DNA from: an uncultured Puniceicoccaceae bacterium
Lineage (GTDB): Bacteria; Verrucomicrobiota; Verrucomicrobiia; Opitutales; Oceanipulchritudinaceae
Direction of reading: 5' to 3'
Length of the DNA stretch: 64,000 nt
NCBI GenBank assembly: GCA_963933835.1
Contig: CAWVVV010000005.1
Coordinates: 60,287-124,286 of the forward strand
A model generated the notes under the pieces. The model saw only the letters and a list, made by a program, of their open reading frames with translations. It was not told the DNA's origin and made no database searches. Below, piece by piece: positions 1 through 64,000 of the stretch (position 1 is its first letter; every line of letters begins with the position of its first letter). Both the position numbers and the translations under genes were made by a program.

Positions 1-442
1 GACGATCGAGAGGCTCAGCATATGGCTCGCCGTCGAGCACATAGCCACTGCGAACGTGGTGGATGTAGAGGCGACCTTGTGGCAGCGCCTTACTCCGAGC
101 ATTTTCTGCCGCACGCTCAATATCTACGGGGCGCACCCAGTTATCAGCGTCTTCAACCGTCACTACACCCGAGTTGTTAAAGCCTTCCAAATGGTTACCA
201 GTGATCGCGAGATAGACGCCTTGAATCTCGGCGCCCGCACATTTTTCTGCAGTGAGCAGCGCAGCGTGGGTGCAATCGCTGGCCGCACGAATGTCAAAAA
301 TCTCACCCTTGCGCACACCTCGACTCGATGCTTGGCCGAGCCCTATAATCTCGAGTTCACGCCCATCGACGATCTCACCAACAAGGACAACGACTTTAGA
401 GGTTCCGATTTCAACTGCACCGATGATCGTGGAAGCATTCAT
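1..442 (-). CDS. ftsA: Cell division protein FtsA, N-terminal part (runs off window edge)
   Basis: Not in the ORF track. Manual translation from ATG at 442 gives MNASTIIGAVEIGTSKVVVLVGEIVDGRELEIIGLGQASSRGVRKGEI, the FtsA phosphate-1 motif. Lies directly downstream of ftsQ. Confidence 0.93.
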   Translation of the reverse strand, partial: MNASTIIGAVEIGTSKVVVLVGEIVDGRELEIIGLGQASSRGVRKGEIFDIRAASDCTHAALLTAEKCAGAEIQGVYLAITGNHLEGFNNSGVVTVEDADNWVRPVDIERAAENARSKALPQGRLYIHHVRSGYVLDGEPYAEPLDR

Positions 443-451
443 AACGTGGGA

Positions 452-1390
452 TCAGGATTTGCGGACTTGGACAATAGCTTGGCCAGGAAATGAGAGGTCG
501 ATCTTGTAAAATCCGCCTAGGCGCTGTGAATTATTCACCGCAACCACTTCATTCAGCTTGCGGAGTTGGCCTTGAAATTGATTCGGAGCAAAAACTATCC
601 GGTCTGAGGTCCGGCTCTTAATCTCGATCACTGAATGCACCGCACCGGGATCTGTATTCAGATTCGAGACAGAAACCCATTTCCAATCGCCATAAAGAGC
701 GGGAAACTCGTTCCGAGCGGTTTCAAGAAGTGGGGCAAGCTGCTTCATCTCTTCAACCTCTTGGATCTGCCCATCCCACCACTGGAAGCGAATGCCGGCG
801 AGGCCAGGAAGCGCTGCGATCGTCTCAGTGGGATAATTGTAGCCATCGAAAACAGTCCCATCCCCTGCGATCAAAATGTTAATAATCTGATTTCCGGGCG
901 TGCGAACACGGGCTCGCAAGAGTGGCTTCCTTTCATCCAATCGAATAATCAGAGTATCTGGCAGTGAAACTGAGACCGAGGCAGTCTTCACTTGTCCGTG
1001 CGTTTCGATCTGTGCCTTCAGCTTCTGCAGATCATAGCCCATCGTGCGGACTCCAAGTTCAATCGGAAAATGACTTTGAAACCAGCGGGCATCAAGAACG
1101 CCATCACTCACAAACTCTATCCGTTCGATCGTTCCGACCGCATGCGAAGGTGTATCAAGGGGCAGTTGCTTCCCTGAGAAGTAAAGCCCGTACGAAATAG
1201 CTCCTATCGCTATGACTGCTGCTATTCCTGCACCAAGCCAACGGAAAGTGCGCTTCCAACGTCGGGAGCGAGAAGCCGAGGAGGTCGATTTCAAGCCATT
1301 ATTTTGCTGAATACTTTGCCAAGTGCCGTCCGGCTTAGTCTTGCGAGCCGTCTTCTTTTTCTGTGGGGATTTTTTTACTACTTTAGCCAT
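452..1390 (-). CDS. ftsQ: Cell division protein FtsQ/DivIB
   Basis: Basic N-tail, single TM helix, POTRA-like segment (VKTASVSVSLPDTLIIRLDERKP), C-terminal KIDLSF; located between ddl and ftsA. Confidence 0.85.
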   Translation of the reverse strand: MAKVVKKSPQKKKTARKTKPDGTWQSIQQNNGLKSTSSASRSRRWKRTFRWLGAGIAAVIAIGAISYGLYFSGKQLPLDTPSHAVGTIERIEFVSDGVLDARWFQSHFPIELGVRTMGYDLQKLKAQIETHGQVKTASVSVSLPDTLIIRLDERKPLLRARVRTPGNQIINILIAGDGTVFDGYNYPTETIAALPGLAGIRFQWWDGQIQEVEEMKQLAPLLETARNEFPALYGDWKWVSVSNLNTDPGAVHSVIEIKSRTSDRIVFAPNQFQGQLRKLNEVVAVNNSQRLGGFYKIDLSFPGQAIVQVRKS

Positions 1391-1401
1391 GCGTAATCAC
1401 T

Positions 1402-2328
1402 TTAGAAGTTTTTTGACCGTTTGAGCGCTGGTGTCAACATACTCGATACAAGAGAAGCAAAATTGTATCCAAATACACTCGCACTTTTGGGCAAAAGGCT
1501 CGTTTCGGTCATTCCTGGGAGTGTATTAATTTCGAGGAACGTGAAGCTCTCTCCATCTGTCATAAAATCAACCCGTGCAAAGTCACGCCCGCCCGCAGCA
1601 GTGAAAGCGATCAAAGCCGCCGCTCGAATCTCATTTGTAAGGTCTTCCGCGAGTTCCGCCGGCACACTATACCGCGTACTCCCAAGGGTGTACTTGTGTT
1701 CATAGTCATAAAACCCTCCCTCAGGATGGCTCCCAATCACACCGAGGGGTGCATCATCTAGGATGCCTACCGTGACATCGAAGCCCGGAAGTCGCTCCTC
1801 CACAAGCCATTCACCTTCAATGAGTTTAGGAAGCAGGGCTTTCCAAGAAGCTTCCGAGTTAAAAGCATAGAGTCCGACGCTACTGCCCTCTGCCGCCGGT
1901 TTCAAAACCAGTGAAGGCGATTCAAAATGATCAATCAGTGCTTTCCATGATGGCGGAGACGAATATTGAAAAATCATATCCTTCGCCACAGGAACTGCCA
2001 TGGTACTCACAAGTTGTTTTGTAAGCGATTTTTGTATGCAAATCCGACTCGTTTTCGCATCACAGCCAACGTAGTCAAACCCACCCTCCTCAAGATCAGC
2101 CTGTAGACGCCCGTCTTCACCGTATCCACCATGGAGGACTGGGAAGATGATATCGGCCTCAGGATCTAAGGCTGCTGGAAGAGCTTCCTCCTTCAGATCG
2201 ACCCAAATTTTATCATACTCAGATGGAATGGCCCCAAAGACAGCTTTCGATGAGGCAAGGCTGACCTCTCTCTCACCTGAGACCCCGCCTCCCAGAACAA
2301 CGATACGCCTTTTAGCCTTATCAACCAT
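1402..2328 (-). CDS. ddl: D-alanine--D-alanine ligase
   Basis: Motifs GGVSGEREVSL, LHGGYGEDG, EGSSVG, YDYEHKY, LEINTLPGMT. Start placed at ATG 2328, which overlaps the murB stop (TGATG); ORF track extends to 2346. Confidence 0.95.
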   Translation of the reverse strand: MVDKAKRRIVVLGGGVSGEREVSLASSKAVFGAIPSEYDKIWVDLKEEALPAALDPEADIIFPVLHGGYGEDGRLQADLEEGGFDYVGCDAKTSRICIQKSLTKQLVSTMAVPVAKDMIFQYSSPPSWKALIDHFESPSLVLKPAAEGSSVGLYAFNSEASWKALLPKLIEGEWLVEERLPGFDVTVGILDDAPLGVIGSHPEGGFYDYEHKYTLGSTRYSVPAELAEDLTNEIRAAALIAFTAAGGRDFARVDFMTDGESFTFLEINTLPGMTETSLLPKSASVFGYNFASLVSSMLTPALKRSKNF

Positions 2329-3260
2329 CAGAGCACGTCCTTCCATTCCGCCCCGAGGAGGAGTGCTTCAGGCTCCAAGTGCACTCCCTCTTTCTCAAAG
2401 ACTCGCTTCCTGACTTGCCGCACCAACTCAATCACATCCGAGGCCGAGGCGCCGCCTTTGTTCACAATAAAATTTGCATGCGTCGGGGACACTTCAGCCC
2501 CGCCTACACTCATTCCCTTGAGTCCAGCAGCGTCAACCAGCTGTCCCGCATGGTGCGGTTCTGGGTTCTTAAAAATGCAGCCTGCACTTGGCTCACGAGG
2601 CTGAGACTCTTTACGCTTTAGTGCGTAGGCGCTCATATTACCTCTAATAGCATCCGTCTGGCTCTCCAACCCACCTACTAAACGTGCCTCAATCACTATC
2701 CGAGTGCTCAACTCAGGGCATGATCGGTAACTGGAATGAAAGAATGATACTGGATGCTCAACGACTGTATCATCATCCTCGATACAGGTGACCGATTCAA
2801 TAAGATCAAAAACCCAGCCGCCCATCGCTCCGGCATTCATTCGCAAGGACCCACCAAGCGCTCCGGGAATGCCTTCGATGAATTCAAATCCCGACAGGCC
2901 AGCCTTAGCCGCCTCCGCACAAATTTTCTTCAAGCGAGTCCCTGCCGATGCGATCAGACAGTTACCGTCACGACTCACTTTCTGCCAAGCATCTCCTGTC
3001 AAACGGATCACTAGGCCCGGATAGCCAGCATCCATCACGATCAAGTTCGAACCACGTCCTAAGTAGAAGATAGGCACACTCGCGTTGCGGGCCTCGCGCC
3101 TGAGTCTAATCAAATCTGCTACGGAGGCTGGCTCAGCATAGTAGCGGGCAACCCCGCCTACGCGCATCGTCGTTTTCGGAGCGAGGGGCTCATTTTCGCT
3201 AAGTAGTGAAGCATCCGCACTAAATTCTTTGGCTGTTTGCCACCACTCCGAAGTAACCAT
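2328..3260 (-). CDS. murB: UDP-N-acetylenolpyruvoylglucosamine reductase
   Basis: Motifs TTMRVGG, LGRGSNL, GIPGALGGSLRMNAGA, SAGCIFKNP, HANFIVN. Start placed at ATG 3260, TGATG-coupled to murG. Confidence 0.95.
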   Translation of the reverse strand: MVTSEWWQTAKEFSADASLLSENEPLAPKTTMRVGGVARYYAEPASVADLIRLRREARNASVPIFYLGRGSNLIVMDAGYPGLVIRLTGDAWQKVSRDGNCLIASAGTRLKKICAEAAKAGLSGFEFIEGIPGALGGSLRMNAGAMGGWVFDLIESVTCIEDDDTVVEHPVSFFHSSYRSCPELSTRIVIEARLVGGLESQTDAIRGNMSAYALKRKESQPREPSAGCIFKNPEPHHAGQLVDAAGLKGMSVGGAEVSPTHANFIVNKGGASASDVIELVRQVRKRVFEKEGVHLEPEALLLGAEWKDVL

Positions 3261-4405
3261 CACGCCAGCACCTTTCCTTCGAAGGAAGCAGATCGGCCAC
3301 TGAATGTTTCGACCCATTCGACCAAACTCAGAGCCATCGCTTCGGCTGCATCATCTTTCGAGAGGCGTTCGAGAGTCGCTCGCATCGTGTCGAGTCTATC
3401 CTGCTCTGACAGCAGAACATACAATTTCTTGAGTAACTGCTCCTCGAGGACGTCTTGATCCATCACTACACAGCCGCCTTGTTCCTCCAAGCGCCTTGCG
3501 TTCGCTTCCTGATGTTTATCGGCCGCGTAGGGATAAGGCACTAAAATCGATGGTACCGCGCATGCTATGAGTTCTGCGATCGCACCGGCACCGGCGCGCG
3601 AAATGACAACGTCCGCAACCGTAAGCAATGAGCTCATATCATCGACGAAAGGGAGAAAAATCGCTTTCATCTTTTCTCCGCTCACGGTGGTGAGTTCGAC
3701 CGAGCTGTGCGTGCCCTTAGTGGGGCCGGACACAGCGATAACATTAAACCCTTCTCGTGAAAATATCTGGTAGTGACTGTCTACCCATTGATTCAAAGCC
3801 ATCGCACCTTGGCTACCGCCCAGGATGACGAGGGTCTTCGCGTCATTCGTCAGGCCCCACCGAGTCCGAGCGAGCCTTGATTCCAATGGCCTTATTTCTA
3901 ATCGCAATGGATATCCTATCGTGACCAATTTCGATGCATTGAGACCCTTCGTCCGCACCCCTTCTGGCGCGTAGACGCGATGAGAGATCCGGCTCAGAAC
4001 ACGGACAGCCTTACCAGCATATTGGTTCGCTTCATGCAATGCCACCGGTAGCCCCATTAAACGGCTCCAGAGGACAAACGTCGGGGAAAGAAAACCGCCA
4101 AAAACAACCGTAACATCCGGTTGAAAAGTCTTCATGATCTCGCGTGAGCGAATGAGCGCTCTAACCGTGGACCGAACGAATCGCCACAGCCCTTGGCGAG
4201 AGAACGCTAGTGGGGCACCTGGGGCCGTAACAAAGTCGAGGTGCGTGTATTTCTTACTTAACCGACCATCTATTGTTTTCTCACTCACCACCAGTTGGCA
4301 GGAGTGTCCGAGTCGGATGAGTCGTTCAGCGAGGGCGATTCCTGGTGCGAGATGACCACCAGTGCCACCGCAAACGAGAAGAAATCTTCGCCCCTGCGTG
4401 GTCAT
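3260..4405 (-). CDS. murG: Undecaprenyl-PP-MurNAc-pentapeptide GlcNAc transferase
   Basis: Motifs GGTGGHLAP, HEAN, GGSQGA, SRAGAGAIAE, HQEANA. Confidence 0.95.
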   Translation of the reverse strand: MTTQGRRFLLVCGGTGGHLAPGIALAERLIRLGHSCQLVVSEKTIDGRLSKKYTHLDFVTAPGAPLAFSRQGLWRFVRSTVRALIRSREIMKTFQPDVTVVFGGFLSPTFVLWSRLMGLPVALHEANQYAGKAVRVLSRISHRVYAPEGVRTKGLNASKLVTIGYPLRLEIRPLESRLARTRWGLTNDAKTLVILGGSQGAMALNQWVDSHYQIFSREGFNVIAVSGPTKGTHSSVELTTVSGEKMKAIFLPFVDDMSSLLTVADVVISRAGAGAIAELIACAVPSILVPYPYAADKHQEANARRLEEQGGCVVMDQDVLEEQLLKKLYVLLSEQDRLDTMRATLERLSKDDAAEAMALSLVEWVETFSGRSASFEGKVLA

Positions 4406-5556
4406 CGAGTGATTTCGCCAGCCTCCATTGCAAGGTCCTTATTCCACTCTGAAATCAAATTCAGAATGAGGCCAACAAGGACACCCATTGCTACGAGATT
4501 CGATCCACCATAGCTGACGAAGGGAAGTGACATTCCTTTCGTTGGTAGTAGACCTGTAACGACACCTACATTTATCAGTGCCTGTAGAACAATAAAGAGA
4601 AGTGCCCCCGAAGCCAAAAGGAAGTCAAACATCTGCGGCGCCTTCCGAAGCTGTAATAGGACAATTACAAAGAAGGCCATAAAGGCCAACACCGTGAGGG
4701 CGGTAAAGATGAGCCCGAGCTCTTCACCTACGACAGCAAAGATAAAATCTGTATGCGCCTCAGGCAGAAAACTCAATGGCTGCCGACTGTTACCCAAGCC
4801 AACTCCCATCGGGCCCCCAGTGGCAAATCCGAGTAAGGCCTGCCATAGCTGATAGCCTCCGGTCTGCCGTGTTCCTTCGAGATCGAGAAATGAAGTGATG
4901 CGGGCGAGCCGAATAGGATCGCGCAATACAAGTAGGGAGAAGAGCGCAATCGCCGCAAAGAGCGATGGAATGAGAAACTTCAACCGGCAGCCCGCGAGAA
5001 AAAGCAAGATACCACCGACCACACCAAAGAGTGCCGCTGTTCCAAAATCCGGCTGAAGAAAGAGCAATCCACAAACCAGCCCGATCATCCCAATGGGAAA
5101 GAGAAATCCCTTAAAGAAGCTCCCGAGAACGCGTTGCTGAGAGGCCAGATAGTGTGCGAAGAAAAATAGAAATCCCAGTTTAGCAAAATCAGAGACCTGC
5201 ATATTCATCGGCCCGAGATCAATCCAGCGTCGCGCACCATTGATCTTCAGCCCCACCCCTGGAACGAGGACGAGGGCGAGAATACCTACCGAGGCCAATC
5301 CGATGATCCACGATGCCGAGCGTAACTTTTCTAAACGAAGACACGTCGTAATCCAAAGTGCGACACTTGCAATCGCCGTCCACAGCACCTGTTTACGGAG
5401 AAACTCAGTTCCCTCGATATGATGCGCCCGGCCGATGCTGAAGAGCATCATAAATCCCAAAATGCACAATCCACCTACGATCAGGAGAAGTAGCGTCGGA
5501 GTCATGCGGCTACGCCATCCGATTACAGACTCAACTGTGGCTACTGACTGGGGCAT
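4402..5556 (-). CDS. ftsW: SEDS peptidoglycan polymerase FtsW
   Basis: Multi-TM protein with GARRWI, QPDFGTA, LPEAHTDFIFAVVGEELG, LPFVSYGGS. Confidence 0.95.
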   Translation of the reverse strand: MPQSVATVESVIGWRSRMTPTLLLLIVGGLCILGFMMLFSIGRAHHIEGTEFLRKQVLWTAIASVALWITTCLRLEKLRSASWIIGLASVGILALVLVPGVGLKINGARRWIDLGPMNMQVSDFAKLGFLFFFAHYLASQQRVLGSFFKGFLFPIGMIGLVCGLLFLQPDFGTAALFGVVGGILLFLAGCRLKFLIPSLFAAIALFSLLVLRDPIRLARITSFLDLEGTRQTGGYQLWQALLGFATGGPMGVGLGNSRQPLSFLPEAHTDFIFAVVGEELGLIFTALTVLAFMAFFVIVLLQLRKAPQMFDFLLASGALLFIVLQALINVGVVTGLLPTKGMSLPFVSYGGSNLVAMGVLVGLILNLISEWNKDLAMEAGEITR

Positions 5557-5581
5557 TGTCCGGTATTATGGGTACAAAAAA

Positions 5582-6682
5582 CTATTCGATTGGCTCAACG
5601 ACTTCGCTGTCGCTAATCGGCAACTCGTTCAAACGGGCTTCGAGTTCTTCGGGATCAATTTGATTTGGTTGAATCTCAACTGGTCGCGATGGAGCAACGT
5701 AAACGGGTGTCGAAGTTACTGGTGCCGGACGTGATTCGACGGGAGGAACAATCGTGCGTCGCGAAGCCGGGGCAGACGTAACGGTATTCGCCTTCAATCC
5801 CGGAATGACCAACTCTTGCCCAACGAATAGTCGGGTCGGATCAGTAATATCATTGGCCTCCATGATGCGGCGGAAGTTCACTCCGTGCTTCGCACCGATC
5901 GCGCTCAAGGTATCGCCGGGGGCAACAACATAGGTTGCTCCGTCGACACGACGTGGAGGAGCCGACCTCACGGGTGCTGATGAAGTGCTCGAACCGACAC
6001 TCGGGATGATCAACGATTGACCGACAAGAATACGGTCTGAGGTCAGGCCGTTTGCAGAACGAATTTTCCCGACACTCGACGCTGTGCGTTGAGCAATCCT
6101 GGTCAGGTTGTCACCCTTCTGAACAACATAGGTGTCGCTGTTTGATGTCGAACGTGCCGTCGAAGGCGCGCTTGTTGCTGTCGTAGCAGGAACCTGGAGT
6201 TCTTGACCCACATAAATGCGATCACTGCTCAAATTATTCGCAGAACGGAGATTCTGAACTGAGACCCCGTATATTCTAGCGATGGAGCTGAGCGTATCGC
6301 CTTTTCCAATAACATACGTTTCGAGGGGCACGTCTTCGGCGGCTACTGATTGAGATTTAATGAGTGGCTGCAGAACAGGCTCATCGCTCTCGATTGCTAA
6401 ACCGCCGTTAAAAGCTGAAGGCAGATCGCTCGACGTGCTCGATCCAACAGGACGCATCGGCGACTGACGGCTCGTAACCGGAGCGGATTCGACAACCGGA
6501 TGATTGACAGTTCGCACTGTAGTCGTCGCTTGCGCCGCCGCCGTCTCTGCTCCGTTTGGAGCCGGTGGTGTTGGGCGGGTTTGACAACCTGGCTGGGCCA
6601 GAAATAATACAATCAGTCCAACGTGGAGCGCTACAACTGGCAAGAAAACGGGGAGTAATTTCATGAGTCTATCTTTCAGCAT
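5582..6682 (-). CDS. Membrane-anchored protein with three LysM domains
   Basis: N-terminal hydrophobic helix followed by QPGC; three LysM repeats (YVIGKGDTLSSIA, YVVQKGDNLTRIA, YVVAPGDTLSAIG) separated by S/T/P/A linkers. Confidence 0.88.
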   Translation of the reverse strand: MLKDRLMKLLPVFLPVVALHVGLIVLFLAQPGCQTRPTPPAPNGAETAAAQATTTVRTVNHPVVESAPVTSRQSPMRPVGSSTSSDLPSAFNGGLAIESDEPVLQPLIKSQSVAAEDVPLETYVIGKGDTLSSIARIYGVSVQNLRSANNLSSDRIYVGQELQVPATTATSAPSTARSTSNSDTYVVQKGDNLTRIAQRTASSVGKIRSANGLTSDRILVGQSLIIPSVGSSTSSAPVRSAPPRRVDGATYVVAPGDTLSAIGAKHGVNFRRIMEANDITDPTRLFVGQELVIPGLKANTVTSAPASRRTIVPPVESRPAPVTSTPVYVAPSRPVEIQPNQIDPEELEARLNELPISDSEVVEPIE

Positions 6683-6732
6683 GGAATGCTAGAGGGTGAA
6701 TACAAAGCCTTCAATCGAAAATAAGGATTAGT

Positions 6733-7833
6733 TTACCTAAGTTTTAAAGTAGCCAATCCAGCTACTGCGCAAATCAAGGAGAGGATCCAAAAGCGGATAA
6801 CGACTTGGGTTTCAGCCCATCCCTTAAGCTCAAAATGATGATGAATCGGAGCCATTTTAAAGATCCGCTTCTTCCTCAGTTTGTATGAGCCGACTTGCAG
6901 AATAACGGATACAGCCTCGAAGACAAAAACACCTCCGATAATGACCAGTGTGACCGGCTGCAAAGTGAGGAATGCAATTGTCCCGACGAGCCCACCGAGC
7001 GCGAGTGATCCGGTATCACCCATGAAAATCTGCGCGGGATGAGCGTTATACCAAAGAAAAGCGAGACTCGCGCTGCACAAGACTGCGCAGACAATCGTCA
7101 ATTCACCAGAGCCTGGCATGTAGGGGATGAACAAATACCCAGCAATCTCGGTGTGACCTGCGGCGTATGCGATGATACCATATGCCATCGCTACGGTCAG
7201 CGTGCAACCGATCGCCAACCCATCGACCCCGTCAGTCAAATTGATCGCATTGCTTGATCCTGCGAGGATAAGAAAATAGAAGACAAAGAGAATCGGGAGC
7301 GGCATCGCCAGACAGACAGGGTCTTTGAAGAACGGAAGCCAAAGACTTTGAATCAACTCTCCTAATATCGGATGCTGCAAAAAGACAATGAGGCCAACCA
7401 GTGTGATAACAGCCTGCGCGAGGAGCTTATAGCGTCCTTTCAATCCATCGCTTTTTTTTGATCTAACTTTGGAGTAATCGTCTAAAAAGCCTACTACCGT
7501 CAGGCCTGCGTATACGAACATACTCCCAAGAACAAAGACATTCCAGCGAGCCCAGAGCAGCGTCGATACAAGCACGGAAATGAATATGATCAGCCCACCC
7601 ATTGTTGGTGTGCCTACTTTCTTTCCATGGAGTTCTGCCAAGCGACCAACTTCTTGGGCGTCCCTGAACGCTTGCCTAGCCTTGAACCGTGTCAGCAGTT
7701 CTATGATAAGTGGCGCTAGCCAAAGACCAAAAATCAAAGCCGTTGCGGCACCTCCAACACTTCTTACTGAAATGTATCGGAATAGGCGTAGGGGGCCAAA
7801 TAACTCTTCAAATTCGGCGAGGTGACTTAGCAT
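6733..7833 (-). CDS. mraY: Phospho-N-acetylmuramoyl-pentapeptide transferase
   Basis: Motifs KVGTPTMGG, GFLDDY, NAINLTDGVDGL, FMGDTGS, APIHHHFE. Confidence 0.96.
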   Translation of the reverse strand: MLSHLAEFEELFGPLRLFRYISVRSVGGAATALIFGLWLAPLIIELLTRFKARQAFRDAQEVGRLAELHGKKVGTPTMGGLIIFISVLVSTLLWARWNVFVLGSMFVYAGLTVVGFLDDYSKVRSKKSDGLKGRYKLLAQAVITLVGLIVFLQHPILGELIQSLWLPFFKDPVCLAMPLPILFVFYFLILAGSSNAINLTDGVDGLAIGCTLTVAMAYGIIAYAAGHTEIAGYLFIPYMPGSGELTIVCAVLCSASLAFLWYNAHPAQIFMGDTGSLALGGLVGTIAFLTLQPVTLVIIGGVFVFEAVSVILQVGSYKLRKKRIFKMAPIHHHFELKGWAETQVVIRFWILSLICAVAGLATLKLR

Positions 7834-9362
7834 GCGACGGCCTCTCCCCCCATCGATGGCGAATTCTCAGGCAAGAGACTTTCTAGCGCATAGCTGCGGC
7901 TACCTTTCAGGAGGATCGCTCCCTTGAAACTGTTCACTAATCCACTAGCATCATCGGCTTGATCATAACTGTTCAGCCGTTCGCTCGAGATGGAGTTTTC
8001 AAGCGCCCCGCGCTTGAAGGCCTCAGCTCCATGCCCGATAAAGATAGCCTGGTCGTCGGCGCTTAGGCTCAGGATTGAACCAATTTCATGATGTCCTGCA
8101 TCAAATAAATCACCGAGCTCGTTCATCGTTCCAAGAACGTAGAGCTTCGGAAGACCACTCCACTGAGATTGAAAGAATTCGATCGTATCTTTCATCGAAG
8201 AGGGGTTCGCGTTGTAGCAATCAACGTAATACACTTGGTCCTCGTATTTAACCACCTCACCTCGCCCCGGCGAAGGTCGCCAAGTGCTCAAGCGCGCGGA
8301 GAGCTTTTCAGCTGAAATTCCAAGAATCCGGGCAACGACAATCGCCAGTGCCGCATTACTCGCCATCCCGTCACTCATCGGCGGGAGTTCGGATTTGAAA
8401 GAAGGCACGGCAGGGAGCTCGACGATAATCGTCCGCTGCTCCCTGCCGCACTTCTGCATTCTATCTCTGTCTGTCTCTCTAGTCTTTTTTACTCTATCTC
8501 TATCTCTATCTGTCTCTATGTTTATGTCTCTAGTCTCTATTTCTGTGTCTCTAGCACAAAAGTCTTCTTCGGTCTCAAGCGACGGCCATTTTCCCTCGAC
8601 GCGAAACCGGTGTTGGAGCGCAAGATCATCATTTCCGTCGCAACGATCAATCTGAAGGACACTCGCCGTATTCAGCTGATTAAATACTTCAAAATCTTTG
8701 CAGTCTGCTGGAAAAACAACAACCCCGTCGGACGCAGTTGCCTCTAGTAACTTGCACTTTTCTTCCGCAATCCCTTCGACGCCACCTAGGCCTTCACTGT
8801 GGGCGGTGCCAAGCATCGTGATGATTCCGTGAGTAGGCTTCAGAATGGAAACTATTGTATCCATTTTCCCTCGACGACTAATGCCCGCTTCAATGACGGC
8901 AAACCTATGGACAGCCTCGTCGATCCTTAAGATCGTCAGCGGAACGCCTAAAGTATTGTTCAGATTTGCTTCTGTCCACAAAGTGATATCTTCACCGAGG
9001 AGCCGACTGAGCAGGTCCTTTGTCGATGTCTTTCCGCAGCTTCCAGAAATTCCAATTACCGGAATTGTGAGCTCATTGCGGTATCCCGCGGCGCAGTCCT
9101 GCAGCCCCTTTTCACTCGCCGCCACAACTAGCTGCGGCAGCTCATGATCAACGACATCTTCCACGATGGCGGCGACAGCTCCATTCTTCGCGGCATCGGA
9201 GAGGAAGAGGTGCCCATCTCGCTTATCCGTGCGAAGTGCAACGAAGCAATCGCCCTTCGAAATTTTGCGCGAATCAATCGCAAATCCTCGAACAGCTTCA
9301 AGAGGCAGACGATGCCATGCACCACCTGTCCACTTTGCTATATCCTCCGGATCAAAGATCAC
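7827..9362 (-). CDS. murF: UDP-MurNAc-tripeptide--D-Ala-D-Ala ligase, with an internal low-complexity insertion
   Basis: Motifs DSRKI, DGHLF, GSCGKTSTK, NNTLGVPLT, DCYNANPSSM, LKGSR. Confidence 0.93.
   Translation of the reverse strand: MIFDPEDIAKWTGGAWHRLPLEAVRGFAIDSRKISKGDCFVALRTDKRDGHLFLSDAAKNGAVAAIVEDVVDHELPQLVVAASEKGLQDCAAGYRNELTIPVIGISGSCGKTSTKDLLSRLLGEDITLWTEANLNNTLGVPLTILRIDEAVHRFAVIEAGISRRGKMDTIVSILKPTHGIITMLGTAHSEGLGGVEGIAEEKCKLLEATASDGVVVFPADCKDFEVFNQLNTASVLQIDRCDGNDDLALQHRFRVEGKWPSLETEEDFCARDTEIETRDINIETDRDRDRVKKTRETDRDRMQKCGREQRTIIVELPAVPSFKSELPPMSDGMASNAALAIVVARILGISAEKLSARLSTWRPSPGRGEVVKYEDQVYYVDCYNANPSSMKDTIEFFQSQWSGLPKLYVLGTMNELGDLFDAGHHEIGSILSLSADDQAIFIGHGAEAFKRGALENSISSERLNSYDQADDASGLVNSFKGAILLKGSRSYALESLLPENSPSMGGEAVAC
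8459..8554. repeat. Degenerate TCTCTA/GTCTCTA microsatellite-like tract inside murF
   Basis: Plus strand reads ctatctctgtctgtctctctagtc...actctatctctatctctatctgtctctatgtttatgtctctagtctctatttctgtgtctctag; encodes RDTEIETRDINIETDRDRDRVKKTRETDRDR in the murF frame. Confidence 0.85.
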
Positions 9363-10951
9363 GCCTTACTCGCCTCCCCTTTTTGGCTCCGTCGAATGAT
9401 TTCCCGCACGACTGAGCGATCATCGAAGGGAGTTACGCTGTCTGCAAATTCTTGATACGATTCGTGTCCTTTACCTGCGACTAAGACTATATCACCTTTT
9501 CGCGCCTCCTCTATTGCCATTCCAATCGCAAGGCGACGATTCTCGATATACTGCATCGTATCCGAAGCAGGAGCTCCTAGCTGCATATCTTCAAAAATCT
9601 GACTTAGATCTTCCGATCGAGGATTGTCGGCAGTTGCAAATGCTAAGTCCGACAGTTTCTTGACCGACCGGCTAATTTTCGAGCGAATCGTTCGATCACG
9701 ATCTCCACCACAGCCATAAACAACAATCAGCCGCCCCTTGGTTAGCTCACGTAACGTCGCGAGCCCAGACAGGTAGGACTCAGGCGTATGCATATAGTCA
9801 ACAACCACTGGAAAACTCTGGCCGCCAGAAATCGTCTCCATTCGGCCCCGAATCTGTCCCACCGTTTTAAGTCTACGAACCAATACCTCTCGCTCGACTC
9901 CAGCCGCAGCACCCAATGCCAATGCTGCCAAAATATTAGTAACATTGAAGCGGCCTACAAGTGGCGCCCGGATCTCAAATACTTCATCTGCCCACTGGAG
10001 GCTAAAACGAATGCCTTCGGAATCACATTCGGCAGAGGAAGCCCGCAGATCACAACCTTCGCTCTGTCCGATCTTCACAACGTCAACCTCAACTGGGATC
10101 TTCGCTACAAGTTCCTGTGAGAGGGCGTCATCCGCATTAATTACAGCTGTTTTCGGAAGCGATCCGTTCCTTCCATCAAAAATCCGCAGTGTTGTATCCA
10201 GATACTCGGCCATCGAGCCGTGATAATCGAGATGTTGTTCACCCAGATTCAGCAGTGCTATTGAGGAGAAATCGAGATCAGCTACACGCCCTTGATCGAT
10301 GCCATGCGAACTGACTTCTATGACACAATTTTCGCAGTCATTATCTCGCATCTGACCCAACATCGAATACAAATCGACAGGTTCTGGAGTTGTCCGGTAG
10401 GAAGGCAGGGTCCTTGAACCTAAATGGTAATGAATAGTGCCCAAAAGTCCGCACTTTTGATCCGGTGAAATGAGCTCGTGGAGTAGGCTTGTTACAACCG
10501 TCTTACCACTGGTCCCAGTCACACCGATCAAGCGCATCTTCAATTGCGGATGGTCGTGGAAACGTTGAGCTGCAACAGCCAATGCCCGCCTAACATTAAG
10601 GACACGAACAAGCTTAGCTTGTCGTGGGACCCAGTGATCTTTCTCACTCAATACCGCTACGGCCCCGCGGGTCACAGCTTCCTCAATATGATCGGCTCCA
10701 TCGGTACGAAGCCCTGGCATGGCGATGAATAAGCACCCAGGCGTTGCTCGACGACTGTCGGTGCAAAGTGAGTTAATCACCACATCTCGATCGATCGATT
10801 CTTCGACAATCGACTCGGTTTCTATAAGCTGACTGAGTCTAAAATCTGGTCTCTTAGAGCGCATGTTCCAGGAAAGTAATTGAGCGGTTAGTCCGGATTG
10901 AGCTAGGCGACTCGACGAAGCTCTTGGTGATGTTTCAAGTAAGCAGCTCAC
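9359..10951 (-). CDS. murE: UDP-MurNAc-dipeptide--diamino acid ligase
   Basis: Motifs DSRR, GVTGTSGKT, TTPEP, EVSSHG, GCGGDRD, DNPRSE (DAP-type specificity motif), AGKGHE. Exact start uncertain (GTG 10951 overlapping the ftsI stop, or a later ATG). Confidence 0.94.
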   Translation of the reverse strand: MSCLLETSPRASSSRLAQSGLTAQLLSWNMRSKRPDFRLSQLIETESIVEESIDRDVVINSLCTDSRRATPGCLFIAMPGLRTDGADHIEEAVTRGAVAVLSEKDHWVPRQAKLVRVLNVRRALAVAAQRFHDHPQLKMRLIGVTGTSGKTVVTSLLHELISPDQKCGLLGTIHYHLGSRTLPSYRTTPEPVDLYSMLGQMRDNDCENCVIEVSSHGIDQGRVADLDFSSIALLNLGEQHLDYHGSMAEYLDTTLRIFDGRNGSLPKTAVINADDALSQELVAKIPVEVDVVKIGQSEGCDLRASSAECDSEGIRFSLQWADEVFEIRAPLVGRFNVTNILAALALGAAAGVEREVLVRRLKTVGQIRGRMETISGGQSFPVVVDYMHTPESYLSGLATLRELTKGRLIVVYGCGGDRDRTIRSKISRSVKKLSDLAFATADNPRSEDLSQIFEDMQLGAPASDTMQYIENRRLAIGMAIEEARKGDIVLVAGKGHESYQEFADSVTPFDDRSVVREIIRRSQKGEASKA

Positions 10952-12759
10952 CTTGATTGAGCTCCTCTCATATATGCGAGCGCATCGGTTGCCGGATTTT
11001 GCTCCGGTGCAAGCGCGTAATACTCGATTAACTTTTCCCCAATCTCCTGAAAAACGGGCGCGGCGACCACACCGCCATAAGCAATTCTTCGGTTACCATT
11101 TTCATCGATCACATTGGCGTCATCTACCATAATCGTAATTGCAAATCTCGGTGCGCTCGCGGGGAAGTATCCCGTAAAAGAAGCGTAGTGATTTCGGCGC
11201 GAATATTTACCGTCGATAATCTTGCGAGCTGTGCCCGTTTTCCCTGCAACCTCAAAGCCATTGATAGCGGCCCTACGGGCTGTGCCACCTTCCATAACGA
11301 CACCTGTCAGCATCTTGGAAAGGAGGTGCGAAGTCTGTTCGCTCAACACTTGACGACGAGAGCGATGTGCAAACTCCAAAACGGTTTCACCCTTGTCGTC
11401 CAAAATTCGTTTCACGATACGCGGACGCATCAACTGCCCATTACTGGCTACACTCGACATAGCCAAATGGACTTGCATCGGTGTCGCACTCACAGCGTAG
11501 CCTGCTGGCAAGCGAGTTATCGTTAACCCGTCCCAGTTCTTTACTGGGTGTAGCATCCCATTCGTTTCACCGTTCAAGCGCCAACCAGTTGGCTCCCCGA
11601 ACCCAAACTTGGCGGCGTAATCGTGCATGCGCTTTTCACCCAACTGTAAGCCGAGCTGAGCAGCTCCCCGATTACTCGACTTCGACACCACTTCCGCGAG
11701 TGTCAGGTCCTCATAGGCGTGACTATCAGAGGGAAGACTAAGCACCCGACCCCTATATTCTACCTGAGCACTACCACAATCGATGATCGAACGCGGGTGG
11801 ACAAGCTGCTCTTCGAGGGCAGCTCCCACCGCTACAATTTTAAAAGTTGAGCCAGGTTCATACTGATCGCTCACTGCCCGATTGCGATGAGCCGCGAGAT
11901 CACTTTCCCAAAAGCTATTGGGATCAAAGGTTGGGTAGTTCCCGAGGCCAAGAATATCTCCAGTCAGTGGGTCACTGACAATGATCGTCGCACCTGCGGG
12001 ATCATAGCGCTCTGCTATTTGCTCTAGAGCTTTTTCAACGTAGCTTTGAACTACGAGGTCAATCGTGAGCTCTACATCATAGCCTTCACGCGCTTCCACT
12101 TCACGAATTCTAAACTGAGCGAGCTCTCGACGATGGGCATCCCCTTCGGTCTCTCTCCATCCGGATTGTCCTCCGAGATAAAAGTCCAGCCACTGCTCAA
12201 CCCCCATAACCGCTTTGTCTTCACGATTCACAAAACCTATCAGATGCGATGCGAACGTACCAGCTGGATAATAGCGTTCGTAGTAAAGATTCCCATACAC
12301 GCCTTTGACCCCAAGGCCCATAAGTTCTTCGTGCAGTTCTGGATTGATTTTGGCGATCTTGATCCATCGGCGACGGTTTGCAGGATCCGAACTCGCTTTC
12401 TCTAGCTTAGACAAGATAGCCCGAGGGTCGATCGCAAGTTCCTCGCCTGTCTTCGTTTGAAGCGTGTGCAGCAATCCTTGAAATGCTGCGCGATCTTTAA
12501 GCTGATACACTTTTGGATCCACTCCGAGGCGAACGCGCGGCCTCGTTGTTGCGAGCAAATTGCCCTTCTGATCGATGATGTCTCCGCGACGGCCAGCCTC
12601 TGCGATCATCAATGAGCGCGACCCTGACGCAAAGTCTACGTATTCACCACGCTCATACACTTGCAAAGCAGATAAACGAACCAACACGCATGCGAAGGCA
12701 ATGATTACAACCGCAGCCAAGAAGCCCAAACGCCATGAACTGATAAAAGTCTTACACAT
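10948..12759 (-). CDS. ftsI: Class B penicillin-binding protein (FtsI/PBP3)
   Basis: N-terminal TM, RGDIIDQKG, EPGSTFK (SxxK), SSN, KTGTA motifs; dcw position. Confidence 0.93.
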   Translation of the reverse strand: MCKTFISSWRLGFLAAVVIIAFACVLVRLSALQVYERGEYVDFASGSRSLMIAEAGRRGDIIDQKGNLLATTRPRVRLGVDPKVYQLKDRAAFQGLLHTLQTKTGEELAIDPRAILSKLEKASSDPANRRRWIKIAKINPELHEELMGLGVKGVYGNLYYERYYPAGTFASHLIGFVNREDKAVMGVEQWLDFYLGGQSGWRETEGDAHRRELAQFRIREVEAREGYDVELTIDLVVQSYVEKALEQIAERYDPAGATIIVSDPLTGDILGLGNYPTFDPNSFWESDLAAHRNRAVSDQYEPGSTFKIVAVGAALEEQLVHPRSIIDCGSAQVEYRGRVLSLPSDSHAYEDLTLAEVVSKSSNRGAAQLGLQLGEKRMHDYAAKFGFGEPTGWRLNGETNGMLHPVKNWDGLTITRLPAGYAVSATPMQVHLAMSSVASNGQLMRPRIVKRILDDKGETVLEFAHRSRRQVLSEQTSHLLSKMLTGVVMEGGTARRAAINGFEVAGKTGTARKIIDGKYSRRNHYASFTGYFPASAPRFAITIMVDDANVIDENGNRRIAYGGVVAAPVFQEIGEKLIEYYALAPEQNPATDALAYMRGAQSR

Positions 12760-13196
12760 CAGCGGCTAAGCCCTCGAACAGCTTCCATCGAAGCGAGATC
12801 AAAAGTCTGGCGATAGGGTTCTGATTGTCTTGAATTCTGGCTTGGCTCTTCCGTGGTCGGAGCCGGGACATAGAGGGTACCCATGCGAATAACTTGTTCA
12901 GTAACTGGACGACGGAGCGTCAGTCCCATTGCTATGGCGCGTTGATGAAGCGTATCCGGTCGGCTGAGGCGAGCAATCCGGGCGTTAAGATACTCGAGGC
13001 GTTGTTCAGCATCAACTTGTTCGATCTGAACTTTTTGGATACGCCCTGCTGTATCCGAAATTTGCTGACGCAACCAAACCAGTCCGAGTCCCCCAACTGC
13101 TACAATCGCTACGATCAAGCAGGTGAGCGTGATTCCCTGATGCCAAAGGATCGAGCGAGCGGGAGCTGCGGGCTGTCTTCGTGGTGATGAGATCAT
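12759..13196 (-). CDS. FtsL-like bitopic coiled-coil protein
   Basis: Sits between rsmH and ftsI; TM helix then coiled coil ending LSRPDTL. Start at ATG 13196 overlaps the rsmH stop (ATGA). Confidence 0.7.
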   Translation of the reverse strand: MISSPRRQPAAPARSILWHQGITLTCLIVAIVAVGGLGLVWLRQQISDTAGRIQKVQIEQVDAEQRLEYLNARIARLSRPDTLHQRAIAMGLTLRRPVTEQVIRMGTLYVPAPTTEEPSQNSRQSEPYRQTFDLASMEAVRGLSR

Positions 13197-14140
13197 GATG
13201 CAGGGATTTCGGCAGTTTTGCGTAAAAGGCGGAGTTTCGCAGAGCGTGAACGCGGGTTTATTTCGCACTCAGCATCGTTGGGAGAAATTGGGCGGCGGCT
13301 AATTTCGACGGCATAGACAGAGCGCTGGTCGGCTGTGCGATTATCCCTCGCACCCTCGGGTCGACCCGACATCTTCCGACAAAAACGCTTCGCGATGCGG
13401 TCTTCGAGTGAATGAAAACTGATGACGGCAAGGATGCCTCCAATTTTGAGACGTTCGAAAGCCTTCGGAAGGACGTTCTCAATCACTTCTAGCTCTCGAT
13501 TGATCGCGATCCGAATACCCTGAAAAGTGCGCGTAGCAGGGTGGATTTTACTACGCCGCCGAGCAGCCGGCCCAACAACTTCTTCAATCATACGAGAGAA
13601 GGAAAGGGTCTGCTGAAGTTCACCTGTCCCGCGCGCGCTCAAAATTGCCTGCACGATCCGACGCCACATCTTTTCTTCTCCGTAACCACGGATTGCGCGT
13701 ATGATATCCGCTTCGGGGGCATTTTCGAGGAACTCGCCAGCTGTCTGTCCCTCATTCGGGTTCAGACGCATGTCCATCGGGCCATCGAGACGGAAAGCAA
13801 AGCCGCGTTCAGCGGTGTCATAATGATAGGATGAGAGTCCAAAATCGAAAAGCATCCCGTCGAAGACTCCTTCTGTCAGTTCGTCTATATCTTCAAAATT
13901 TCCGGGAATGAATGATAACCGGCCCGCAACCTCTTTTGCCAGAGCCTCTGCTCGTGGTGCTGCCTCCGGATCGACATCGAGGGCCACGAGAGTGTTTCCC
14001 GGGTGAGCTTCGAGGAGAGCCCGCGCATGACCACCGCCGCCGAAGGTGCCATCGAGCAGTCTCTTTGGTCCATTGGCAGCCTCAATGCCGAGCAAAACGT
14101 TTTCGAGAAGCACTGGAATATGTCCACCTGTCATCAACAT
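13193..14140 (-). CDS. rsmH: 16S rRNA m4C1402 methyltransferase
   Basis: Motifs HIPVLL, DGTFGGGGH, DGPMDMR, HPATRTFQGIRI, ISFHSLEDR, NPRSRSAKLR. Confidence 0.96.
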   Translation of the reverse strand: MLMTGGHIPVLLENVLLGIEAANGPKRLLDGTFGGGGHARALLEAHPGNTLVALDVDPEAAPRAEALAKEVAGRLSFIPGNFEDIDELTEGVFDGMLFDFGLSSYHYDTAERGFAFRLDGPMDMRLNPNEGQTAGEFLENAPEADIIRAIRGYGEEKMWRRIVQAILSARGTGELQQTLSFSRMIEEVVGPAARRRSKIHPATRTFQGIRIAINRELEVIENVLPKAFERLKIGGILAVISFHSLEDRIAKRFCRKMSGRPEGARDNRTADQRSVYAVEISRRPISPNDAECEINPRSRSAKLRLLRKTAEIPAS

Positions 14141-14149
14141 CCAATTCCC

Positions 14150-14599
14150 TTAGATATCGAGCTCCTGCATGGCGCTGAGCATATCAAAGTCTTCGTCGTT
14201 TGCCTCATTGAAGCGATCCGCGCTCCACACCTGGAAAAAGCGTCCGAGGCCAACCATCACGACCTCTTTTTCAACCCCAGCGAAGCTTAGTAAATTCTTG
14301 GGCATGAGGATCCGCCCCTGCCCATCGCAGCCAAATTTGCTTCCTCGACCAAAAACGCCACGGAGGAGGCGGTTTGCCTTTAAGTCACCTACTTTGAGCG
14401 CAGCGGCGCGCGCCTTGAGCTGAGCGAGCATCTCCGGGGGAAATACGGCCAAACACCCTTCTGGATGGGGCCAGGCAAAATAGTAGTTCCCTTCGTCCCC
14501 TGGCACACGCCAGCCAGAAGGCACCGTCACACGATTTCGCGCATCAAGGCGGTGCGTGAATTCGCCAAAGTAATCGACGGTTGTGGGGGTAGTGGTCAT
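14150..14599 (-). CDS. mraZ: Division/cell wall cluster transcriptional regulator MraZ
   Basis: Two DxxxR repeats (LDARNRVTVP, CDGQGRILMP); first gene of the dcw cluster. Start placed at ATG 14599 because the longer ORF overlaps the operator repeats. Confidence 0.92.
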   Translation of the reverse strand: MTTTPTTVDYFGEFTHRLDARNRVTVPSGWRVPGDEGNYYFAWPHPEGCLAVFPPEMLAQLKARAAALKVGDLKANRLLRGVFGRGSKFGCDGQGRILMPKNLLSFAGVEKEVVMVGLGRFFQVWSADRFNEANDEDFDMLSAMQELDI

Positions 14600-14619
14600 G
14601 GGTTCCTGTCCTCTTGAGG

Positions 14620-14657
14620 ACATTTCGAACCACTTTCTGCCACTTCGCCCCACTTCG
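14620..14657 (-). promoter_or_regulatory. MraZ-binding direct repeats (dcw box)
   Basis: Minus strand reads GAAGTGG-ggc-GAAGTGG-cag-AAAGTGG-ttc-GAAATGT: four units at exact 10-bp spacing just upstream of mraZ. Confidence 0.8.
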
Positions 14658-15021
14658 GTCAAGCCGAGATGGTATTAATTCGCACTGTTTCAAGGACTTA
14701 GATCATCGTGCCAGTCGCCGCTCTGTATTTGCCCACATCTTATTCACGCTCATTCAGAGGCCAAAACACCAAGCACCTTTCTCCAAATACCCCTGAAGAA
14801 GCCCATGAAACCAAGAGAAAGCATTTACCCTGAGATACTTACAGTATTTTAATACTAGCCCACCTCGCAATTTAGTGAATAACCTTTCCAGATTCAATAA
14901 ACCTAGAACTTGGCACAATTCCGGTCGAACTTAGGGCTAAATAAACCCTCTATATTGGGCTCTTAAACCAACTAGCTCTCGTTCGTAGATCCCATCTTGA
15001 TTACCTTAAAACTACTGCTTC

Positions 15022-15804
15022 GTGACAATTCGACCTGAAAAACAACCCCGGCGAGGTGGAAAGATCCGCCTCGATGAGCTTCTCCTGAGGCGGGAACTCG
15101 CTCCGAGTAAAACGCAGGCACAGGCCTTGATTCGAGCAGGCAAAGTACGCAGTGGCACGGAGATTCTAGACAAGCCGGGCAAGCCGGTAAAAGACGACCT
15201 TGAGATAACCGTCGCGCAGAGCTCTCCATACGTTGGTCGCGGGGCTGACAAAATCGCGGGTTTTCTCAAACAGTTCCCCCTCCCCACCGAAGGCAAAACC
15301 GTTCTCGATATTGGAGCATCCACCGGCGGCTTCACGGATTACATGCTGCAAAACGGCGCGACCAGCTCGACCTGTGTCGATGTTGGCCACGGCCAGCTGC
15401 ACTACAAGTTGCGGACAGACCCCCGGGTAACCAATTTCGAACGGCTCAACGCGCGCAATCTTACCCCTGAAGACGTTCCTCTTCCATCCTATGATTTTAT
15501 CGTGATGGACCTCTCTTTCATCTCCCTGAAAAAAGTGTGGCCTGCGGTCTGGCCCTTTGTCGCCCCTGGCCAACACATGATCGCCCTCGTCAAACCGCAG
15601 TTTGAGGCTACCAAGGCGGAAGTAGACGCTGGCCGAGGCGTGATACGGGATACGGCCATCCGCGAGCGTGTCCTTAGCGAAATTCGTGCCTGGGTGGAGC
15701 AAAACCTGAAGGACGCTCAAGAGGTCGGCTATTGCGAAAGTCCGATCCACGGCGCTGATGGTAATCTTGAATATCTTGTGGGATGGAAGAACATTGCACC
15801 GTAG
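15022..15804 (+). CDS. tlyA: TlyA family rRNA 2'-O-methyltransferase
   Basis: S4 domain (RLDELL), YVGRGADK, DIGASTGGFTD, DVGHGQL, LVKPQFE, GADGNLEY. Confidence 0.93.
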   Translation: MTIRPEKQPRRGGKIRLDELLLRRELAPSKTQAQALIRAGKVRSGTEILDKPGKPVKDDLEITVAQSSPYVGRGADKIAGFLKQFPLPTEGKTVLDIGASTGGFTDYMLQNGATSSTCVDVGHGQLHYKLRTDPRVTNFERLNARNLTPEDVPLPSYDFIVMDLSFISLKKVWPAVWPFVAPGQHMIALVKPQFEATKAEVDAGRGVIRDTAIRERVLSEIRAWVEQNLKDAQEVGYCESPIHGADGNLEYLVGWKNIAP

Positions 15805-15831
15805 TAGAACCTCTAACTAATCTGCGCCTTC

Positions 15832-16689
15832 ATGACCGCCCCGCGTAACCGCATTCTAATCGTTGCTAATCTGACGAAACCAAACGCCGAGAGCATCGCG
15901 AAAGAGCTCTACGACGTCGCCTTGGCAAACGGATGCAGCGCAGAAATCACAACCACCTTTCCTCTCGAATCATGTGCCTTAGCCGGAAAAGATCTCTGTA
16001 TCGTTATCGGAGGTGACGGAAGCATCCTCGGAGTCGTCGGAGCGGTCGCTGAAACTCCAGTCCCAGTCATGGGCGTGAATCTCGGGACGCTTGGGTTCAT
16101 GGCAAACTACTCGCCCGAGGGCGCGATCGAAGCACTCAAAGCCTTTCTCAAAACTCCCCACCCCCCGTCGAACCGGAAACTGATTAAGGTGACGACGGCT
16201 AAAGGCCGAACAACTTGGGCGCTCAACGACGTCGTCATTCGCGCAACAGGGTCTCGTCTCGCACGCCTCACGGTCCGAGCAGATGACAACTACCTGAGCG
16301 CATTCTACGCTGACGGTCTCATTTTTGCGACACCGACGGGCTCGACCGCCTACAGTCTCTCAGCGGGTGGACCGCTCCTCCACCCCGAAGCCCGAGTGCT
16401 GGCGATGACTCCGATTAACCCGCATTCGTTGACCAGTCGCGCGATGGTCCTCCCCGAGGAAGTCGAGCTCACCATCGAGCTCGATCCGATCACCACTGAT
16501 ATTCAAATTTCGACCGATGGACGCCGCATCGAGGAACTCGAAAGCGTCTTTCCGATCAAAGTGCATATCTGCCCAAACCGCTACTTCCCGCTCCTCCAAC
16601 CGCCAAACACATCACTTTACGATCTCTTGCGCCAAAAGCTCCGGTGGATGGGAGAAATCCCTTCGCGCCTTCAAAGCGATGAATCGTAA
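15832..16689 (+). CDS. nadK: NAD(+) kinase
   Basis: Motifs GGDGS, GVNLGTLGF, LND, DGLIFATPTGSTAYSLSAGGP. Confidence 0.94.
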   Translation: MTAPRNRILIVANLTKPNAESIAKELYDVALANGCSAEITTTFPLESCALAGKDLCIVIGGDGSILGVVGAVAETPVPVMGVNLGTLGFMANYSPEGAIEALKAFLKTPHPPSNRKLIKVTTAKGRTTWALNDVVIRATGSRLARLTVRADDNYLSAFYADGLIFATPTGSTAYSLSAGGPLLHPEARVLAMTPINPHSLTSRAMVLPEEVELTIELDPITTDIQISTDGRRIEELESVFPIKVHICPNRYFPLLQPPNTSLYDLLRQKLRWMGEIPSRLQSDES

Positions 16690-16774
16690 AAGAGCCTTAA
16701 ACCTCTGTAGTATAACCCCTAAGGTGGGGTTTAAGCTTGCTCGCAAAAATTCCTAAATCACTTTCCAGAGCCTA

Positions 16775-17590
16775 ATGGAGGAGGTCTACTATATCCGGCC
16801 AGCTGACTCTGAGACCGCTCGCGGACCCTTTGATATCGACAAGCTGAACACGCTTGGCGAAGCAGACCAGCTGACTGCCGAAACGCTCTACTACGACGAG
16901 ACGCTTGAAGCTTGGGCAGCCATTGGCTCCAATGATGAGCTCAACGCAAAAATCTTTCCGAAACACAAAAAGCTGAGCCTACGCACTCCCAAGGAAACCT
17001 CTGAAACAGCGGGTTCCGACGAGAAAGGGGCCGCAAGGAAAGTCATCTCAGTTGAAGACATGCGGGCTGCAGCTGAGGGACAGACTGAAGAGACTGAGCA
17101 TCTCCGCGATGAGCTCCGCTGGCAGCATCGCGCCGCTGCCATCTCGATTCCAATTTTGACGACCGTATGCTTCGTCTCAGCAGCGACCTACATTTACCCA
17201 TCTTGGAACATCATCCAGCTACTTATCGAAGGCGATGAGGGAGCCATCATGTCGTTTCTGCAGCGCCCGCTCCTCATTCTAGGAGCTTTTGATCTGATCT
17301 TCGGGATCTGTCTCGCCCTCGCGGCGACCGAAATTTACCCACTGCTTCGCTTTCGAGCCATGCTGGGCCTTGGTTTCTTTGGCTACACCTACTGGTCGAG
17401 CTTTTCGACGGGCGATCCCATCGGGCTCTACCTCTGCCTAGCCAACTTAGCTTTTGGGATCGGTGTCTTCATGTGCACTCTCAGCCTACAATTCCGCACG
17501 ATTGTCGTCTCTGGAGCCCTCAGCTTTATCGGTGCCTTGACCTTCGCCTACTTTACGACCTTCGCTCCACTCCTCGAACGCTTCCTGTAG
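16775..17590 (+). CDS. Hypothetical membrane protein with N-terminal GYF_2-like domain
   Basis: N-terminus YYIR..ARGPFDIDKL..LTAETLYY..W resembles a GYF_2 domain; about five hydrophobic helices at the C-terminus. Confidence 0.65.
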   Translation: MEEVYYIRPADSETARGPFDIDKLNTLGEADQLTAETLYYDETLEAWAAIGSNDELNAKIFPKHKKLSLRTPKETSETAGSDEKGAARKVISVEDMRAAAEGQTEETEHLRDELRWQHRAAAISIPILTTVCFVSAATYIYPSWNIIQLLIEGDEGAIMSFLQRPLLILGAFDLIFGICLALAATEIYPLLRFRAMLGLGFFGYTYWSSFSTGDPIGLYLCLANLAFGIGVFMCTLSLQFRTIVVSGALSFIGALTFAYFTTFAPLLERFL

Positions 17591-17725
17591 AGTATCGTGG
17601 CGACTGCGAACCGAAGTAGACACGCCACCTAAACTCTCTGAGCTTCGGTCTTGACGAGACGCTTCATTTGATTCGTTTTGATCGGTTTTTCCGATTCAGA
17701 CCCAAACTTTTTAATTTCCTGAACC

Positions 17726-17905
17726 ATGGCACAGCCAAAACGCAAACAGTCTAAAGCCCGTTCCCGCAAACGTCGTGGCGCTACAAAGTTCACCCTGCCT
17801 CAATTGGCTAAAGATCAGACTGATGGCACCGCGTTTCGCCGCCACCGGGTTAACCCAGCAAACGGTCTTTACCGTGGTCGTCAGGTCATTGAAGTCGACG
17901 CCTAG
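17726..17905 (+). CDS. rpmF: 50S ribosomal protein L32 (cysteine-free form)
   Basis: Below the ORF-track cutoff. Manual translation: MAQPKRKQSKARSRKRRGATKFTLPQLAKDQTDGTAFRRHRVNPANGLYRGRQVIEVDA. Directly upstream of plsX. Confidence 0.95.
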   Translation: MAQPKRKQSKARSRKRRGATKFTLPQLAKDQTDGTAFRRHRVNPANGLYRGRQVIEVDA

Positions 17906-17931
17906 AGCGAAGAAAATCAATTTAAGTCTTT

Positions 17932-17958
17932 AGGCGGTCCTTGAGGGCCGCTTTTTTT
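17932..17958 (+). terminator. Intrinsic terminator after rpmF
   Basis: AGGCGGTCC-ttga-GGGCCGCTT hairpin running into a T tract. Confidence 0.75.
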
Positions 17959-17966
17959 ATACCCTA

Positions 17967-19022
17967 ATGTCAGACTCTCAGCGAAAAATTGCCGTCGATG
18001 CCATGGGCTCGGACCTAGGACCGTCAGAAGTGGTGGCGGGTGTCCGGCTTGCCTTAGACAAATTCAACACCCTTGACGGCATCCTCCTCGTCGGTGACGC
18101 GGATATCCTCCAGCCCATTCTGAAAGAGCAGGGGCTCGCAAGCGACCCTCGCCTCGAGGTGCTTCACGCCTCCCAAGTCATCGGCATGGATGAGAAGCCG
18201 ATCCGAAGCTTAAAAGAGAAAAAGGACTCCTCCCTTGTTCGGACCGTCGAGAGCGTGAAATCAGGGAAAAGCGCAGCTGCCGTGAGCTGTGGCAATACCG
18301 GGAGCCTCATGGCCTGCTCTACCCTCAAGCTTCGTCCCCTCGCCGGCGTCGGAAAGCCCGCCCTCGCCACGGTCTGGCCTACCGCCGACAAGCGCTTCAT
18401 CCTTATCGACGGTGGAGCAAATCCACAGTGCAAGCCCGAGAACCTCGTCCACAACGCGGTCCTAGGGAGTATTTATGCGCAGGACGCGATTGGCATAGAG
18501 CACCCCCGCATCGGCCTTCTCAGCATCGGCACCGAAGAAGGGAAAGGAAACGATCTTGTGAATGATGCTCACACCCAGCTCTCTAAACTCGACGGGATCA
18601 TCCATTACAAGGGCCTCGTGGAAGGCTTTGATTTATTCTCTGGCGTGGTTGATGTCGTTGTCACCGATGGATTTACGGGGAACGTAGTCCTCAAATCATG
18701 CGAAGGCCTTTGGAAAATGATGAAAGGCATGATGCGGGAAGAATTCACCCGCACACCGACGCGCAAGGTAGGTGCAGTCCTCCTCAAAGGCGCGATGTCA
18801 GACCTCAAGTCTCGTCTCGATCCAGACATGTTTGGGGGCGCGCCCCTTCTTGGACTGGGTGGCAATGTTCTCAAAGCACATGGTTCCTCCAATCGCGACG
18901 CCGTCTCCCATGCCATTCGGATCGCCGGTGTCACGATCGAAAAAAACATCACCGAACACGCCCAAAGACTGGTCGCTCAAGCTAATGAGCGGATTAAAGA
19001 ACCACCCCAAGGCAACGACTAG
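17967..19022 (+). CDS. plsX: Phosphate acyltransferase PlsX
   Basis: Motifs IAVDAMGSD, SCGNTG, DGGAN, IGTEEGKG, DGFTGNV, GGAPLLG, KAHGSS. Confidence 0.95.
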   Translation: MSDSQRKIAVDAMGSDLGPSEVVAGVRLALDKFNTLDGILLVGDADILQPILKEQGLASDPRLEVLHASQVIGMDEKPIRSLKEKKDSSLVRTVESVKSGKSAAAVSCGNTGSLMACSTLKLRPLAGVGKPALATVWPTADKRFILIDGGANPQCKPENLVHNAVLGSIYAQDAIGIEHPRIGLLSIGTEEGKGNDLVNDAHTQLSKLDGIIHYKGLVEGFDLFSGVVDVVVTDGFTGNVVLKSCEGLWKMMKGMMREEFTRTPTRKVGAVLLKGAMSDLKSRLDPDMFGGAPLLGLGGNVLKAHGSSNRDAVSHAIRIAGVTIEKNITEHAQRLVAQANERIKEPPQGND

Positions 19023-19111
19023 GGACCGCTTAGGAGTTTAGCCAGATGCCATGCCTTGACAGGTGGTCGGCAAAGACTCTTTTTCATCCTCTTTTGGAGC
19101 GTTATAACTGA

Positions 19112-20113
19112 ATGACATCTGCCACCGATTCTTCGGTCATCATTAAAGGAGTTGGAGCCTATGCTCCTTCAAAAATCCTCACTAACGATGACTTAGCCAA
19201 AATGGTCGATACCTCGGACGAGTGGATCCACACCCGCACCGGTATTCGGCAACGCTACATTGCTGGCGAGCAGGAGCCCACCAGTGTAATGGCGACCAGG
19301 GCCGCCGAGGCCGCGCTCGAGAATGCAGGCCTAGAAGCAACGGATATCGAACTCATTATCGTCGGGACAGTCACACCTGACATGCCGTTTCCTAGCACTG
19401 CGTGTTTAGTTCAGAAGAATCTCCAAACGCGAAAAATCCCAGCGTTCGATATCGAGGCGGCCTGTTCAGGCTTCATCTATGTCATGGACGTAGCCGCAGC
19501 GATGATGCGTGCACATGGATACAAGCACGCCCTGATCATCGGAGCGGAGAAGATGAGCAGTATCACCAACTGGGAAGATCGCGCGACGTGCGTGCTTTTC
19601 GGAGACGGTGCCGGCGCTGCCGTCCTAAGCCTCGACTCCACGCCTAACACAGGGCTGCTCAAATCAAATCTTGGGGCCGATGGTGCATCGGCCGACATTC
19701 TTCAAGTTCCCTCCCTCGAAGAAACCGACCCTGAGGCGGCAAAAAAGGATGGTAGCCCCGCCAATGCCATTCAGATGCAAGGGAAAGAAGTCTTTAAGAG
19801 CGCAGTTAAGGTGATGTGCCAGAGCGCTATCGACATCATCGCAGACTGCAACCTGACCGCCGACGACATCGACCTAATCATCCCACATCAGGCCAATAAT
19901 CGCATCATCGAGGCCCTCTCCCAACGCCTTGCCGTCGAGATGGAACGCTTCGTCATCAATGTAGATCGCTATGGCAACACCTCAGCAGCCTCGATCCCAA
20001 TCGCCCTGTCAGAAGCCTATCATGCCGGGCGGATTAAATCCGGAGACAAAGTTCTCATGGTTGCCTTTGGTGGTGGACTGACCTGGGCAAGTGCCCTCAT
20101 CCAATGGCAGTAG
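19112..20113 (+). CDS. fabH: Beta-ketoacyl-ACP synthase III
   Basis: Motifs DTSDEWI, AACSGF, FGDGAGA, PHQAN, GNTSAASIP, FGGGLTW. Confidence 0.96.
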   Translation: MTSATDSSVIIKGVGAYAPSKILTNDDLAKMVDTSDEWIHTRTGIRQRYIAGEQEPTSVMATRAAEAALENAGLEATDIELIIVGTVTPDMPFPSTACLVQKNLQTRKIPAFDIEAACSGFIYVMDVAAAMMRAHGYKHALIIGAEKMSSITNWEDRATCVLFGDGAGAAVLSLDSTPNTGLLKSNLGADGASADILQVPSLEETDPEAAKKDGSPANAIQMQGKEVFKSAVKVMCQSAIDIIADCNLTADDIDLIIPHQANNRIIEALSQRLAVEMERFVINVDRYGNTSAASIPIALSEAYHAGRIKSGDKVLMVAFGGGLTWASALIQWQ

Positions 20114-20131
20114 CGTAGTAAGAGATATCCC

Positions 20132-21241
20132 ATGATCAAAAGACTCACTCCTTTCTCCCTTTTACTTTTTGTTCTGATCGCACCGACGGCTGACGCTTCA
20201 TGGTGGTGGCCTTTTTCCGCCCCACCGCGAGATGACTCAGTAGCCGAGCAAACGGTAGATTCCAAGAAGCTCTACGAACGCGCGCTCAGACAGCGGGCAG
20301 ATAACCGGCTCTCAAGTGCCGCGAAGAACTTCAAGACGATCTACAAGAAGTATCCCGGGGCCGACTTTGCCGCCGATGCGACCTTTCAGTACGGAGAGAT
20401 TAAGTTCCAAAAGAATTCATGGAAAAAGTCCTTTCTGGCCTTCCAAACACTCCTCATCAGGCACCCAGACTTTGAGAACTTCGACCAGGTCGTCGATTAC
20501 CAGTTCCGAATCTCTCTGAATCTCGCAAATGGCGTTGGCCAACGCTACCTGTTCATCTTCCCGCACCGTGCTTGGGAACGCTCCGCTTCTTACTTTGAAG
20601 TTCTGATTCAAAATGCACCCTACAGTGACCTAGCGCCCTTGGCCTTGATGAATGTCTCGCTCATTCACCAACACTCGGGCAACACCGCACGCGCTGTCGA
20701 TGCGCTCGACCGCTTGATCAATCTCTACCCAGAAAGTTTGCTCGCCGATGATGCTTACTTGGAGCTCGGCAACACCTTCGCTAGCCTCAACGACGGCCCC
20801 CTCTACGATCAAGGTTCGACCCGCGAAGCGTTGAGCTACTACGAAGACTTTCTCGTCCTGTTCCCCGATCACCCAGAGATTGGACAAGGTGAAGTTGGCC
20901 TGAGCGCAATGCGCAACGCCAACGCCCAGAGCAAACTGGTCATCGGTGAATATTATTACCGCCACCGGAAGTGGTATCAGGCCGCTGAGATCTTCTTCAA
21001 CGAAGCCATCACGCTCGCTCCTGAATCTGAAGCCGCCAGTGAAGCCCGAGAATACCTCGCAAAAATCGAAACGAAGGGACTCAAAATAGCCGCTGCCGCT
21101 GCCAATGCACCCAGCAAAGAAAACGTCCTCCGCCCTCGCACCACTTGGGTAGAGCGCATGATGTTCTGGAAGAAAAAGTCCCACGATGGCGGCACAACCG
21201 AAACTCAAGCTGTTGACGAAATCTCCCCGTCGGAATCCTAG
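20132..21241 (+). CDS. bamD: BamD-like TPR outer-membrane assembly protein
   Basis: Signal peptide, repeated TPR units ending in YP, DQGSTREA motif, IGEYY C-terminal helix; adjacent to an lptE-like gene. Confidence 0.75.
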   Translation: MIKRLTPFSLLLFVLIAPTADASWWWPFSAPPRDDSVAEQTVDSKKLYERALRQRADNRLSSAAKNFKTIYKKYPGADFAADATFQYGEIKFQKNSWKKSFLAFQTLLIRHPDFENFDQVVDYQFRISLNLANGVGQRYLFIFPHRAWERSASYFEVLIQNAPYSDLAPLALMNVSLIHQHSGNTARAVDALDRLINLYPESLLADDAYLELGNTFASLNDGPLYDQGSTREALSYYEDFLVLFPDHPEIGQGEVGLSAMRNANAQSKLVIGEYYYRHRKWYQAAEIFFNEAITLAPESEAASEAREYLAKIETKGLKIAAAAANAPSKENVLRPRTTWVERMMFWKKKSHDGGTTETQAVDEISPSES

Positions 21242-21256
21242 ACCCCTTTAACGCCT

Positions 21257-21760
21257 ATGCCACGCTTCGCCTTTCTTTTCTTCACCATCCTCTTCGGAGC
21301 CCTTGCTGGCTGTAGCCATTACAAGTTAGGCACCGAAAGTGACGGAGATTTGACTGGACGGATATTTGTTGCGCCGGTCTTAAACGAGAGTGAAGCCCCA
21401 CAGATCCGCGCCCTTCTAACGGATCAAATTCGCCGCCAATTTTCGAACCACCCCAACTGGCGCTTAGCCTCGTCGCGAAGCGATGCCGACTATCTACTCG
21501 AGGTAACAGTGATCGAATTCAGTCAGGCGATCGCTGCCGTTAGCAGCGTTGATACAGGTCGAGCAGCCTCTTACGACCTCAGCATCAGCGCTGCCATTGT
21601 GTTGACCACGAGCAGCGGAACAGTGGCAGATCAGAATACGGTCGAAGCTAGAACCGTGCTATTTGCAGTCCCCGGGCAGCCAGAAACGATTTACCAAGCG
21701 ATGCCGGGCCTGAGCCAGCAGCTCTCAGAAGCGATTGTCCGCGAAGTAACCTTTCACTGA
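21257..21760 (+). CDS. lptE: LPS assembly lipoprotein LptE-like
   Basis: Lipobox LAGC followed by YKLG; ADYLLEVTV; C-terminal amphipathic helix LSEAIVREV. Confidence 0.75.
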   Translation: MPRFAFLFFTILFGALAGCSHYKLGTESDGDLTGRIFVAPVLNESEAPQIRALLTDQIRRQFSNHPNWRLASSRSDADYLLEVTVIEFSQAIAAVSSVDTGRAASYDLSISAAIVLTTSSGTVADQNTVEARTVLFAVPGQPETIYQAMPGLSQQLSEAIVREVTFH

Positions 21761-21872
21761 AGCCAGACCCATCCGCCTCAAACCTAGAAGGCGGCGAAGA
21801 GAGTCGCTCCGAAGCATTGGTTTATGCAATTAATGCGCGACAGGTCATCGGGCTTGGTTAAAACTAGAAACC

Positions 21873-23651
21873 ATGCCCCTCCCGAAGACTGATCGCAGCG
21901 CTTTTTGCGTTCTATGCCTGCTCCTCACCTCTTGTTTTACCGGAGCCCTACACCCTGAGACTCAAGTCGTAGGAACCCAAGCTGAGCTCTTTTCGGCCCT
22001 CGAGCAGATCAAAGCCGGTGAGACCGTGCAGCTGGCTTCAGGGACATGGGAAGATCTCAACCTCGTCCTCGATATGGAAGGGACGGAGGAAGCACCCATC
22101 CATATCATCGGTGCGGCAGATGGTTCGACCGTCATTACAGGCATCTCTTCGATTCAAATTGGCGGCGATCACATCGAGATCGCCAACTTACACTTTCGCA
22201 ACGCCGAGCCACCTGAGAATTCACGCACGCGCAATCAAGTCAGCCAAGGGGTTGTATACGAGCCCGTAAACCGAGCTAGAGTTGGAGGCCAACGCGACGC
22301 ACTGGTCCAATTTCGGATTGGGAAAGAGGACTATGCTCAGCACTGCCGTATGACCAACTGTTGGTTTGAGGACTGTAATCCAGCTGACCCCGACCGGCGC
22401 TATATGTGGGTACGACTTTACGGGCGCGAGCACCGCATCGATCATAACCTATTCTCTGGGATGGAACACAGGGGCGTCATCATCCAAGCCGTCATAGTTG
22501 AGGATGACGCTCAGCACCGGATCGATCACAACCACTTCCTTGATCGTGCTCCCGGCGACAGAAACAGCTTCGAAACGATACAATTCGGCCATAGCTACCA
22601 CTCTGAAAAAGACGGAAACAGCATCATCGAGAACAACCTCTTCGAAGCCTGCGATGGAGAGACTGAAATCATCTCGGTCAAAACCTGCGGGAACATTATC
22701 CGCGGCAACATCTTCTATCGCTCCCGCGGCACCCTCACACTTCGTCACGGCGACAATAATTTGGTCGAAGGCAACAGCTTCCTCGGCGAGAACAAAGCAG
22801 GCGCCGGAGGCATCCGCATCATCGGCCGCAACCACCGCGTCGCTAATAACTACTTCGAGGGTGTGTCTGGAACAACCGGTGCCACCATCGTCATCTATAC
22901 CGGCATCCCCGACTCCCCGCTCAACGGCTATTTCGAAGCCCATAACGCCGTGGTCGAAAACAATTTCATCTACAATGCACACGGCAATGGCATCCACCTA
23001 AACGGAGGCTATGGCGCTCGAGGAAGAACCCTCTTTCCAAAGAACGTCACTGTAGCGAATAATCTGATACACCTCTCGTCCAACTCCCCTGTGCAAATCA
23101 TCGGCGAACTGGATGATGCCACCCTCACCGGCAACGTCCTCGCCGAAGGCAACGAAACAGGCCAACGTAGGATGGAGGGGTTCACGGTTAAGAAGCTGTC
23201 TTTTGAGCGGAAGGATGATGGATTCCTTACCGCCCTCGATGAGACCGGCAGCGCTGTCTTCGAATTCAGTGGCCAAGCGCCGCGCCTACTCGAGCGCTCT
23301 GAGGTCGGTCCGAACTGGCTAAGCCCGTTGAAGCCACTTGGAACGTGGAACCCAGATTCAACTGCGCACCCAGATCAAATAACGCGACCACGACTCACCC
23401 CTCACGCTCGATCAGACTCTGAAGAGCTACTTGCTGGGAACCGTTCGAGAGCGGCCAATCTTGAGTCATCATTCCAGCCGATCGGAGAAAATCCTTCAAA
23501 GCATTCTGCAAATCGCCCGGCCACCAATGCAGCCAATGGGTATAGAGGTCTGGCTTATCAAAATGCACCGCAGCGAGCGGTAGCAGCCCATCGATCAAGA
23601 GTGTATCCGCGCGCGGAGAAGCAACTTGGTCCGACCAAACCTCTCCGGTGA
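21873..23651 (+). CDS. Polysaccharide lyase family 6 (alginate lyase/chondroitinase B-type beta-helix)
   Basis: Signal peptide; GTEEAPI, HRIDHNHF, ETIQFG, NNLFEACDGETEIISVKT (catalytic Lys), LTLRHG (catalytic Arg), GGIRIIG. The last ~90 aa look non-homologous and overlap the convergent gene. Confidence 0.88.
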   Translation: MPLPKTDRSAFCVLCLLLTSCFTGALHPETQVVGTQAELFSALEQIKAGETVQLASGTWEDLNLVLDMEGTEEAPIHIIGAADGSTVITGISSIQIGGDHIEIANLHFRNAEPPENSRTRNQVSQGVVYEPVNRARVGGQRDALVQFRIGKEDYAQHCRMTNCWFEDCNPADPDRRYMWVRLYGREHRIDHNLFSGMEHRGVIIQAVIVEDDAQHRIDHNHFLDRAPGDRNSFETIQFGHSYHSEKDGNSIIENNLFEACDGETEIISVKTCGNIIRGNIFYRSRGTLTLRHGDNNLVEGNSFLGENKAGAGGIRIIGRNHRVANNYFEGVSGTTGATIVIYTGIPDSPLNGYFEAHNAVVENNFIYNAHGNGIHLNGGYGARGRTLFPKNVTVANNLIHLSSNSPVQIIGELDDATLTGNVLAEGNETGQRRMEGFTVKKLSFERKDDGFLTALDETGSAVFEFSGQAPRLLERSEVGPNWLSPLKPLGTWNPDSTAHPDQITRPRLTPHARSDSEELLAGNRSRAANLESSFQPIGENPSKHSANRPATNAANGYRGLAYQNAPQRAVAAHRSRVYPRAEKQLGPTKPLR

Positions 23652-24609
23652 TTGATTTACGCAGCGCACCCAGTTTTAGCCGGCGACGATAGGCCCGGGC
23701 GCATTCCTCCGCTTCCCCAGCGCGGTCATCGCTTTGAAGAATCTCAGCTAAGCGATCTGGCCAGTTGGGAACCGTCGTCACGAGTCGCGCATACTGTTCT
23801 AAACGGCGGCGCGGATGATTGGCAGGGCGATTGCCTTGTAACTGCCAACGTTTTTCGCTAAAGCGCTTTTGAAGTTCATCGGCATCGACTGCCTTCCACT
23901 TCGACAAAGGAAATTACAATCCGAGCTCCGCCATGGGTCCTCGGTTTCGACTGTATCCAAGGATTTCGAGGGCGGCTTGATGGCAGGCCTCAGGCCAACT
24001 GCCAGCCGCATCTAGGCGTTTTTGGGCGTAGTGGCATTTCTGCTTCCAGCGCACCGAGGCAGCCGCACGCAGGCGTTCGCGTCGCTCGGGCAATGAAAGC
24101 TGAAGCAGCGGCGCAGCGAGCTCGAGCGGATCAGTTTGTTCGAGCGCAAAGAGTGCATCCTGCATCGCATAGGCCTCTAGGCCCTGCATCAGTAAAGGCG
24201 CGAGATTGAGCAAAGGGATCTCGCGACCCGTCGAGGTGCGACACGGGGGCGATTTACCCGCTCCGTCAAAGAGCACAACATGCAGCACAACCCCATCAAA
24301 GGTCGGATTCGAATCGTGCTGATGGGCTTTCCAGTCACGCTCATAAAAATGAATCTCGACGTCTCCTAGGATCCGTTGCCCCGCCAGCTCGATTTCAGCT
24401 CCGATGAAATCAGGACCGCCGAGGCGATTCCATCGACCGGTCTGAATCACTTTAAGCGACCGCCCATCCGCGACCTCGAGCCCTTCTTGTCGGAAATCCC
24501 GCCGCTGCCAGATTTTCTGCACGAGCAATTCGGGGATTCCCACCGGCCCGTAAAGGCCAGGAACCTCCGCGATGGCCAAGTCAGCCGCGTTGATCGGGGG
24601 TTGATACAT
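23395..24609 (-). pseudogene. DUF2851-family protein interrupted by an in-frame TAA
   Basis: N-part has GRWNRLGGPDF, GDVEIH, HQHDSNPTFDGVVLHVV; C-part has RPANHPRRRL. Both ORFs (23914..24618, 23395..23907) are in one frame, separated by TAA at 23914-23916. Confidence 0.75.
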
Positions 24610-24812
24610 CAATGCCAACTCCTCTCTCCAAATAGCACATCGTTGACTCCCTCACCTCCGACCTTCAGGTCGCTATGCACAACGGACCACGCATGTGCTC
24701 GGAAATCACCATCGATGAGAAGACTGCTGGCCGGATTCATAGAATGAGAATGATGGTTGCAGGAAAAAAAGACGGAACTTAGCTTCGCTTAAACTAGTCA
24801 CTATCGACTGTC

Positions 24813-26495
24813 ATGGAAGACCCAATTTACGTTATCGGCCACAGGAATCCGGATGCAGACGCGATCTGTTCTGCAATCGGCTACGCTGCCTATAAACAGG
24901 CCCTCGGACAAACTCAGTTTCAAGCCGCTCGCTGTGGAAACTCAAATACGCGTATCGACTGCATCTTGAAAACATTCGAAGTCCCCCTGCCGCAATTTCT
25001 GGGCGACGTCACTCCGCGCGTGAATGACATCATGGTGAAGGGCGTGCACAAGATTCGGAGCGATGCCGTCTGCGCCGAGGCGCTCATTATGTTCGACGAA
25101 CATGACGTGCGAACCCTCCCTGTCGTCGATGATGAGAATAAGCTCTGTGGTATCTTAAACGTTTTCGACCTCGGCCGATTTTTCATCCCCCGTCCAAATC
25201 AGTGCCAAGAGATGCGCAAGGTTGTCACGAGTATCAATGACATCGTCCGCGCCCTTGACGGTAAGATTATCCACGCCGTCGAGCCTGATCGTGAGGAGGA
25301 AGTCTATGTCCGCATTGGTGCAATGGATATCCGTTCGTTTGGGAAATACTATACGAAAGAAAGCGATCTTGCACAGCAAAGCATCATCGTCGTCGGTGAT
25401 CGCTACGACATTCAGCAGCGCTCGATTCAGCTCGGGGTGCGCATGGTTGTCATCACGGGAGACCTTCCGGTGGATGACGATGTCGTCAGCCTCGCGAAAG
25501 AAAAAGGGGTCAGCATCATCAGCAGCCCGATCGACTCGGCCAGCACATCGACGCTCATTCGCAGTGCCACGCGAGTGAATAAAGTGATGCATGCCGCGGT
25601 TTCTAAATTTGGACCTGATGACCGCGTAGACAGAGTTCGCCGTAAGATTAGAAACATAGCAACGCCAGCGCATGTCGTCGTCGATGAAGACGAGAGCGTC
25701 TTGGGCGTTTTCACGAAAACGGACTTGCTTAAGCCTTCCAGTATTTCACTCGTTCTCGTCGACCACAATGAGATCGCTCAAGCTGTCCCGGGTGCCGACA
25801 AAGTCACGATTCTTGAAATCGTCGATCACCACCGCTTGGGCAACCCTCCGACCGAACAGCCCATCCTTTTCGTCAACCGTCCGCTCGGTTCGACCTCGAC
25901 GATTGTAGCAGAAATGTTCCTACGAGACCGGATCGACCCAAGCCCAGCCATCGCCGGTGTGCTCATGGGTGGAATCATATCGGACACTTTGAATCTCAAG
26001 GGGCCGACCACCACCCCGACGGATGGCTACATCCTCAGCTGGCTCGAAAACATCGCGGGCATCTCTGGTGATGACTTCGCCGAGAAGATCTTCGCCTCTG
26101 GCTCGGTCATCCTAAGCGAGACCCCCGAGAACGTCATCCGCTCGGACATGAAGGACTACACTGAAGGGGATGTTCGGTTCTCTGTTTCGCAGGTCGAAGA
26201 GCTGGGCTTCGATAACTTCAAAGACCACGATGACGCCCTGATCGCAGCGCTCGAAGATGTGCGCAAAGCGGGTAACTATTATTTCTGTGCCTTGCTCGTC
26301 ACCGACATCAACACGCAAAACTCGCTCTTCCTCATCGCGGGCCCTGACGAATTTATCGAGCTCGTAAAGTATCCCCATAAGACGCAGGACGCCTTTGAGC
26401 TCAATGGTATCGTCAGTCGCAAGAAGCAGCTAATTCCCTACCTCATCGGTTTGATGCGGGCAGCGAACGAATCCGTCGAATCACTCTCGTCGTAA
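24813..26495 (+). CDS. ppaC: Mn-dependent family II inorganic pyrophosphatase with CBS and DRTGG insert
   Basis: Motifs GHRNPDADA, LVDHNE, VDHH, ISDT, SRKKQ; inserted CBS pair and DRTGG-like VVGDR segment. Confidence 0.92.
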   Translation: MEDPIYVIGHRNPDADAICSAIGYAAYKQALGQTQFQAARCGNSNTRIDCILKTFEVPLPQFLGDVTPRVNDIMVKGVHKIRSDAVCAEALIMFDEHDVRTLPVVDDENKLCGILNVFDLGRFFIPRPNQCQEMRKVVTSINDIVRALDGKIIHAVEPDREEEVYVRIGAMDIRSFGKYYTKESDLAQQSIIVVGDRYDIQQRSIQLGVRMVVITGDLPVDDDVVSLAKEKGVSIISSPIDSASTSTLIRSATRVNKVMHAAVSKFGPDDRVDRVRRKIRNIATPAHVVVDEDESVLGVFTKTDLLKPSSISLVLVDHNEIAQAVPGADKVTILEIVDHHRLGNPPTEQPILFVNRPLGSTSTIVAEMFLRDRIDPSPAIAGVLMGGIISDTLNLKGPTTTPTDGYILSWLENIAGISGDDFAEKIFASGSVILSETPENVIRSDMKDYTEGDVRFSVSQVEELGFDNFKDHDDALIAALEDVRKAGNYYFCALLVTDINTQNSLFLIAGPDEFIELVKYPHKTQDAFELNGIVSRKKQLIPYLIGLMRAANESVESLSS

Positions 26496-26521
26496 GAGCT
26501 CCGTTGCTTGAGGGAGAGCGC

Positions 26522-26555
26522 AAAAAAAATCCCTCCAGCTCTGCGCTGAAGGGAT
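26522..26555 (-). terminator. Intrinsic terminator of the minus-strand PEP-CTERM gene
   Basis: Minus strand ATCCCTTCAGC-gcaga-GCTGGAGGGAT followed by a T run. Confidence 0.75.
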
Positions 26556-26591
26556 CGAAAAAGAAAGAAAGAAAGAGACTCGTTGGGTTGC

Positions 26592-27184
26592 CTACGGTCG
26601 GCGACGGCGGCGTGAAGCCAGTCCGACTAGAAAGACGGTGAGCCCCAAGAGTGCTGATGAAGGCTCAGGAATCGCCGCGAAAGAAAAGAAAGTCATGTGA
26701 CTCAGACTACCGCCGGGGACAGACCATCCACCGAGCTTAGTGCCTAATTCCGAGACGAAAACATTCGAACGTTTCACCCCAGGAGGGAGACTGGGAACAT
26801 TGCCGCCTTTAGCGACAGCTCCATACACAAGTCCGTTCGCTTCCCAAGTTCCTGCAGCGCCTGATCCACCAACGACATTTTTGACGAAGACATCGATGTC
26901 GACCGTCCCGTCAAAAGAAGCGCTGATCGTTCCGGCATCATTAAACCCAAGCGTACCAAGATAGACGACGTCCGCGATCACTTTGTCCGGATCAAATTGG
27001 CGATTCCAGAACTCCAAAAAACTGCTGCCTCAGCCGCAACTGGATTACCGCCGCTATAGGTATCGGTAGCTGAATAATCGAAATCATTCGGCCCCGGTAA
27101 AGCCGTGATCGAAGGAATATCGAGGCCAGCTGATAGACTTCCAGCGGCCAGAATAAGAGAAGATATTATAGATACAGTTTTCAC
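26592..27184 (-). pseudogene. PEP-CTERM surface protein, frameshifted at a T6 run
   Basis: Signal peptide from GTG 27184 (VKTVSIISSLILAAGSLSA) is in one frame; the C-terminal IPEPSSALLGLTVFLVGLASRRRRP is in another. The frames join if the T6 run (27016-27021) is T7. Confidence 0.75.
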
Positions 27185-27440
27185 AGTTAGGACAGATTGA
27201 CAGATCTGAAGTAGGAATGGACCACAGAATACGTGGATTAGCAATGCAAAATAGTTAGATTAACGAGATTTACTAAGTATTTTACTTTATAAGCAAAACT
27301 CATCCTCGAAGCGTTTTGACCCGTGGTGGAGCAAAAAAGTGGGCCGTCCCTCCAGAATTGTTCGACGCGAGGACAATTGAGCCCTCAATAGGTTTTCCGA
27401 CGCGCCAACCGACGCTCGGTTCGTAGCTATCCCCGTTCCT

Positions 27441-29993
27441 GTGGAAAAAAAACTCACCCCCATGATGCAGCAGTACCTCGAGGTACGGCGGAGCCTTCCG
27501 CCCGATACCTTACTCCTCTTTCGCCTTGGAGACTTCTACGAGATGTTTGGCGACGACGCCGTCGACGGGGCCAACCTCCTCGGTATCACCCTCACCCACC
27601 GCAATGGCCAGCAAATGGCGGGCATCCCGCACCACGCTGCCGAGGGCTACCTGCAGAAAGTTCTCAACGCTGGAAGGAAAGTGGCGCTCTGTGAGCAGAC
27701 TGAAGCCCCGAAGCCCGGACAGCTCGTCAAACGTGAGTTGACCCGCATCCTCACCCCTGGAACCGCTCTTGAGGACACCCAGCTCGACGCCCAGTCGAAT
27801 CAATACCTCCTCGCCGTCGAGACCGACCGCGACCAGCTCCACGCCGCCTGGCTCGACCTCACTACTGGCAGCTTCGAAATCGCAACGACGAGTAAACCCG
27901 AGGAACTGCTCAACATCTTTCACGCTCTAAACCCCCGCGAGCTCATCCTTCCTGAGAGCGACGCACTCAGCCTGCCCGCGAGCGCAAACGCGGATCATGA
28001 CGCCGCCTTCATCGAGGGCTGGAACAGTCTCACCGAAGGCCGCCTCCTCAACCGCCAGCCCGACTTCCAATTCGACCGCCGCGAAGGCGCTCGCCTCGTT
28101 CTCGAAACCCTTGGCGTCCTCAACCTCGAAGGCTTCGGCATTTCTAAGAGCCACCCTGCCCTCGGGGTCGCTGGAGCGCTCATCGCCTACACGACCGAGA
28201 CCCTCTGCGCACCGCCGAAGAACATTCGCCGCATCCGCGAGTATCAGCTCAAGCACACCCTGCTCCTCGACAGCTCGACCCAGCGCAACCTCGAGATTTT
28301 CCGCACCAGTAATCACCAGCGCAAAGGCAGCCTACTCGACATCATGGACGGCACCATGACCGCACCCGGCGCCCGCCTGCTCGAACAGTGGCTCACCGCT
28401 CCGACGCTCGACCTGCCTGTTCTCGTGCGGCGCCAAAGCACGATCGAAGAATTCCTCGAAGCCCCCGGTTACGGAAGCGAGCTGCAGGAGTATCTACGTG
28501 GTATCCGCGACGTCCCTCGCATTCTCGGCCGCTTGCGCAACCGTCTGCGCAATCCCCGCGAGCTCGGGGCGATCCGCGACACCCTCCTGCAAATTCCGCA
28601 CCTGCGCGCTGTGCTCGCTCAGTTCGTCGGGCCTGTTGTCCAGAGCCTCGCTGACGATCTCGATGAGTTTCCGCAGCTCCGCGAGCTCCTCGTTCGCTCC
28701 CTCCACGAGGAACTCCCCAACCAGCTTCAAGACGGTGGTTACATCGCCGATGGCTACGACGACGAGCTCGACCACATCCGCTCCCTCACGCGCGACAGCA
28801 AAGAGTGGATCGCCTCCCTTGAAGCGGCTGAATCCCAGCGCACGGGAATCAAAAATCTCCGGATCAAGTTCAACAACGCCTTCGGCTACTTCATCGAAGT
28901 GACGAAAAGTAACCTTCACCTCGTGCCCGACGAGTATACGCGCAAGCAGACGATGACGAATGCGGAGCGCTACATCACGCCGGAGCTGAAGGAGAAAGAA
29001 CGCGAAATTCTCAGCGCTGACGAGCGCTCAACCATCCGTGAAGAAGAGCTCTTTAAGGGCATCGTCGACGCTGTCCTCGCCGAAGCCGACGCCCTCGATA
29101 ACACCGCCACCACTCTCGCTGAGATCGATGTCCTTCTCGGCTGGGCAAAGATCGCCCGCGAGTGGAACTACTGCCGCCCTGCTCTAGAAGAAACCGGCGC
29201 CCTCGAAATTGAAGCCGGGCGCCACCCCGTCGTCGAACAGTCCATGCTTGCTGATAAACTCAGCGGTATCTCCGGCCAGCACGACTTTGTTCCCAACAAT
29301 ACCCAGCTTTCGACTGACGTAGAGCAGCTCGCCATCCTCACTGGCCCCAACATGGCGGGTAAGAGCACCTACATCCGTCAGGTCGCCCTCATTGCACTCA
29401 TGGCGCAAGTCGGCGCATGGGTCCCCGCCAAGCATTGCCGCCTCGGTCTCGTTGACCGTATTTTCTCCCGTGTCGGGGCAAGTGATGAACTCTCCCGTGG
29501 TAACTCGACTTTCATGGTCGAGATGAACGAGACCGCCAACATCCTCAATCACGCCACCGAGCGCAGCCTCATCATCCTCGATGAGATTGGACGCGGCACG
29601 AGCACCTATGACGGGCTCTCCATCGCCTGGGCGGTCGTCGAGCATCTCCACGGTACCGGCAAAGCCGGACCACGCACCCTTTTCGCTACGCACTACCACG
29701 AGCTCACTCAGATCGATCAACGCCTCGCCCGCGTCCGCAACTACTGCGTCGCGGTGAAAGAGTGGAACGACCAGATCATCTTTGTCCGCCAAGTCATCCC
29801 CGGCGCTGCCGACCGCAGCTACGGCATCGCCGTCGCCCGCCTCGCCGGCCTCCCAGACAGCGTCATCGAACGCGCCCAAGTCATTCTCGATAAACTCGAA
29901 TCCGACGACACCTCCCACAACCTCCTCAAACAACACCTCCGCAAAGGACGTAGCGGCAGCAGCGAAGACAAGGGGCAGTTGGATTTGTTCTAA
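27441..29993 (+). CDS. mutS: DNA mismatch repair protein MutS
   Basis: Motifs TPMMQQY, FRLGDFYEMF, GRHPVVE, TGPNMAGKSTY, DEIGRGTST, FATHYHEL, SYGI; C-terminal clamp-binding motif QLDLF. Confidence 0.97.
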   Translation: MEKKLTPMMQQYLEVRRSLPPDTLLLFRLGDFYEMFGDDAVDGANLLGITLTHRNGQQMAGIPHHAAEGYLQKVLNAGRKVALCEQTEAPKPGQLVKRELTRILTPGTALEDTQLDAQSNQYLLAVETDRDQLHAAWLDLTTGSFEIATTSKPEELLNIFHALNPRELILPESDALSLPASANADHDAAFIEGWNSLTEGRLLNRQPDFQFDRREGARLVLETLGVLNLEGFGISKSHPALGVAGALIAYTTETLCAPPKNIRRIREYQLKHTLLLDSSTQRNLEIFRTSNHQRKGSLLDIMDGTMTAPGARLLEQWLTAPTLDLPVLVRRQSTIEEFLEAPGYGSELQEYLRGIRDVPRILGRLRNRLRNPRELGAIRDTLLQIPHLRAVLAQFVGPVVQSLADDLDEFPQLRELLVRSLHEELPNQLQDGGYIADGYDDELDHIRSLTRDSKEWIASLEAAESQRTGIKNLRIKFNNAFGYFIEVTKSNLHLVPDEYTRKQTMTNAERYITPELKEKEREILSADERSTIREEELFKGIVDAVLAEADALDNTATTLAEIDVLLGWAKIAREWNYCRPALEETGALEIEAGRHPVVEQSMLADKLSGISGQHDFVPNNTQLSTDVEQLAILTGPNMAGKSTYIRQVALIALMAQVGAWVPAKHCRLGLVDRIFSRVGASDELSRGNSTFMVEMNETANILNHATERSLIILDEIGRGTSTYDGLSIAWAVVEHLHGTGKAGPRTLFATHYHELTQIDQRLARVRNYCVAVKEWNDQIIFVRQVIPGAADRSYGIAVARLAGLPDSVIERAQVILDKLESDDTSHNLLKQHLRKGRSGSSEDKGQLDLF

Positions 29994-30707
29994 GGCGTTG
30001 GCTCTTGGGCGGTCGAAGCCTTAGCGCGCTCCGGCATTGGAACACTTCAGCTCGTCGATTTCGATGAGGCCTGTGTGAGCAATATAAACCGCCAAATCCA
30101 CGCCCTCACCTCCACGGTCGGCAAGGCCAAGGCCGACATTCTAGAGGAACGTTGTCGGGAAATTAATCCCGAGATTAAAATCATCAAACGTATCCAGTTT
30201 TTCACTCCCAAAACGAGTGATGAGATCTTTGAGCTCAAGCCAGACGTCGTTGTCGATGCCATCGATGATCGCCACAATAAAGTCCACCTCATCGCTGAGT
30301 GTCGCAAACGGTGGATAAAGCTCGTCACTTGTGGAGGCGCAGGCGGACGGCTCGACCCGAGTTTGATCCAAGTCGCTGATATTGCGCGAACGATCGACGA
30401 CCCTCTCCTTACCGTCGTGCGCAAAGAACTCCGCACCCACCACAATTTCCCACGCGAACGACGCCGCAAATGGAACATCCCCTGCGTCTTCTCAACCGAG
30501 CCGCACACCTATCCGCAGTCAGACGGGAGCGTGTGTAAAGAACGTGATGACGGCTCAGACTTAACCCTGAACTGTGAGAGCGGATTTGGCACCTCGACGC
30601 ATGTCACCGGAATCTTCGGCTTCATGATGGCAGCTGAGGCACTCAAACTATGCCCCGACCGAGTCGCGAAGAAAGAAGCGCTCGAAGTTGTCGAAGACTT
30701 GGGTTAG
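29994..30707 (+). pseudogene. tcdA: tRNA threonylcarbamoyladenosine dehydratase (TcdA/ThiF family), 5'-truncated
   Basis: Directly after the mutS TAA the same frame reads GVGSWAVEALARSGIGTLQLVDFDEACVSNINRQIHAL, then VVDAID, GGAGGRLDP, DPLL, CVFSTE. The start codon and first part of the Rossmann fold are absent. Confidence 0.8.
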
Positions 30708-31469
30708 AACCTCTTCTTCGGAGAGACCAAAAAACTCGCGCACATAGATGTAGGTCGCGAGCAGGTTAGCGGGATGACAGAGTTCCTTCCCCGTCTTTGG
30801 GTCTTCCAAAAAAGCAACTTTGTGTGACGGTGGCGGAAGCATCCCCGGCGCGTCGGTCTCGATCAGAAGGCGATCGATCGGGACGGCTTTCAAGGCCTCT
30901 TGATACTTCGTTTTACGGGGATTAGCGAAAGGGCCAGAGGCCGAAAAATAGCCACCCATCTCCGCCAGTTCCACGACTAACTCAGGTGATGCACCGACCG
31001 AGTGTATTAAAAACCCACGACGCGGCAGTTCCACTTCGCGCAGGATTTCCATCAGAGGACCCCACGCTCTCAGACAGTGAATCATGACAGGCAGATCACG
31101 TTCTGTAGCCAATGCCAATTGACGACGAAAGGCATCCTCCTGTTTCTCTATATCAGGATTCTCGATCCATCGATCGAGTCCAATTTCGCCCATCCCGACG
31201 GGGCCTTTGGCGGACTCAACAAACACCTCCAATTTCTCAAACCAACCATCCTCGACCGCTTGCACCTTCCATGGATGGAGGCCAAAGCTCGGAACGATAA
31301 CCTCAGGGAAGGCCACCGCCAAAAGCTCAACATCCCTCCAATCATCCGGCGCAGTTCCGTTAACGACCATGTATTGCAGACCCATTTTGACGAGTTCGCT
31401 CAGCAAAGCACCACGCTGCAGGTCATCAAAGAGAGGATCCTGAAAGTGATTGTGCGCGTCGCAAAACAT
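30648..31469 (-). CDS. TatD family hydrolase
   Basis: Motifs DAHNH, GLHPW, GEIGLD, IHC, IHS, ETDAP. Confidence 0.92.
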   Translation of the reverse strand: MFCDAHNHFQDPLFDDLQRGALLSELVKMGLQYMVVNGTAPDDWRDVELLAVAFPEVIVPSFGLHPWKVQAVEDGWFEKLEVFVESAKGPVGMGEIGLDRWIENPDIEKQEDAFRRQLALATERDLPVMIHCLRAWGPLMEILREVELPRRGFLIHSVGASPELVVELAEMGGYFSASGPFANPRKTKYQEALKAVPIDRLLIETDAPGMLPPPSHKVAFLEDPKTGKELCHPANLLATYIYVREFFGLSEEEVLTQVFDNFERFFLRDSVGA

Positions 31470-31472
31470 TAA

Positions 31473-32330
31473 CTACGCAATCCAAGCAAGGATGAGGAAC
31501 TGGAACAAAATCAGGCAGTCACCAATGAGACTCCTGAGCTCATTTGGCCAGGTGACCGTTAGCTGCGTAACGAGACTGAAACCAAAAACACCGAAAAGCA
31601 GGCTCGCATAGGCATCGATACCCAACGGCCAACCGATCGCAGCAATGACCAGGGGGGCTCCCCATCGAATCCAAAACGCCGCGAAACTGCCTATTCGAAT
31701 CCGGCGTCCCTCAAGTAGAATCAGCTCCCACGATGCAAAGACGGCAAACAGACCCAACAAAGTGAGCATTCTCAGGTCCGGCCAATCTCCATTGCCCCAA
31801 CCGAACCACCACCAAAGACCACTTGCCGCGAGTAGAAGAGACACCCCAAAACGCTTGAAAAGTCGCGGGCCGTCTCTGCTCGTCCGTTTACGACGGGAGA
31901 CACCGAAGACGTAGAAGGCGGCACCGCCGGCAAAAGCAAGGCCGGTCAGAAGCGTATTTGTCGGGAGCGATAGCCACCCGAGGACGACTGAAAGAAGCAG
32001 AACCAATACCCAGGTAGCTTGAAGGGGCTTACGATGCTGACGGTGAAAGTGATGGCGAAGGGTTGACGCGAGGCTTTGCCGCTTCGGGCTAACATCCTTT
32101 AAGCGGTCAGCAGTGTAACCAAGCCAGATTCCCATTCCCAGAAGCAGATAAGCTAGCCCGGGCAGCTCAACATCCGCCCAAATTTTCAAGCACAGCTGGT
32201 AGGACAATAAGACCGCAACTGCATCGAGTGAGAGGCAGTGCATGACGAGAAGAAGCGCCAAAACAGAAGACGTAACGAGGCGAAATCCCCCCGAAATCCA
32301 TCCACCCGACTGTCGTTTCATCATCTGCAC
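31473..32330 (-). CDS. Integral membrane protein, possibly UbiA prenyltransferase-like
   Basis: Multiple TM helices; WLGYTADRLKD...RHHFH segment resembles the first Asp-containing motif of UbiA-like proteins. Confidence 0.5.
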   Translation of the reverse strand: MQMMKRQSGGWISGGFRLVTSSVLALLLVMHCLSLDAVAVLLSYQLCLKIWADVELPGLAYLLLGMGIWLGYTADRLKDVSPKRQSLASTLRHHFHRQHRKPLQATWVLVLLLSVVLGWLSLPTNTLLTGLAFAGGAAFYVFGVSRRKRTSRDGPRLFKRFGVSLLLAASGLWWWFGWGNGDWPDLRMLTLLGLFAVFASWELILLEGRRIRIGSFAAFWIRWGAPLVIAAIGWPLGIDAYASLLFGVFGFSLVTQLTVTWPNELRSLIGDCLILFQFLILAWIA

Positions 32331-32432
32331 TCTCCTATACAGTCAACAAATTCACCGAATGGCTCGAAAAAACTTCATCAATTATCCGAGCGAATGTTGC
32401 CAAGGTTTAGCACTCAGCTTACCGCTCATTAG

Positions 32433-33224
32433 ATGCGACTATATTTGATGTTGGGATTTGTATTGGGAGTAGGCTCGGGCATCGGGCTTACAACGATGCT
32501 AATTCCAGACCTCGATGAGGGCAATCAGCGTAATCCACAAGCGACCAGGCCTGTAGCGCCATCAGAGGACAAAGCACTCGTCAGAAGCCTCCAAGGCGCC
32601 CTCTCAGCCGTCGAAAGCACCCTGAAAAATGAAGTGGAGAAAAGTGCCGCGCTCGACGAAGAACTCGCTCAGCTGAAAGGACGCCTCGCAGTAGAGCTAG
32701 CGGAAAACGAAGAGCGGCTCAATGCCCGGATGGCGAAAGACGCCGAGGCCGTTTCGAAGAGTCCATCGCGAACAGATCGCAACGCCGACTCGAAGCGCTT
32801 TAAGCGCGTGACTAACCTCCGGCCTGACCAAGCCATTGCCCTCGAAAGTCTGATGGAGCAATACAACGCCAACCAAATCGCGCTCCGCGAGGCCCGAGCG
32901 AACGGCACTGTGCCTCCGCCAGAAATCAACCTCGACCAACTCCTCTCAAGCATCCTTGACGACGAGCAAGTGGCAGCGGTCGAAGATTATCACAGCGAGA
33001 TCCGACAGGGTCGCGATGAGACACGCGCAACCGCTCGAATGAACCGCATAGCCCCTTCCCTCGGACTGAACGAAGAACAAAAAGATGCTGTATTTGGAGT
33101 CTACTACACAAGCATCAGCAACAACACCGAAATCGCAGCGTCAAACGAAACGCTGGCAAGCCAGATGCGCCAAATCCTTACGCCAGAGCAGTTCAAGGAC
33201 TGGCAAGAGCTGAACGCAGAATGA
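32433..33224 (+). CDS. Hypothetical exported coiled-coil protein
   Basis: N-terminal hydrophobic segment, coiled coil, repeated LxxEQ motifs (ILDDEQ, LNEEQ, ILTPEQ). Confidence 0.65.
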   Translation: MRLYLMLGFVLGVGSGIGLTTMLIPDLDEGNQRNPQATRPVAPSEDKALVRSLQGALSAVESTLKNEVEKSAALDEELAQLKGRLAVELAENEERLNARMAKDAEAVSKSPSRTDRNADSKRFKRVTNLRPDQAIALESLMEQYNANQIALREARANGTVPPPEINLDQLLSSILDDEQVAAVEDYHSEIRQGRDETRATARMNRIAPSLGLNEEQKDAVFGVYYTSISNNTEIAASNETLASQMRQILTPEQFKDWQELNAE

Positions 33225-33252
33225 GCCGTTTCGACAGCTTCATCTAACTTGA

Positions 33253-33573
33253 TTAAGGCAGTTTCCAAGCCCATCGATTAAGCACCCCTGCGACGTCACC
33301 TCGTGCGAGCTGAAGCCAGATCTTTAGCGCTTCATCTTTACCCTTAAGCGGTAAAACCTTCAGCGAAACATCATCCACCCTAAGCCTTTCCAACACTGCG
33401 ATCCGGCGGTTGTTGATCGTTACGGCCCATCCACTCACATGGATGAGGCTGACGTCTGGGAAGTCCGCATCATCCGCTTCACCAAGCGAATCAAGCACGC
33501 CCTCAATCCCTTTCTCATCAGGGCAAATCAGCGTCGTCCCGGAAGCATCTGTTGTGTGGTAGGTTGCGCGCAC
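33253..33573 (-). CDS. Hypothetical protein
   Basis: 106-aa ORF of globular composition filling the gap downstream of the mazG/metallopeptidase pair on the same strand. Confidence 0.6.
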   Translation of the reverse strand: MRATYHTTDASGTTLICPDEKGIEGVLDSLGEADDADFPDVSLIHVSGWAVTINNRRIAVLERLRVDDVSLKVLPLKGKDEALKIWLQLARGDVAGVLNRWAWKLP

Positions 33574-33634
33574 GTCTATCCTAGATCAACGAATTTGCCA
33601 GGGTCTTCAAGTCACATTCCCCATACACATGAAA

Positions 33635-34381
33635 CTAAGCCTCTATCGTTCGGCCTAGTCCCATGAGGGTATGATACTGATTCGTTATGGCCGCGTCGTG
33701 CGCCTCATATTCTGGGTCAAAAACCGAAACCTGATGCCAGAAATCAGGCGAATGATTCATTTGAACTAGATGCGATAACTCGTGCCAGATGAGGTAGTCG
33801 TGGTGCGCCGCCGGCAGCAGTACCATCCGCCAATTGAAAGACAAAGTCCCGCGCTCGGAGCACGAACCCCACCGGGAGCGCTGGTCACGCACACTGATGC
33901 GCGAAAAATTCAGGCCATGTCTGCGAGCAAAATCAGTCGCCTGCAGAGGGATTACCTCACCCGCAAAGGCCCTTAGACTTCTCAATAGAATCGTATCGCA
34001 AGATTCCTCCGCGAGCGCGTTTAGAACGACTTTACCTTCTTCGCCCTTAAATTCAAAGCCCCCCCTTGAAGCCTCACGAAGCGTCACCTCTTGCTCGCGC
34101 CCGAGGGCTGAAAGCATCGGGTGCTCAGTCAGATACTCATAGAGCGAAATCTTCGGCTCTACTTTCTCCAAAGTGGTGGCGATCCAATCCTTTTGCTCGT
34201 CCAGAAAGGCCACCGCGTTTTCCCGTGATACGCCGTAAGGAATATTCAATACAACGTCTCCAGAGCTATTCACGGTCACCTTTAGGTAGCGCATACCACG
34301 ACTCTGATTAACCTTAATCTCCAAGGGATCAACGCGCGTCGCCACCTTCAAGGCCAAATGATTGTTCTCACTATTGGGCAT
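33635..34381 (-). CDS. YgjP/DUF45-type zinc metallohydrolase (M48/SprT-like)
   Basis: Motifs QRSRWGSCS, LSFNWR, YLIWHELSHL, NHSPDFW. Confidence 0.88.
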   Translation of the reverse strand: MPNSENNHLALKVATRVDPLEIKVNQSRGMRYLKVTVNSSGDVVLNIPYGVSRENAVAFLDEQKDWIATTLEKVEPKISLYEYLTEHPMLSALGREQEVTLREASRGGFEFKGEEGKVVLNALAEESCDTILLRSLRAFAGEVIPLQATDFARRHGLNFSRISVRDQRSRWGSCSERGTLSFNWRMVLLPAAHHDYLIWHELSHLVQMNHSPDFWHQVSVFDPEYEAHDAAITNQYHTLMGLGRTIEA

Positions 34382-35024
34382 CTTCGATTTGTTGTCTGAG
34401 TTTGAGCGTGTAGCGTCGAAGGGATGCTTCTGGGTCTAGCTTGGCGGATTGTGCCGCAGCGGCCATAGAGAAAAGTGCTTCTCCGAGTTCGTCCTCGGTG
34501 ATATCTGACGTTCCCTCGGCGGACTCTGCTAACCCGTCGGGCAGGTGCGTATCCAGTTTCTCGCGACAGATGTGCTTATAGGTATCGCTTGCGAAGAGAA
34601 GCGATGAGAGGCGCGGCGGCAACGGTTTTAGGCGCGTAGCCTGAGCCGGCTTACCTTTTTTCTCTTCAGCCTTAATCTTCTCCCAGTTGACGAGCACTGC
34701 GTCGGAATCTTTGAGATCGAGGTCACCAAAGACATGAGGATGTCGCCGAACGAGCTTCTCGTTGATTTCAGCCGCGACATCGTCGAAATTAAAATGTCCC
34801 GCTTCGGATGCCAGCTCGGCATGAAAGACAACCTGAAGGAGGACGTCACCGAGTTCCTCACGCATCAAAGGCATATCATTGTTGTCGATCGCCTCAAGCA
34901 GCTCCGCTGTCTCTTCAATCAACGACTCAGTCAACGTCTGGTGAGTTTGCTCCTGATCCCAGGGGCAACCACCGGGGGCTCGCAAGCGTTTCATTGTTGC
35001 TCTTAATTCTTGAATCGATTCCAC
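34371..35024 (-). CDS. mazG: MazG family nucleoside triphosphate pyrophosphohydrolase
   Basis: Motifs LRAPGGCPWDQEQT, EELGDVLLQVVFH, KLVRRHPHVF; second domain is shortened. Confidence 0.9.
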   Translation of the reverse strand: MESIQELRATMKRLRAPGGCPWDQEQTHQTLTESLIEETAELLEAIDNNDMPLMREELGDVLLQVVFHAELASEAGHFNFDDVAAEINEKLVRRHPHVFGDLDLKDSDAVLVNWEKIKAEEKKGKPAQATRLKPLPPRLSSLLFASDTYKHICREKLDTHLPDGLAESAEGTSDITEDELGEALFSMAAAAQSAKLDPEASLRRYTLKLRQQIEDAQ

Positions 35025-35095
35025 CCCTTCTAGAGGGTGATTTATTCGCTACATGGCAACTCCTTGAGTGAGTTTCGCCCTTCTATCTGACTCAA

Positions 35096-35890
35096 ATGGA
35101 CAAACTTTCTGAAATCATGGCGTGGAAACGTCAGGAACTCGCACCTCGCTTGCGCCCTGTCCGCGACAGTGAGCTCGCCGCCTTTTCCTCCAAAAGCCGC
35201 AACGGCATGTCCTTCGCTGCGGCCTTAAAACGTGACAGCGGCCTTTCCGTGATATCTGAGATAAAGCGTCGTTCGCCCTCGGCTGGAGCCATTGCAGAGA
35301 ACATCAGCGCCCCAGAGCAGGCCCGGACATACTACAATGCCGGCGCCGATGCGATGTCTGTCCTGACGGATGAAAAGTTCTTTGGTGGAACGATGCAGGA
35401 TCTTTGGGATGTGAACGACCTCCTCGCTCCACGCGAAGATGCCCGCCCAACGCTGCGGAAGGACTTTTTTATTCACCCCCTGCAAGTCCTTGAGGCAGCC
35501 GAAGCCGGAGCCAGCGCGATCCTCATCATCGTCCGGGCGCTCACCGATGAGGAAATCAAAACTCTTTTCAACGCCGCCAAGCTTGCTGGGATCGATGCGC
35601 TCTTCGAAGTGCACTCCCTCCCCGAGCTCGAGCGCGCGGTGAACAGCGATGCCAAGATCATCGGGGTGAACAACCGAGACCTCTCCCGCTTTGTCACTGA
35701 CCTCAAGTTCTCTGAAGACATCATCCCGGAGATGCCGGAAGATTGCATCGCGATCAGCGAAAGTGGCATTATGACGCCTGAGGATGCTGCGCGTGTCCAT
35801 GCTGCTGGCGCAGACGCGATCCTCGTCGGCGAGGCTCTGATGAAAATGGATCAACCTGAGCAGTTCATCAACGCCGTTCATGGCCTCTGA
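35096..35890 (+). CDS. trpC: Indole-3-glycerol phosphate synthase
   Basis: Motifs ISEIKRRSPSAG, SVLTD, LRKDF, IGVNNRDL, ISESGI, LVGEALM. Confidence 0.96.
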   Translation: MDKLSEIMAWKRQELAPRLRPVRDSELAAFSSKSRNGMSFAAALKRDSGLSVISEIKRRSPSAGAIAENISAPEQARTYYNAGADAMSVLTDEKFFGGTMQDLWDVNDLLAPREDARPTLRKDFFIHPLQVLEAAEAGASAILIIVRALTDEEIKTLFNAAKLAGIDALFEVHSLPELERAVNSDAKIIGVNNRDLSRFVTDLKFSEDIIPEMPEDCIAISESGIMTPEDAARVHAAGADAILVGEALMKMDQPEQFINAVHGL

Positions 35891-36725
35891 AGACACAGAC
35901 ATCGCTAAGGGTGCTTTTTCTCCCACTGCGACAAGAACGCTCCTGGGTTCCCTCGGCCATAAACCACGCAAACCGCTGGGGCAGAATTTCCTCACTGATG
36001 GCAACATCGTCCGGAAGTCTCTCCAACTTGCTGACGTCCAGCCAGGCGACCGCGTCGTCGAGATCGGCCCAGGTCTCGGAACGCTCACTGGAGCGCTCAT
36101 CGATGCGGGCGCTGAGGTCTATGCAATAGAATTTGATGCCAACCTCGCCCGGCACATCGGAGATAAATTTGGATCGTCCGTCCAACTGGTCGAAGGCGAT
36201 GCTGTGGACCATCCAATTGCAGGATTGGCAGCAGTGGATGCAGAAGCTGGCTACAAAATCGTCGCTAACCTCCCCTACGCGATCACCAGCCCTTGGATGG
36301 GAAAGCTACTCAGTGGACCCCTGCCAGACACCATGGTCCTCATGATGCAAAAGGAAGCCGCTGACCGCCTTACTGCCCAGCCAGGCACAAAACAATACAG
36401 TGCGATCGCGATCTTCCTTCAAAGCGCCTTCGAAAAAGTCGCCTACCACAAAGTCTCGCGACAGTGTTTCTACCCCGTTCCCGGCGTCGATTCCGTCCTA
36501 CTCTCGATTCGGAAGAAGGACAGCGTGCTCCTTTTCGACAAGCCTACTCGACAGGCTATCCGCAAACTCTTTGGCCAGCGCCGCAAGCAGATCAGCACCC
36601 TCGTCAAAGGAAACCAAAAGCTCGAAAGTTGGCTATCGGCGGCGGCTAATTTCGGCGTAAAAACAAACGATCGTCCCGAAGCCATTCCACTGGAAGCATG
36701 GCAGCTACTAGCGGAATCATCGTAA
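35880..36725 (+). CDS. rsmA: 16S rRNA adenine dimethyltransferase
   Basis: Motifs LGQNFL, VEIGPGLG, VANLPY, MQKE, PVPGVDS, FGQRRK. Confidence 0.95.
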   Translation: MASEDTDIAKGAFSPTATRTLLGSLGHKPRKPLGQNFLTDGNIVRKSLQLADVQPGDRVVEIGPGLGTLTGALIDAGAEVYAIEFDANLARHIGDKFGSSVQLVEGDAVDHPIAGLAAVDAEAGYKIVANLPYAITSPWMGKLLSGPLPDTMVLMMQKEAADRLTAQPGTKQYSAIAIFLQSAFEKVAYHKVSRQCFYPVPGVDSVLLSIRKKDSVLLFDKPTRQAIRKLFGQRRKQISTLVKGNQKLESWLSAAANFGVKTNDRPEAIPLEAWQLLAESS

Positions 36726-36734
36726 CCATAGCGC

Positions 36735-38060
36735 CTACTGGAAGCGGCGGGCAGCGGCAACAAATCGACGAACCGCTTCGCGCAGTGCATCAGGTGCCAG
36801 CACTCCAAAACTCAGGCGGACGAAGTTACGCGGCTCACCCTGAGCAAAGCACAAGTCTCCCGGCACATAGGTGACATCGCTTTCGAGACACGCGTTCCAA
36901 AATTCTGAGTCGAGCGACGTATCCAAACCCTCCGGCCCTTTCGCCCATAGAAGTAGACCACCCACCGGCGCCTCCCAGCTCCATCCCAGATCTTGAAGGC
37001 CTTCACTGCGTAAGGCCGCTTCAAAGATCGCGTGCTTCTCAGCGTAGTGAGCGCGTTGCGTAATCAAATGGCGTTCGAAACTACCGGCCGAAATCGCTTC
37101 CTCGATGAGGGCTTGGCTATAGTTCGCGGTGCCGAAGTCGTGGTGACCCTTGATCCGAGCCAAGTGAGCAATCCAGTCTTGGTCGTGACTGACAGCGTAA
37201 CCGACCTTCAAACCCGTTGCATAGGGTTTCGTGAAAGTGCCCGCGAGCATTGCGGGTAACCCGGCCCACTCAGGCAGTGAAAGGACAGTGCGCGACGGCC
37301 AAGGTTCATCGTAATAAATATCTCGATATGCGACGTCTTCGATAACGGGGAGCGACCAACCCAGCCCTCCGACGAATCGCCCTAGCGCGCATTTGTCTTC
37401 TTCGAGCCATGAGCGAGCACTCGGATTCGCAAAAACGCCCATGAAGTAGAGCAGCTTCACCCGGTCCAAATCACCTTTGCTTTTCAGATCAGCGAAGAGT
37501 GTTTCAAGTCCCGCAATATCGATGCCGCCAGAGGCTGTCGTCGGCATCGACACCGGACGGAGACCAAGGCCCTTCAAGAGTTCAAGAAAGACAAAATACG
37601 TCGGCGCCTCGACGAGAACAATATCGCCCGGATCGCAGAAAAGCTGCGCGCTCATATAGAGCGACTGCTGCGAACCGTTTGAGATCAAAACGTTCTTCGG
37701 CCCCAATGCGATCTCGCCTTCTCCGGGGTAGCTTGCAAGTCGCTCGACGACTTGTTCGCGCAAGCGAGGGCGGCCCTGATTCACGCCGTATTGGAGGTAG
37801 CTCTGCGAGGGGTCATCTTGAAGTAGCTGACGTGCACTGTCGGCCACGATCTGAGCAGGCAGAACGGTATTGTCGGTGAACCCAGCGGCTAGGCTCAGCA
37901 GCTTCGGACGAGCCAGTGCCTGCGTCATTAGCTGCGTGATAACGGGTTCATTCTTGGCTACGCGCTCACCGAGAATCGAGAGACGGGCCTTCAACTGTGC
38001 GCTACGTTCCATTTTCATCAGCTCACCGATTGGAGGGTCGCAGAGCAACCATGGAGACAC
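36735..38060 (-). CDS. PLP-dependent aminotransferase (class I, 2-aminoadipate transaminase-like)
   Basis: Motifs LSLAAG, LQYG, NGSQQ, EAPTY, FANP, IEDVAY, GTFTK..GLKVGY, RLSFG. True start is probably a later Met. Confidence 0.88.
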   Translation of the reverse strand: MSPWLLCDPPIGELMKMERSAQLKARLSILGERVAKNEPVITQLMTQALARPKLLSLAAGFTDNTVLPAQIVADSARQLLQDDPSQSYLQYGVNQGRPRLREQVVERLASYPGEGEIALGPKNVLISNGSQQSLYMSAQLFCDPGDIVLVEAPTYFVFLELLKGLGLRPVSMPTTASGGIDIAGLETLFADLKSKGDLDRVKLLYFMGVFANPSARSWLEEDKCALGRFVGGLGWSLPVIEDVAYRDIYYDEPWPSRTVLSLPEWAGLPAMLAGTFTKPYATGLKVGYAVSHDQDWIAHLARIKGHHDFGTANYSQALIEEAISAGSFERHLITQRAHYAEKHAIFEAALRSEGLQDLGWSWEAPVGGLLLWAKGPEGLDTSLDSEFWNACLESDVTYVPGDLCFAQGEPRNFVRLSFGVLAPDALREAVRRFVAAARRFQ

Positions 38061-38090
38061 GCGGGCTGCTCCCGTGTCAGCGATCTATCA

Positions 38091-38912
38091 TTGCCCTCAC
38101 TCTCGCCCTTTTACAAAACCGAGACCGTGATCAATATCCTCAAGACACTTCTTATCGCGGGCGGGATTGCCTACATCGGTCTGATCGCCTCCGCCCTCTG
38201 GATCACGCCCCGCTTACTCTATCCGGCCCCTGAAAGCGGCTACAGAATGGGCGAACCCTACGAATTCATCGACGTCGATGGGGGCGAACGTATTGCGATG
38301 ATCTATCTTCCCAAGGAAGGCGCTACCGAGCTCATCCTCTTTCACCATGGCAACGGCGAAGATCTCTCCCACTTAGAGGGACGCTTCGAAGACTTTAACG
38401 CCAGAGGCTTTGCTGTCCTCTCCTGCGATTACCCCAGCTACGGCCACAGTGACGGCACTCCGAATGAAGAAAGCCTCTACCGTTCGGGCGACGCGATCTG
38501 GAATCATGCCATAGAGGAGCTCGGTTGGAAACCGTCACAGATTATTCACTACGGCTACTCACTTGGCTCCGGTGTAGCCTTTGAACTCGCGACCCACCAC
38601 CCTGCTCGCGCTGTGGTGATCGAGGGGGCATTCAAAAGTATTTTTCGCCTCTACACGGTCGTCCGCCTCTTACCATGGGAGCTGTTCAACAACATTGCCA
38701 AAGTCAATGAGCTCCAAGCGCCCTTGCTCGTCGTCCATGGAACGGAGGATGTTACGGTTCCGTTTTCTAATGGCGTAGCCCTTGCCAAGGCCGGCCCAGA
38801 GGGCACGCGCTTCGTCATCGCCGAAGGTGCTGGCCACGCCGACGTATGGGACACCCTAGGCGAAGAGTTTTGGACTGAACTCAACAGTTTCCTCAGCACA
38901 ACCCAACCGTAG
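38091..38912 (+). CDS. Alpha/beta hydrolase
   Basis: HGNGE, GYSLG nucleophile elbow, HGTED, GAGH. Start is probably the GTG near 38127. Confidence 0.88.
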   Translation: MPSLSPFYKTETVINILKTLLIAGGIAYIGLIASALWITPRLLYPAPESGYRMGEPYEFIDVDGGERIAMIYLPKEGATELILFHHGNGEDLSHLEGRFEDFNARGFAVLSCDYPSYGHSDGTPNEESLYRSGDAIWNHAIEELGWKPSQIIHYGYSLGSGVAFELATHHPARAVVIEGAFKSIFRLYTVVRLLPWELFNNIAKVNELQAPLLVVHGTEDVTVPFSNGVALAKAGPEGTRFVIAEGAGHADVWDTLGEEFWTELNSFLSTTQP

Positions 38913-38924
38913 GAGATACTCACT

Positions 38925-39461
38925 ATGCCAAACGTCCTCGTTGTCCTCGCCGAAGGCTTTGAAGAAATGGAAGCCATCGCGCCGATCGATTTACTTCGCC
39001 GCGCTGAAGCGGAAGTCACCATCGCTAGTATTGGAGCGTTGGAACTCATTGGTCGCAGCCGTATCCGACTCACCGCCGAACAGACCCTGGCAAACGTCGA
39101 AGACAAAACCTTCGACCTCATCGTCATCCCCGGCGGGCCAGCCTTTAAGTTTCTCCGCCAAAACCTCCGCCTCCGCGCCCTCCTGCAACGACACGCAGAA
39201 GAAGGTAAAATGCTCGCGGCGATCTGCGCTGCGCCTACCACGCTCTTCGACGCAGGCCTACTCGAAGGCCGTGCCTACACCGCTCATTTCACCGTCTGCG
39301 ACGAGTTGACCCAGATCGACAAAGCGCAAGCAGTCGTCGAAGACGGCCCCATCATCACCTCACAGGGCGCAGGCACCGCGACTGAGTTTGGCCTCACCCT
39401 CGTGAAAAGACTTTTCGGCAAAGAAAAAGCCGATGCCATCGCAGCCTCGATTTGCGTTTAG
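38925..39461 (+). CDS. DJ-1/YajL/ThiJ family protein
   Basis: Motifs GFEEMEA, DLLRRA, IPGG, AAICAAP, ITSQGAGTA. Confidence 0.92.
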   Translation: MPNVLVVLAEGFEEMEAIAPIDLLRRAEAEVTIASIGALELIGRSRIRLTAEQTLANVEDKTFDLIVIPGGPAFKFLRQNLRLRALLQRHAEEGKMLAAICAAPTTLFDAGLLEGRAYTAHFTVCDELTQIDKAQAVVEDGPIITSQGAGTATEFGLTLVKRLFGKEKADAIAASICV

Positions 39462-39490
39462 CTAGCTGCTGGGCCAATTGTTTTCCTAGC

Positions 39491-40690
39491 TTACTTCATC
39501 GCCGCAAAGTCGGCCATGGAGCAGTCGCCCCAGACCTCTGGGCTGAGGACTTCTTGGCTGCCCGTGAGTGTATCCAGAATTGCGAGACGGCTTCGGCCCT
39601 TGGAGCGCTGGGTGTAGAGGAGATGGCGACCATCTGAAAGCCAGACGGGCTCCACTGCATCGCCTCGACCGCGCGTCAAAATTTTGGCAGCGGACGCACC
39701 CATCTCGTAGAGGCAGATTTCGAACTCTCTCCCTACAGCGGCGGTGAAGGCAATTTGCTTTGCGTCGCGCGGATTCCACGTTGGCTCACTGCAGTTGCGA
39801 CTCACATTCGTCGGCAGACGGCGGCGGCTGGTGCCGTCAGCATTGGCGACAAAGATTTGCGGGCGGCCTAGCTCATCTGAGGCAAAGGTCAGTTGCCGTC
39901 CGTCAGGCGACCATGATGGATCGGCTTCGAGCGCCGTGGTTCTCGTCAGTCGCTGCCACTGGTCACCATTCTTCGAACTCGTAAAAAGCTCGGCGTTGCC
40001 ATCGATGCTGATCACGAGCGCAACCTGCTGACCATTTGGGCTGAAAGTGGCGCCGGTGTTCGTTCCGCGAAAGCCGGAAAAAAGAGACAACTTCTTCGAG
40101 CTCATATTGACCGAATACATATCCGGGAATCCGTTGCGGTAGTAACTGGTGTAGAGCAGTTGGTCACCCGATGGCGAAATCGCTGGCAGGAGAGAGTCAG
40201 CACCGTGGCGCGTCAGCTGGAGGCGCGCCCGCATCAAAAGGTCAGCGACATAAACTTCTGCGTGGCCCGAAGTCGTCGAAATGAAAGCCACCCGCCCAGA
40301 GAAAAAGCCGGGGCGGTTCGTCGTTCGCAAAACGGCGGTGTCGGCGGCCGAGGCCGCGGCGGCAAAGAGATCGTCTCCTGCAAAACGCTGGCGTAAAAGC
40401 TCTTTTCCAGAGCTCACGATGACGAGGTCGAGCGCCTGTTCACTGATTGCCTCGAATCGAAAAACAAAATGCGGGCGACCAGACGAGACCAACTCAAAGG
40501 CACCATGGAGCGTGAATGCGCGCTCGATATAATTCTTAAGCTCGGGCTGATCACTCTCGACCCGGATGCTTAGCAAGTCGCGGGCGACGGTGCCAGTGAT
40601 GTCACGAATCTGGCCATCAGCGACTTGAGCCGAAAGCAAAGCCGGCAAAGCAAAAATGAGGAGGTAAATTAGTTTGAATCCAAAGCGCAT
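39491..40690 (-). CDS. tolB: TolB-like beta-propeller periplasmic protein
   Basis: Signal peptide; PD40-type repeats (SPSG, FSPNG, WSPDG, WNP, WLSDG); RVAFIS. No pal or tolA adjacent. Confidence 0.8.
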   Translation of the reverse strand: MRFGFKLIYLLIFALPALLSAQVADGQIRDITGTVARDLLSIRVESDQPELKNYIERAFTLHGAFELVSSGRPHFVFRFEAISEQALDLVIVSSGKELLRQRFAGDDLFAAAASAADTAVLRTTNRPGFFSGRVAFISTTSGHAEVYVADLLMRARLQLTRHGADSLLPAISPSGDQLLYTSYYRNGFPDMYSVNMSSKKLSLFSGFRGTNTGATFSPNGQQVALVISIDGNAELFTSSKNGDQWQRLTRTTALEADPSWSPDGRQLTFASDELGRPQIFVANADGTSRRRLPTNVSRNCSEPTWNPRDAKQIAFTAAVGREFEICLYEMGASAAKILTRGRGDAVEPVWLSDGRHLLYTQRSKGRSRLAILDTLTGSQEVLSPEVWGDCSMADFAAMK

Positions 40691-40864
40691 AGTTCCTTTC
40701 AGCGAATCATGACCAACCAGAGGATCAAGGCCGATCGCATCTATTGAGTGTGGACGACGATGAATCGGGAAGTGTTCAAGGGTGTTAAAATCTCTTTTTC
40801 ACCTAAGAGAGTTGCTCCTGCATTCACGCGTCACAACCTTCCTAGGTTTTTAGACACTTAATTA

Positions 40865-41941
40865 ATGACCGCTCACCCAGACTCCCTTCGAGAAAAGCTT
40901 ACTTCGATTAAGTATCCCGGTTTCAGCCGCGATATCGTTTCCTTTGGACTAGTGAAAGATATCGCCTTTGCGGATGGTGTCGCGCGGGTGCAATTGGAGA
41001 TCACGACGAAGGACCCTAAAGTCGCTCCCCAGCTCCGAGACGAAATTCAAGCCGCTCTCGAGCCAGAGGACGGCGTTGATCAGGTCGACGTAGAGATCAC
41101 AGTGCTCGCGCCCAAAGGTACTCCTGGCGGCAGTGGATCTGGTGGCGATGCACAGCAAGGCATCCCCGGGGTGAAATATGTCATCGCCGTCGCCAGCGGA
41201 AAGGGAGGCGTCGGGAAATCAACCTTCGCGGTCAATCTCGCCTGCGCGCTCGACGAATTGCTACATGAAAAGAAAGGGGCCTCTATCGGCCTCCTCGACT
41301 GTGACATTTATGGCCCTTCGGTGCCGCTCATGATGGGCGTCGGAACGCGCCCCGAAGTCGAGGGCGACAAGATCATTCCGCCGGGAAACTACGGCATCCG
41401 CTGCATGTCGATGGGCTTACTCGTCGATGATGAAGCCCCCGTCGTCTGGCGTGGCCCGATGATCAATCAGGCGATTCAGCAGTTTGCCGGGAACGTAAAA
41501 TGGGGAGCGCTCGAAATTCTAGTGGTCGATCTTCCACCCGGCACAGGAGACGCTCAACTCTCACTCGTGCAAACCATTCCCGTAACTGGGGCGGTCATCA
41601 TCACGACCCCACAGCTTGCCGCCGTAAACGTCGCTCGCCGCGGCGCTCGGATGTTTAGCAAAGTCAACGTCCCGATTGTCGGCGTAGCTGAGAATATGAG
41701 TTACCTCGAGATGCCAGACGGCTCGAAACAACATATCTTCGGCGAAGGGGGTGGCGCCGAAACCGCGACCGCACTGGAGACTTCACTCCTCGGGCAGGTA
41801 CCGCTCGATGCAGCGATCCGCGAAGGCGGCGACCGCGGCATTCCAATCGTCAAAGGTCAGCCTCAAAGCACTGCAGCTCAGACATTTAAGAAAGTTGCCG
41901 AGCAGATAATTGCATTCTTAGAGACAAAGAAGGCTTCGTAA
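40865..41941 (+). CDS. mrp: Mrp/ApbC (NBP35 family) Fe-S carrier ATPase
   Basis: N-terminal DUF59-like domain, ASGKGGVGKST, DIYGPS, WRGPM, DLPPGTGD, ENMS. Confidence 0.93.
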   Translation: MTAHPDSLREKLTSIKYPGFSRDIVSFGLVKDIAFADGVARVQLEITTKDPKVAPQLRDEIQAALEPEDGVDQVDVEITVLAPKGTPGGSGSGGDAQQGIPGVKYVIAVASGKGGVGKSTFAVNLACALDELLHEKKGASIGLLDCDIYGPSVPLMMGVGTRPEVEGDKIIPPGNYGIRCMSMGLLVDDEAPVVWRGPMINQAIQQFAGNVKWGALEILVVDLPPGTGDAQLSLVQTIPVTGAVIITTPQLAAVNVARRGARMFSKVNVPIVGVAENMSYLEMPDGSKQHIFGEGGGAETATALETSLLGQVPLDAAIREGGDRGIPIVKGQPQSTAAQTFKKVAEQIIAFLETKKAS

Positions 41942-42133
41942 ACGCCTTTAAGCCAACGGCGTCAATATGCCGTCGTTACCTCCATACGGAAAAAAGTAAC
42001 AATCTTCCCAATTTAATGAATATTTGCTCAACCGTCAAAAAGACTCGTATTATGACGCATTTCGCACATCTTTAACAGAGATAATAGAAAACTAATATTC
42101 CGTTTGATGTCTTAAAAACCAAAGCCCGAGCCT

Positions 42134-42343
42134 ATGCCCCCATTGGCCTCAAACCAAATTCTTAAGAACTCTAGCCTGTATCAGGAGTTCCTCGCTGAGC
42201 GTGACGAAATCTTACGCCACAAATGGCTCGAGTCTGAAAAGACTGGAACCGACATCGGTTTTGAACGGGCTCTTTTAGACTGGATCCGGCAACATCGCGA
42301 CGAATGGCGCGAGTCTCAGCGTCAAGCCCGCGACACGATCTAG
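42134..42343 (+). CDS. Small conserved hypothetical protein (DUF4032-like)
   Basis: EILRHKWLESEKTGTDIGFERALLDW motif; has its own AT-rich upstream region and a downstream terminator. Confidence 0.7.
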   Translation: MPPLASNQILKNSSLYQEFLAERDEILRHKWLESEKTGTDIGFERALLDWIRQHRDEWRESQRQARDTI

Positions 42344-42367
42344 CGCCAAGCGCTGATAATTTTGCAG

Positions 42368-42401
42368 AAAAAAACCACTGGCTTCAAACCAGTGGTTTTT
42401 T
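42368..42401. terminator. Bidirectional intrinsic terminator
   Basis: AAAAAACCACTGG-cttcaaa-CCAGTGGTTTTTT perfect inverted repeat between convergent genes. Confidence 0.88.
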
Positions 42402-42424
42402 CGTAAAGTGAACTCAGACCGCGA

Positions 42425-42592
42425 CTACTTGATTTCGCGGTGCAGGGTGTGACGCCGCAGAGATGGGTTATATTTCTTTTTCTCAATGCGACCTTGTTGC
42501 TGCTTCTTATCGCGGGAGGAGTTGTAGCGTGAGACTGGCTTGCCCTCGGCACGAGCTTCGGTGCATTCGAGAATAATATGTTCGCGTGGCAT
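42425..42592 (-). CDS. rpmG: 50S ribosomal protein L33
   Basis: [13 protein letters not shown]...[21 protein letters not shown] from ATG 42592. Confidence 0.95.
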
Positions 42593-42726
42593 TTTGAAAA
42601 ATGGGTTTAAAGTGGAAAACGTCGGAAAAAGAAGACTTGTTAGATCGTCGGCAAGGAAAAACCCTTCACTCCTCACCGACACGTGCAATTTGCCTCTCCA
42701 ACGCATAGGACACTTTTACGCGCCTC

Positions 42727-43824
42727 ATGACCACTGACCAGCCACACTTCGATCAGCCAAAACCCTTCGGAAAGACTGCCCAAGGCCAAGAAACCGAACT
42801 TTACTGCCTCAGCTTAGAGGGCCGGCTCTCTGTTCTAATCACGACTTACGGAGGCATCGTAACACAAGTTTGGGCTCCAGATCGGGACGGAAATTTCGCA
42901 GACGTCGTTCTCGGATTCAACGAACTCTCTGAATATGAGGCCAACTCACCCTATTTCGGAGCCATTATTGGTCGGGTCGCAAATCGCATTGCAAAGGGCC
43001 AGTTCAAGCTCAGAGGGAAATCCTACGAGTTGGCCAAAAATCAAGCCCATGCCGACCAGCCCTGTCATCTTCACGGCGGCGATCAGGGCTTCGATAAAGC
43101 GGTATGGAGCGTGGATACTTATCGAAACGACGAGAGCCCTCTTCTAAAGCTCAGTTACCGGTCAGTTGATGGAGAAGAAGGCTACCCCGGAAACCTTCAA
43201 ATCATCGTGTCATATTCGCTCACTCCAGAAGGAACACTGGCAATTGAGTATGAGGCCACGACAGATGCGACGACGATTGTAAATCTGACAAACCACAGCT
43301 ACTTTAATCTCAAGGGCGAAGGGCAAGGCACGATCCTCGATCATCAGCTCGAAATTAAATCAGATAGCTTCACCCCTGTAGCAGAAAATCTGATACCAAC
43401 GGGAGAAATCCGCTCAGTTGAAAATACCCCGTTCGATTTCCGCGAAGCAAAGACGATCGGCCAAGACATAGATCACAATGACGAACAGATCCAATTCGCT
43501 GACGGATTTGATCACAACTACGTCCTCAGGGGTTCGCTCAGTTGGCTCAGAAACGTAGCCCTCGTAACTGAACCCGATTCTGGCCGTATCCTAGAAGTCT
43601 ACACGACTAAGCCGGGCATGCAGTTCTACACTGCGAATTCCCTTCAAGGAGCGCCTGGGAAAAGCGGCAAGCCCTACGTGAAGCAAGGTGCTTTCTGTCT
43701 CGAAACCCAAGGTTTCCCTGACGCCCCGAATCAAAAAGATTTCCCTAGCATCGAGCTCCTCCCCGACGAAATCTACCGTTCACAAACGCCCTACCGTTTT
43801 TCGACGGATCGGCCCCAAGAATAA
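42727..43824 (+). CDS. galM: Aldose 1-epimerase (mutarotase)
   Basis: Motifs DVVLGF, GRVANRI, LHGG, GYPGNL, NLTNHSYFNL, FDHNY, CLETQ. Confidence 0.93.
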   Translation: MTTDQPHFDQPKPFGKTAQGQETELYCLSLEGRLSVLITTYGGIVTQVWAPDRDGNFADVVLGFNELSEYEANSPYFGAIIGRVANRIAKGQFKLRGKSYELAKNQAHADQPCHLHGGDQGFDKAVWSVDTYRNDESPLLKLSYRSVDGEEGYPGNLQIIVSYSLTPEGTLAIEYEATTDATTIVNLTNHSYFNLKGEGQGTILDHQLEIKSDSFTPVAENLIPTGEIRSVENTPFDFREAKTIGQDIDHNDEQIQFADGFDHNYVLRGSLSWLRNVALVTEPDSGRILEVYTTKPGMQFYTANSLQGAPGKSGKPYVKQGAFCLETQGFPDAPNQKDFPSIELLPDEIYRSQTPYRFSTDRPQE

Positions 43825-43831
43825 AGGGACG

Positions 43832-45004
43832 TCAGCCCTGTCCGCCGAGCATCCTCTGGACGAGCTCGTCGAGCTGTTTGTCGAGCGCAGGGCACTCATC
43901 ACCCTCAATCGGGACTCCAAATTCCTGGCCAAATCCGTCGAGCAAGACGAGCAACTCCTCATCATCGGAACGGAGTTTTGAAGGCAAAGCATCCACTTCA
44001 AAGATCGTGCGTTTGAGCATACGTCCAAGCAGCCGTGGGCGCTCAGCAACTTTACCAACTTCGGCGGTAAGGATACGGCCATGAGTGACATCGCGAATCG
44101 CCAAGATCTCGGTGTGGTGATAACGACTACCGGGCTGCCCCACGGGCACTCCCAAGCGGCGACCAATTTCCCATGTGCCTCGCCCTGGCTCCTCCATTAA
44201 GCGCTCCAAAGCGCGCCGTGTCAGATCTGGGAAATGCATCTTCGGCTGCGGAAGATCTCTAACCTCAAAGGTTTCGCGGTAAAACGCTCCTACGTCCTCC
44301 ATCGGTCGCCAAATTGGAAAGTCCTCGATCTTTTGTTCATGCAACATGTGTCCGACCGCAAAATCCAGGTCCATTGCGTTCTCGTGCATGAAATCGATCA
44401 CCTTGTCTGTCGTGATTTCTTCACCGAGCACCTTCGTCGTAGCTTCATCGTCCGCTTCGGACAATTTGAGATAATCAAAGCGAATCATCTCCGGTACTGC
44501 CGAGGCAGTCACAAGAGCGTTCACGCAGGCTCTCAAAATGCGGAGAAAATTGCGCCCATCTTCAGCCTCCAAAAACCAAGGCAGCTCTCCAGGGGCCGCA
44601 CAGCGAAAAACGGGGCATGTCGAAGCACTTTTAATCTGACCGCACCCTGCTAAAGAGAGCAGTGCCTTATCTTCAGCTTCAATGTATCGCGGCTCATCAA
44701 ACTCGAGGCCGTACGAATGCAAGCGCATCATCGCATCACGACCTGCATCATCGCCATAAAAGTCATTCCGCAAGCGAGCGAGAAAATCGATTCCGAGGGC
44801 GCCCATATAAAACGAGAGACCAAGCACCTCGTCTTGCTCTCCGGGAATTGAGATCGCCACAGGCCAACCCATTTCAGGGTCTTCAATCGCAAATATGAGC
44901 TTTTCTTCAACCCAATCCCAGGGTGCTAAGGCCTTAATTTGCTCAGCCAAAGACACCAGTTCTTTGGCGAGCGCTTCGGGAAACTCTGCGTTCTCAATCG
45001 TCAT
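43832..45004 (-). CDS. Hypothetical acidic protein
   Basis: 390-aa ORF filling the gap between galM and the ATPase; no family recognised with confidence. Confidence 0.65.
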   Translation of the reverse strand: MTIENAEFPEALAKELVSLAEQIKALAPWDWVEEKLIFAIEDPEMGWPVAISIPGEQDEVLGLSFYMGALGIDFLARLRNDFYGDDAGRDAMMRLHSYGLEFDEPRYIEAEDKALLSLAGCGQIKSASTCPVFRCAAPGELPWFLEAEDGRNFLRILRACVNALVTASAVPEMIRFDYLKLSEADDEATTKVLGEEITTDKVIDFMHENAMDLDFAVGHMLHEQKIEDFPIWRPMEDVGAFYRETFEVRDLPQPKMHFPDLTRRALERLMEEPGRGTWEIGRRLGVPVGQPGSRYHHTEILAIRDVTHGRILTAEVGKVAERPRLLGRMLKRTIFEVDALPSKLRSDDEELLVLLDGFGQEFGVPIEGDECPALDKQLDELVQRMLGGQG

Positions 45005-45085
45005 GAATTCCAGCTTGCGCCGATATATTTTAGCATCGGTCAGGTTTCACAATCTTCCAAGCTCATTTGAAAATTCCGTAAGGAT

Positions 45086-47101
45086 TTGAAATCCAACCGT
45101 GCTCAAAGCATTGCTTCCGCGCTGATGGGCGGAAAGGCTCTACCACAACCCATGGCATACGGCGCAACAGAAGAGCCAGAAACACACGTATCGCGGCGAA
45201 GAGAAACCTCCCTCGTCGTCCTCGCCATTGTGTCGATGCTGACTGCCGTCGCAATCGAACTCTGGATGGGGTACCTGAGCATTGCTGCGATCGCAGGGTA
45301 CGCGCTCAGCTATATCGCCGGTGGCTATGATGGGGCCCGCTCCACGCTAAAGTCACTTCGCAAGGGTGATATCGATATCGATCTTCTAATGATTCTTGCT
45401 GCGCTAGGCGCCGCCGCGATCGGAGCACCCTTCGAAGGCGCGATGCTGCTGTCTCTCTTTTCCCTATCCAACCTACTTCAGCGTTTCGCCCTCGGACGCT
45501 CGCGCTCTGCCATTGCTGCCCTGAGTAAACTGAGACCGCAAACAGCGAGACTCAGACGGGGCGATAATTACGAAGAATTCCTACTTGAAGATGTCCAGAT
45601 CGGCGACGAACTGCTCATCCGCCCTGGCGAGCAGATCCCGCTTGATGCGTGCGTAAGCGAAGGGCACAGCAGCGTCGACCAAAGCTCGATCACAGGTGAA
45701 TCAATCTCGGCAAACAAGGCTGCGGGCGACGAGCTTTTCGCAGGGACTCAAAACCTAAATGGAAGCCTTCACGCGAAGGTATCGCGCCTCGCCTCGGACT
45801 CTACTCTCGCGCGCATGATAACCCTCGTCGAAGACGCTCAGTCCCAAAAAGCACAGACACAACGCTTTCTGGAAACAGCTGAGCGGCGCTACGCGGCAGG
45901 GGTCATTCTTTTCACTCTGATAGTCGCGGTCGTGCCGCCACTTCTCTTCGCCGGAGATTGGTCCACAAGTATTTACCGCGCCATTACAGTCATGGTCGTT
46001 GCCTCGCCCTGCGCCCTTGTCATCAGCACTCCAGCATCGATTCTGGCCGCGATCGCAAACGGAGCCCGCCACGGTATCCTATTCAAGGGCGGTGTGCCGC
46101 TCGAATATGCCGCTCGGGTCAAAGCGATTGCCTTTGATAAGACGGGGACGCTTACCACAGGCCAACCCATCGTCAAAGATCTCTGGCATGCACAGGAAGT
46201 CATTGAAAAGGATGCCCTCCTCCGCATCACCGCCTCGATCGAAGCCCGCTCGGAACACCCGCTCGCTGATGCGATCGTCCGCTACACAAGGGAGCAAAAT
46301 GTGGAGCGTGTGGCGGCTACGAATATCAAGGCCGATGTCGGCTCTGGATTACACGGAAGCATCGGGGAAGATACTTACGCAATTGGTAGCCGCCGATGGA
46401 TCGAAACAAACTTTGCGTGGTCAAAAGAGGCGTCAATTCAAGCAGACCTGTGGGCAAAAAGTGGATACACGATCATCGCGGTGGCACAAAAAGAAACACC
46501 GAGCAATCAAAGCACTTTACTCGGACTTTTCGCCCTCGCTGACGCCGTTCGGACGGAAGCCACTGCCGTGATCGAAGAGCTACGCAAAAATGGCATCCAA
46601 AATATCACTATGTTAACCGGCGACAGCGCAGCCGTGGCCCATTCGATCAGCGATAAATTGGGCCTTACGGAGGCGCACGCTGAACTACTCCCTGAAGGCA
46701 AAGTTCTACAGCTCAGAAAGATCGAAGAAGAGCAACCCACTGCCATGATCGGGGACGGGATCAACGACGCCCCGGCGCTAGCAAGCGCTAGCCTTGGCGT
46801 CGCGATGGGCGGCGCAGGCAACGACATCGCAATGCGGAGTGCAGACATTGTGCTGATGTCCAATGATCTGAAACAGATCCCCTACATTTTTCAGCTAAGC
46901 CAAGCAACGCGCCGGATCGTGTGGCAAAATCTCATTTTCGCGGGTAGCATTATCGCCGCAATGGTCGTCACGACTCTGGCCCTTCCCGTGATTTCGCCCC
47001 ATAGCGAGCTCCCGCTTACGCTCGGGGTGCTAGCTCACGAAGGCGGAACCGTCCTCGTCTGCCTCAATGGGCTCCGGCTGCTTTTCTGGCGGCCAAGCTG
47101 A
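45086..47101 (+). CDS. Heavy-metal P-type ATPase, P1B-4 subtype
   Basis: TGES, SPC in the TM helix, DKTGT, SEHP, GDGINDAP, HEGGT. SPC plus HEGGT is the P1B-4 (Co/Zn/Fe) signature. Confidence 0.92.
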   Translation: MKSNRAQSIASALMGGKALPQPMAYGATEEPETHVSRRRETSLVVLAIVSMLTAVAIELWMGYLSIAAIAGYALSYIAGGYDGARSTLKSLRKGDIDIDLLMILAALGAAAIGAPFEGAMLLSLFSLSNLLQRFALGRSRSAIAALSKLRPQTARLRRGDNYEEFLLEDVQIGDELLIRPGEQIPLDACVSEGHSSVDQSSITGESISANKAAGDELFAGTQNLNGSLHAKVSRLASDSTLARMITLVEDAQSQKAQTQRFLETAERRYAAGVILFTLIVAVVPPLLFAGDWSTSIYRAITVMVVASPCALVISTPASILAAIANGARHGILFKGGVPLEYAARVKAIAFDKTGTLTTGQPIVKDLWHAQEVIEKDALLRITASIEARSEHPLADAIVRYTREQNVERVAATNIKADVGSGLHGSIGEDTYAIGSRRWIETNFAWSKEASIQADLWAKSGYTIIAVAQKETPSNQSTLLGLFALADAVRTEATAVIEELRKNGIQNITMLTGDSAAVAHSISDKLGLTEAHAELLPEGKVLQLRKIEEEQPTAMIGDGINDAPALASASLGVAMGGAGNDIAMRSADIVLMSNDLKQIPYIFQLSQATRRIVWQNLIFAGSIIAAMVVTTLALPVISPHSELPLTLGVLAHEGGTVLVCLNGLRLLFWRPS

Positions 47102-47121
47102 GAACAGGGCCGTTTAAACCA

Positions 47122-48552
47122 CTACCCGAGGCAGAGGCCTTCTTTGAACTCTGGCTTCGCATCTAACGCAGCCCAGCTTTCGGCAAACGCTTCAGGTGAA
47201 TCCGCGAAGAGCGGACTGACCTCGAAGGCGAACGCGGGAAGTCCGGATTCATCAGTTGCGATCTCTACGCCTGCGGCTTTAGCCCAGCGCACCCATTGGC
47301 GCATTTGATCTTGTTTCGACGACTCCGGGGAATCGACCCCTTCGGCGTTTTTCACCGGGCTAAAATCGTCCTGTCGAAGAGTTTCGATGATGACAGGATT
47401 CTGCGCATATGGGAGCGCATCGAAGACAAACATCTCAAATTTATAACCGTTCGGTTCACTCGGCTTGACGACCGACCCATCGTTCTGAAGTCGGGCGATT
47501 TTTTTGTGTGCTCGGTGGAATGGCAGCGCATACGCCGCTTCTCCAGCACCCACCCGTGAGACAAACTCGAGCGAAAGGAGATGGATTGCGATGCTACCTG
47601 CCTCGAAAAGCAGCTCACCATCGGCATCAGTTTGCTCCTGTATCGACTCGGGAAGGTCAGAATACTCGATCACAACTGAGCGTCCATCGAGGGAGCAGAA
47701 GTGCCCGACTTTTTCCAAGGCGTAGGCCTTGCGGACCATCTTGCTCGACATGTCGCTCTTTGCCTCACGGTGGAATCCGATAAAGGTCGGATCGATGAAC
47801 TGGACGAGCGGGTTATCGACCTGAAAGTAGCTGATGACATCAATACCAAGGGCCTGCATCTTGGCCGCAGCACCGCTCCGCACCAGAGCACGCAGCGATC
47901 CACCGTGCCCATCCGGACTCATCGCGATGGAATCCTTGGCCTCTAGAATGATCTTCCCTTCGTCATCTACGGCAGCCATCCGGCCCTGCATGAAGAAGTG
48001 GACGTTTGCTTTGTTTAAGCCCCAGAACCCAGCCGCCTTAAATGCAGCGAGGGTCGCTTCATGATTCACGCCGCTCGTCATAATAAACCACGGGATCGTG
48101 CATCCGTAGCGAGTTTGGGCGGCTTGGATCTTTTCCGCAAAGATTTGAAAGAGAGGCTTCTCTTTAAGAGGCGTGGTTGGAAAAGTGCCTTTCGGACCCT
48201 CATAGCCAAGTCGAGTTCCCTGCCCGCCAGCGACGACAAATGCCGCCACTTTGCCTTCACGCAGAGCAGCCTCACCGGAAGCCTTCATTGCGGCCCACAG
48301 TGCTGTATCTCCACCCGTTGACGGGTGCGCTTCATAGGGCGCAGGGGTGAGACCCTCGAGTGATTGCGCCTCCTCGCCTTCGCCTTTAACAAGCGTTTCG
48401 TAAAGCTTTGCAGTTTCGTCTAGATCAATCTCAGAGGCTTGAGCAAGGAGCTGAGCTTGTGAAGCTCCCGAGAGCTCATCCCAATATGCAAAGACATGGC
48501 CTTGACCGGCGGCATTAAAAGACTGACGGAGTGTTTCAGCGCTGTTTTCCAT
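47122..48552 (-). CDS. UDPGP type 1 family UDP-N-acetylglucosamine pyrophosphorylase (UAP/AGX-like)
   Basis: Motifs GQGHVF, AGGQGTRLG..GPKG, PDGHGG, QVDNPL, EKVG, IEYSD, KFEMFVFD, FSPVKN. Confidence 0.9.
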   Translation of the reverse strand: MENSAETLRQSFNAAGQGHVFAYWDELSGASQAQLLAQASEIDLDETAKLYETLVKGEGEEAQSLEGLTPAPYEAHPSTGGDTALWAAMKASGEAALREGKVAAFVVAGGQGTRLGYEGPKGTFPTTPLKEKPLFQIFAEKIQAAQTRYGCTIPWFIMTSGVNHEATLAAFKAAGFWGLNKANVHFFMQGRMAAVDDEGKIILEAKDSIAMSPDGHGGSLRALVRSGAAAKMQALGIDVISYFQVDNPLVQFIDPTFIGFHREAKSDMSSKMVRKAYALEKVGHFCSLDGRSVVIEYSDLPESIQEQTDADGELLFEAGSIAIHLLSLEFVSRVGAGEAAYALPFHRAHKKIARLQNDGSVVKPSEPNGYKFEMFVFDALPYAQNPVIIETLRQDDFSPVKNAEGVDSPESSKQDQMRQWVRWAKAAGVEIATDESGLPAFAFEVSPLFADSPEAFAESWAALDAKPEFKEGLCLG

Positions 48553-48650
48553 CTTCGATCGCGGAAGCTAGGCAGGTTGGCGCCAACGGTCACTTAAAAA
48601 AACGAGGGACGGGCTTTACTCGTTTGTGACACGATGTTCCAAGTGGCACC

Positions 48651-48965
48651 TTAACGCGCCGGCGGCGTGCTTACTTCTTCGAAAAGAAAGATCGTCTCAT
48701 CCGCTTCGACATAGCCCAGCTTTTCGCGGACGATGCGCTCGAGAAAAGCCGGATCCTCCAGCATGCGCCTAAGGTAGACTTCCTGTCGTTCCTGATTGAG
48801 TCGTAGGGCATCGAGTTCCACTCGCATATCATCCTCTCGGCTCTGCATGTAGCGGTACTCCCGATACGTTTGCAGCAGCACAGTCGCGAAAGAAATCGAA
48901 ACGGCGATAAATACGAGGAATAGGAAACCCACGAAACACTTGGCGAAAAGCGTACGCATCCCCAA
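48651..48965 (-). CDS. Septum formation initiator (FtsB/DivIC family)
   Basis: TM helix, coiled coil, DPAFLERIVREKLGYVEADETIF signature. Confidence 0.82.
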   Translation of the reverse strand: MGMRTLFAKCFVGFLFLVFIAVSISFATVLLQTYREYRYMQSREDDMRVELDALRLNQERQEVYLRRMLEDPAFLERIVREKLGYVEADETIFLFEEVSTPPAR

Positions 48966-48966
48966 C

Positions 48967-49098
48967 GCTCATCCATCTGCAGTGATCAATCAACCGTAAA
49001 TCAACGTCCAGAAGCGGATAAACAAACTCGTATCCTCTGTAGGACGGTGGGGAAACGCGGCTCAAGGCTCGACAAGGCCGATGAGACCGCTTTTTTTT
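48967..49098 (+). ncRNA. Candidate structured RNA (6S-like rod or pdh leader/attenuator)
   Basis: Nested complementary segments CTCATC/GATGAG, CCGT/GCGG, CGTCC/GGACG, CAGA/TCTG, GGATA/TATCC, followed by T8. Folded by eye only. Confidence 0.45.
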
Positions 49099-49152
49099 AT
49101 CCTTTTATGCCGCTGCAAGGGCATTTCAACAAGTGGACAATTTAAAAACATC

Positions 49153-50313
49153 GTGAGCAAATCCCCCACAAAACCTAAGATCACACCGGGCAATCGCACC
49201 TACGAAACCGCCCAGATCGAAGACCTTCTCACCTTCGCCAAGGCGCCGATCAATAAGGCCCTCGATAAGGCTGCTAAAATCGATCTCTACCGTGAGATGG
49301 TGCGGATTCGACGATTCGAGCAAGCAGCCTTACAAGCTTACCAAAAAGGAAAGATGGGCGGATTCCTACACCTCTATATCGGACAGGAGGCAACGGCAGT
49401 CGGATGCGTTTCTTTGATGGGAGACCATGACCACATCATCACCGCCTACCGCGACCACGGTCACGCACTCGCTGTCGGGATGGGGATGAACGAATGCATG
49501 GCGGAACTCTACGGCAAGTTCACCGGTTGCTCCAAGGGCAAGGGCGGCTCAATGCACTTTTTTGCTCCGGACAAAAACTACTGGGGCGGACACGGCATTG
49601 TCGGCGGGCAGACGCCCCTCGGGCTCGGAATTGCCTATGCAATGAAATATAAGGGGCTGAAGGGCTGTTGTATGTGTTTCCTCGGAGATGGCGCAGTGAA
49701 TCAAGGTGCCTTCCACGAATCTTTGAACATCGCTGCCCTTTGGGACGTGCCGGTGATCTACATTATCGAAAACAACGGTTATTCGATGGGGACCAGTCAG
49801 GTCCGATCCAGCGCTCACCCAGAACAGGGGCTCGCTCAGCGGGCCGAGGCCTACAACATGGAATGGGACACCGTGCATGGCGAAAATCTCTACGAAGTTC
49901 GCGCCAAGACTCATCAGGCGATCGAACGCGCTCATAATGAGAACCGCCCCACGATGCTCGAGATTTTCACTTATCGCTACTACGGGCACTCTATCGCGGA
50001 CGCTAATCATCACCGCTACCGGACTAAAGAAGAGATCAAGTCGTATCAGGAAAACAAAGACCCGATCGAGGTTTGGAAACGCATCCTGAATCACGAAGGC
50101 GTTCTTACCGATGAGTCAGCCAAAGAGATTGATGCAGCGGCGAAAGAAGAATCCAAAGTCTCGGTGAAATACGCCGAAGATTCTCCTTACCCACCAGCGG
50201 AAGAAATCATGACCGACGTTTACCACTCGGTCGATAACCCCGGCACCCACAACAACGAAGGGAAGATCTTCTTCAACGATCGCCTCCCTTGGGACGACAC
50301 CTACCAACCGTAG
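49153..50313 (+). CDS. pdhA: Pyruvate dehydrogenase E1 alpha subunit
   Basis: Motifs GGFLHLYIGQEA, AYRDH, GKGGSMH, GDGAVNQG, ENNGYSMGT, YRYYGHS. Start placed at GTG 49153; the ORF-track start lies within the upstream hairpin/T-run. Confidence 0.95.
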   Translation: MSKSPTKPKITPGNRTYETAQIEDLLTFAKAPINKALDKAAKIDLYREMVRIRRFEQAALQAYQKGKMGGFLHLYIGQEATAVGCVSLMGDHDHIITAYRDHGHALAVGMGMNECMAELYGKFTGCSKGKGGSMHFFAPDKNYWGGHGIVGGQTPLGLGIAYAMKYKGLKGCCMCFLGDGAVNQGAFHESLNIAALWDVPVIYIIENNGYSMGTSQVRSSAHPEQGLAQRAEAYNMEWDTVHGENLYEVRAKTHQAIERAHNENRPTMLEIFTYRYYGHSIADANHHRYRTKEEIKSYQENKDPIEVWKRILNHEGVLTDESAKEIDAAAKEESKVSVKYAEDSPYPPAEEIMTDVYHSVDNPGTHNNEGKIFFNDRLPWDDTYQP

Positions 50314-50328
50314 GTTGTCGCAGAGCAC

Positions 50329-51867
50329 ATGGCCAGCGCTCCGAGGCTATCTTTGATTGTTTGTACGCAGCCCCGCTCCGGCAGTTACCTGCTGGGCGAC
50401 CTTCTGGGGCTTGCAACAGATGTGCCTGAGCTGGAGGAGTGGCTGATTCCTACATTTCAGGTCCCTGAGGCGACTCGCTTTCGAATGCCGGATGATTTCG
50501 ATCGGCTCGCCTATGTTCGCGAACTCGTCAGCCAAAAAACGTCCGCTAAAGGCGTCTTTTCGATCAAGATAATGGGTTGGAATTTTGCTGAGTTCATCGC
50601 TGAAATGCAGCAGCGCTCAGAATTTGCAGGCTCAAGCAAACGCGAGATCTTAGAAGCGCTCTTTCCCAATCCACACTTCCTTTTCCTCCGGAGGAGCAAC
50701 CACTTGAGCCAAGCGGTCTCCTACGCCAAAGCGATCCAGACACAGCAGTGGCGGGCAGAGCACGAGAAACGCCGTCCTACTGGCCACGTCAGCTACTCCA
50801 CTCTTTTCGTCCGGGACCAGTTTGTAGCGATCAACAAATCTGAGGAGCGCTGGAAAACATTCTTCACCCAGTCAGATCTCAAGCCATACGAACTTATCTA
50901 CGAAGACTTTCTCAAGGAGCCTCTACAAACCCTGGGCAAGATCTGCGAGTGGCTCAATCTATCGCCTACCTCAAACCTCCCAGTGGTCGAAAAACGGCTC
51001 AATGAAGGGCGCCAGTCGAGTGTGACGAACGCTGAATGGAAAAAGCGTTTTGCGGCCGAAGAAACTAGTCTGAAAGAGCGAACAGAGCCCCCGGTAAGAT
51101 TCCAAGCTGGGACGCTCACCCTCTCGGTTGAGAAACCGGCACTGAGCATCGAAGCTTTCAAAGCAGATAAACTAGAGGTCGTGATCACCAACCAAAGCAC
51201 GCAGAGCTGGAAGGGCGGTGAAGCAGCCTATAATCAGGATGAAGGCTGGTTAGTCGTCGCCGGCAGCCTACCCTCCGAAGACGGCGTAATCGACTACCGC
51301 CCCTACGTTTTCCAAGAAGTCCCCTTCCCTCTCCAGCCTGGAGAGTCGATGGCGCTCGAACTATTTTTTCCCGCGCGGAGCAAAAGCGGCGTCTACCCAT
51401 TCAACATAGCCCTAGAGCAACACCAGGACGGGCGATGGCAGAGCATCTCTGCGCCTACCGAAGTACGCCTCGAAGTTCGAAAAACAGTCAAACTCATCGA
51501 AGCCGAGGGTGTTTTTCCCTCTCTCGAGGAACTGACCGCCAACCAATGCCGTGTCCCTGGCCTCGGCATTTTCTCGCACCGCAATTTTCCTTGGATACAC
51601 CATCAACAGCACGGCTGGATGTTCATTGATGTCAAAGGATCGAGCGCACATGAGATCTGGCTACACGATGAGGTCCTCAAATGGCTTAGCTTCGACCCGG
51701 ACCAACCGGGGCAATTCTTCGACTACGAGCGCAAAGAAACGATTCGCTTCGTGGATTGCCAAGACGGAGAACGTCACTTTTATAACCTCGCTTCTTGTAA
51801 GCAGGAAACATATCCTCTACAGAAAATATCAGCACACGTTCCAGAAAGCACACTCGCCGGCAACTAA
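50329..51867 (+). CDS. Stf0-family sulfotransferase fused to a beta-rich domain and a Trp-rich C-terminal module
   Basis: 5'-PSB loop CTQPRSGSYLL, GVFSIKIM, 3'-PB LRRSNHLSQAVSYAKA..TQQW, YED, RQS..N.EW..RF; then an Ig-like segment (VVITNQS..W..PLQPGES..GVY) and FPWIHHQQHGW. Confidence 0.8.
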   Translation: MASAPRLSLIVCTQPRSGSYLLGDLLGLATDVPELEEWLIPTFQVPEATRFRMPDDFDRLAYVRELVSQKTSAKGVFSIKIMGWNFAEFIAEMQQRSEFAGSSKREILEALFPNPHFLFLRRSNHLSQAVSYAKAIQTQQWRAEHEKRRPTGHVSYSTLFVRDQFVAINKSEERWKTFFTQSDLKPYELIYEDFLKEPLQTLGKICEWLNLSPTSNLPVVEKRLNEGRQSSVTNAEWKKRFAAEETSLKERTEPPVRFQAGTLTLSVEKPALSIEAFKADKLEVVITNQSTQSWKGGEAAYNQDEGWLVVAGSLPSEDGVIDYRPYVFQEVPFPLQPGESMALELFFPARSKSGVYPFNIALEQHQDGRWQSISAPTEVRLEVRKTVKLIEAEGVFPSLEELTANQCRVPGLGIFSHRNFPWIHHQQHGWMFIDVKGSSAHEIWLHDEVLKWLSFDPDQPGQFFDYERKETIRFVDCQDGERHFYNLASCKQETYPLQKISAHVPESTLAGN

Positions 51868-51912
51868 TCACGGCCAGCCCACTTTAAAGATACCCTTAGA
51901 CTTCTAGAAATC

Positions 51913-52902
51913 ATGCCAATCATCACATATCGCCAAGCTATCAAAGAAGCCCTCGCTGAAGAGCTCGAACGGGACGAAAACGTTTTTATTATGGGTGAAG
52001 AAGTCGCCCAATACAACGGTGCTTACAAGGTAACCGAAGGACTTTGGGACCGCTTCGGTGACAAAAGAGTCATTGATACTCCGATCTCAGAAGCAGGTTT
52101 TGTCGGCCTCGGCGTCGGCTCGGCGATGTTGGGCCTGCGCCCTGTTCTCGAAATTATGTTCATGAGCTTTCTCTACGTTGCGTGGGATCAGGCTCTAAAC
52201 AATGCAGGCACCGTGCGCTACATGAGCGGTGGTTTGAGTAATGTTCCGATTGTCATTCGCGGACCTGCCAACGGTGGAACGAATGTGGGAGCGACGCACT
52301 CACACACCCCGGAAAACATGATGGCGAATTACCCCGGTGTGAAGGTCGTCGTCCCATCAACACCGGCGGACGCCAAAGGACTCATGAAATCCGCGATCCG
52401 AGACAATGACCCCGTTTTCTTCCTTGAGAGCACTGTCCTCTACGGCAACGAAGCTGAGGTTTCGGACGATCCTGAGCTCCTCGTCCCGATTGGAAAGGCC
52501 GACGTCAAACGAGTCGGCACCGACCTCTCCATTATTTGCCACGGACGCCCAGTTCTCGAATCCCTCAAAGCTGCCGAGATTCTAAAAGCTGAGCACGATA
52601 TCGACGTTGAAGTGGTCGACCTGCGTAGCATCCGTCCACTCGACGAAGCTACTATCATAGAATCGGTGAAAAAGACTTCTCGCGCCCTGCTCGTAGATGA
52701 AAACAAGCCGTTCTGCGGAGTCGGCGCGCAAATCTCTCACCTCATTCAGCGGCGTGCCTTCGACTACCTCGACGCACCCGTTCACCGCATCAGTGCGGTT
52801 GACGCACCAGCCATCTACAGCCCGCCGGCCGAGAAATTGCAGCTCCCAGATGCACAGCTCATCATCCGCGAAGTCCTCGATATGTTCAACGCGCGTGCCT
52901 AA
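51913..52902 (+). CDS. pdhB: Pyruvate dehydrogenase E1 beta subunit
   Basis: Motifs MGEEVAQYNGAYKVTEGL, DTPISE, GATHS, DLRSIRPLD, FDYLDAP. Confidence 0.95.
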   Translation: MPIITYRQAIKEALAEELERDENVFIMGEEVAQYNGAYKVTEGLWDRFGDKRVIDTPISEAGFVGLGVGSAMLGLRPVLEIMFMSFLYVAWDQALNNAGTVRYMSGGLSNVPIVIRGPANGGTNVGATHSHTPENMMANYPGVKVVVPSTPADAKGLMKSAIRDNDPVFFLESTVLYGNEAEVSDDPELLVPIGKADVKRVGTDLSIICHGRPVLESLKAAEILKAEHDIDVEVVDLRSIRPLDEATIIESVKKTSRALLVDENKPFCGVGAQISHLIQRRAFDYLDAPVHRISAVDAPAIYSPPAEKLQLPDAQLIIREVLDMFNARA

Positions 52903-52952
52903 TCCAACTTAACTTTTAATCTTCTTTAGTCTCAACACCCCACGAAAACACC

Positions 52953-54227
52953 ATGGCCGAAATCATTGAAATGCCGAAACTGAGTGACACCATGACAAGC
53001 GGAACGCTCGTCAGTTGGCTCAAAAAAGAGGGCGAAGCCGTCGCTGCAGGCGATATGATCGCAGAAGTTGAAACCGACAAAGCGACGATGGAGGTGGAGT
53101 GCTTCGAAGACGGAATCCTATTAAAGCAGTATCTCAGTGCCGGTGAGAGTGTTGAAATCGGTGGTGGGATCTGTGCCGTCGGCGAAAAGGGCGAAGCAAT
53201 CCCTGAAGTGAGCAACTCTAGCGGCGGATCTTCCGAGCCTGCCGCCAAAGAAGAAAAGGCTGAGGCAGCTCCTCAAAAAGCAGCAGAGCCAGCGCCCGTG
53301 CCAGCAGCGAGCCCTCCTCCTGCGGCCAGCTCCGGCAATGATAGCGGCATAAAGGTTTCCCCACTCGCTAAGAAGATTGCCGCAGAACTTGGGGTCAGCC
53401 TTAGCGGCGTTTCAGGAACAGGCCCTGGTGGCCGTATCGTTCGTGCCGATGTCGAAGCTGCCGCGAAAAACGGACCGACGCCCGACGCAAGCGCCCCTGC
53501 AGGACCTGCACCCGCTTTACTCGCGGAGGAAATCATCCCCGTTACGGGCATGCGCTCCGCGATCGCACGAGCTCTTGTCGGCTCAAAGACCCAAGCCCCT
53601 CACTTCTACCTGCAAATAGAAGTCGACGGCGCGCCCCTCTCTGAACTGCGCAAGTCTCTAAACGCCAATCTCGCAGACCTGCCGCCTGAACAAGGTGGAA
53701 TGAAATTCACGGTCAACGATCTCACTCTACGCGCTTCAGCTGAAGCTGTTCGCCGCGTTCCCGCTATCAATCGTTCTTGGATGGGCGATACGATCAAGCA
53801 ACATGGCAGTGTCCACCTCGCCTTCGGCGTTGCGATTGACGACGGATTGGTTACGCCCGTGATTCGAGATGCACACGCTAAGACGCTCAGCCAAATCAGC
53901 GCTGAAGCCAAGATCTTGATCAAGAAGGCTCGCGGCAAGAAACTGAAACCCGACGAAATGTCCGGCAGCACCCTGACGGTAACAAATCTCGGGATGTTTG
54001 GCATCTCGGACTTTTACGGCATCATTAATCCACCAAATGCCGCGATCCTAAGTATCGGCGCCACAATCAAGACACCTGTGGTGGCTGACGATGGCAGCAT
54101 CGTCGTCGGTTACCGGATGAAAATTGGCTTAAGTGGCGATCACCGCGTCATTGACGGAGCTGTCGGCGCACAATACCTCGCGGCCCTCCGCGATATTTTA
54201 GAGGCGCCAGCGACAATGCTGGTCTAA
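52953..54227 (+). CDS. pdhC: Pyruvate dehydrogenase E2 dihydrolipoamide acetyltransferase
   Basis: Lipoyl domain ETDKATME, peripheral-subunit-binding SPLAKK..GTGPGGRI, catalytic DHRVIDGA. Confidence 0.95.
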   Translation: MAEIIEMPKLSDTMTSGTLVSWLKKEGEAVAAGDMIAEVETDKATMEVECFEDGILLKQYLSAGESVEIGGGICAVGEKGEAIPEVSNSSGGSSEPAAKEEKAEAAPQKAAEPAPVPAASPPPAASSGNDSGIKVSPLAKKIAAELGVSLSGVSGTGPGGRIVRADVEAAAKNGPTPDASAPAGPAPALLAEEIIPVTGMRSAIARALVGSKTQAPHFYLQIEVDGAPLSELRKSLNANLADLPPEQGGMKFTVNDLTLRASAEAVRRVPAINRSWMGDTIKQHGSVHLAFGVAIDDGLVTPVIRDAHAKTLSQISAEAKILIKKARGKKLKPDEMSGSTLTVTNLGMFGISDFYGIINPPNAAILSIGATIKTPVVADDGSIVVGYRMKIGLSGDHRVIDGAVGAQYLAALRDILEAPATMLV

Positions 54228-54471
54228 AAACCCGCCTCCGTAGCGGACTCTACCCGCTTTGTAGCCAACAAGGCCTATTCTCAATCGGCTCAGGTCGAGT
54301 CACGAGGTCGCGTACGGGCATCTCGCTGATAATGAGCAATTTAGCACATCTATCAGTGTTATCGTCGTAGAGAATAGTGGCATACTGTCATTATAAACAG
54401 CTGTAAATTTGACCGATTATAGGCAATTTATCTGGCCTACTATAGGCATAACCGCCTAGCTTGCGGCCATC

Positions 54472-55266
54472 ATGAGTCGCCCTGTCAAAGCTGCCACAAG
54501 CATTACTGCATCCCTACTCCTAGGGCTGTCGCTGTCCGCTGGCGTGGTGCACATCGACTTCGATAATTTTATAAACGCTTCGGGTAACACTGTAGACCTC
54601 CGCGATAACAATCGAATTACAGACCAATACGAGGCCGCTTACGGACTCACATTTTCTGGTGTCCGCTACAACTCGAGCGGAAATAGGGCATCAACCCAAT
54701 ACGGGCTGTCAGTCTACGATACGAGTGGACCGAATACAAACGACGATGATCTGGAGCCTACCTACGGGAACGTGGAAGATATCTTTGGATTAAGCGCTAC
54801 TTACAATCCTGGCAACGTTCTCGTTATCCAAGAAAACGGTTCCACTGCGGAATGGGGTGCCGACGACAATGCCAAAGGCGGAAAGATCAAGATGCGTTGG
54901 GAGGAAGCTGTGACGCTCACCGAACTCGTCTTCCTCGACATTGGCGACAACGACGAGAACACCTTTGGACTCAACTTTAAGTTTTACTACGCTGACGGCA
55001 CTACGAGTTCAAAAAGCAATGTCTTCGGCGAAGGTGCTGACAACATCACACTCTTTGAGCCTACGACAAACAGCTGGCTCGACAACAAGGGCAAGTCCAT
55101 CACTGGCCTCGATGTTAAATATAAAGCATCGAGCGCGTTGGCATCCTTGAGTTTCACGCCAATCCCTGAGCCAAGTAATCTCCTCTTTGTAGGCACCGCA
55201 CTGTCGATGGTCCTCGTTGGCACTCGCCGACGCCGAACGGCACGCAAAACGTCCGTCACAGCTTAG
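54472..55266 (+). CDS. PEP-CTERM surface protein
   Basis: Signal peptide; D/N/T/S-rich body; C-terminal IPEPSNLLFVGTALSMVLVGTRRRR. Confidence 0.88.
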   Translation: MSRPVKAATSITASLLLGLSLSAGVVHIDFDNFINASGNTVDLRDNNRITDQYEAAYGLTFSGVRYNSSGNRASTQYGLSVYDTSGPNTNDDDLEPTYGNVEDIFGLSATYNPGNVLVIQENGSTAEWGADDNAKGGKIKMRWEEAVTLTELVFLDIGDNDENTFGLNFKFYYADGTTSSKSNVFGEGADNITLFEPTTNSWLDNKGKSITGLDVKYKASSALASLSFTPIPEPSNLLFVGTALSMVLVGTRRRRTARKTSVTA

Positions 55267-55307
55267 AAAGTTTACCCTATCTCGTATCTTGTCTCGTGAT
55301 ATACATT

Positions 55308-55334
55308 AAAGCCTCGGATCACTCCGGGGCTTTT
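55308..55334 (+). terminator. Intrinsic terminator between convergent genes
   Basis: AAAGCCTCGGA-tcac-TCCGGGGCTTTT. Confidence 0.75.
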
Positions 55335-55379
55335 CTGTATTCAAAATCGCCTGACGACCTGATCTAGGCCTATCGAAGC

Positions 55380-57347
55380 TTATGCCTCAGCTCGCTTATG
55401 AGCATCCGCTTCAATCGCCGCCTTGAGAGCTTCGATTGTCTTATCTGCGACAGCCTTTGCCCGATCGAGATCTGATGGCTCGCTAACATCCTCCTGAGCA
55501 AAGACGTAGAATTTGATCTTAGGCTCCGTCCCACTTCCTCGAACCGCGTAACGGTAACCATTGTCGAGTTCGATAAAGTAGAAGTCTTGCTTTGGTATTT
55601 CTTTACCATCCGCATCTTTAAAGACTTGGGTGCCAAAGTCATTGAAGGTCGTAACTCTAAACTCACCGACGCTCTTCGGCGGATCATTCCGGTAACTGGT
55701 GAGGATATCAGAGATTTTCTGGGCACCTGCAGCGCCCTCGTAGTATAGATTTACCATCCCTTCGAGGTAGTATCCAAAACGCAGATACACCTCATCAAGG
55801 TAGTCCAAGACCGTCTTGCCCTGCTGCTTGAGATCAGCCGCCATTTCGGCAAACATCACTACAGCCGCATTGGCATCCTTATCACGCACGAGATCAGTAC
55901 CGAGATACCCATAGCTCTCTTCCATACCAAAAATATAGAATGTGCTACTTTCGAGGAGACCTTTTCGGCGCTCATCAGAGGGGATGGCGTCATAAACTGA
56001 TCCTTTAATTTCGTCTCCTCGGGATTGAAGAAGCGTTTCTTCGTAGATACGCATCTTTTCACCGATCCATTTAAACCCGGTCAAAGTTTGGATACACTTC
56101 ACCCCATGACCCTTTGCGACAGCCAGCATAAGGGGTGATGTTACAAATGTCGTAACCAGTGTCGCATTGTTCGACCCATTGGCTGGAATCATTCCGAGGT
56201 CTTTCATCTTCTGCGTCCGGTAGGCGGCCATCATCGAACCCGTTTGATTTCCGCTCAGGAGGACGAATTCATCATCTGGTCCTCGGACAGCGACGCCCAT
56301 ACGGTCCGCATCGGGATCTGTCGCGAGGACGATATCCGCACCGGTTGCTTTCGCTTGTTCAATCGCCATTGAAAGAGCATCGGCGTTTTCTGGATTGGGT
56401 GACTTCACGGTTGGGAAGCGACCATCCTGCACGGCTTGGATCTCAACCTCGGCGACAGGCAGTCCAAGAGAGCGCAACATGCCGGGCGCAGTCACCCCAC
56501 CCACTCCATGGATTGCGGTGAAGACCATGTCCGGCTTTTCTTTGGCTGAAAATACCTCTGGGACGAGGATGCTTTCTTTTAGTGCGGTATTGTAAGCCTC
56601 ATCCGTCGCCGCATCGAGAGTTACGACCTTCGAAAGGTCCTGCTCAAAATATTTTGGGGTATCGGCAAGGTTCACTTGGTATACTTCGTGAACAATTCCC
56701 TCCGCATGAGGATAGACGACTTGTGCGCCATCCTCGAAATAGACCTTAAAGCCATTGTCGTGATATGGATTGTGACTCGCGGTGATCACAACGCCAGCGG
56801 TGGCACCCACATGACGAACAGTATAGCTGAGCTGTGGCGTCGAGCGCGGGCCGTCAAAGATCGACGCCTCGCCGCCAAGGCTTGTCCATACCGACGCCGC
56901 TAATTCACAGAAGTGACGTGAAAAATGGCGGACGTCGTGTGCGATAACGATCTTCGGTGCCTCCGTTCGGCCCGCCTTACAAAGGAAACGCTGAGAGTAA
57001 TTGAAAAGGCCCATCGTCGCGCGGACGATATTGAAGTCATTGAATGCTGCAGTTCCGACCGCTGCGTGCTCGGGCGTCTCCATTTCACTGGGGGTGCCTT
57101 TCTCAGCAGAAGTGACGACCCCACCGATGGTGCGACTACGCATGCCGCCGGTTCCGAACTCTAATGCCTTATAAAAGCGATTATCCAGCTCTGCCCATTC
57201 GTCCCCATTAATCAATTCAGCCAGACTCGAGAGCGCCCACTCAGGGAGAAAGCCTCCTTCGAGCCAGGCCGTAATATTTTCAACTGAGGAGGGAAGGATA
57301 TCACCGGACGCACCGGCTGATTTCACTTTGGCTGAGAGATTTTCCAT
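55380..57347 (-). CDS. Phosphoglucomutase/phosphomannomutase family phosphosugar mutase
   Basis: Motifs FGTGGMR, ITASHNP, DPDADR, TLTGFKW, EESYGYL, DKD, RGSGTEPKIK. Confidence 0.94.
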   Translation of the reverse strand: MENLSAKVKSAGASGDILPSSVENITAWLEGGFLPEWALSSLAELINGDEWAELDNRFYKALEFGTGGMRSRTIGGVVTSAEKGTPSEMETPEHAAVGTAAFNDFNIVRATMGLFNYSQRFLCKAGRTEAPKIVIAHDVRHFSRHFCELAASVWTSLGGEASIFDGPRSTPQLSYTVRHVGATAGVVITASHNPYHDNGFKVYFEDGAQVVYPHAEGIVHEVYQVNLADTPKYFEQDLSKVVTLDAATDEAYNTALKESILVPEVFSAKEKPDMVFTAIHGVGGVTAPGMLRSLGLPVAEVEIQAVQDGRFPTVKSPNPENADALSMAIEQAKATGADIVLATDPDADRMGVAVRGPDDEFVLLSGNQTGSMMAAYRTQKMKDLGMIPANGSNNATLVTTFVTSPLMLAVAKGHGVKCIQTLTGFKWIGEKMRIYEETLLQSRGDEIKGSVYDAIPSDERRKGLLESSTFYIFGMEESYGYLGTDLVRDKDANAAVVMFAEMAADLKQQGKTVLDYLDEVYLRFGYYLEGMVNLYYEGAAGAQKISDILTSYRNDPPKSVGEFRVTTFNDFGTQVFKDADGKEIPKQDFYFIELDNGYRYAVRGSGTEPKIKFYVFAQEDVSEPSDLDRAKAVADKTIEALKAAIEADAHKRAEA

Positions 57348-57433
57348 AAGCTCTTGTTAGGATTAGAGAGTCATGTGTAGGAATCAATCGAAGATGTCCA
57401 AAATCGTAGCTTGGCAGCAAACCAAGGTTTCGA

Positions 57434-57868
57434 CTATTCGATTTCGAGCCAAACCGCAGACTTCGAGTCATAGAAATAACGCGGATTTTGGCTCCCTTCG
57501 AAATACCAAAGCCAAGTCTGTTCACGCGCTTGATAGACCCACGAATATGCCTTCGACGAACTCCAAAGCCATCCAAGCTCAAGGTCATACCACCAAGCCC
57601 CAGTTGCTTGAGCGTCATCCGACCCCACCGCAATCCAGCCATGCTCCAAATGAAATACCCAAGGCCAAGTTTCGGTCGTGTAGGTAAAGGTGCCCAACCA
57701 CTCACTCACAAACCAGTTTGGAGCATCAGCCATCGCAACAGCATCCAGCCACGCATAGTCGAATCGACTCCAGTAGTTTGGATGCACAAAGAGCGAATTG
57801 ATATAGCGTCCTAATTCAGCATTCAGGACAATCCCGCCGCGACGAAAAAGAGCGCCGGAACCCACCAT
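57434..57868 (-). CDS. Small protein or gene remnant made mainly of a Trp-rich module
   Basis: SEWLGTF..WPWVFHLEHGW..WWYDLELGWLW..WVY..WLWY..RYFYD. No signal peptide; upstream frames are closed by stops. Confidence 0.6.
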   Translation of the reverse strand: MVGSGALFRRGGIVLNAELGRYINSLFVHPNYWSRFDYAWLDAVAMADAPNWFVSEWLGTFTYTTETWPWVFHLEHGWIAVGSDDAQATGAWWYDLELGWLWSSSKAYSWVYQAREQTWLWYFEGSQNPRYFYDSKSAVWLEIE

Positions 57869-58072
57869 CCAAACGGCGTAACACGGTTCGACTCTGCGGT
57901 CCTTTCAGCAGATGATCTGAGCGAACACCGCTGCCAGTCAGTATCGACTTCTCCGAACCCCTCCGCGACCCCGATGACGGACGCTAGGTGTTCATCGGGG
58001 ACCGATTCCAATCCGTCGACCGAAGAACCGTCCCGCATGGAACCTAGAGATCAAGTTTCGAAAAGAATAGCA

Positions 58073-58092
58073 TGTTCAATAATACTTGAACA
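58073..58092. promoter_or_regulatory. Palindromic operator candidate upstream of the GbsR/MarR regulator
   Basis: TGTTCAA-TAATAC-TTGAACA, a perfect 7-6-7 inverted repeat 35 nt before the ATG. Confidence 0.65.
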
Positions 58093-58127
58093 AAATCTAC
58101 TGAACTGCACTGTCGCTCATCGAATCT

Positions 58128-58634
58128 ATGAGCAACCCGCTTCCAGACTCTTCCTCAACGAGAGGTGCCCTCGATGGTCTCACAACCTTCGAGCAGGAAA
58201 TCATCGAGTTGTTTGTGCGCGGAGCACAGCTTCTGAGTCTCCCGAAGTCGGTCGGCGAAATCTACGGCCTACTCTACTCCTCGGAGCACCCGCTCACTCT
58301 CGACCAGATTGTAGAGCTACTGCGAATCTCCAAGGGGTCGGCCAGCCAAGGCCTACGCTTTTTAAGCGGCCTGGCGGCCGTGCGAAAGGTCTACGTGCCC
58401 GGTGACCGCCGCGATCACTATGAAGCCGAGGTGCGCCTCAGACGCCTCGGCGAAGGTCTATTGCGCGAAAGAGTTGATCCCCATATTCAGAGTGGCCAAG
58501 AACGGCTTGAACGCCTTGAAGTCCTCGCAGACGATTTAAGCCCCCACCTCAAAGAACGTTTTCAGCGACTTAAAAAGTGGCACACCCGCGCCCGCAGAAT
58601 GATGCCATTCTTACGGCGCATTTTTCCCCAGTAA
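58128..58634 (+). CDS. GbsR/MarR family transcriptional regulator
   Basis: LPKSVGEIYGLLY..PLTLDQI..ISKGSASQGLRFL..VPGDRRDHY winged helix. Confidence 0.85.
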   Translation: MSNPLPDSSSTRGALDGLTTFEQEIIELFVRGAQLLSLPKSVGEIYGLLYSSEHPLTLDQIVELLRISKGSASQGLRFLSGLAAVRKVYVPGDRRDHYEAEVRLRRLGEGLLRERVDPHIQSGQERLERLEVLADDLSPHLKERFQRLKKWHTRARRMMPFLRRIFPQ

Positions 58635-58679
58635 GTAACGTCCATCAACGGACCAAAGACAGTTCAACCCAGCGACCGA

Positions 58680-58725
58680 TTGGTTTCGCGCTCAAAAGAG
58701 CACGATCGACCAAGGGCGGCAGCGT
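58680..58725 (+). promoter_or_regulatory. JUMPstart/ops-like element (hairpin plus CCAAGGGCGGCAGCGT)
   Basis: TTGGTT...GACCAA hairpin with inner GCTC-aaaa-GAGC, followed by GGCGGCAGCGT, one mismatch from ops GGCGGTAGCGT. About 32 nt upstream of cysC. Confidence 0.6.
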
Positions 58726-58757
58726 AAGATTTCAACTACCACCCACACATCCACTAC

Positions 58758-59366
58758 GTGATTAAAAACATCTACCCAGAATTCGCCCGCATGCTAGGGC
58801 GTGAAGACAAGGAGCAACTGCTTAAGCAGCAGGGCATCGTTGTCTGGATGTACGGCTTGAGCGGAAGCGGGAAAAGCACGATTGCAGACGCTCTCGAACG
58901 GAAACTCCACGCAGAAGGATGGCTCACGCAGATTTTAGATGGCGACAACATCCGAAGTGGATTGAACAACAACCTTGGCTTCACCGACGAGGATCGTAGC
59001 GAGAATATCCGCCGCATCTCCGAGGTCGCCAAGCTCTACCTCAACACTGGCATTATCACCCTCACTAGTTTCATCTGCCCCCGTCGCGAGCTTCGCACCT
59101 TGGCCCGCGAAACCGTCGGTGCCTCCGATTTCATAGAAACCTATATAAAAGCGAGCTTTGAGACCTGCGCAGAGCGAGATCCGAAAGGACTTTACGCAAA
59201 GGTTAAAGCAGGCGAAGTGAAGCACTTTACGGGCAAAGACTCTGGATTCGAAGAGCCCGCAGCTGAAGACGGAGCAGTGATCGTCGATACTGAAGAAGGC
59301 ACCCTCGAAGCCTGTGTTGACCAGCTGCACGCGATCATCATCAAGCGGATTCAAGAAAAAGCTTAG
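58758..59366 (+). CDS. cysC: Adenylyl-sulfate kinase
   Basis: Motifs GLSGSGKST, LDGDNIR, DRSENIRR, RDPKGLY, FTG. Confidence 0.96.
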   Translation: MIKNIYPEFARMLGREDKEQLLKQQGIVVWMYGLSGSGKSTIADALERKLHAEGWLTQILDGDNIRSGLNNNLGFTDEDRSENIRRISEVAKLYLNTGIITLTSFICPRRELRTLARETVGASDFIETYIKASFETCAERDPKGLYAKVKAGEVKHFTGKDSGFEEPAAEDGAVIVDTEEGTLEACVDQLHAIIIKRIQEKA

Positions 59367-59404
59367 GCTCAAACCCTTCCCAACCGAATTTAAAAGAAAA
59401 TCGT

Positions 59405-60313
59405 ATGAAACAAGACTACAATCTAAGCCATCTGAAAGTCCTCGAGAGCGAGGCTATCTTTATCCTGCGTGAGGTCGCAGCTCAATTTGAGCGACCTGCC
59501 CTACTCTTTAGTGGTGGTAAAGACTCGATCGTCGTCGCCCACTTGGCGAAGAAAGCCTTCTGGCCGGGGAAGATTCCCTTCCCACTGCTTCACGTCGACA
59601 CCGGTCACAATTTCCCCGAGACGATCGATTACCGCGACGAATACGTCAAAGAACTCGGCGCACAGCTGATCGTTGGCAGCGTCCAAGATTCGATCGATAA
59701 GGGACGGGTAAAAGAAGAGACAGGCCTCGATGCTTCTCGGAACGCCCTCCAGACGATCACTTTGCTCGATTCGATTGAAGAACACGGCATTGACTGCGCA
59801 CTCGGCGGCGCCCGCCGCGACGAGGAAAAAGCACGGGCAAAAGAACGCTTCTTCTCTCACCGCGACGATTTTGGCCAATGGGATCCAAAGAACCAGCGCC
59901 CTGAGCTCTGGAATCTCTTCAACGGCAAGATGAACCCAGGCGAGCACTTCCGCGTCTTCCCGCTCTCAAACTGGACCGAGATGGACATCTGGCAGTATCT
60001 CAAAGAGGAGAGCATCGACCTCCCAAGCCTCTATTATTCGCATGAACGCGATGTCCTCGTCCGCAAGGGCGTGATTCTCGCGGTCTCCGAGTTTGTTCAG
60101 CCACGCGCAGACGAAACGGTTGAAAATCGCCGTATCCGCTTCCGCACGATGGGCGATGCCACCATCACTGGAGCGGTCGAATCGGACGCCGACGACATGG
60201 ACAAGATCATCGCCGAGGTAGCTGCTGCGCGCCAGACTGAGCGTGGCAACCGCGCAGATGACAAACGCTCCGAAACCGCCATGGAGGACCGCAAGCGCCA
60301 AGGTTACTTCTAA
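59405..60313 (+). CDS. cysD: Sulfate adenylyltransferase subunit 2
   Basis: Motifs LESEAI, FSGGKDS, GGARRDEEKARAKER, WDPKNQRPELW, SMEDRK-like AMEDRKRQGYF. Confidence 0.97.
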   Translation: MKQDYNLSHLKVLESEAIFILREVAAQFERPALLFSGGKDSIVVAHLAKKAFWPGKIPFPLLHVDTGHNFPETIDYRDEYVKELGAQLIVGSVQDSIDKGRVKEETGLDASRNALQTITLLDSIEEHGIDCALGGARRDEEKARAKERFFSHRDDFGQWDPKNQRPELWNLFNGKMNPGEHFRVFPLSNWTEMDIWQYLKEESIDLPSLYYSHERDVLVRKGVILAVSEFVQPRADETVENRRIRFRTMGDATITGAVESDADDMDKIIAEVAAARQTERGNRADDKRSETAMEDRKRQGYF

Positions 60314-60375
60314 ACCGAAGTTCGCTATCTCCTCCCAGCCATTCGACCGAATCAAAACTCAAACAACTTTATAAA

Positions 60376-61620
60376 ATGGAACTTCTTCGCTTCACCACTG
60401 CCGGCTCAGTTGACGACGGTAAAAGCACGCTCATCGGGCGTCTCATGTATGACACCAAGACGATCTTTGAAGATCAGCTTGAGGCTGTCGAAAAGACTTC
60501 AAAAAACCGGGGCGACGGGCACGTCGATCTCGCTCTCCTGACGGACGGTCTTCGGGCTGAGCGTGAGCAAGGTATCACGATCGATGTGGCCTACCGCTAC
60601 TTCGCGACCCCGCGTCGCAAATTCATCATCGCCGACACTCCGGGGCACATCCAATACACCCGTAACATGGTGACCGGAGCCTCGACCGCCAATCTCGCGA
60701 TCATCCTCATCGATGCGCGTAAAGGGGTCATCGAGCAAACCTGCCGCCATAGCTTTATTGCCAGCCTTCTGCGCATCCAGCACCTCGTCATTTGTGTCAA
60801 CAAGATGGACCTCGTAGACTATGCAGAGGAAGCCTACGACAAGATCGTGAATGAATACAAAACATTCGCTTCACGACTCGACATCCCTGAAGTCACTTTC
60901 ATTCCGATCAGTGCACTCAACGGCGACAATGTTGTCACAAAGTCGGAAAAGACGCCTTGGTATAACGGGACAACTCTCCTTTATCACTTGGAAACCGTTT
61001 ATATCGGCACAGATGCGAACCTCGTCGACGCGCGCTTTCCTGTTCAGTGGGTTGTTCGCCCGCAGAGCGACGAATGGCATGACTTCCGAGGCTATGCCGG
61101 CCGAGTCGCTGGCGGTGTCTTCAAGCCAGGCGATGAAGTCACTATTTTACCAAGCGGATTCTCATCCAAAATCAAAGCCATCCACACCTGCGAAACAGAG
61201 GAGAAAGAAGCCTTTGCTCCAATGTCAGTGGCGATGACGCTTGAGGACGAAATCGATATTTCCCGTGGCGATATGATCGTCAAGGCGAACAACCAGCCAA
61301 AGGTCTCCCAAGATCTCGATGTGATGGTTTGCTGGTTCTCGGAAAAGCAATCCCTGACGCCTCGCAGCAAATTGATGATGCGACACACCAGTGCCGAAGT
61401 GAAAGCGATCGTCCAAGAAATCCAATACAAGATCGATGTGAACTCGCTTCACAAAATCGAGGATGTGCAGGAAATGAAGCTCAACGAAATTGGCCGCATC
61501 AAGGTTCGCACCAGCGCACCTCTTTTCGTTGATAGCTATCGTCGCAATCGGGTTACGGGCAGCGTTATTTTCGTCGATCCTTTCACCAACGAGACCGTCG
61601 GCGCGGGCATGATCCGCTAA
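60376..61620 (+). CDS. cysN: Sulfate adenylyltransferase subunit 1
   Basis: Motifs LLRFTTAGSVDDGKSTLIGRL, EREQGITIDVAYRYF, DTPGH, NKMD, TVGAGMI. Confidence 0.97.
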   Translation: MELLRFTTAGSVDDGKSTLIGRLMYDTKTIFEDQLEAVEKTSKNRGDGHVDLALLTDGLRAEREQGITIDVAYRYFATPRRKFIIADTPGHIQYTRNMVTGASTANLAIILIDARKGVIEQTCRHSFIASLLRIQHLVICVNKMDLVDYAEEAYDKIVNEYKTFASRLDIPEVTFIPISALNGDNVVTKSEKTPWYNGTTLLYHLETVYIGTDANLVDARFPVQWVVRPQSDEWHDFRGYAGRVAGGVFKPGDEVTILPSGFSSKIKAIHTCETEEKEAFAPMSVAMTLEDEIDISRGDMIVKANNQPKVSQDLDVMVCWFSEKQSLTPRSKLMMRHTSAEVKAIVQEIQYKIDVNSLHKIEDVQEMKLNEIGRIKVRTSAPLFVDSYRRNRVTGSVIFVDPFTNETVGAGMIR

Positions 61621-61668
61621 GATCCGGATGGAGTAAGAACACTCCAGAACACCAACCAAAGGTTATCC

Positions 61669-62613
61669 ATTAGCAGTATTCATCAGTTCGGTCAGACCGT
61701 CATTGAGAAAGAGGCGAAAGCCCTCGCTCAGCTCGCGGCGAATCTGCCCGAGTCATTTGAAGACGCGTGCCGTTGTATCACAAACTGCCGTGGATCTGTT
61801 GTTCTCAGTGGGGTCGGTAAAGCCGGTCTCATCGGCAGAAAGATCAGTGCCACCCTGAGTAGCACCGGCACACGCTCACTCATCCTTGATCCGCTCAATG
61901 CATTCCATGGCGACCTAGGGATGATCGGGACGACTGACGTCGCTCTGCTTTTGAGCAATCGAGGCGCCAGCGGGGAGGTCATCCTCATCGCTGAATACTG
62001 CCGCGAACAGAAGATCCCTATCATCGCCGTCACTCAGAGCGACTCAACCCCGCTCGCGAAGATTGCAGATATCTCGCTTGCTTACGGCGAATTCGAAGAA
62101 GCCTGCCCTCTCCGTCTTGCACCCAGCACGAGTACTACACTGATGCTCGCCCTGGGAGATGCGCTCGCTCTGGCCGTCCAGAATGAGAAAGGCTTTACGG
62201 AGTCGGACTTCTCTAAATTCCACCCCGCTGGCTCGCTCGGAAGACGGATGAAGAAGGTCGAGACGATCATGCGCAAAGGCGATCAAATCGCCCGCGTCAA
62301 ATCATCGGCACCCGTTTTTGAGGCGATGACCGCTCTCTCGAAAGCACGCTGTGGACTGTGTTTAATCACCGATGAATCAGAACATCTTGTCGGCGTTTAT
62401 TCTGACGGGGACTTCAGGCGAGACGGCATGGAGCAGATCGATCTTCAAGAACCCGTCGGTAATCGATGTGCCAGACCTGGAAAACGCATCCAGTCGGGAC
62501 GCATCGTAGGGGAAGCCCTCAACCTGATGCGCGAGGCTCGAATCAACGCCCTACCCGTTGTCGATGAAGACGGCATAGCACTTGGACTTTTAGATATTCA
62601 GGATCTTGCTTAG
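61669..62613 (+). CDS. KpsF/GutQ family arabinose-5-phosphate isomerase (SIS + CBS), apparent ATT start
   Basis: The frame is open upstream of the ORF-track start (61921): ISSIHQFGQTVIEKEA..SGVGKAGLIGRKISATLSSTG..HGDLG, then EACP..LAPSTST, FHPAGSLG and a CBS pair. No ATG/GTG/TTG precedes the SIS domain. Confidence 0.85.
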   Translation: MSSIHQFGQTVIEKEAKALAQLAANLPESFEDACRCITNCRGSVVLSGVGKAGLIGRKISATLSSTGTRSLILDPLNAFHGDLGMIGTTDVALLLSNRGASGEVILIAEYCREQKIPIIAVTQSDSTPLAKIADISLAYGEFEEACPLRLAPSTSTTLMLALGDALALAVQNEKGFTESDFSKFHPAGSLGRRMKKVETIMRKGDQIARVKSSAPVFEAMTALSKARCGLCLITDESEHLVGVYSDGDFRRDGMEQIDLQEPVGNRCARPGKRIQSGRIVGEALNLMREARINALPVVDEDGIALGLLDIQDLA

Positions 62614-62655
62614 ATTTTTTTACAGTAGACACCTTAATCAGACGATAAACTAACA

Positions 62656-63708
62656 ATGAGCAATAAAGTCGCCTTACTAACCGGGATCACCGGACAAGAT
62701 GGATCCTATCTCGCTGAGCAGCTAATCGAGAAAGGGTACACCGTTCACGGCATGATCCGCCGCTCAAGCAGCTTCAACACAGGTCGTATCGACCACCTCT
62801 TCAACGATCCCGAAATCTACGGAGAAAAACTTTTTCTCCACCATGGCGACCTGACCGATTCATCGAACTTGAATCGCCTACTTGAGAAGATCGAGCCTGA
62901 TGAGATCTACAACCTTGGTGCACAAAGCCACGTAAAGGTTTCCTTCGAGGTTCCTGAGTATACGGCGGATGTCGACGCGATCGGAACCCTTCGCTTCCTC
63001 GATGCGATCAAGGAAATCGGGCTCAAAGACAAAACGAAGTTCTACCAAGCCTCGACCTCTGAGCTTTACGGCAAGGTGCAGGAAGTTCCGCAAAGCGAGA
63101 CGACTCCCTTCTACCCGCGCTCCCCTTACGCTGTAGCCAAACAATACGCCTACTGGATCATCGTAAACTATCGCGAGTCCTACGATCTCTTCGCCGCAAA
63201 CGGCATCCTCTTTAACCACGAATCGCCACGGCGCGGTGAAACTTTTGTGACACGAAAAATCACCCGCGCTGCCGGCCGCATTGCGCTCGGGATGCAGGAA
63301 AGGCTCACCTTGGGCAACCTCGACGCCCAGCGTGACTGGGGTTACGCACCAGAGTTCACTGAAGGGATGTGGCGCATTCTTCAACAGGACACGGCCGATG
63401 ATTTCGTCCTAGCAACCGGAGTCATGTATCCAGTCCGTGACTTCATTCGCTGGTCGTTCAAGCATGTAGGCATCGACCTCGAATTCACCGGTAAAGGCGT
63501 TGACGAGAAAGGAATTGATCCAAAAACGGGTAAAGTCATCGTCGAAGTCAGTTCGGCTTATTTCCGTCCCTCCGAAGTTGAGCAGCTGCTCGGAGACCCC
63601 GCGAAAGCAAAGAGGATCCTCGGCTGGGAAGCTAAAACCAAAGCGGAAAAGCTCTGCGAAATCATGGTCAAAGCAGACTATGAAAAAACCAAAGCGCGCG
63701 GCTACTAG
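62656..63708 (+). CDS. gmd: GDP-mannose 4,6-dehydratase
   Basis: Motifs [58 protein letters not shown]. Confidence 0.97.
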
Positions 63709-63734
63709 TCGACTACCCTCCTACCCAGTTTATC

Positions 63735-64000
63735 ATGGAAAAGAAAGCTATCGATAGGACGGCACGCGTCTACGTGGCTGGGCACCGAGGCATGGTTGGC
63801 TCAGCGCTCGTCCGCCGCCTTAAAAAGGAGGGATTTGCGAACATCCTGACACGCACCCGGAGTGAGCTCGATCTCACCGACGCGGTCGCGGTCGATCGCT
63901 ACCTCACTGAAGCCAAGCCCGATGTCATGATCATCGCGGCAGCTAAAGTCGGTGGGATCCACGCGAACAACACCTACCCTGCGGAATTCCTCTACGAGAA
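63735..64000 (+). CDS. fcl: GDP-L-fucose synthase, N-terminal part (runs off window edge)
   Basis: Manual translation: [29 protein letters not shown]...ELDLTD...[18 protein letters not shown]. Confidence 0.94.

What the first reader, a model, noticed from the sequence alone, without database searches (positions are those of the whole stretch)
58680..58757. Variant JUMPstart/ops antitermination element in a probable non-proteobacterial genome
Seen: hairpin TTGGTT-TCG-C-GCTC-aaaa-GAGC-A-CGA-TC-GACCAA, then GGGCGGCAGCGT, about 32 nt before a GTG start with no Shine-Dalgarno, at the head of a polysaccharide operon. Known: enterobacterial JUMPstart has a TTGGT..CCA hairpin followed by ops (GGCGGTAG), which recruits RfaH; ops T6 is a base-specific contact. 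Here that position is C. Inference: a lineage-specific NusG paralogue with altered specificity drives processive transcription and translation coupling of this locus.
Basis: partly seen in the sequence, partly recalled or inferred. Interest (0 to 1): 0.75.

Follow-up and report, generated by a model that had tools for sequence, protein, structure and literature searches.

The report
Verrucomicrobial ops signal also heads integrons
A hairpin plus a near copy of the E. coli ops signal sits at the head of this surface-sugar operon, recurs across Verrucomicrobiota right behind an RfaH-like gene, and in relatives also heads integron gene-cassette arrays, so it likely loads an anti-termination factor that would keep transcription running through both kinds of long, variable gene arrays.

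Summary
The element is a JUMPstart/ops-type leader of a Verrucomicrobiota polysaccharide operon (cysC-cysD-cysN-kpsF-gmd-fcl, cut by the contig end). The genome has NusG plus one unlinked RfaH-like paralogue. Across the phylum the cassette regulator-rfaH-hairpin-ops-glycan genes recurs: 13 of 48 loci picked by the protein carry the motif 80-195 nt behind the gene. New: in the genome's family the same core, with its own hairpin register, lies on the cassette strand at 10 of 19 integron integrases (none on the other strand) and before attC arrays; outside the family only 4 of 71. This genome has three further ops copies and a decayed attC array under a related leader. Recruitment and antitermination are inferred, untested. 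Below Rfam JUMPstart and NCBIfam RfaH cut-offs. The scan noted a similar cassette in Alphaproteobacteria and an ops inside a gene-less integron cassette on other DNA.

The parts
58128..58634 (+). GbsR/MarR-like regulator gene (168 aa); first gene of the conserved cassette regulator-(rfaH-like)-hairpin-ops; here the rfaH-like gene is not between it and the leader
   Evidence: Only family hit CudC NF047500, E 3.6e-13, below cut-off; homologues precede the motif by about 50-280 nt, or about 620-950 nt when the rfaH-like gene lies between (those loci were mostly picked by motif or rfaH)
58680..58713 (+). RNA hairpin: basal GGTT/GACC stem, 3'-side bulge, variable upper stem; ends one base before ops, as in E. 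coli JUMPstart
   Evidence: z -4.8; basal stem paired in 16 of 17 rfaH-adjacent leaders picked by protein, 7.0 expected from shuffles; same geometry in E. coli rfb and waaQ leaders
58715..58726 (+). ops-like 12-mer; matches the E. coli element at the C3:G8 pair, G4, G5, A7 and T11; C at position 6, A at position 12
   Evidence: numbering and contacts from PMC5995543 passages
58727..58757 (+). A/C-rich spacer without Shine-Dalgarno
   Evidence: duplex energy +2.9 kcal/mol with a recalled anti-SD motif; typical for this genome
58758..59366 (+). cysC, adenylyl-sulfate kinase (GTG start)
   Evidence: TIGR00455 218 bits, cut-off 138.7
59405..60313 (+). cysD
   Evidence: TIGR02039 over cut-off
60376..61620 (+). 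cysN
   Evidence: TIGR02034 over cut-off
61630..62613 (+). KpsF/GutQ-like sugar-phosphate isomerase (open frame; first common start codon only at 61921)
62656..63708 (+). gmd, GDP-mannose 4,6-dehydratase
   Evidence: TIGR01472 557.6 bits, cut-off 415
63735..64000 (+). start of an fcl-like epimerase/reductase gene, cut by the contig end
   Evidence: Epimerase PF01370 E 4e-16; window end is the end of contig C5; the name fcl is my reading of the sequence and gene order

Best explanation
The hairpin-ops element is a conserved Verrucomicrobiota leader signal that likely pauses RNA polymerase and loads the genome's RfaH-like NusG paralogue, which would then carry transcription through the long glycan operon, and in this family likely also through integron cassette arrays. 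Steps shown: the element, its conservation, its place at the head of glycan operons and cassette arrays, its linkage to the paralogue gene, and that position 6 varies (C > T > G) without tracking residue 73. Steps inferred from E. coli RfaH: pause at T11, non-template hairpin via C3:G8, loading of the paralogue, exclusion of NusG and protection from Rho (two Rho homologues are present). Inferred from Bacteroides opsX: the RNA hairpin, ending about 13 nt before the pause, acts as a pause hairpin. The paralogue likely reads the site with a different surface and without a base-specific contact at position 6. In this genome the paralogue gene lies on another contig, so it would act in trans. In array-type leaders the stem closes two bases earlier; where the site lies beyond the 3' end of intI, the transcript would have to run antisense and untranslated through about 1.3 kb of intI before reaching the cassettes, which is where protection from Rho would matter most.
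For: Paralogue: 176 aa, best family RfaH (89 bits, then UpxY 67, LoaP 58, NusG 47), best PDB and fold matches E. coli RfaH. Linkage: 13 of 48 loci picked by the protein alignment have the motif 80-195 nt downstream; any ops core 17 of 48 on that strand, 2 of 48 on the other; 18 of 42 Verrucomicrobiota-labelled pattern hits have the gene ending 77-168 nt upstream; 36 of the 38 other-labelled hits lie inside long ORFs. Co-occurrence in 201 genomes: motif in 30 of 47 with the paralogue, 27 of 154 without; narrower form 23 of 47 against 6 of 154 (kin not independent). Hairpin. Position 6 in the family: C 60, T 8, G 2, A 0 of 70 sites with the ACCA[AC]G prefix (counted). Contact residues over 75 paralogues: Arg73 in 7, Lys10 in 13, His20 in 16; Glu48 in 71. 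Integrons: five antisense ORFs behind array-type sites pass the integron-integrase cut-off; 10 of 19 family integrases (9 of 16 genomes) have the motif on the cassette strand, 6 beyond the 3' end and 4 on the 5' side, plus one doubtful, none on the intI strand; 59 attC-model hits all lie downstream of, and on the strand of, array-type sites in 8 genomes, none in the glycan loci or the window; stem abutting the motif in 12 of 17 array-type leaders, 4.1 expected. Rho homologues.
Against: No experiment. Below the Rfam JUMPstart threshold and not even a weak hit; paralogue below the RfaH cut-off and lacking four of five E. coli DNA-contact residues, so sequence-specific loading is not guaranteed; a 2026 preprint found RfaH homologues lacking ops-binding residues to be ops-independent (PMC13015549 passages). 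G017 (94% complete) has glycan-type and integron-type sites but no paralogue match, G010 (89%) only a NusG-level match; G019 (98%) has the paralogue and no site; 17 of 47 paralogue-bearing genomes lack the pattern, a few having variants. Position 12 is A here, weaker than the TG pause. Integron link is patchy: 9 of 19 family integrases lack it (several have short flanks) and only 4 of 71 integrases outside the family have it. The attC model was partly built from three of the positive loci. This genome has no integron integrase, its three other ops copies head no array, and a profile of the G009 array leader without the core does not find them.
Confidence: 0.72

Rival explanations
1. The paralogue is a constitutively active, cis-loading factor, and the hairpin-ops only supplies a pause that gives it time to bind, with no sequence readout by the protein.
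For: E. coli contact residues are mostly absent; the gene often sits directly before the site; monomorphic RfaH homologues beside their operons were ops-independent in a reporter (PMC13015549, abstract and passages); ops matches the consensus pause (PMC5995543).
Against: The central bases G4, G5, A7, G8, which PMC5995543 found dispensable for pausing but needed for recruitment, are invariant in the sites found (partly by choice of pattern; not so for the 13 protein-picked sites scanned with a free position 6 only); the gene is unlinked in this genome and in most of family f18, which still carry sites; Glu48 and Ile93 are kept and the model has a helix in the C-terminal domain.
Confidence: 0.15
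2. One reading: the paralogue has switched specificity from T6 to C6.
For: C is the commonest base (60 of 70 family sites; 10 of 13 protein-picked sites); Arg73 is Ala here.
Against: T6 and C6 sites coexist with one paralogue; family f18 is split 10 T to 10 C (counted); Arg73-bearing paralogues sit beside C6.
Confidence: 0.07
3. Array-type sites are hitch-hikers: promoter regions copied from glycan leaders, in front of which cassettes happened to accumulate, with no antitermination role at integrons.
For: Patchy distribution outside the family; three ops copies in this genome head no array, and the copy that heads an array has no ops core; leaders are duplicated within genomes, which inflates counts.
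Against: Array-type leaders of different genera share only the core and a stem of their own register with unrelated sequences; fixed orientation to the cassettes at two different positions relative to intI.
Confidence: 0.3
4. The element is an operator for the upstream GbsR/MarR-like regulator or a plain attenuator, unrelated to RfaH.
For: The regulator gene precedes most glycan-type sites.
Against: Upper-stem sequence is free while pairing is kept, which fits RNA structure and not a DNA operator; no T-run follows and the scan calls no terminator here; geometry equals E. coli JUMPstart; array-type sites have no regulator gene beside them.
Confidence: 0.05

Closest known systems
E. coli RfaH with ops / JUMPstart (Rfam RF01707)
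   Same: Stem with a GGY/RCC core ending one base before a GGCGGNAGC core, in the leader of surface-polysaccharide operons; paralogue most like RfaH by family, PDB sequence and fold; unlinked gene in this genome.
   Different: Other phylum (Rfam source paper lists gamma-Proteobacteria, PMC2864571 passage); longer two-part hairpin; position 6 free; Lys10, Arg16, His20, Arg73 not kept; no score against RF01707; also at integron arrays.
Bacteroides UpxY with opsX (PMC11685472, passages)
   Same: Non-proteobacterial NusG paralogue at capsule operons; pause hairpin before the site; a free base in the DNA loop.
   Different: Core has the RfaH-length loop, not the opsX form; one paralogue per genome in nearly all genomes searched serving several sites, not one per operon; UpxY score below cut-off.
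RfaH cluster CL4 of Wang et al. 2020 (PMC7593976, section 11), and cis-encoded monomorphic RfaH homologues (PMC13015549)
   Same: rfaH-like gene beside an HTH regulator and envelope-biogenesis genes.
   Different: In the sections and passages read, neither names Verrucomicrobiota or a target site for these proteins; the data set listing phyla could not be read, so the protein family may already be catalogued there.
Integron cassette promoter Pc and CALIN arrays (review PMC8876359, passages)
   Same: Leader on the cassette strand upstream of attC-bounded short genes.
   Different: The review has no mention of RfaH (0 occurrences); here a promoter region with ops lies either between intI and the array or beyond the 3' end of intI.

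Membership tests
JUMPstart (Rfam RF01707) | Score at or above the 35-bit gathering threshold | tested here: not met
   No match in the window at gathering or at E<=10 on 58500-58900; 7 weak hits elsewhere in the genome, none at this site (150 of 542 candidates scored); none in 6 relatives' loci
JUMPstart (Rfam RF01707) | Stem-loop directly 5' of ops in the leader of a polysaccharide cluster | tested here: met
E. coli ops | C3:G8 pair, G4, G5, A7, T11 | tested here: met
   against PMC5995543
E. coli ops | Invariant T6, and G12 | tested here: not met
   C6 and A12 here; T6 in a minority and G12 in the majority of relatives
RfaH (TIGR01955) | Score over the 144.5-bit cut-off | tested here: not met
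   89.3 bits; RfaH has the best E-value among families for the 29-member alignment
RfaH (TIGR01955) | DNA-contact residues K10, R16, H20, R23, R73 | tested here: not met
   S, L, L, R, A in this genome's protein
RfaH (TIGR01955) | Autoinhibition and fold-switching C-terminal domain (E48, I93, F130) | tested here: inconclusive
   E and I kept, F130 is V; model gives a mixed domain with helix 138-150 at pLDDT about 70
RfaH (TIGR01955) | Recruitment at ops, antitermination, ribosome loading | not testable with these tools
   needs in vitro transcription and reporters
UpxY/opsX | UpxY model cut-off; gene first in its own operon | tested here: not met
   67 bits against 100; unlinked here, though operon-linked in many relatives
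UpxY/opsX | Adjacent upxZ gene | not tested
   no search run
Integron (array-type sites in relatives) | Integron integrase over the TIGR02249 cut-off next to the site | tested here: met
   not met in this genome
Integron (array-type sites in relatives) | attC-bounded short genes on one strand | tested here: met
   in this genome four weak sites (E 0.0035-0.14) at gene ends behind the ops-less leader copy

The most novel reading that the evidence does not exclude
In a family of Verrucomicrobiota one RfaH-like factor runs a two-part regulon: surface-glycan operons and integron cassette arrays. A promoter-hairpin-ops module placed before the array, often beyond the far end of the integrase gene, makes a termination-proof transcript that crosses intI antisense and reads deep into the cassettes, lifting the position gradient that normally silences distal cassettes and perhaps damping the integrase at the same time.
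Probability: 0.45. Interest if true: 0.82.

Novelty: new variant of a known kind. Interest (0 to 1): 0.63.

Why it matters
It supplies a candidate recruitment site for a NusG paralogue outside Proteobacteria and Bacteroidota, with natural variation (free position 6, lost contact residues, two hairpin registers) that makes the open question of how RfaH-like proteins gained sequence-specific loading testable. If the integron link holds, antitermination would be a way to express long cassette arrays that the integron-expression review read here does not mention, and the motif becomes a marker for finding glycan loci and cassette arrays in a poorly annotated phylum.

Tried and rejected
T6-to-C with R73-to-A co-variation: rejected. 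Missing Shine-Dalgarno as evidence: rejected; 8% of 466 long genes have a GGAG-type word and 16% pair at -3.5 kcal/mol or better against 27% of random 17-mers (anti-SD motif recalled, 16S end not found in the assembly). Rfam searches: no JUMPstart match. Single-protein scan of the named genome collection found nothing. The 473-aa antisense gene behind the C4 copy is isochorismate synthase, not an integrase. A small peptide read across the repeated core was considered and dropped: frames are not kept among copies. ops as part of attI: dropped as a general rule, since it lies over 1.3 kb from the cassettes when intI intervenes. Homology of this genome's extra leaders to the G009 array leader outside the core: not detected. 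Two home-made attC patterns were too strict or strand-blind and were replaced by a covariance model. No sigma70-type promoter found for the leader or the regulator gene. RNA: contigs of one marine metatranscriptome sample cover the leader (58579-58776, 58596-58808); contigs show presence only and were not used as evidence. Literature searches: RfaH+ops+Verrucomicrobia 0 papers, RfaH+NusG paralog+Verrucomicrobi 0, RfaH+Verrucomicrobi 4 unrelated by listing, integron+RfaH 27, none relevant by listing, integron+cassette array+antitermination+attC top 25 of 278 by listing. Data Set S1 of PMC7593976 could not be read and supplements of PMC9247905 and PMC13015549 were not opened; they may list these proteins.

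Full report
Observation. The hairpin (58680-58713), the single G and the ops-like 12-mer (58715-58726, C at 58720) are as described, 32 nt before the GTG at 58758. The hairpin folds far better than shuffles (z -4.8). Upstream lies a GbsR/MarR-like gene; downstream cysC, cysD, cysN, a KpsF-like gene, gmd and the start of an fcl-like gene, then the contig ends. These genes make activated sulfate and GDP-fucose (established pathway knowledge), which fits a sulfated surface glycan; the rest of the locus is not in the assembly. The genome is 1.94 Mb, 97% complete; the nearest protein clusters and record titles place it in Verrucomicrobiota.

The partner protein. Two NusG-domain genes exist: housekeeping NusG in the tuf-secE-rplK cluster (over cut-off) and a stand-alone 176-aa paralogue on contig C1 whose best family is RfaH at 89 bits, below the 144.5 cut-off. 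PDB sequence and fold searches rank E. coli RfaH first. The model has a mixed C-terminal domain with a helix at 138-150, which does not settle fold switching. Against E. coli RfaH, 75 paralogues keep Glu48 in 71 and Arg138 in 75, but Lys10 in 13, His20 in 16 and Arg73 in 7. PMC5995543 (passages) names K10, H20, R23 and R73 as the DNA contacts and reports about a threefold in vitro defect for T6A.

Conservation and linkage. In 18 of the 42 the rfaH-like gene ends 77-168 nt upstream, and the first downstream genes look like nucleotide-sugar enzymes (read from the sequences). Unbiased by the motif, 48 loci from 47 of 201 phylum genomes were picked with the protein alignment: 13 carry the motif 80-195 nt behind the gene (C 10, T 2, G 1 at position 6), any ops core 17 against 2 on the other strand. 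The motif occurs in 30 of 47 genomes with the paralogue and 27 of 154 without; the narrower form in 23 of 47 and 6 of 154 (kin are not independent). The recurring cassette is regulator, rfaH-like gene, hairpin-ops, glycan genes; in this genome the middle gene is elsewhere. The basal stem pairs in 16 of 17 protein-picked leaders (7.0 expected) while the upper stem changes freely in sequence and length (that larger set was partly chosen by the 5' arm). The E. coli rfb and waaQ leaders show the same stem core and one-base gap to ops, yet the Rfam model gives no match.

Position 6 is C 60, T 8, G 2, A 0 among 70 family sites with the common prefix (counted; a few are chance hits in genes), and 10 T to 10 C in family f18. 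G008, G009, G096, G134 and G109 each have one paralogue match and both C6 and T6 sites; eight near-identical G009 leaders split 6 C to 2 T; G025 and G035 keep Arg73 beside C6. This is relaxed, not switched, readout, and recalls the free loop base of Bacteroides opsX (PMC11685472 passages). Shine-Dalgarno sequences are depleted genome-wide, so their absence here says nothing about RfaH-type ribosome loading.

Where the evidence led: integrons. Many sites in relatives lack the glycan-type 5' arm and precede runs of short same-strand genes. Five antisense ORFs behind such sites pass the integron-integrase cut-off. Taking integrases first: of 19 in 16 of the family's 37 genomes, 10 have the motif on the cassette strand within 1.5 kb, six 73-879 nt beyond the 3' end (G002, G003, G009, G012 twice, G017) and four 215-314 nt from the 5' end of the match (G023, G242, G243, G245); one more is doubtful (G005); none has it on the intI strand. 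Several negatives have under 600 nt of 5' flank. Outside the family 4 of 71 (G096 twice, G169, G109 at 1.9 kb), otherwise background. A covariance model from 12 attC sites gave 59 hits over 82 sources, all downstream of and on the strand of array-type sites, in G002, G007, G009, G012, G020, G096, G134 and G243, and none in the glycan loci or the window (three G009 loci supplied training sites, and most hits are in G009). Array-type leaders have a stem of their own that closes two bases earlier, with unrelated sequences in different genera: 12 of 17 against 4.1 expected. The leaders are duplicated within genomes, 8 copies aligned in G009 and 7 in G012.

This genome. It has no integron integrase. 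The 19-mer recurs at C3:291827 and C4:75656, with a degenerate copy at C1:89050; these three share about 110 nt of leader and head no array. A fourth, partial copy at C3:15727 (E 1e-8) lacks the ops core and heads five short genes, two with internal stops, bounded by four weak attC-like sites including the best attC hit of the whole genome. I read the three as left-over array leaders; this is inference, and a G009 leader profile does not detect them.

Mechanism. Likely: polymerase pauses at T11, aided by the RNA hairpin; the non-template strand forms the C3:G8 mini-hairpin; the paralogue loads, displaces NusG and shields the transcript from Rho (two homologues, both below cut-off). All of this is carried over from E. 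coli RfaH and opsX and is untested here. Results against: no paralogue match in G017 and only a NusG-level match in G010 despite sites, no site in G019 despite the paralogue, the lost contact residues, and the ops-independent activity reported for cis-encoded RfaH homologues (PMC13015549, abstract and passages).

Prior knowledge. PMC7593976 (sections 6, 9, 11 and passages) finds RfaH in 23 of 117 phyla, about 95% in Proteobacteria, with one cluster beside an HTH regulator, and does not name Verrucomicrobia in its text; its data set could not be read. PMC2864571 lists JUMPstart for gamma-Proteobacteria. PMC5737381 and PMC9247905 have no Verrucomicrobia mention in their main text. PMC8876359 has no RfaH mention. 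The searches found no paper on ops in this phylum or at integrons; the library lacks most subscription papers. Two unchecked notes of this scan on other DNA describe a like cassette in Alphaproteobacteria and an ops inside a gene-less integron cassette.

Verdict. A real RfaH/ops-type system in a new phylum and with relaxed position 6: a new variant of a known kind, not a member of RF01707 or TIGR01955 by score. The integron connection is the surprising part; the association is well supported in one family, its function is not shown.

Noticed in passing
G000:C3:15727-18319 (L467:2728-5320): Decayed cluster of attC-bounded cassettes without integrase (two genes with internal stops, a membrane protein, a GNAT-like and an RNA-binding-like gene by my reading), headed by an ops-less copy of the repeated leader; the first cassette begins where the other copies have the hairpin arm.
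   Followed up: partly
window 61630-62613: The KpsF-like frame is open and matches the SIS domain well upstream of the first ATG/GTG/TTG (61921), so it probably uses a non-standard start codon.
   Followed up: partly
whole genome G000: Shine-Dalgarno motifs are rarer before genes than in random DNA.
   Followed up: partly
G000:C1:47802-49205 and C4:195938-196990: Two Rho homologues, one in a 725-aa frame.
   Followed up: no
window 49081-54227: Pyruvate-dehydrogenase-type operon with a 512-aa Stf0-type sulfotransferase gene between the E1 alpha and beta genes; may use the activated sulfate made by cysCDN.
   Followed up: no
window 452-14662 (-) and 21873-23651: Complete cell-wall/division cluster, and a chondroitinase B-family gene.
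   Followed up: no
L079:3496-8914 and L077:12332-13889: Some hairpin-ops leaders are followed by runs of nucleotidyltransferase-HEPN or PIN toxin-antitoxin-type genes in or near glycan loci.
   Followed up: no
L103:9176-10540: Group II intron reverse transcriptase on the opposite strand inside an ops-led cassette array.
   Followed up: no
L099-L104, L084-L086, and G000 C3 copies: Array leaders are flanked by degenerate short tandem repeats of about 7 nt.
   Followed up: no
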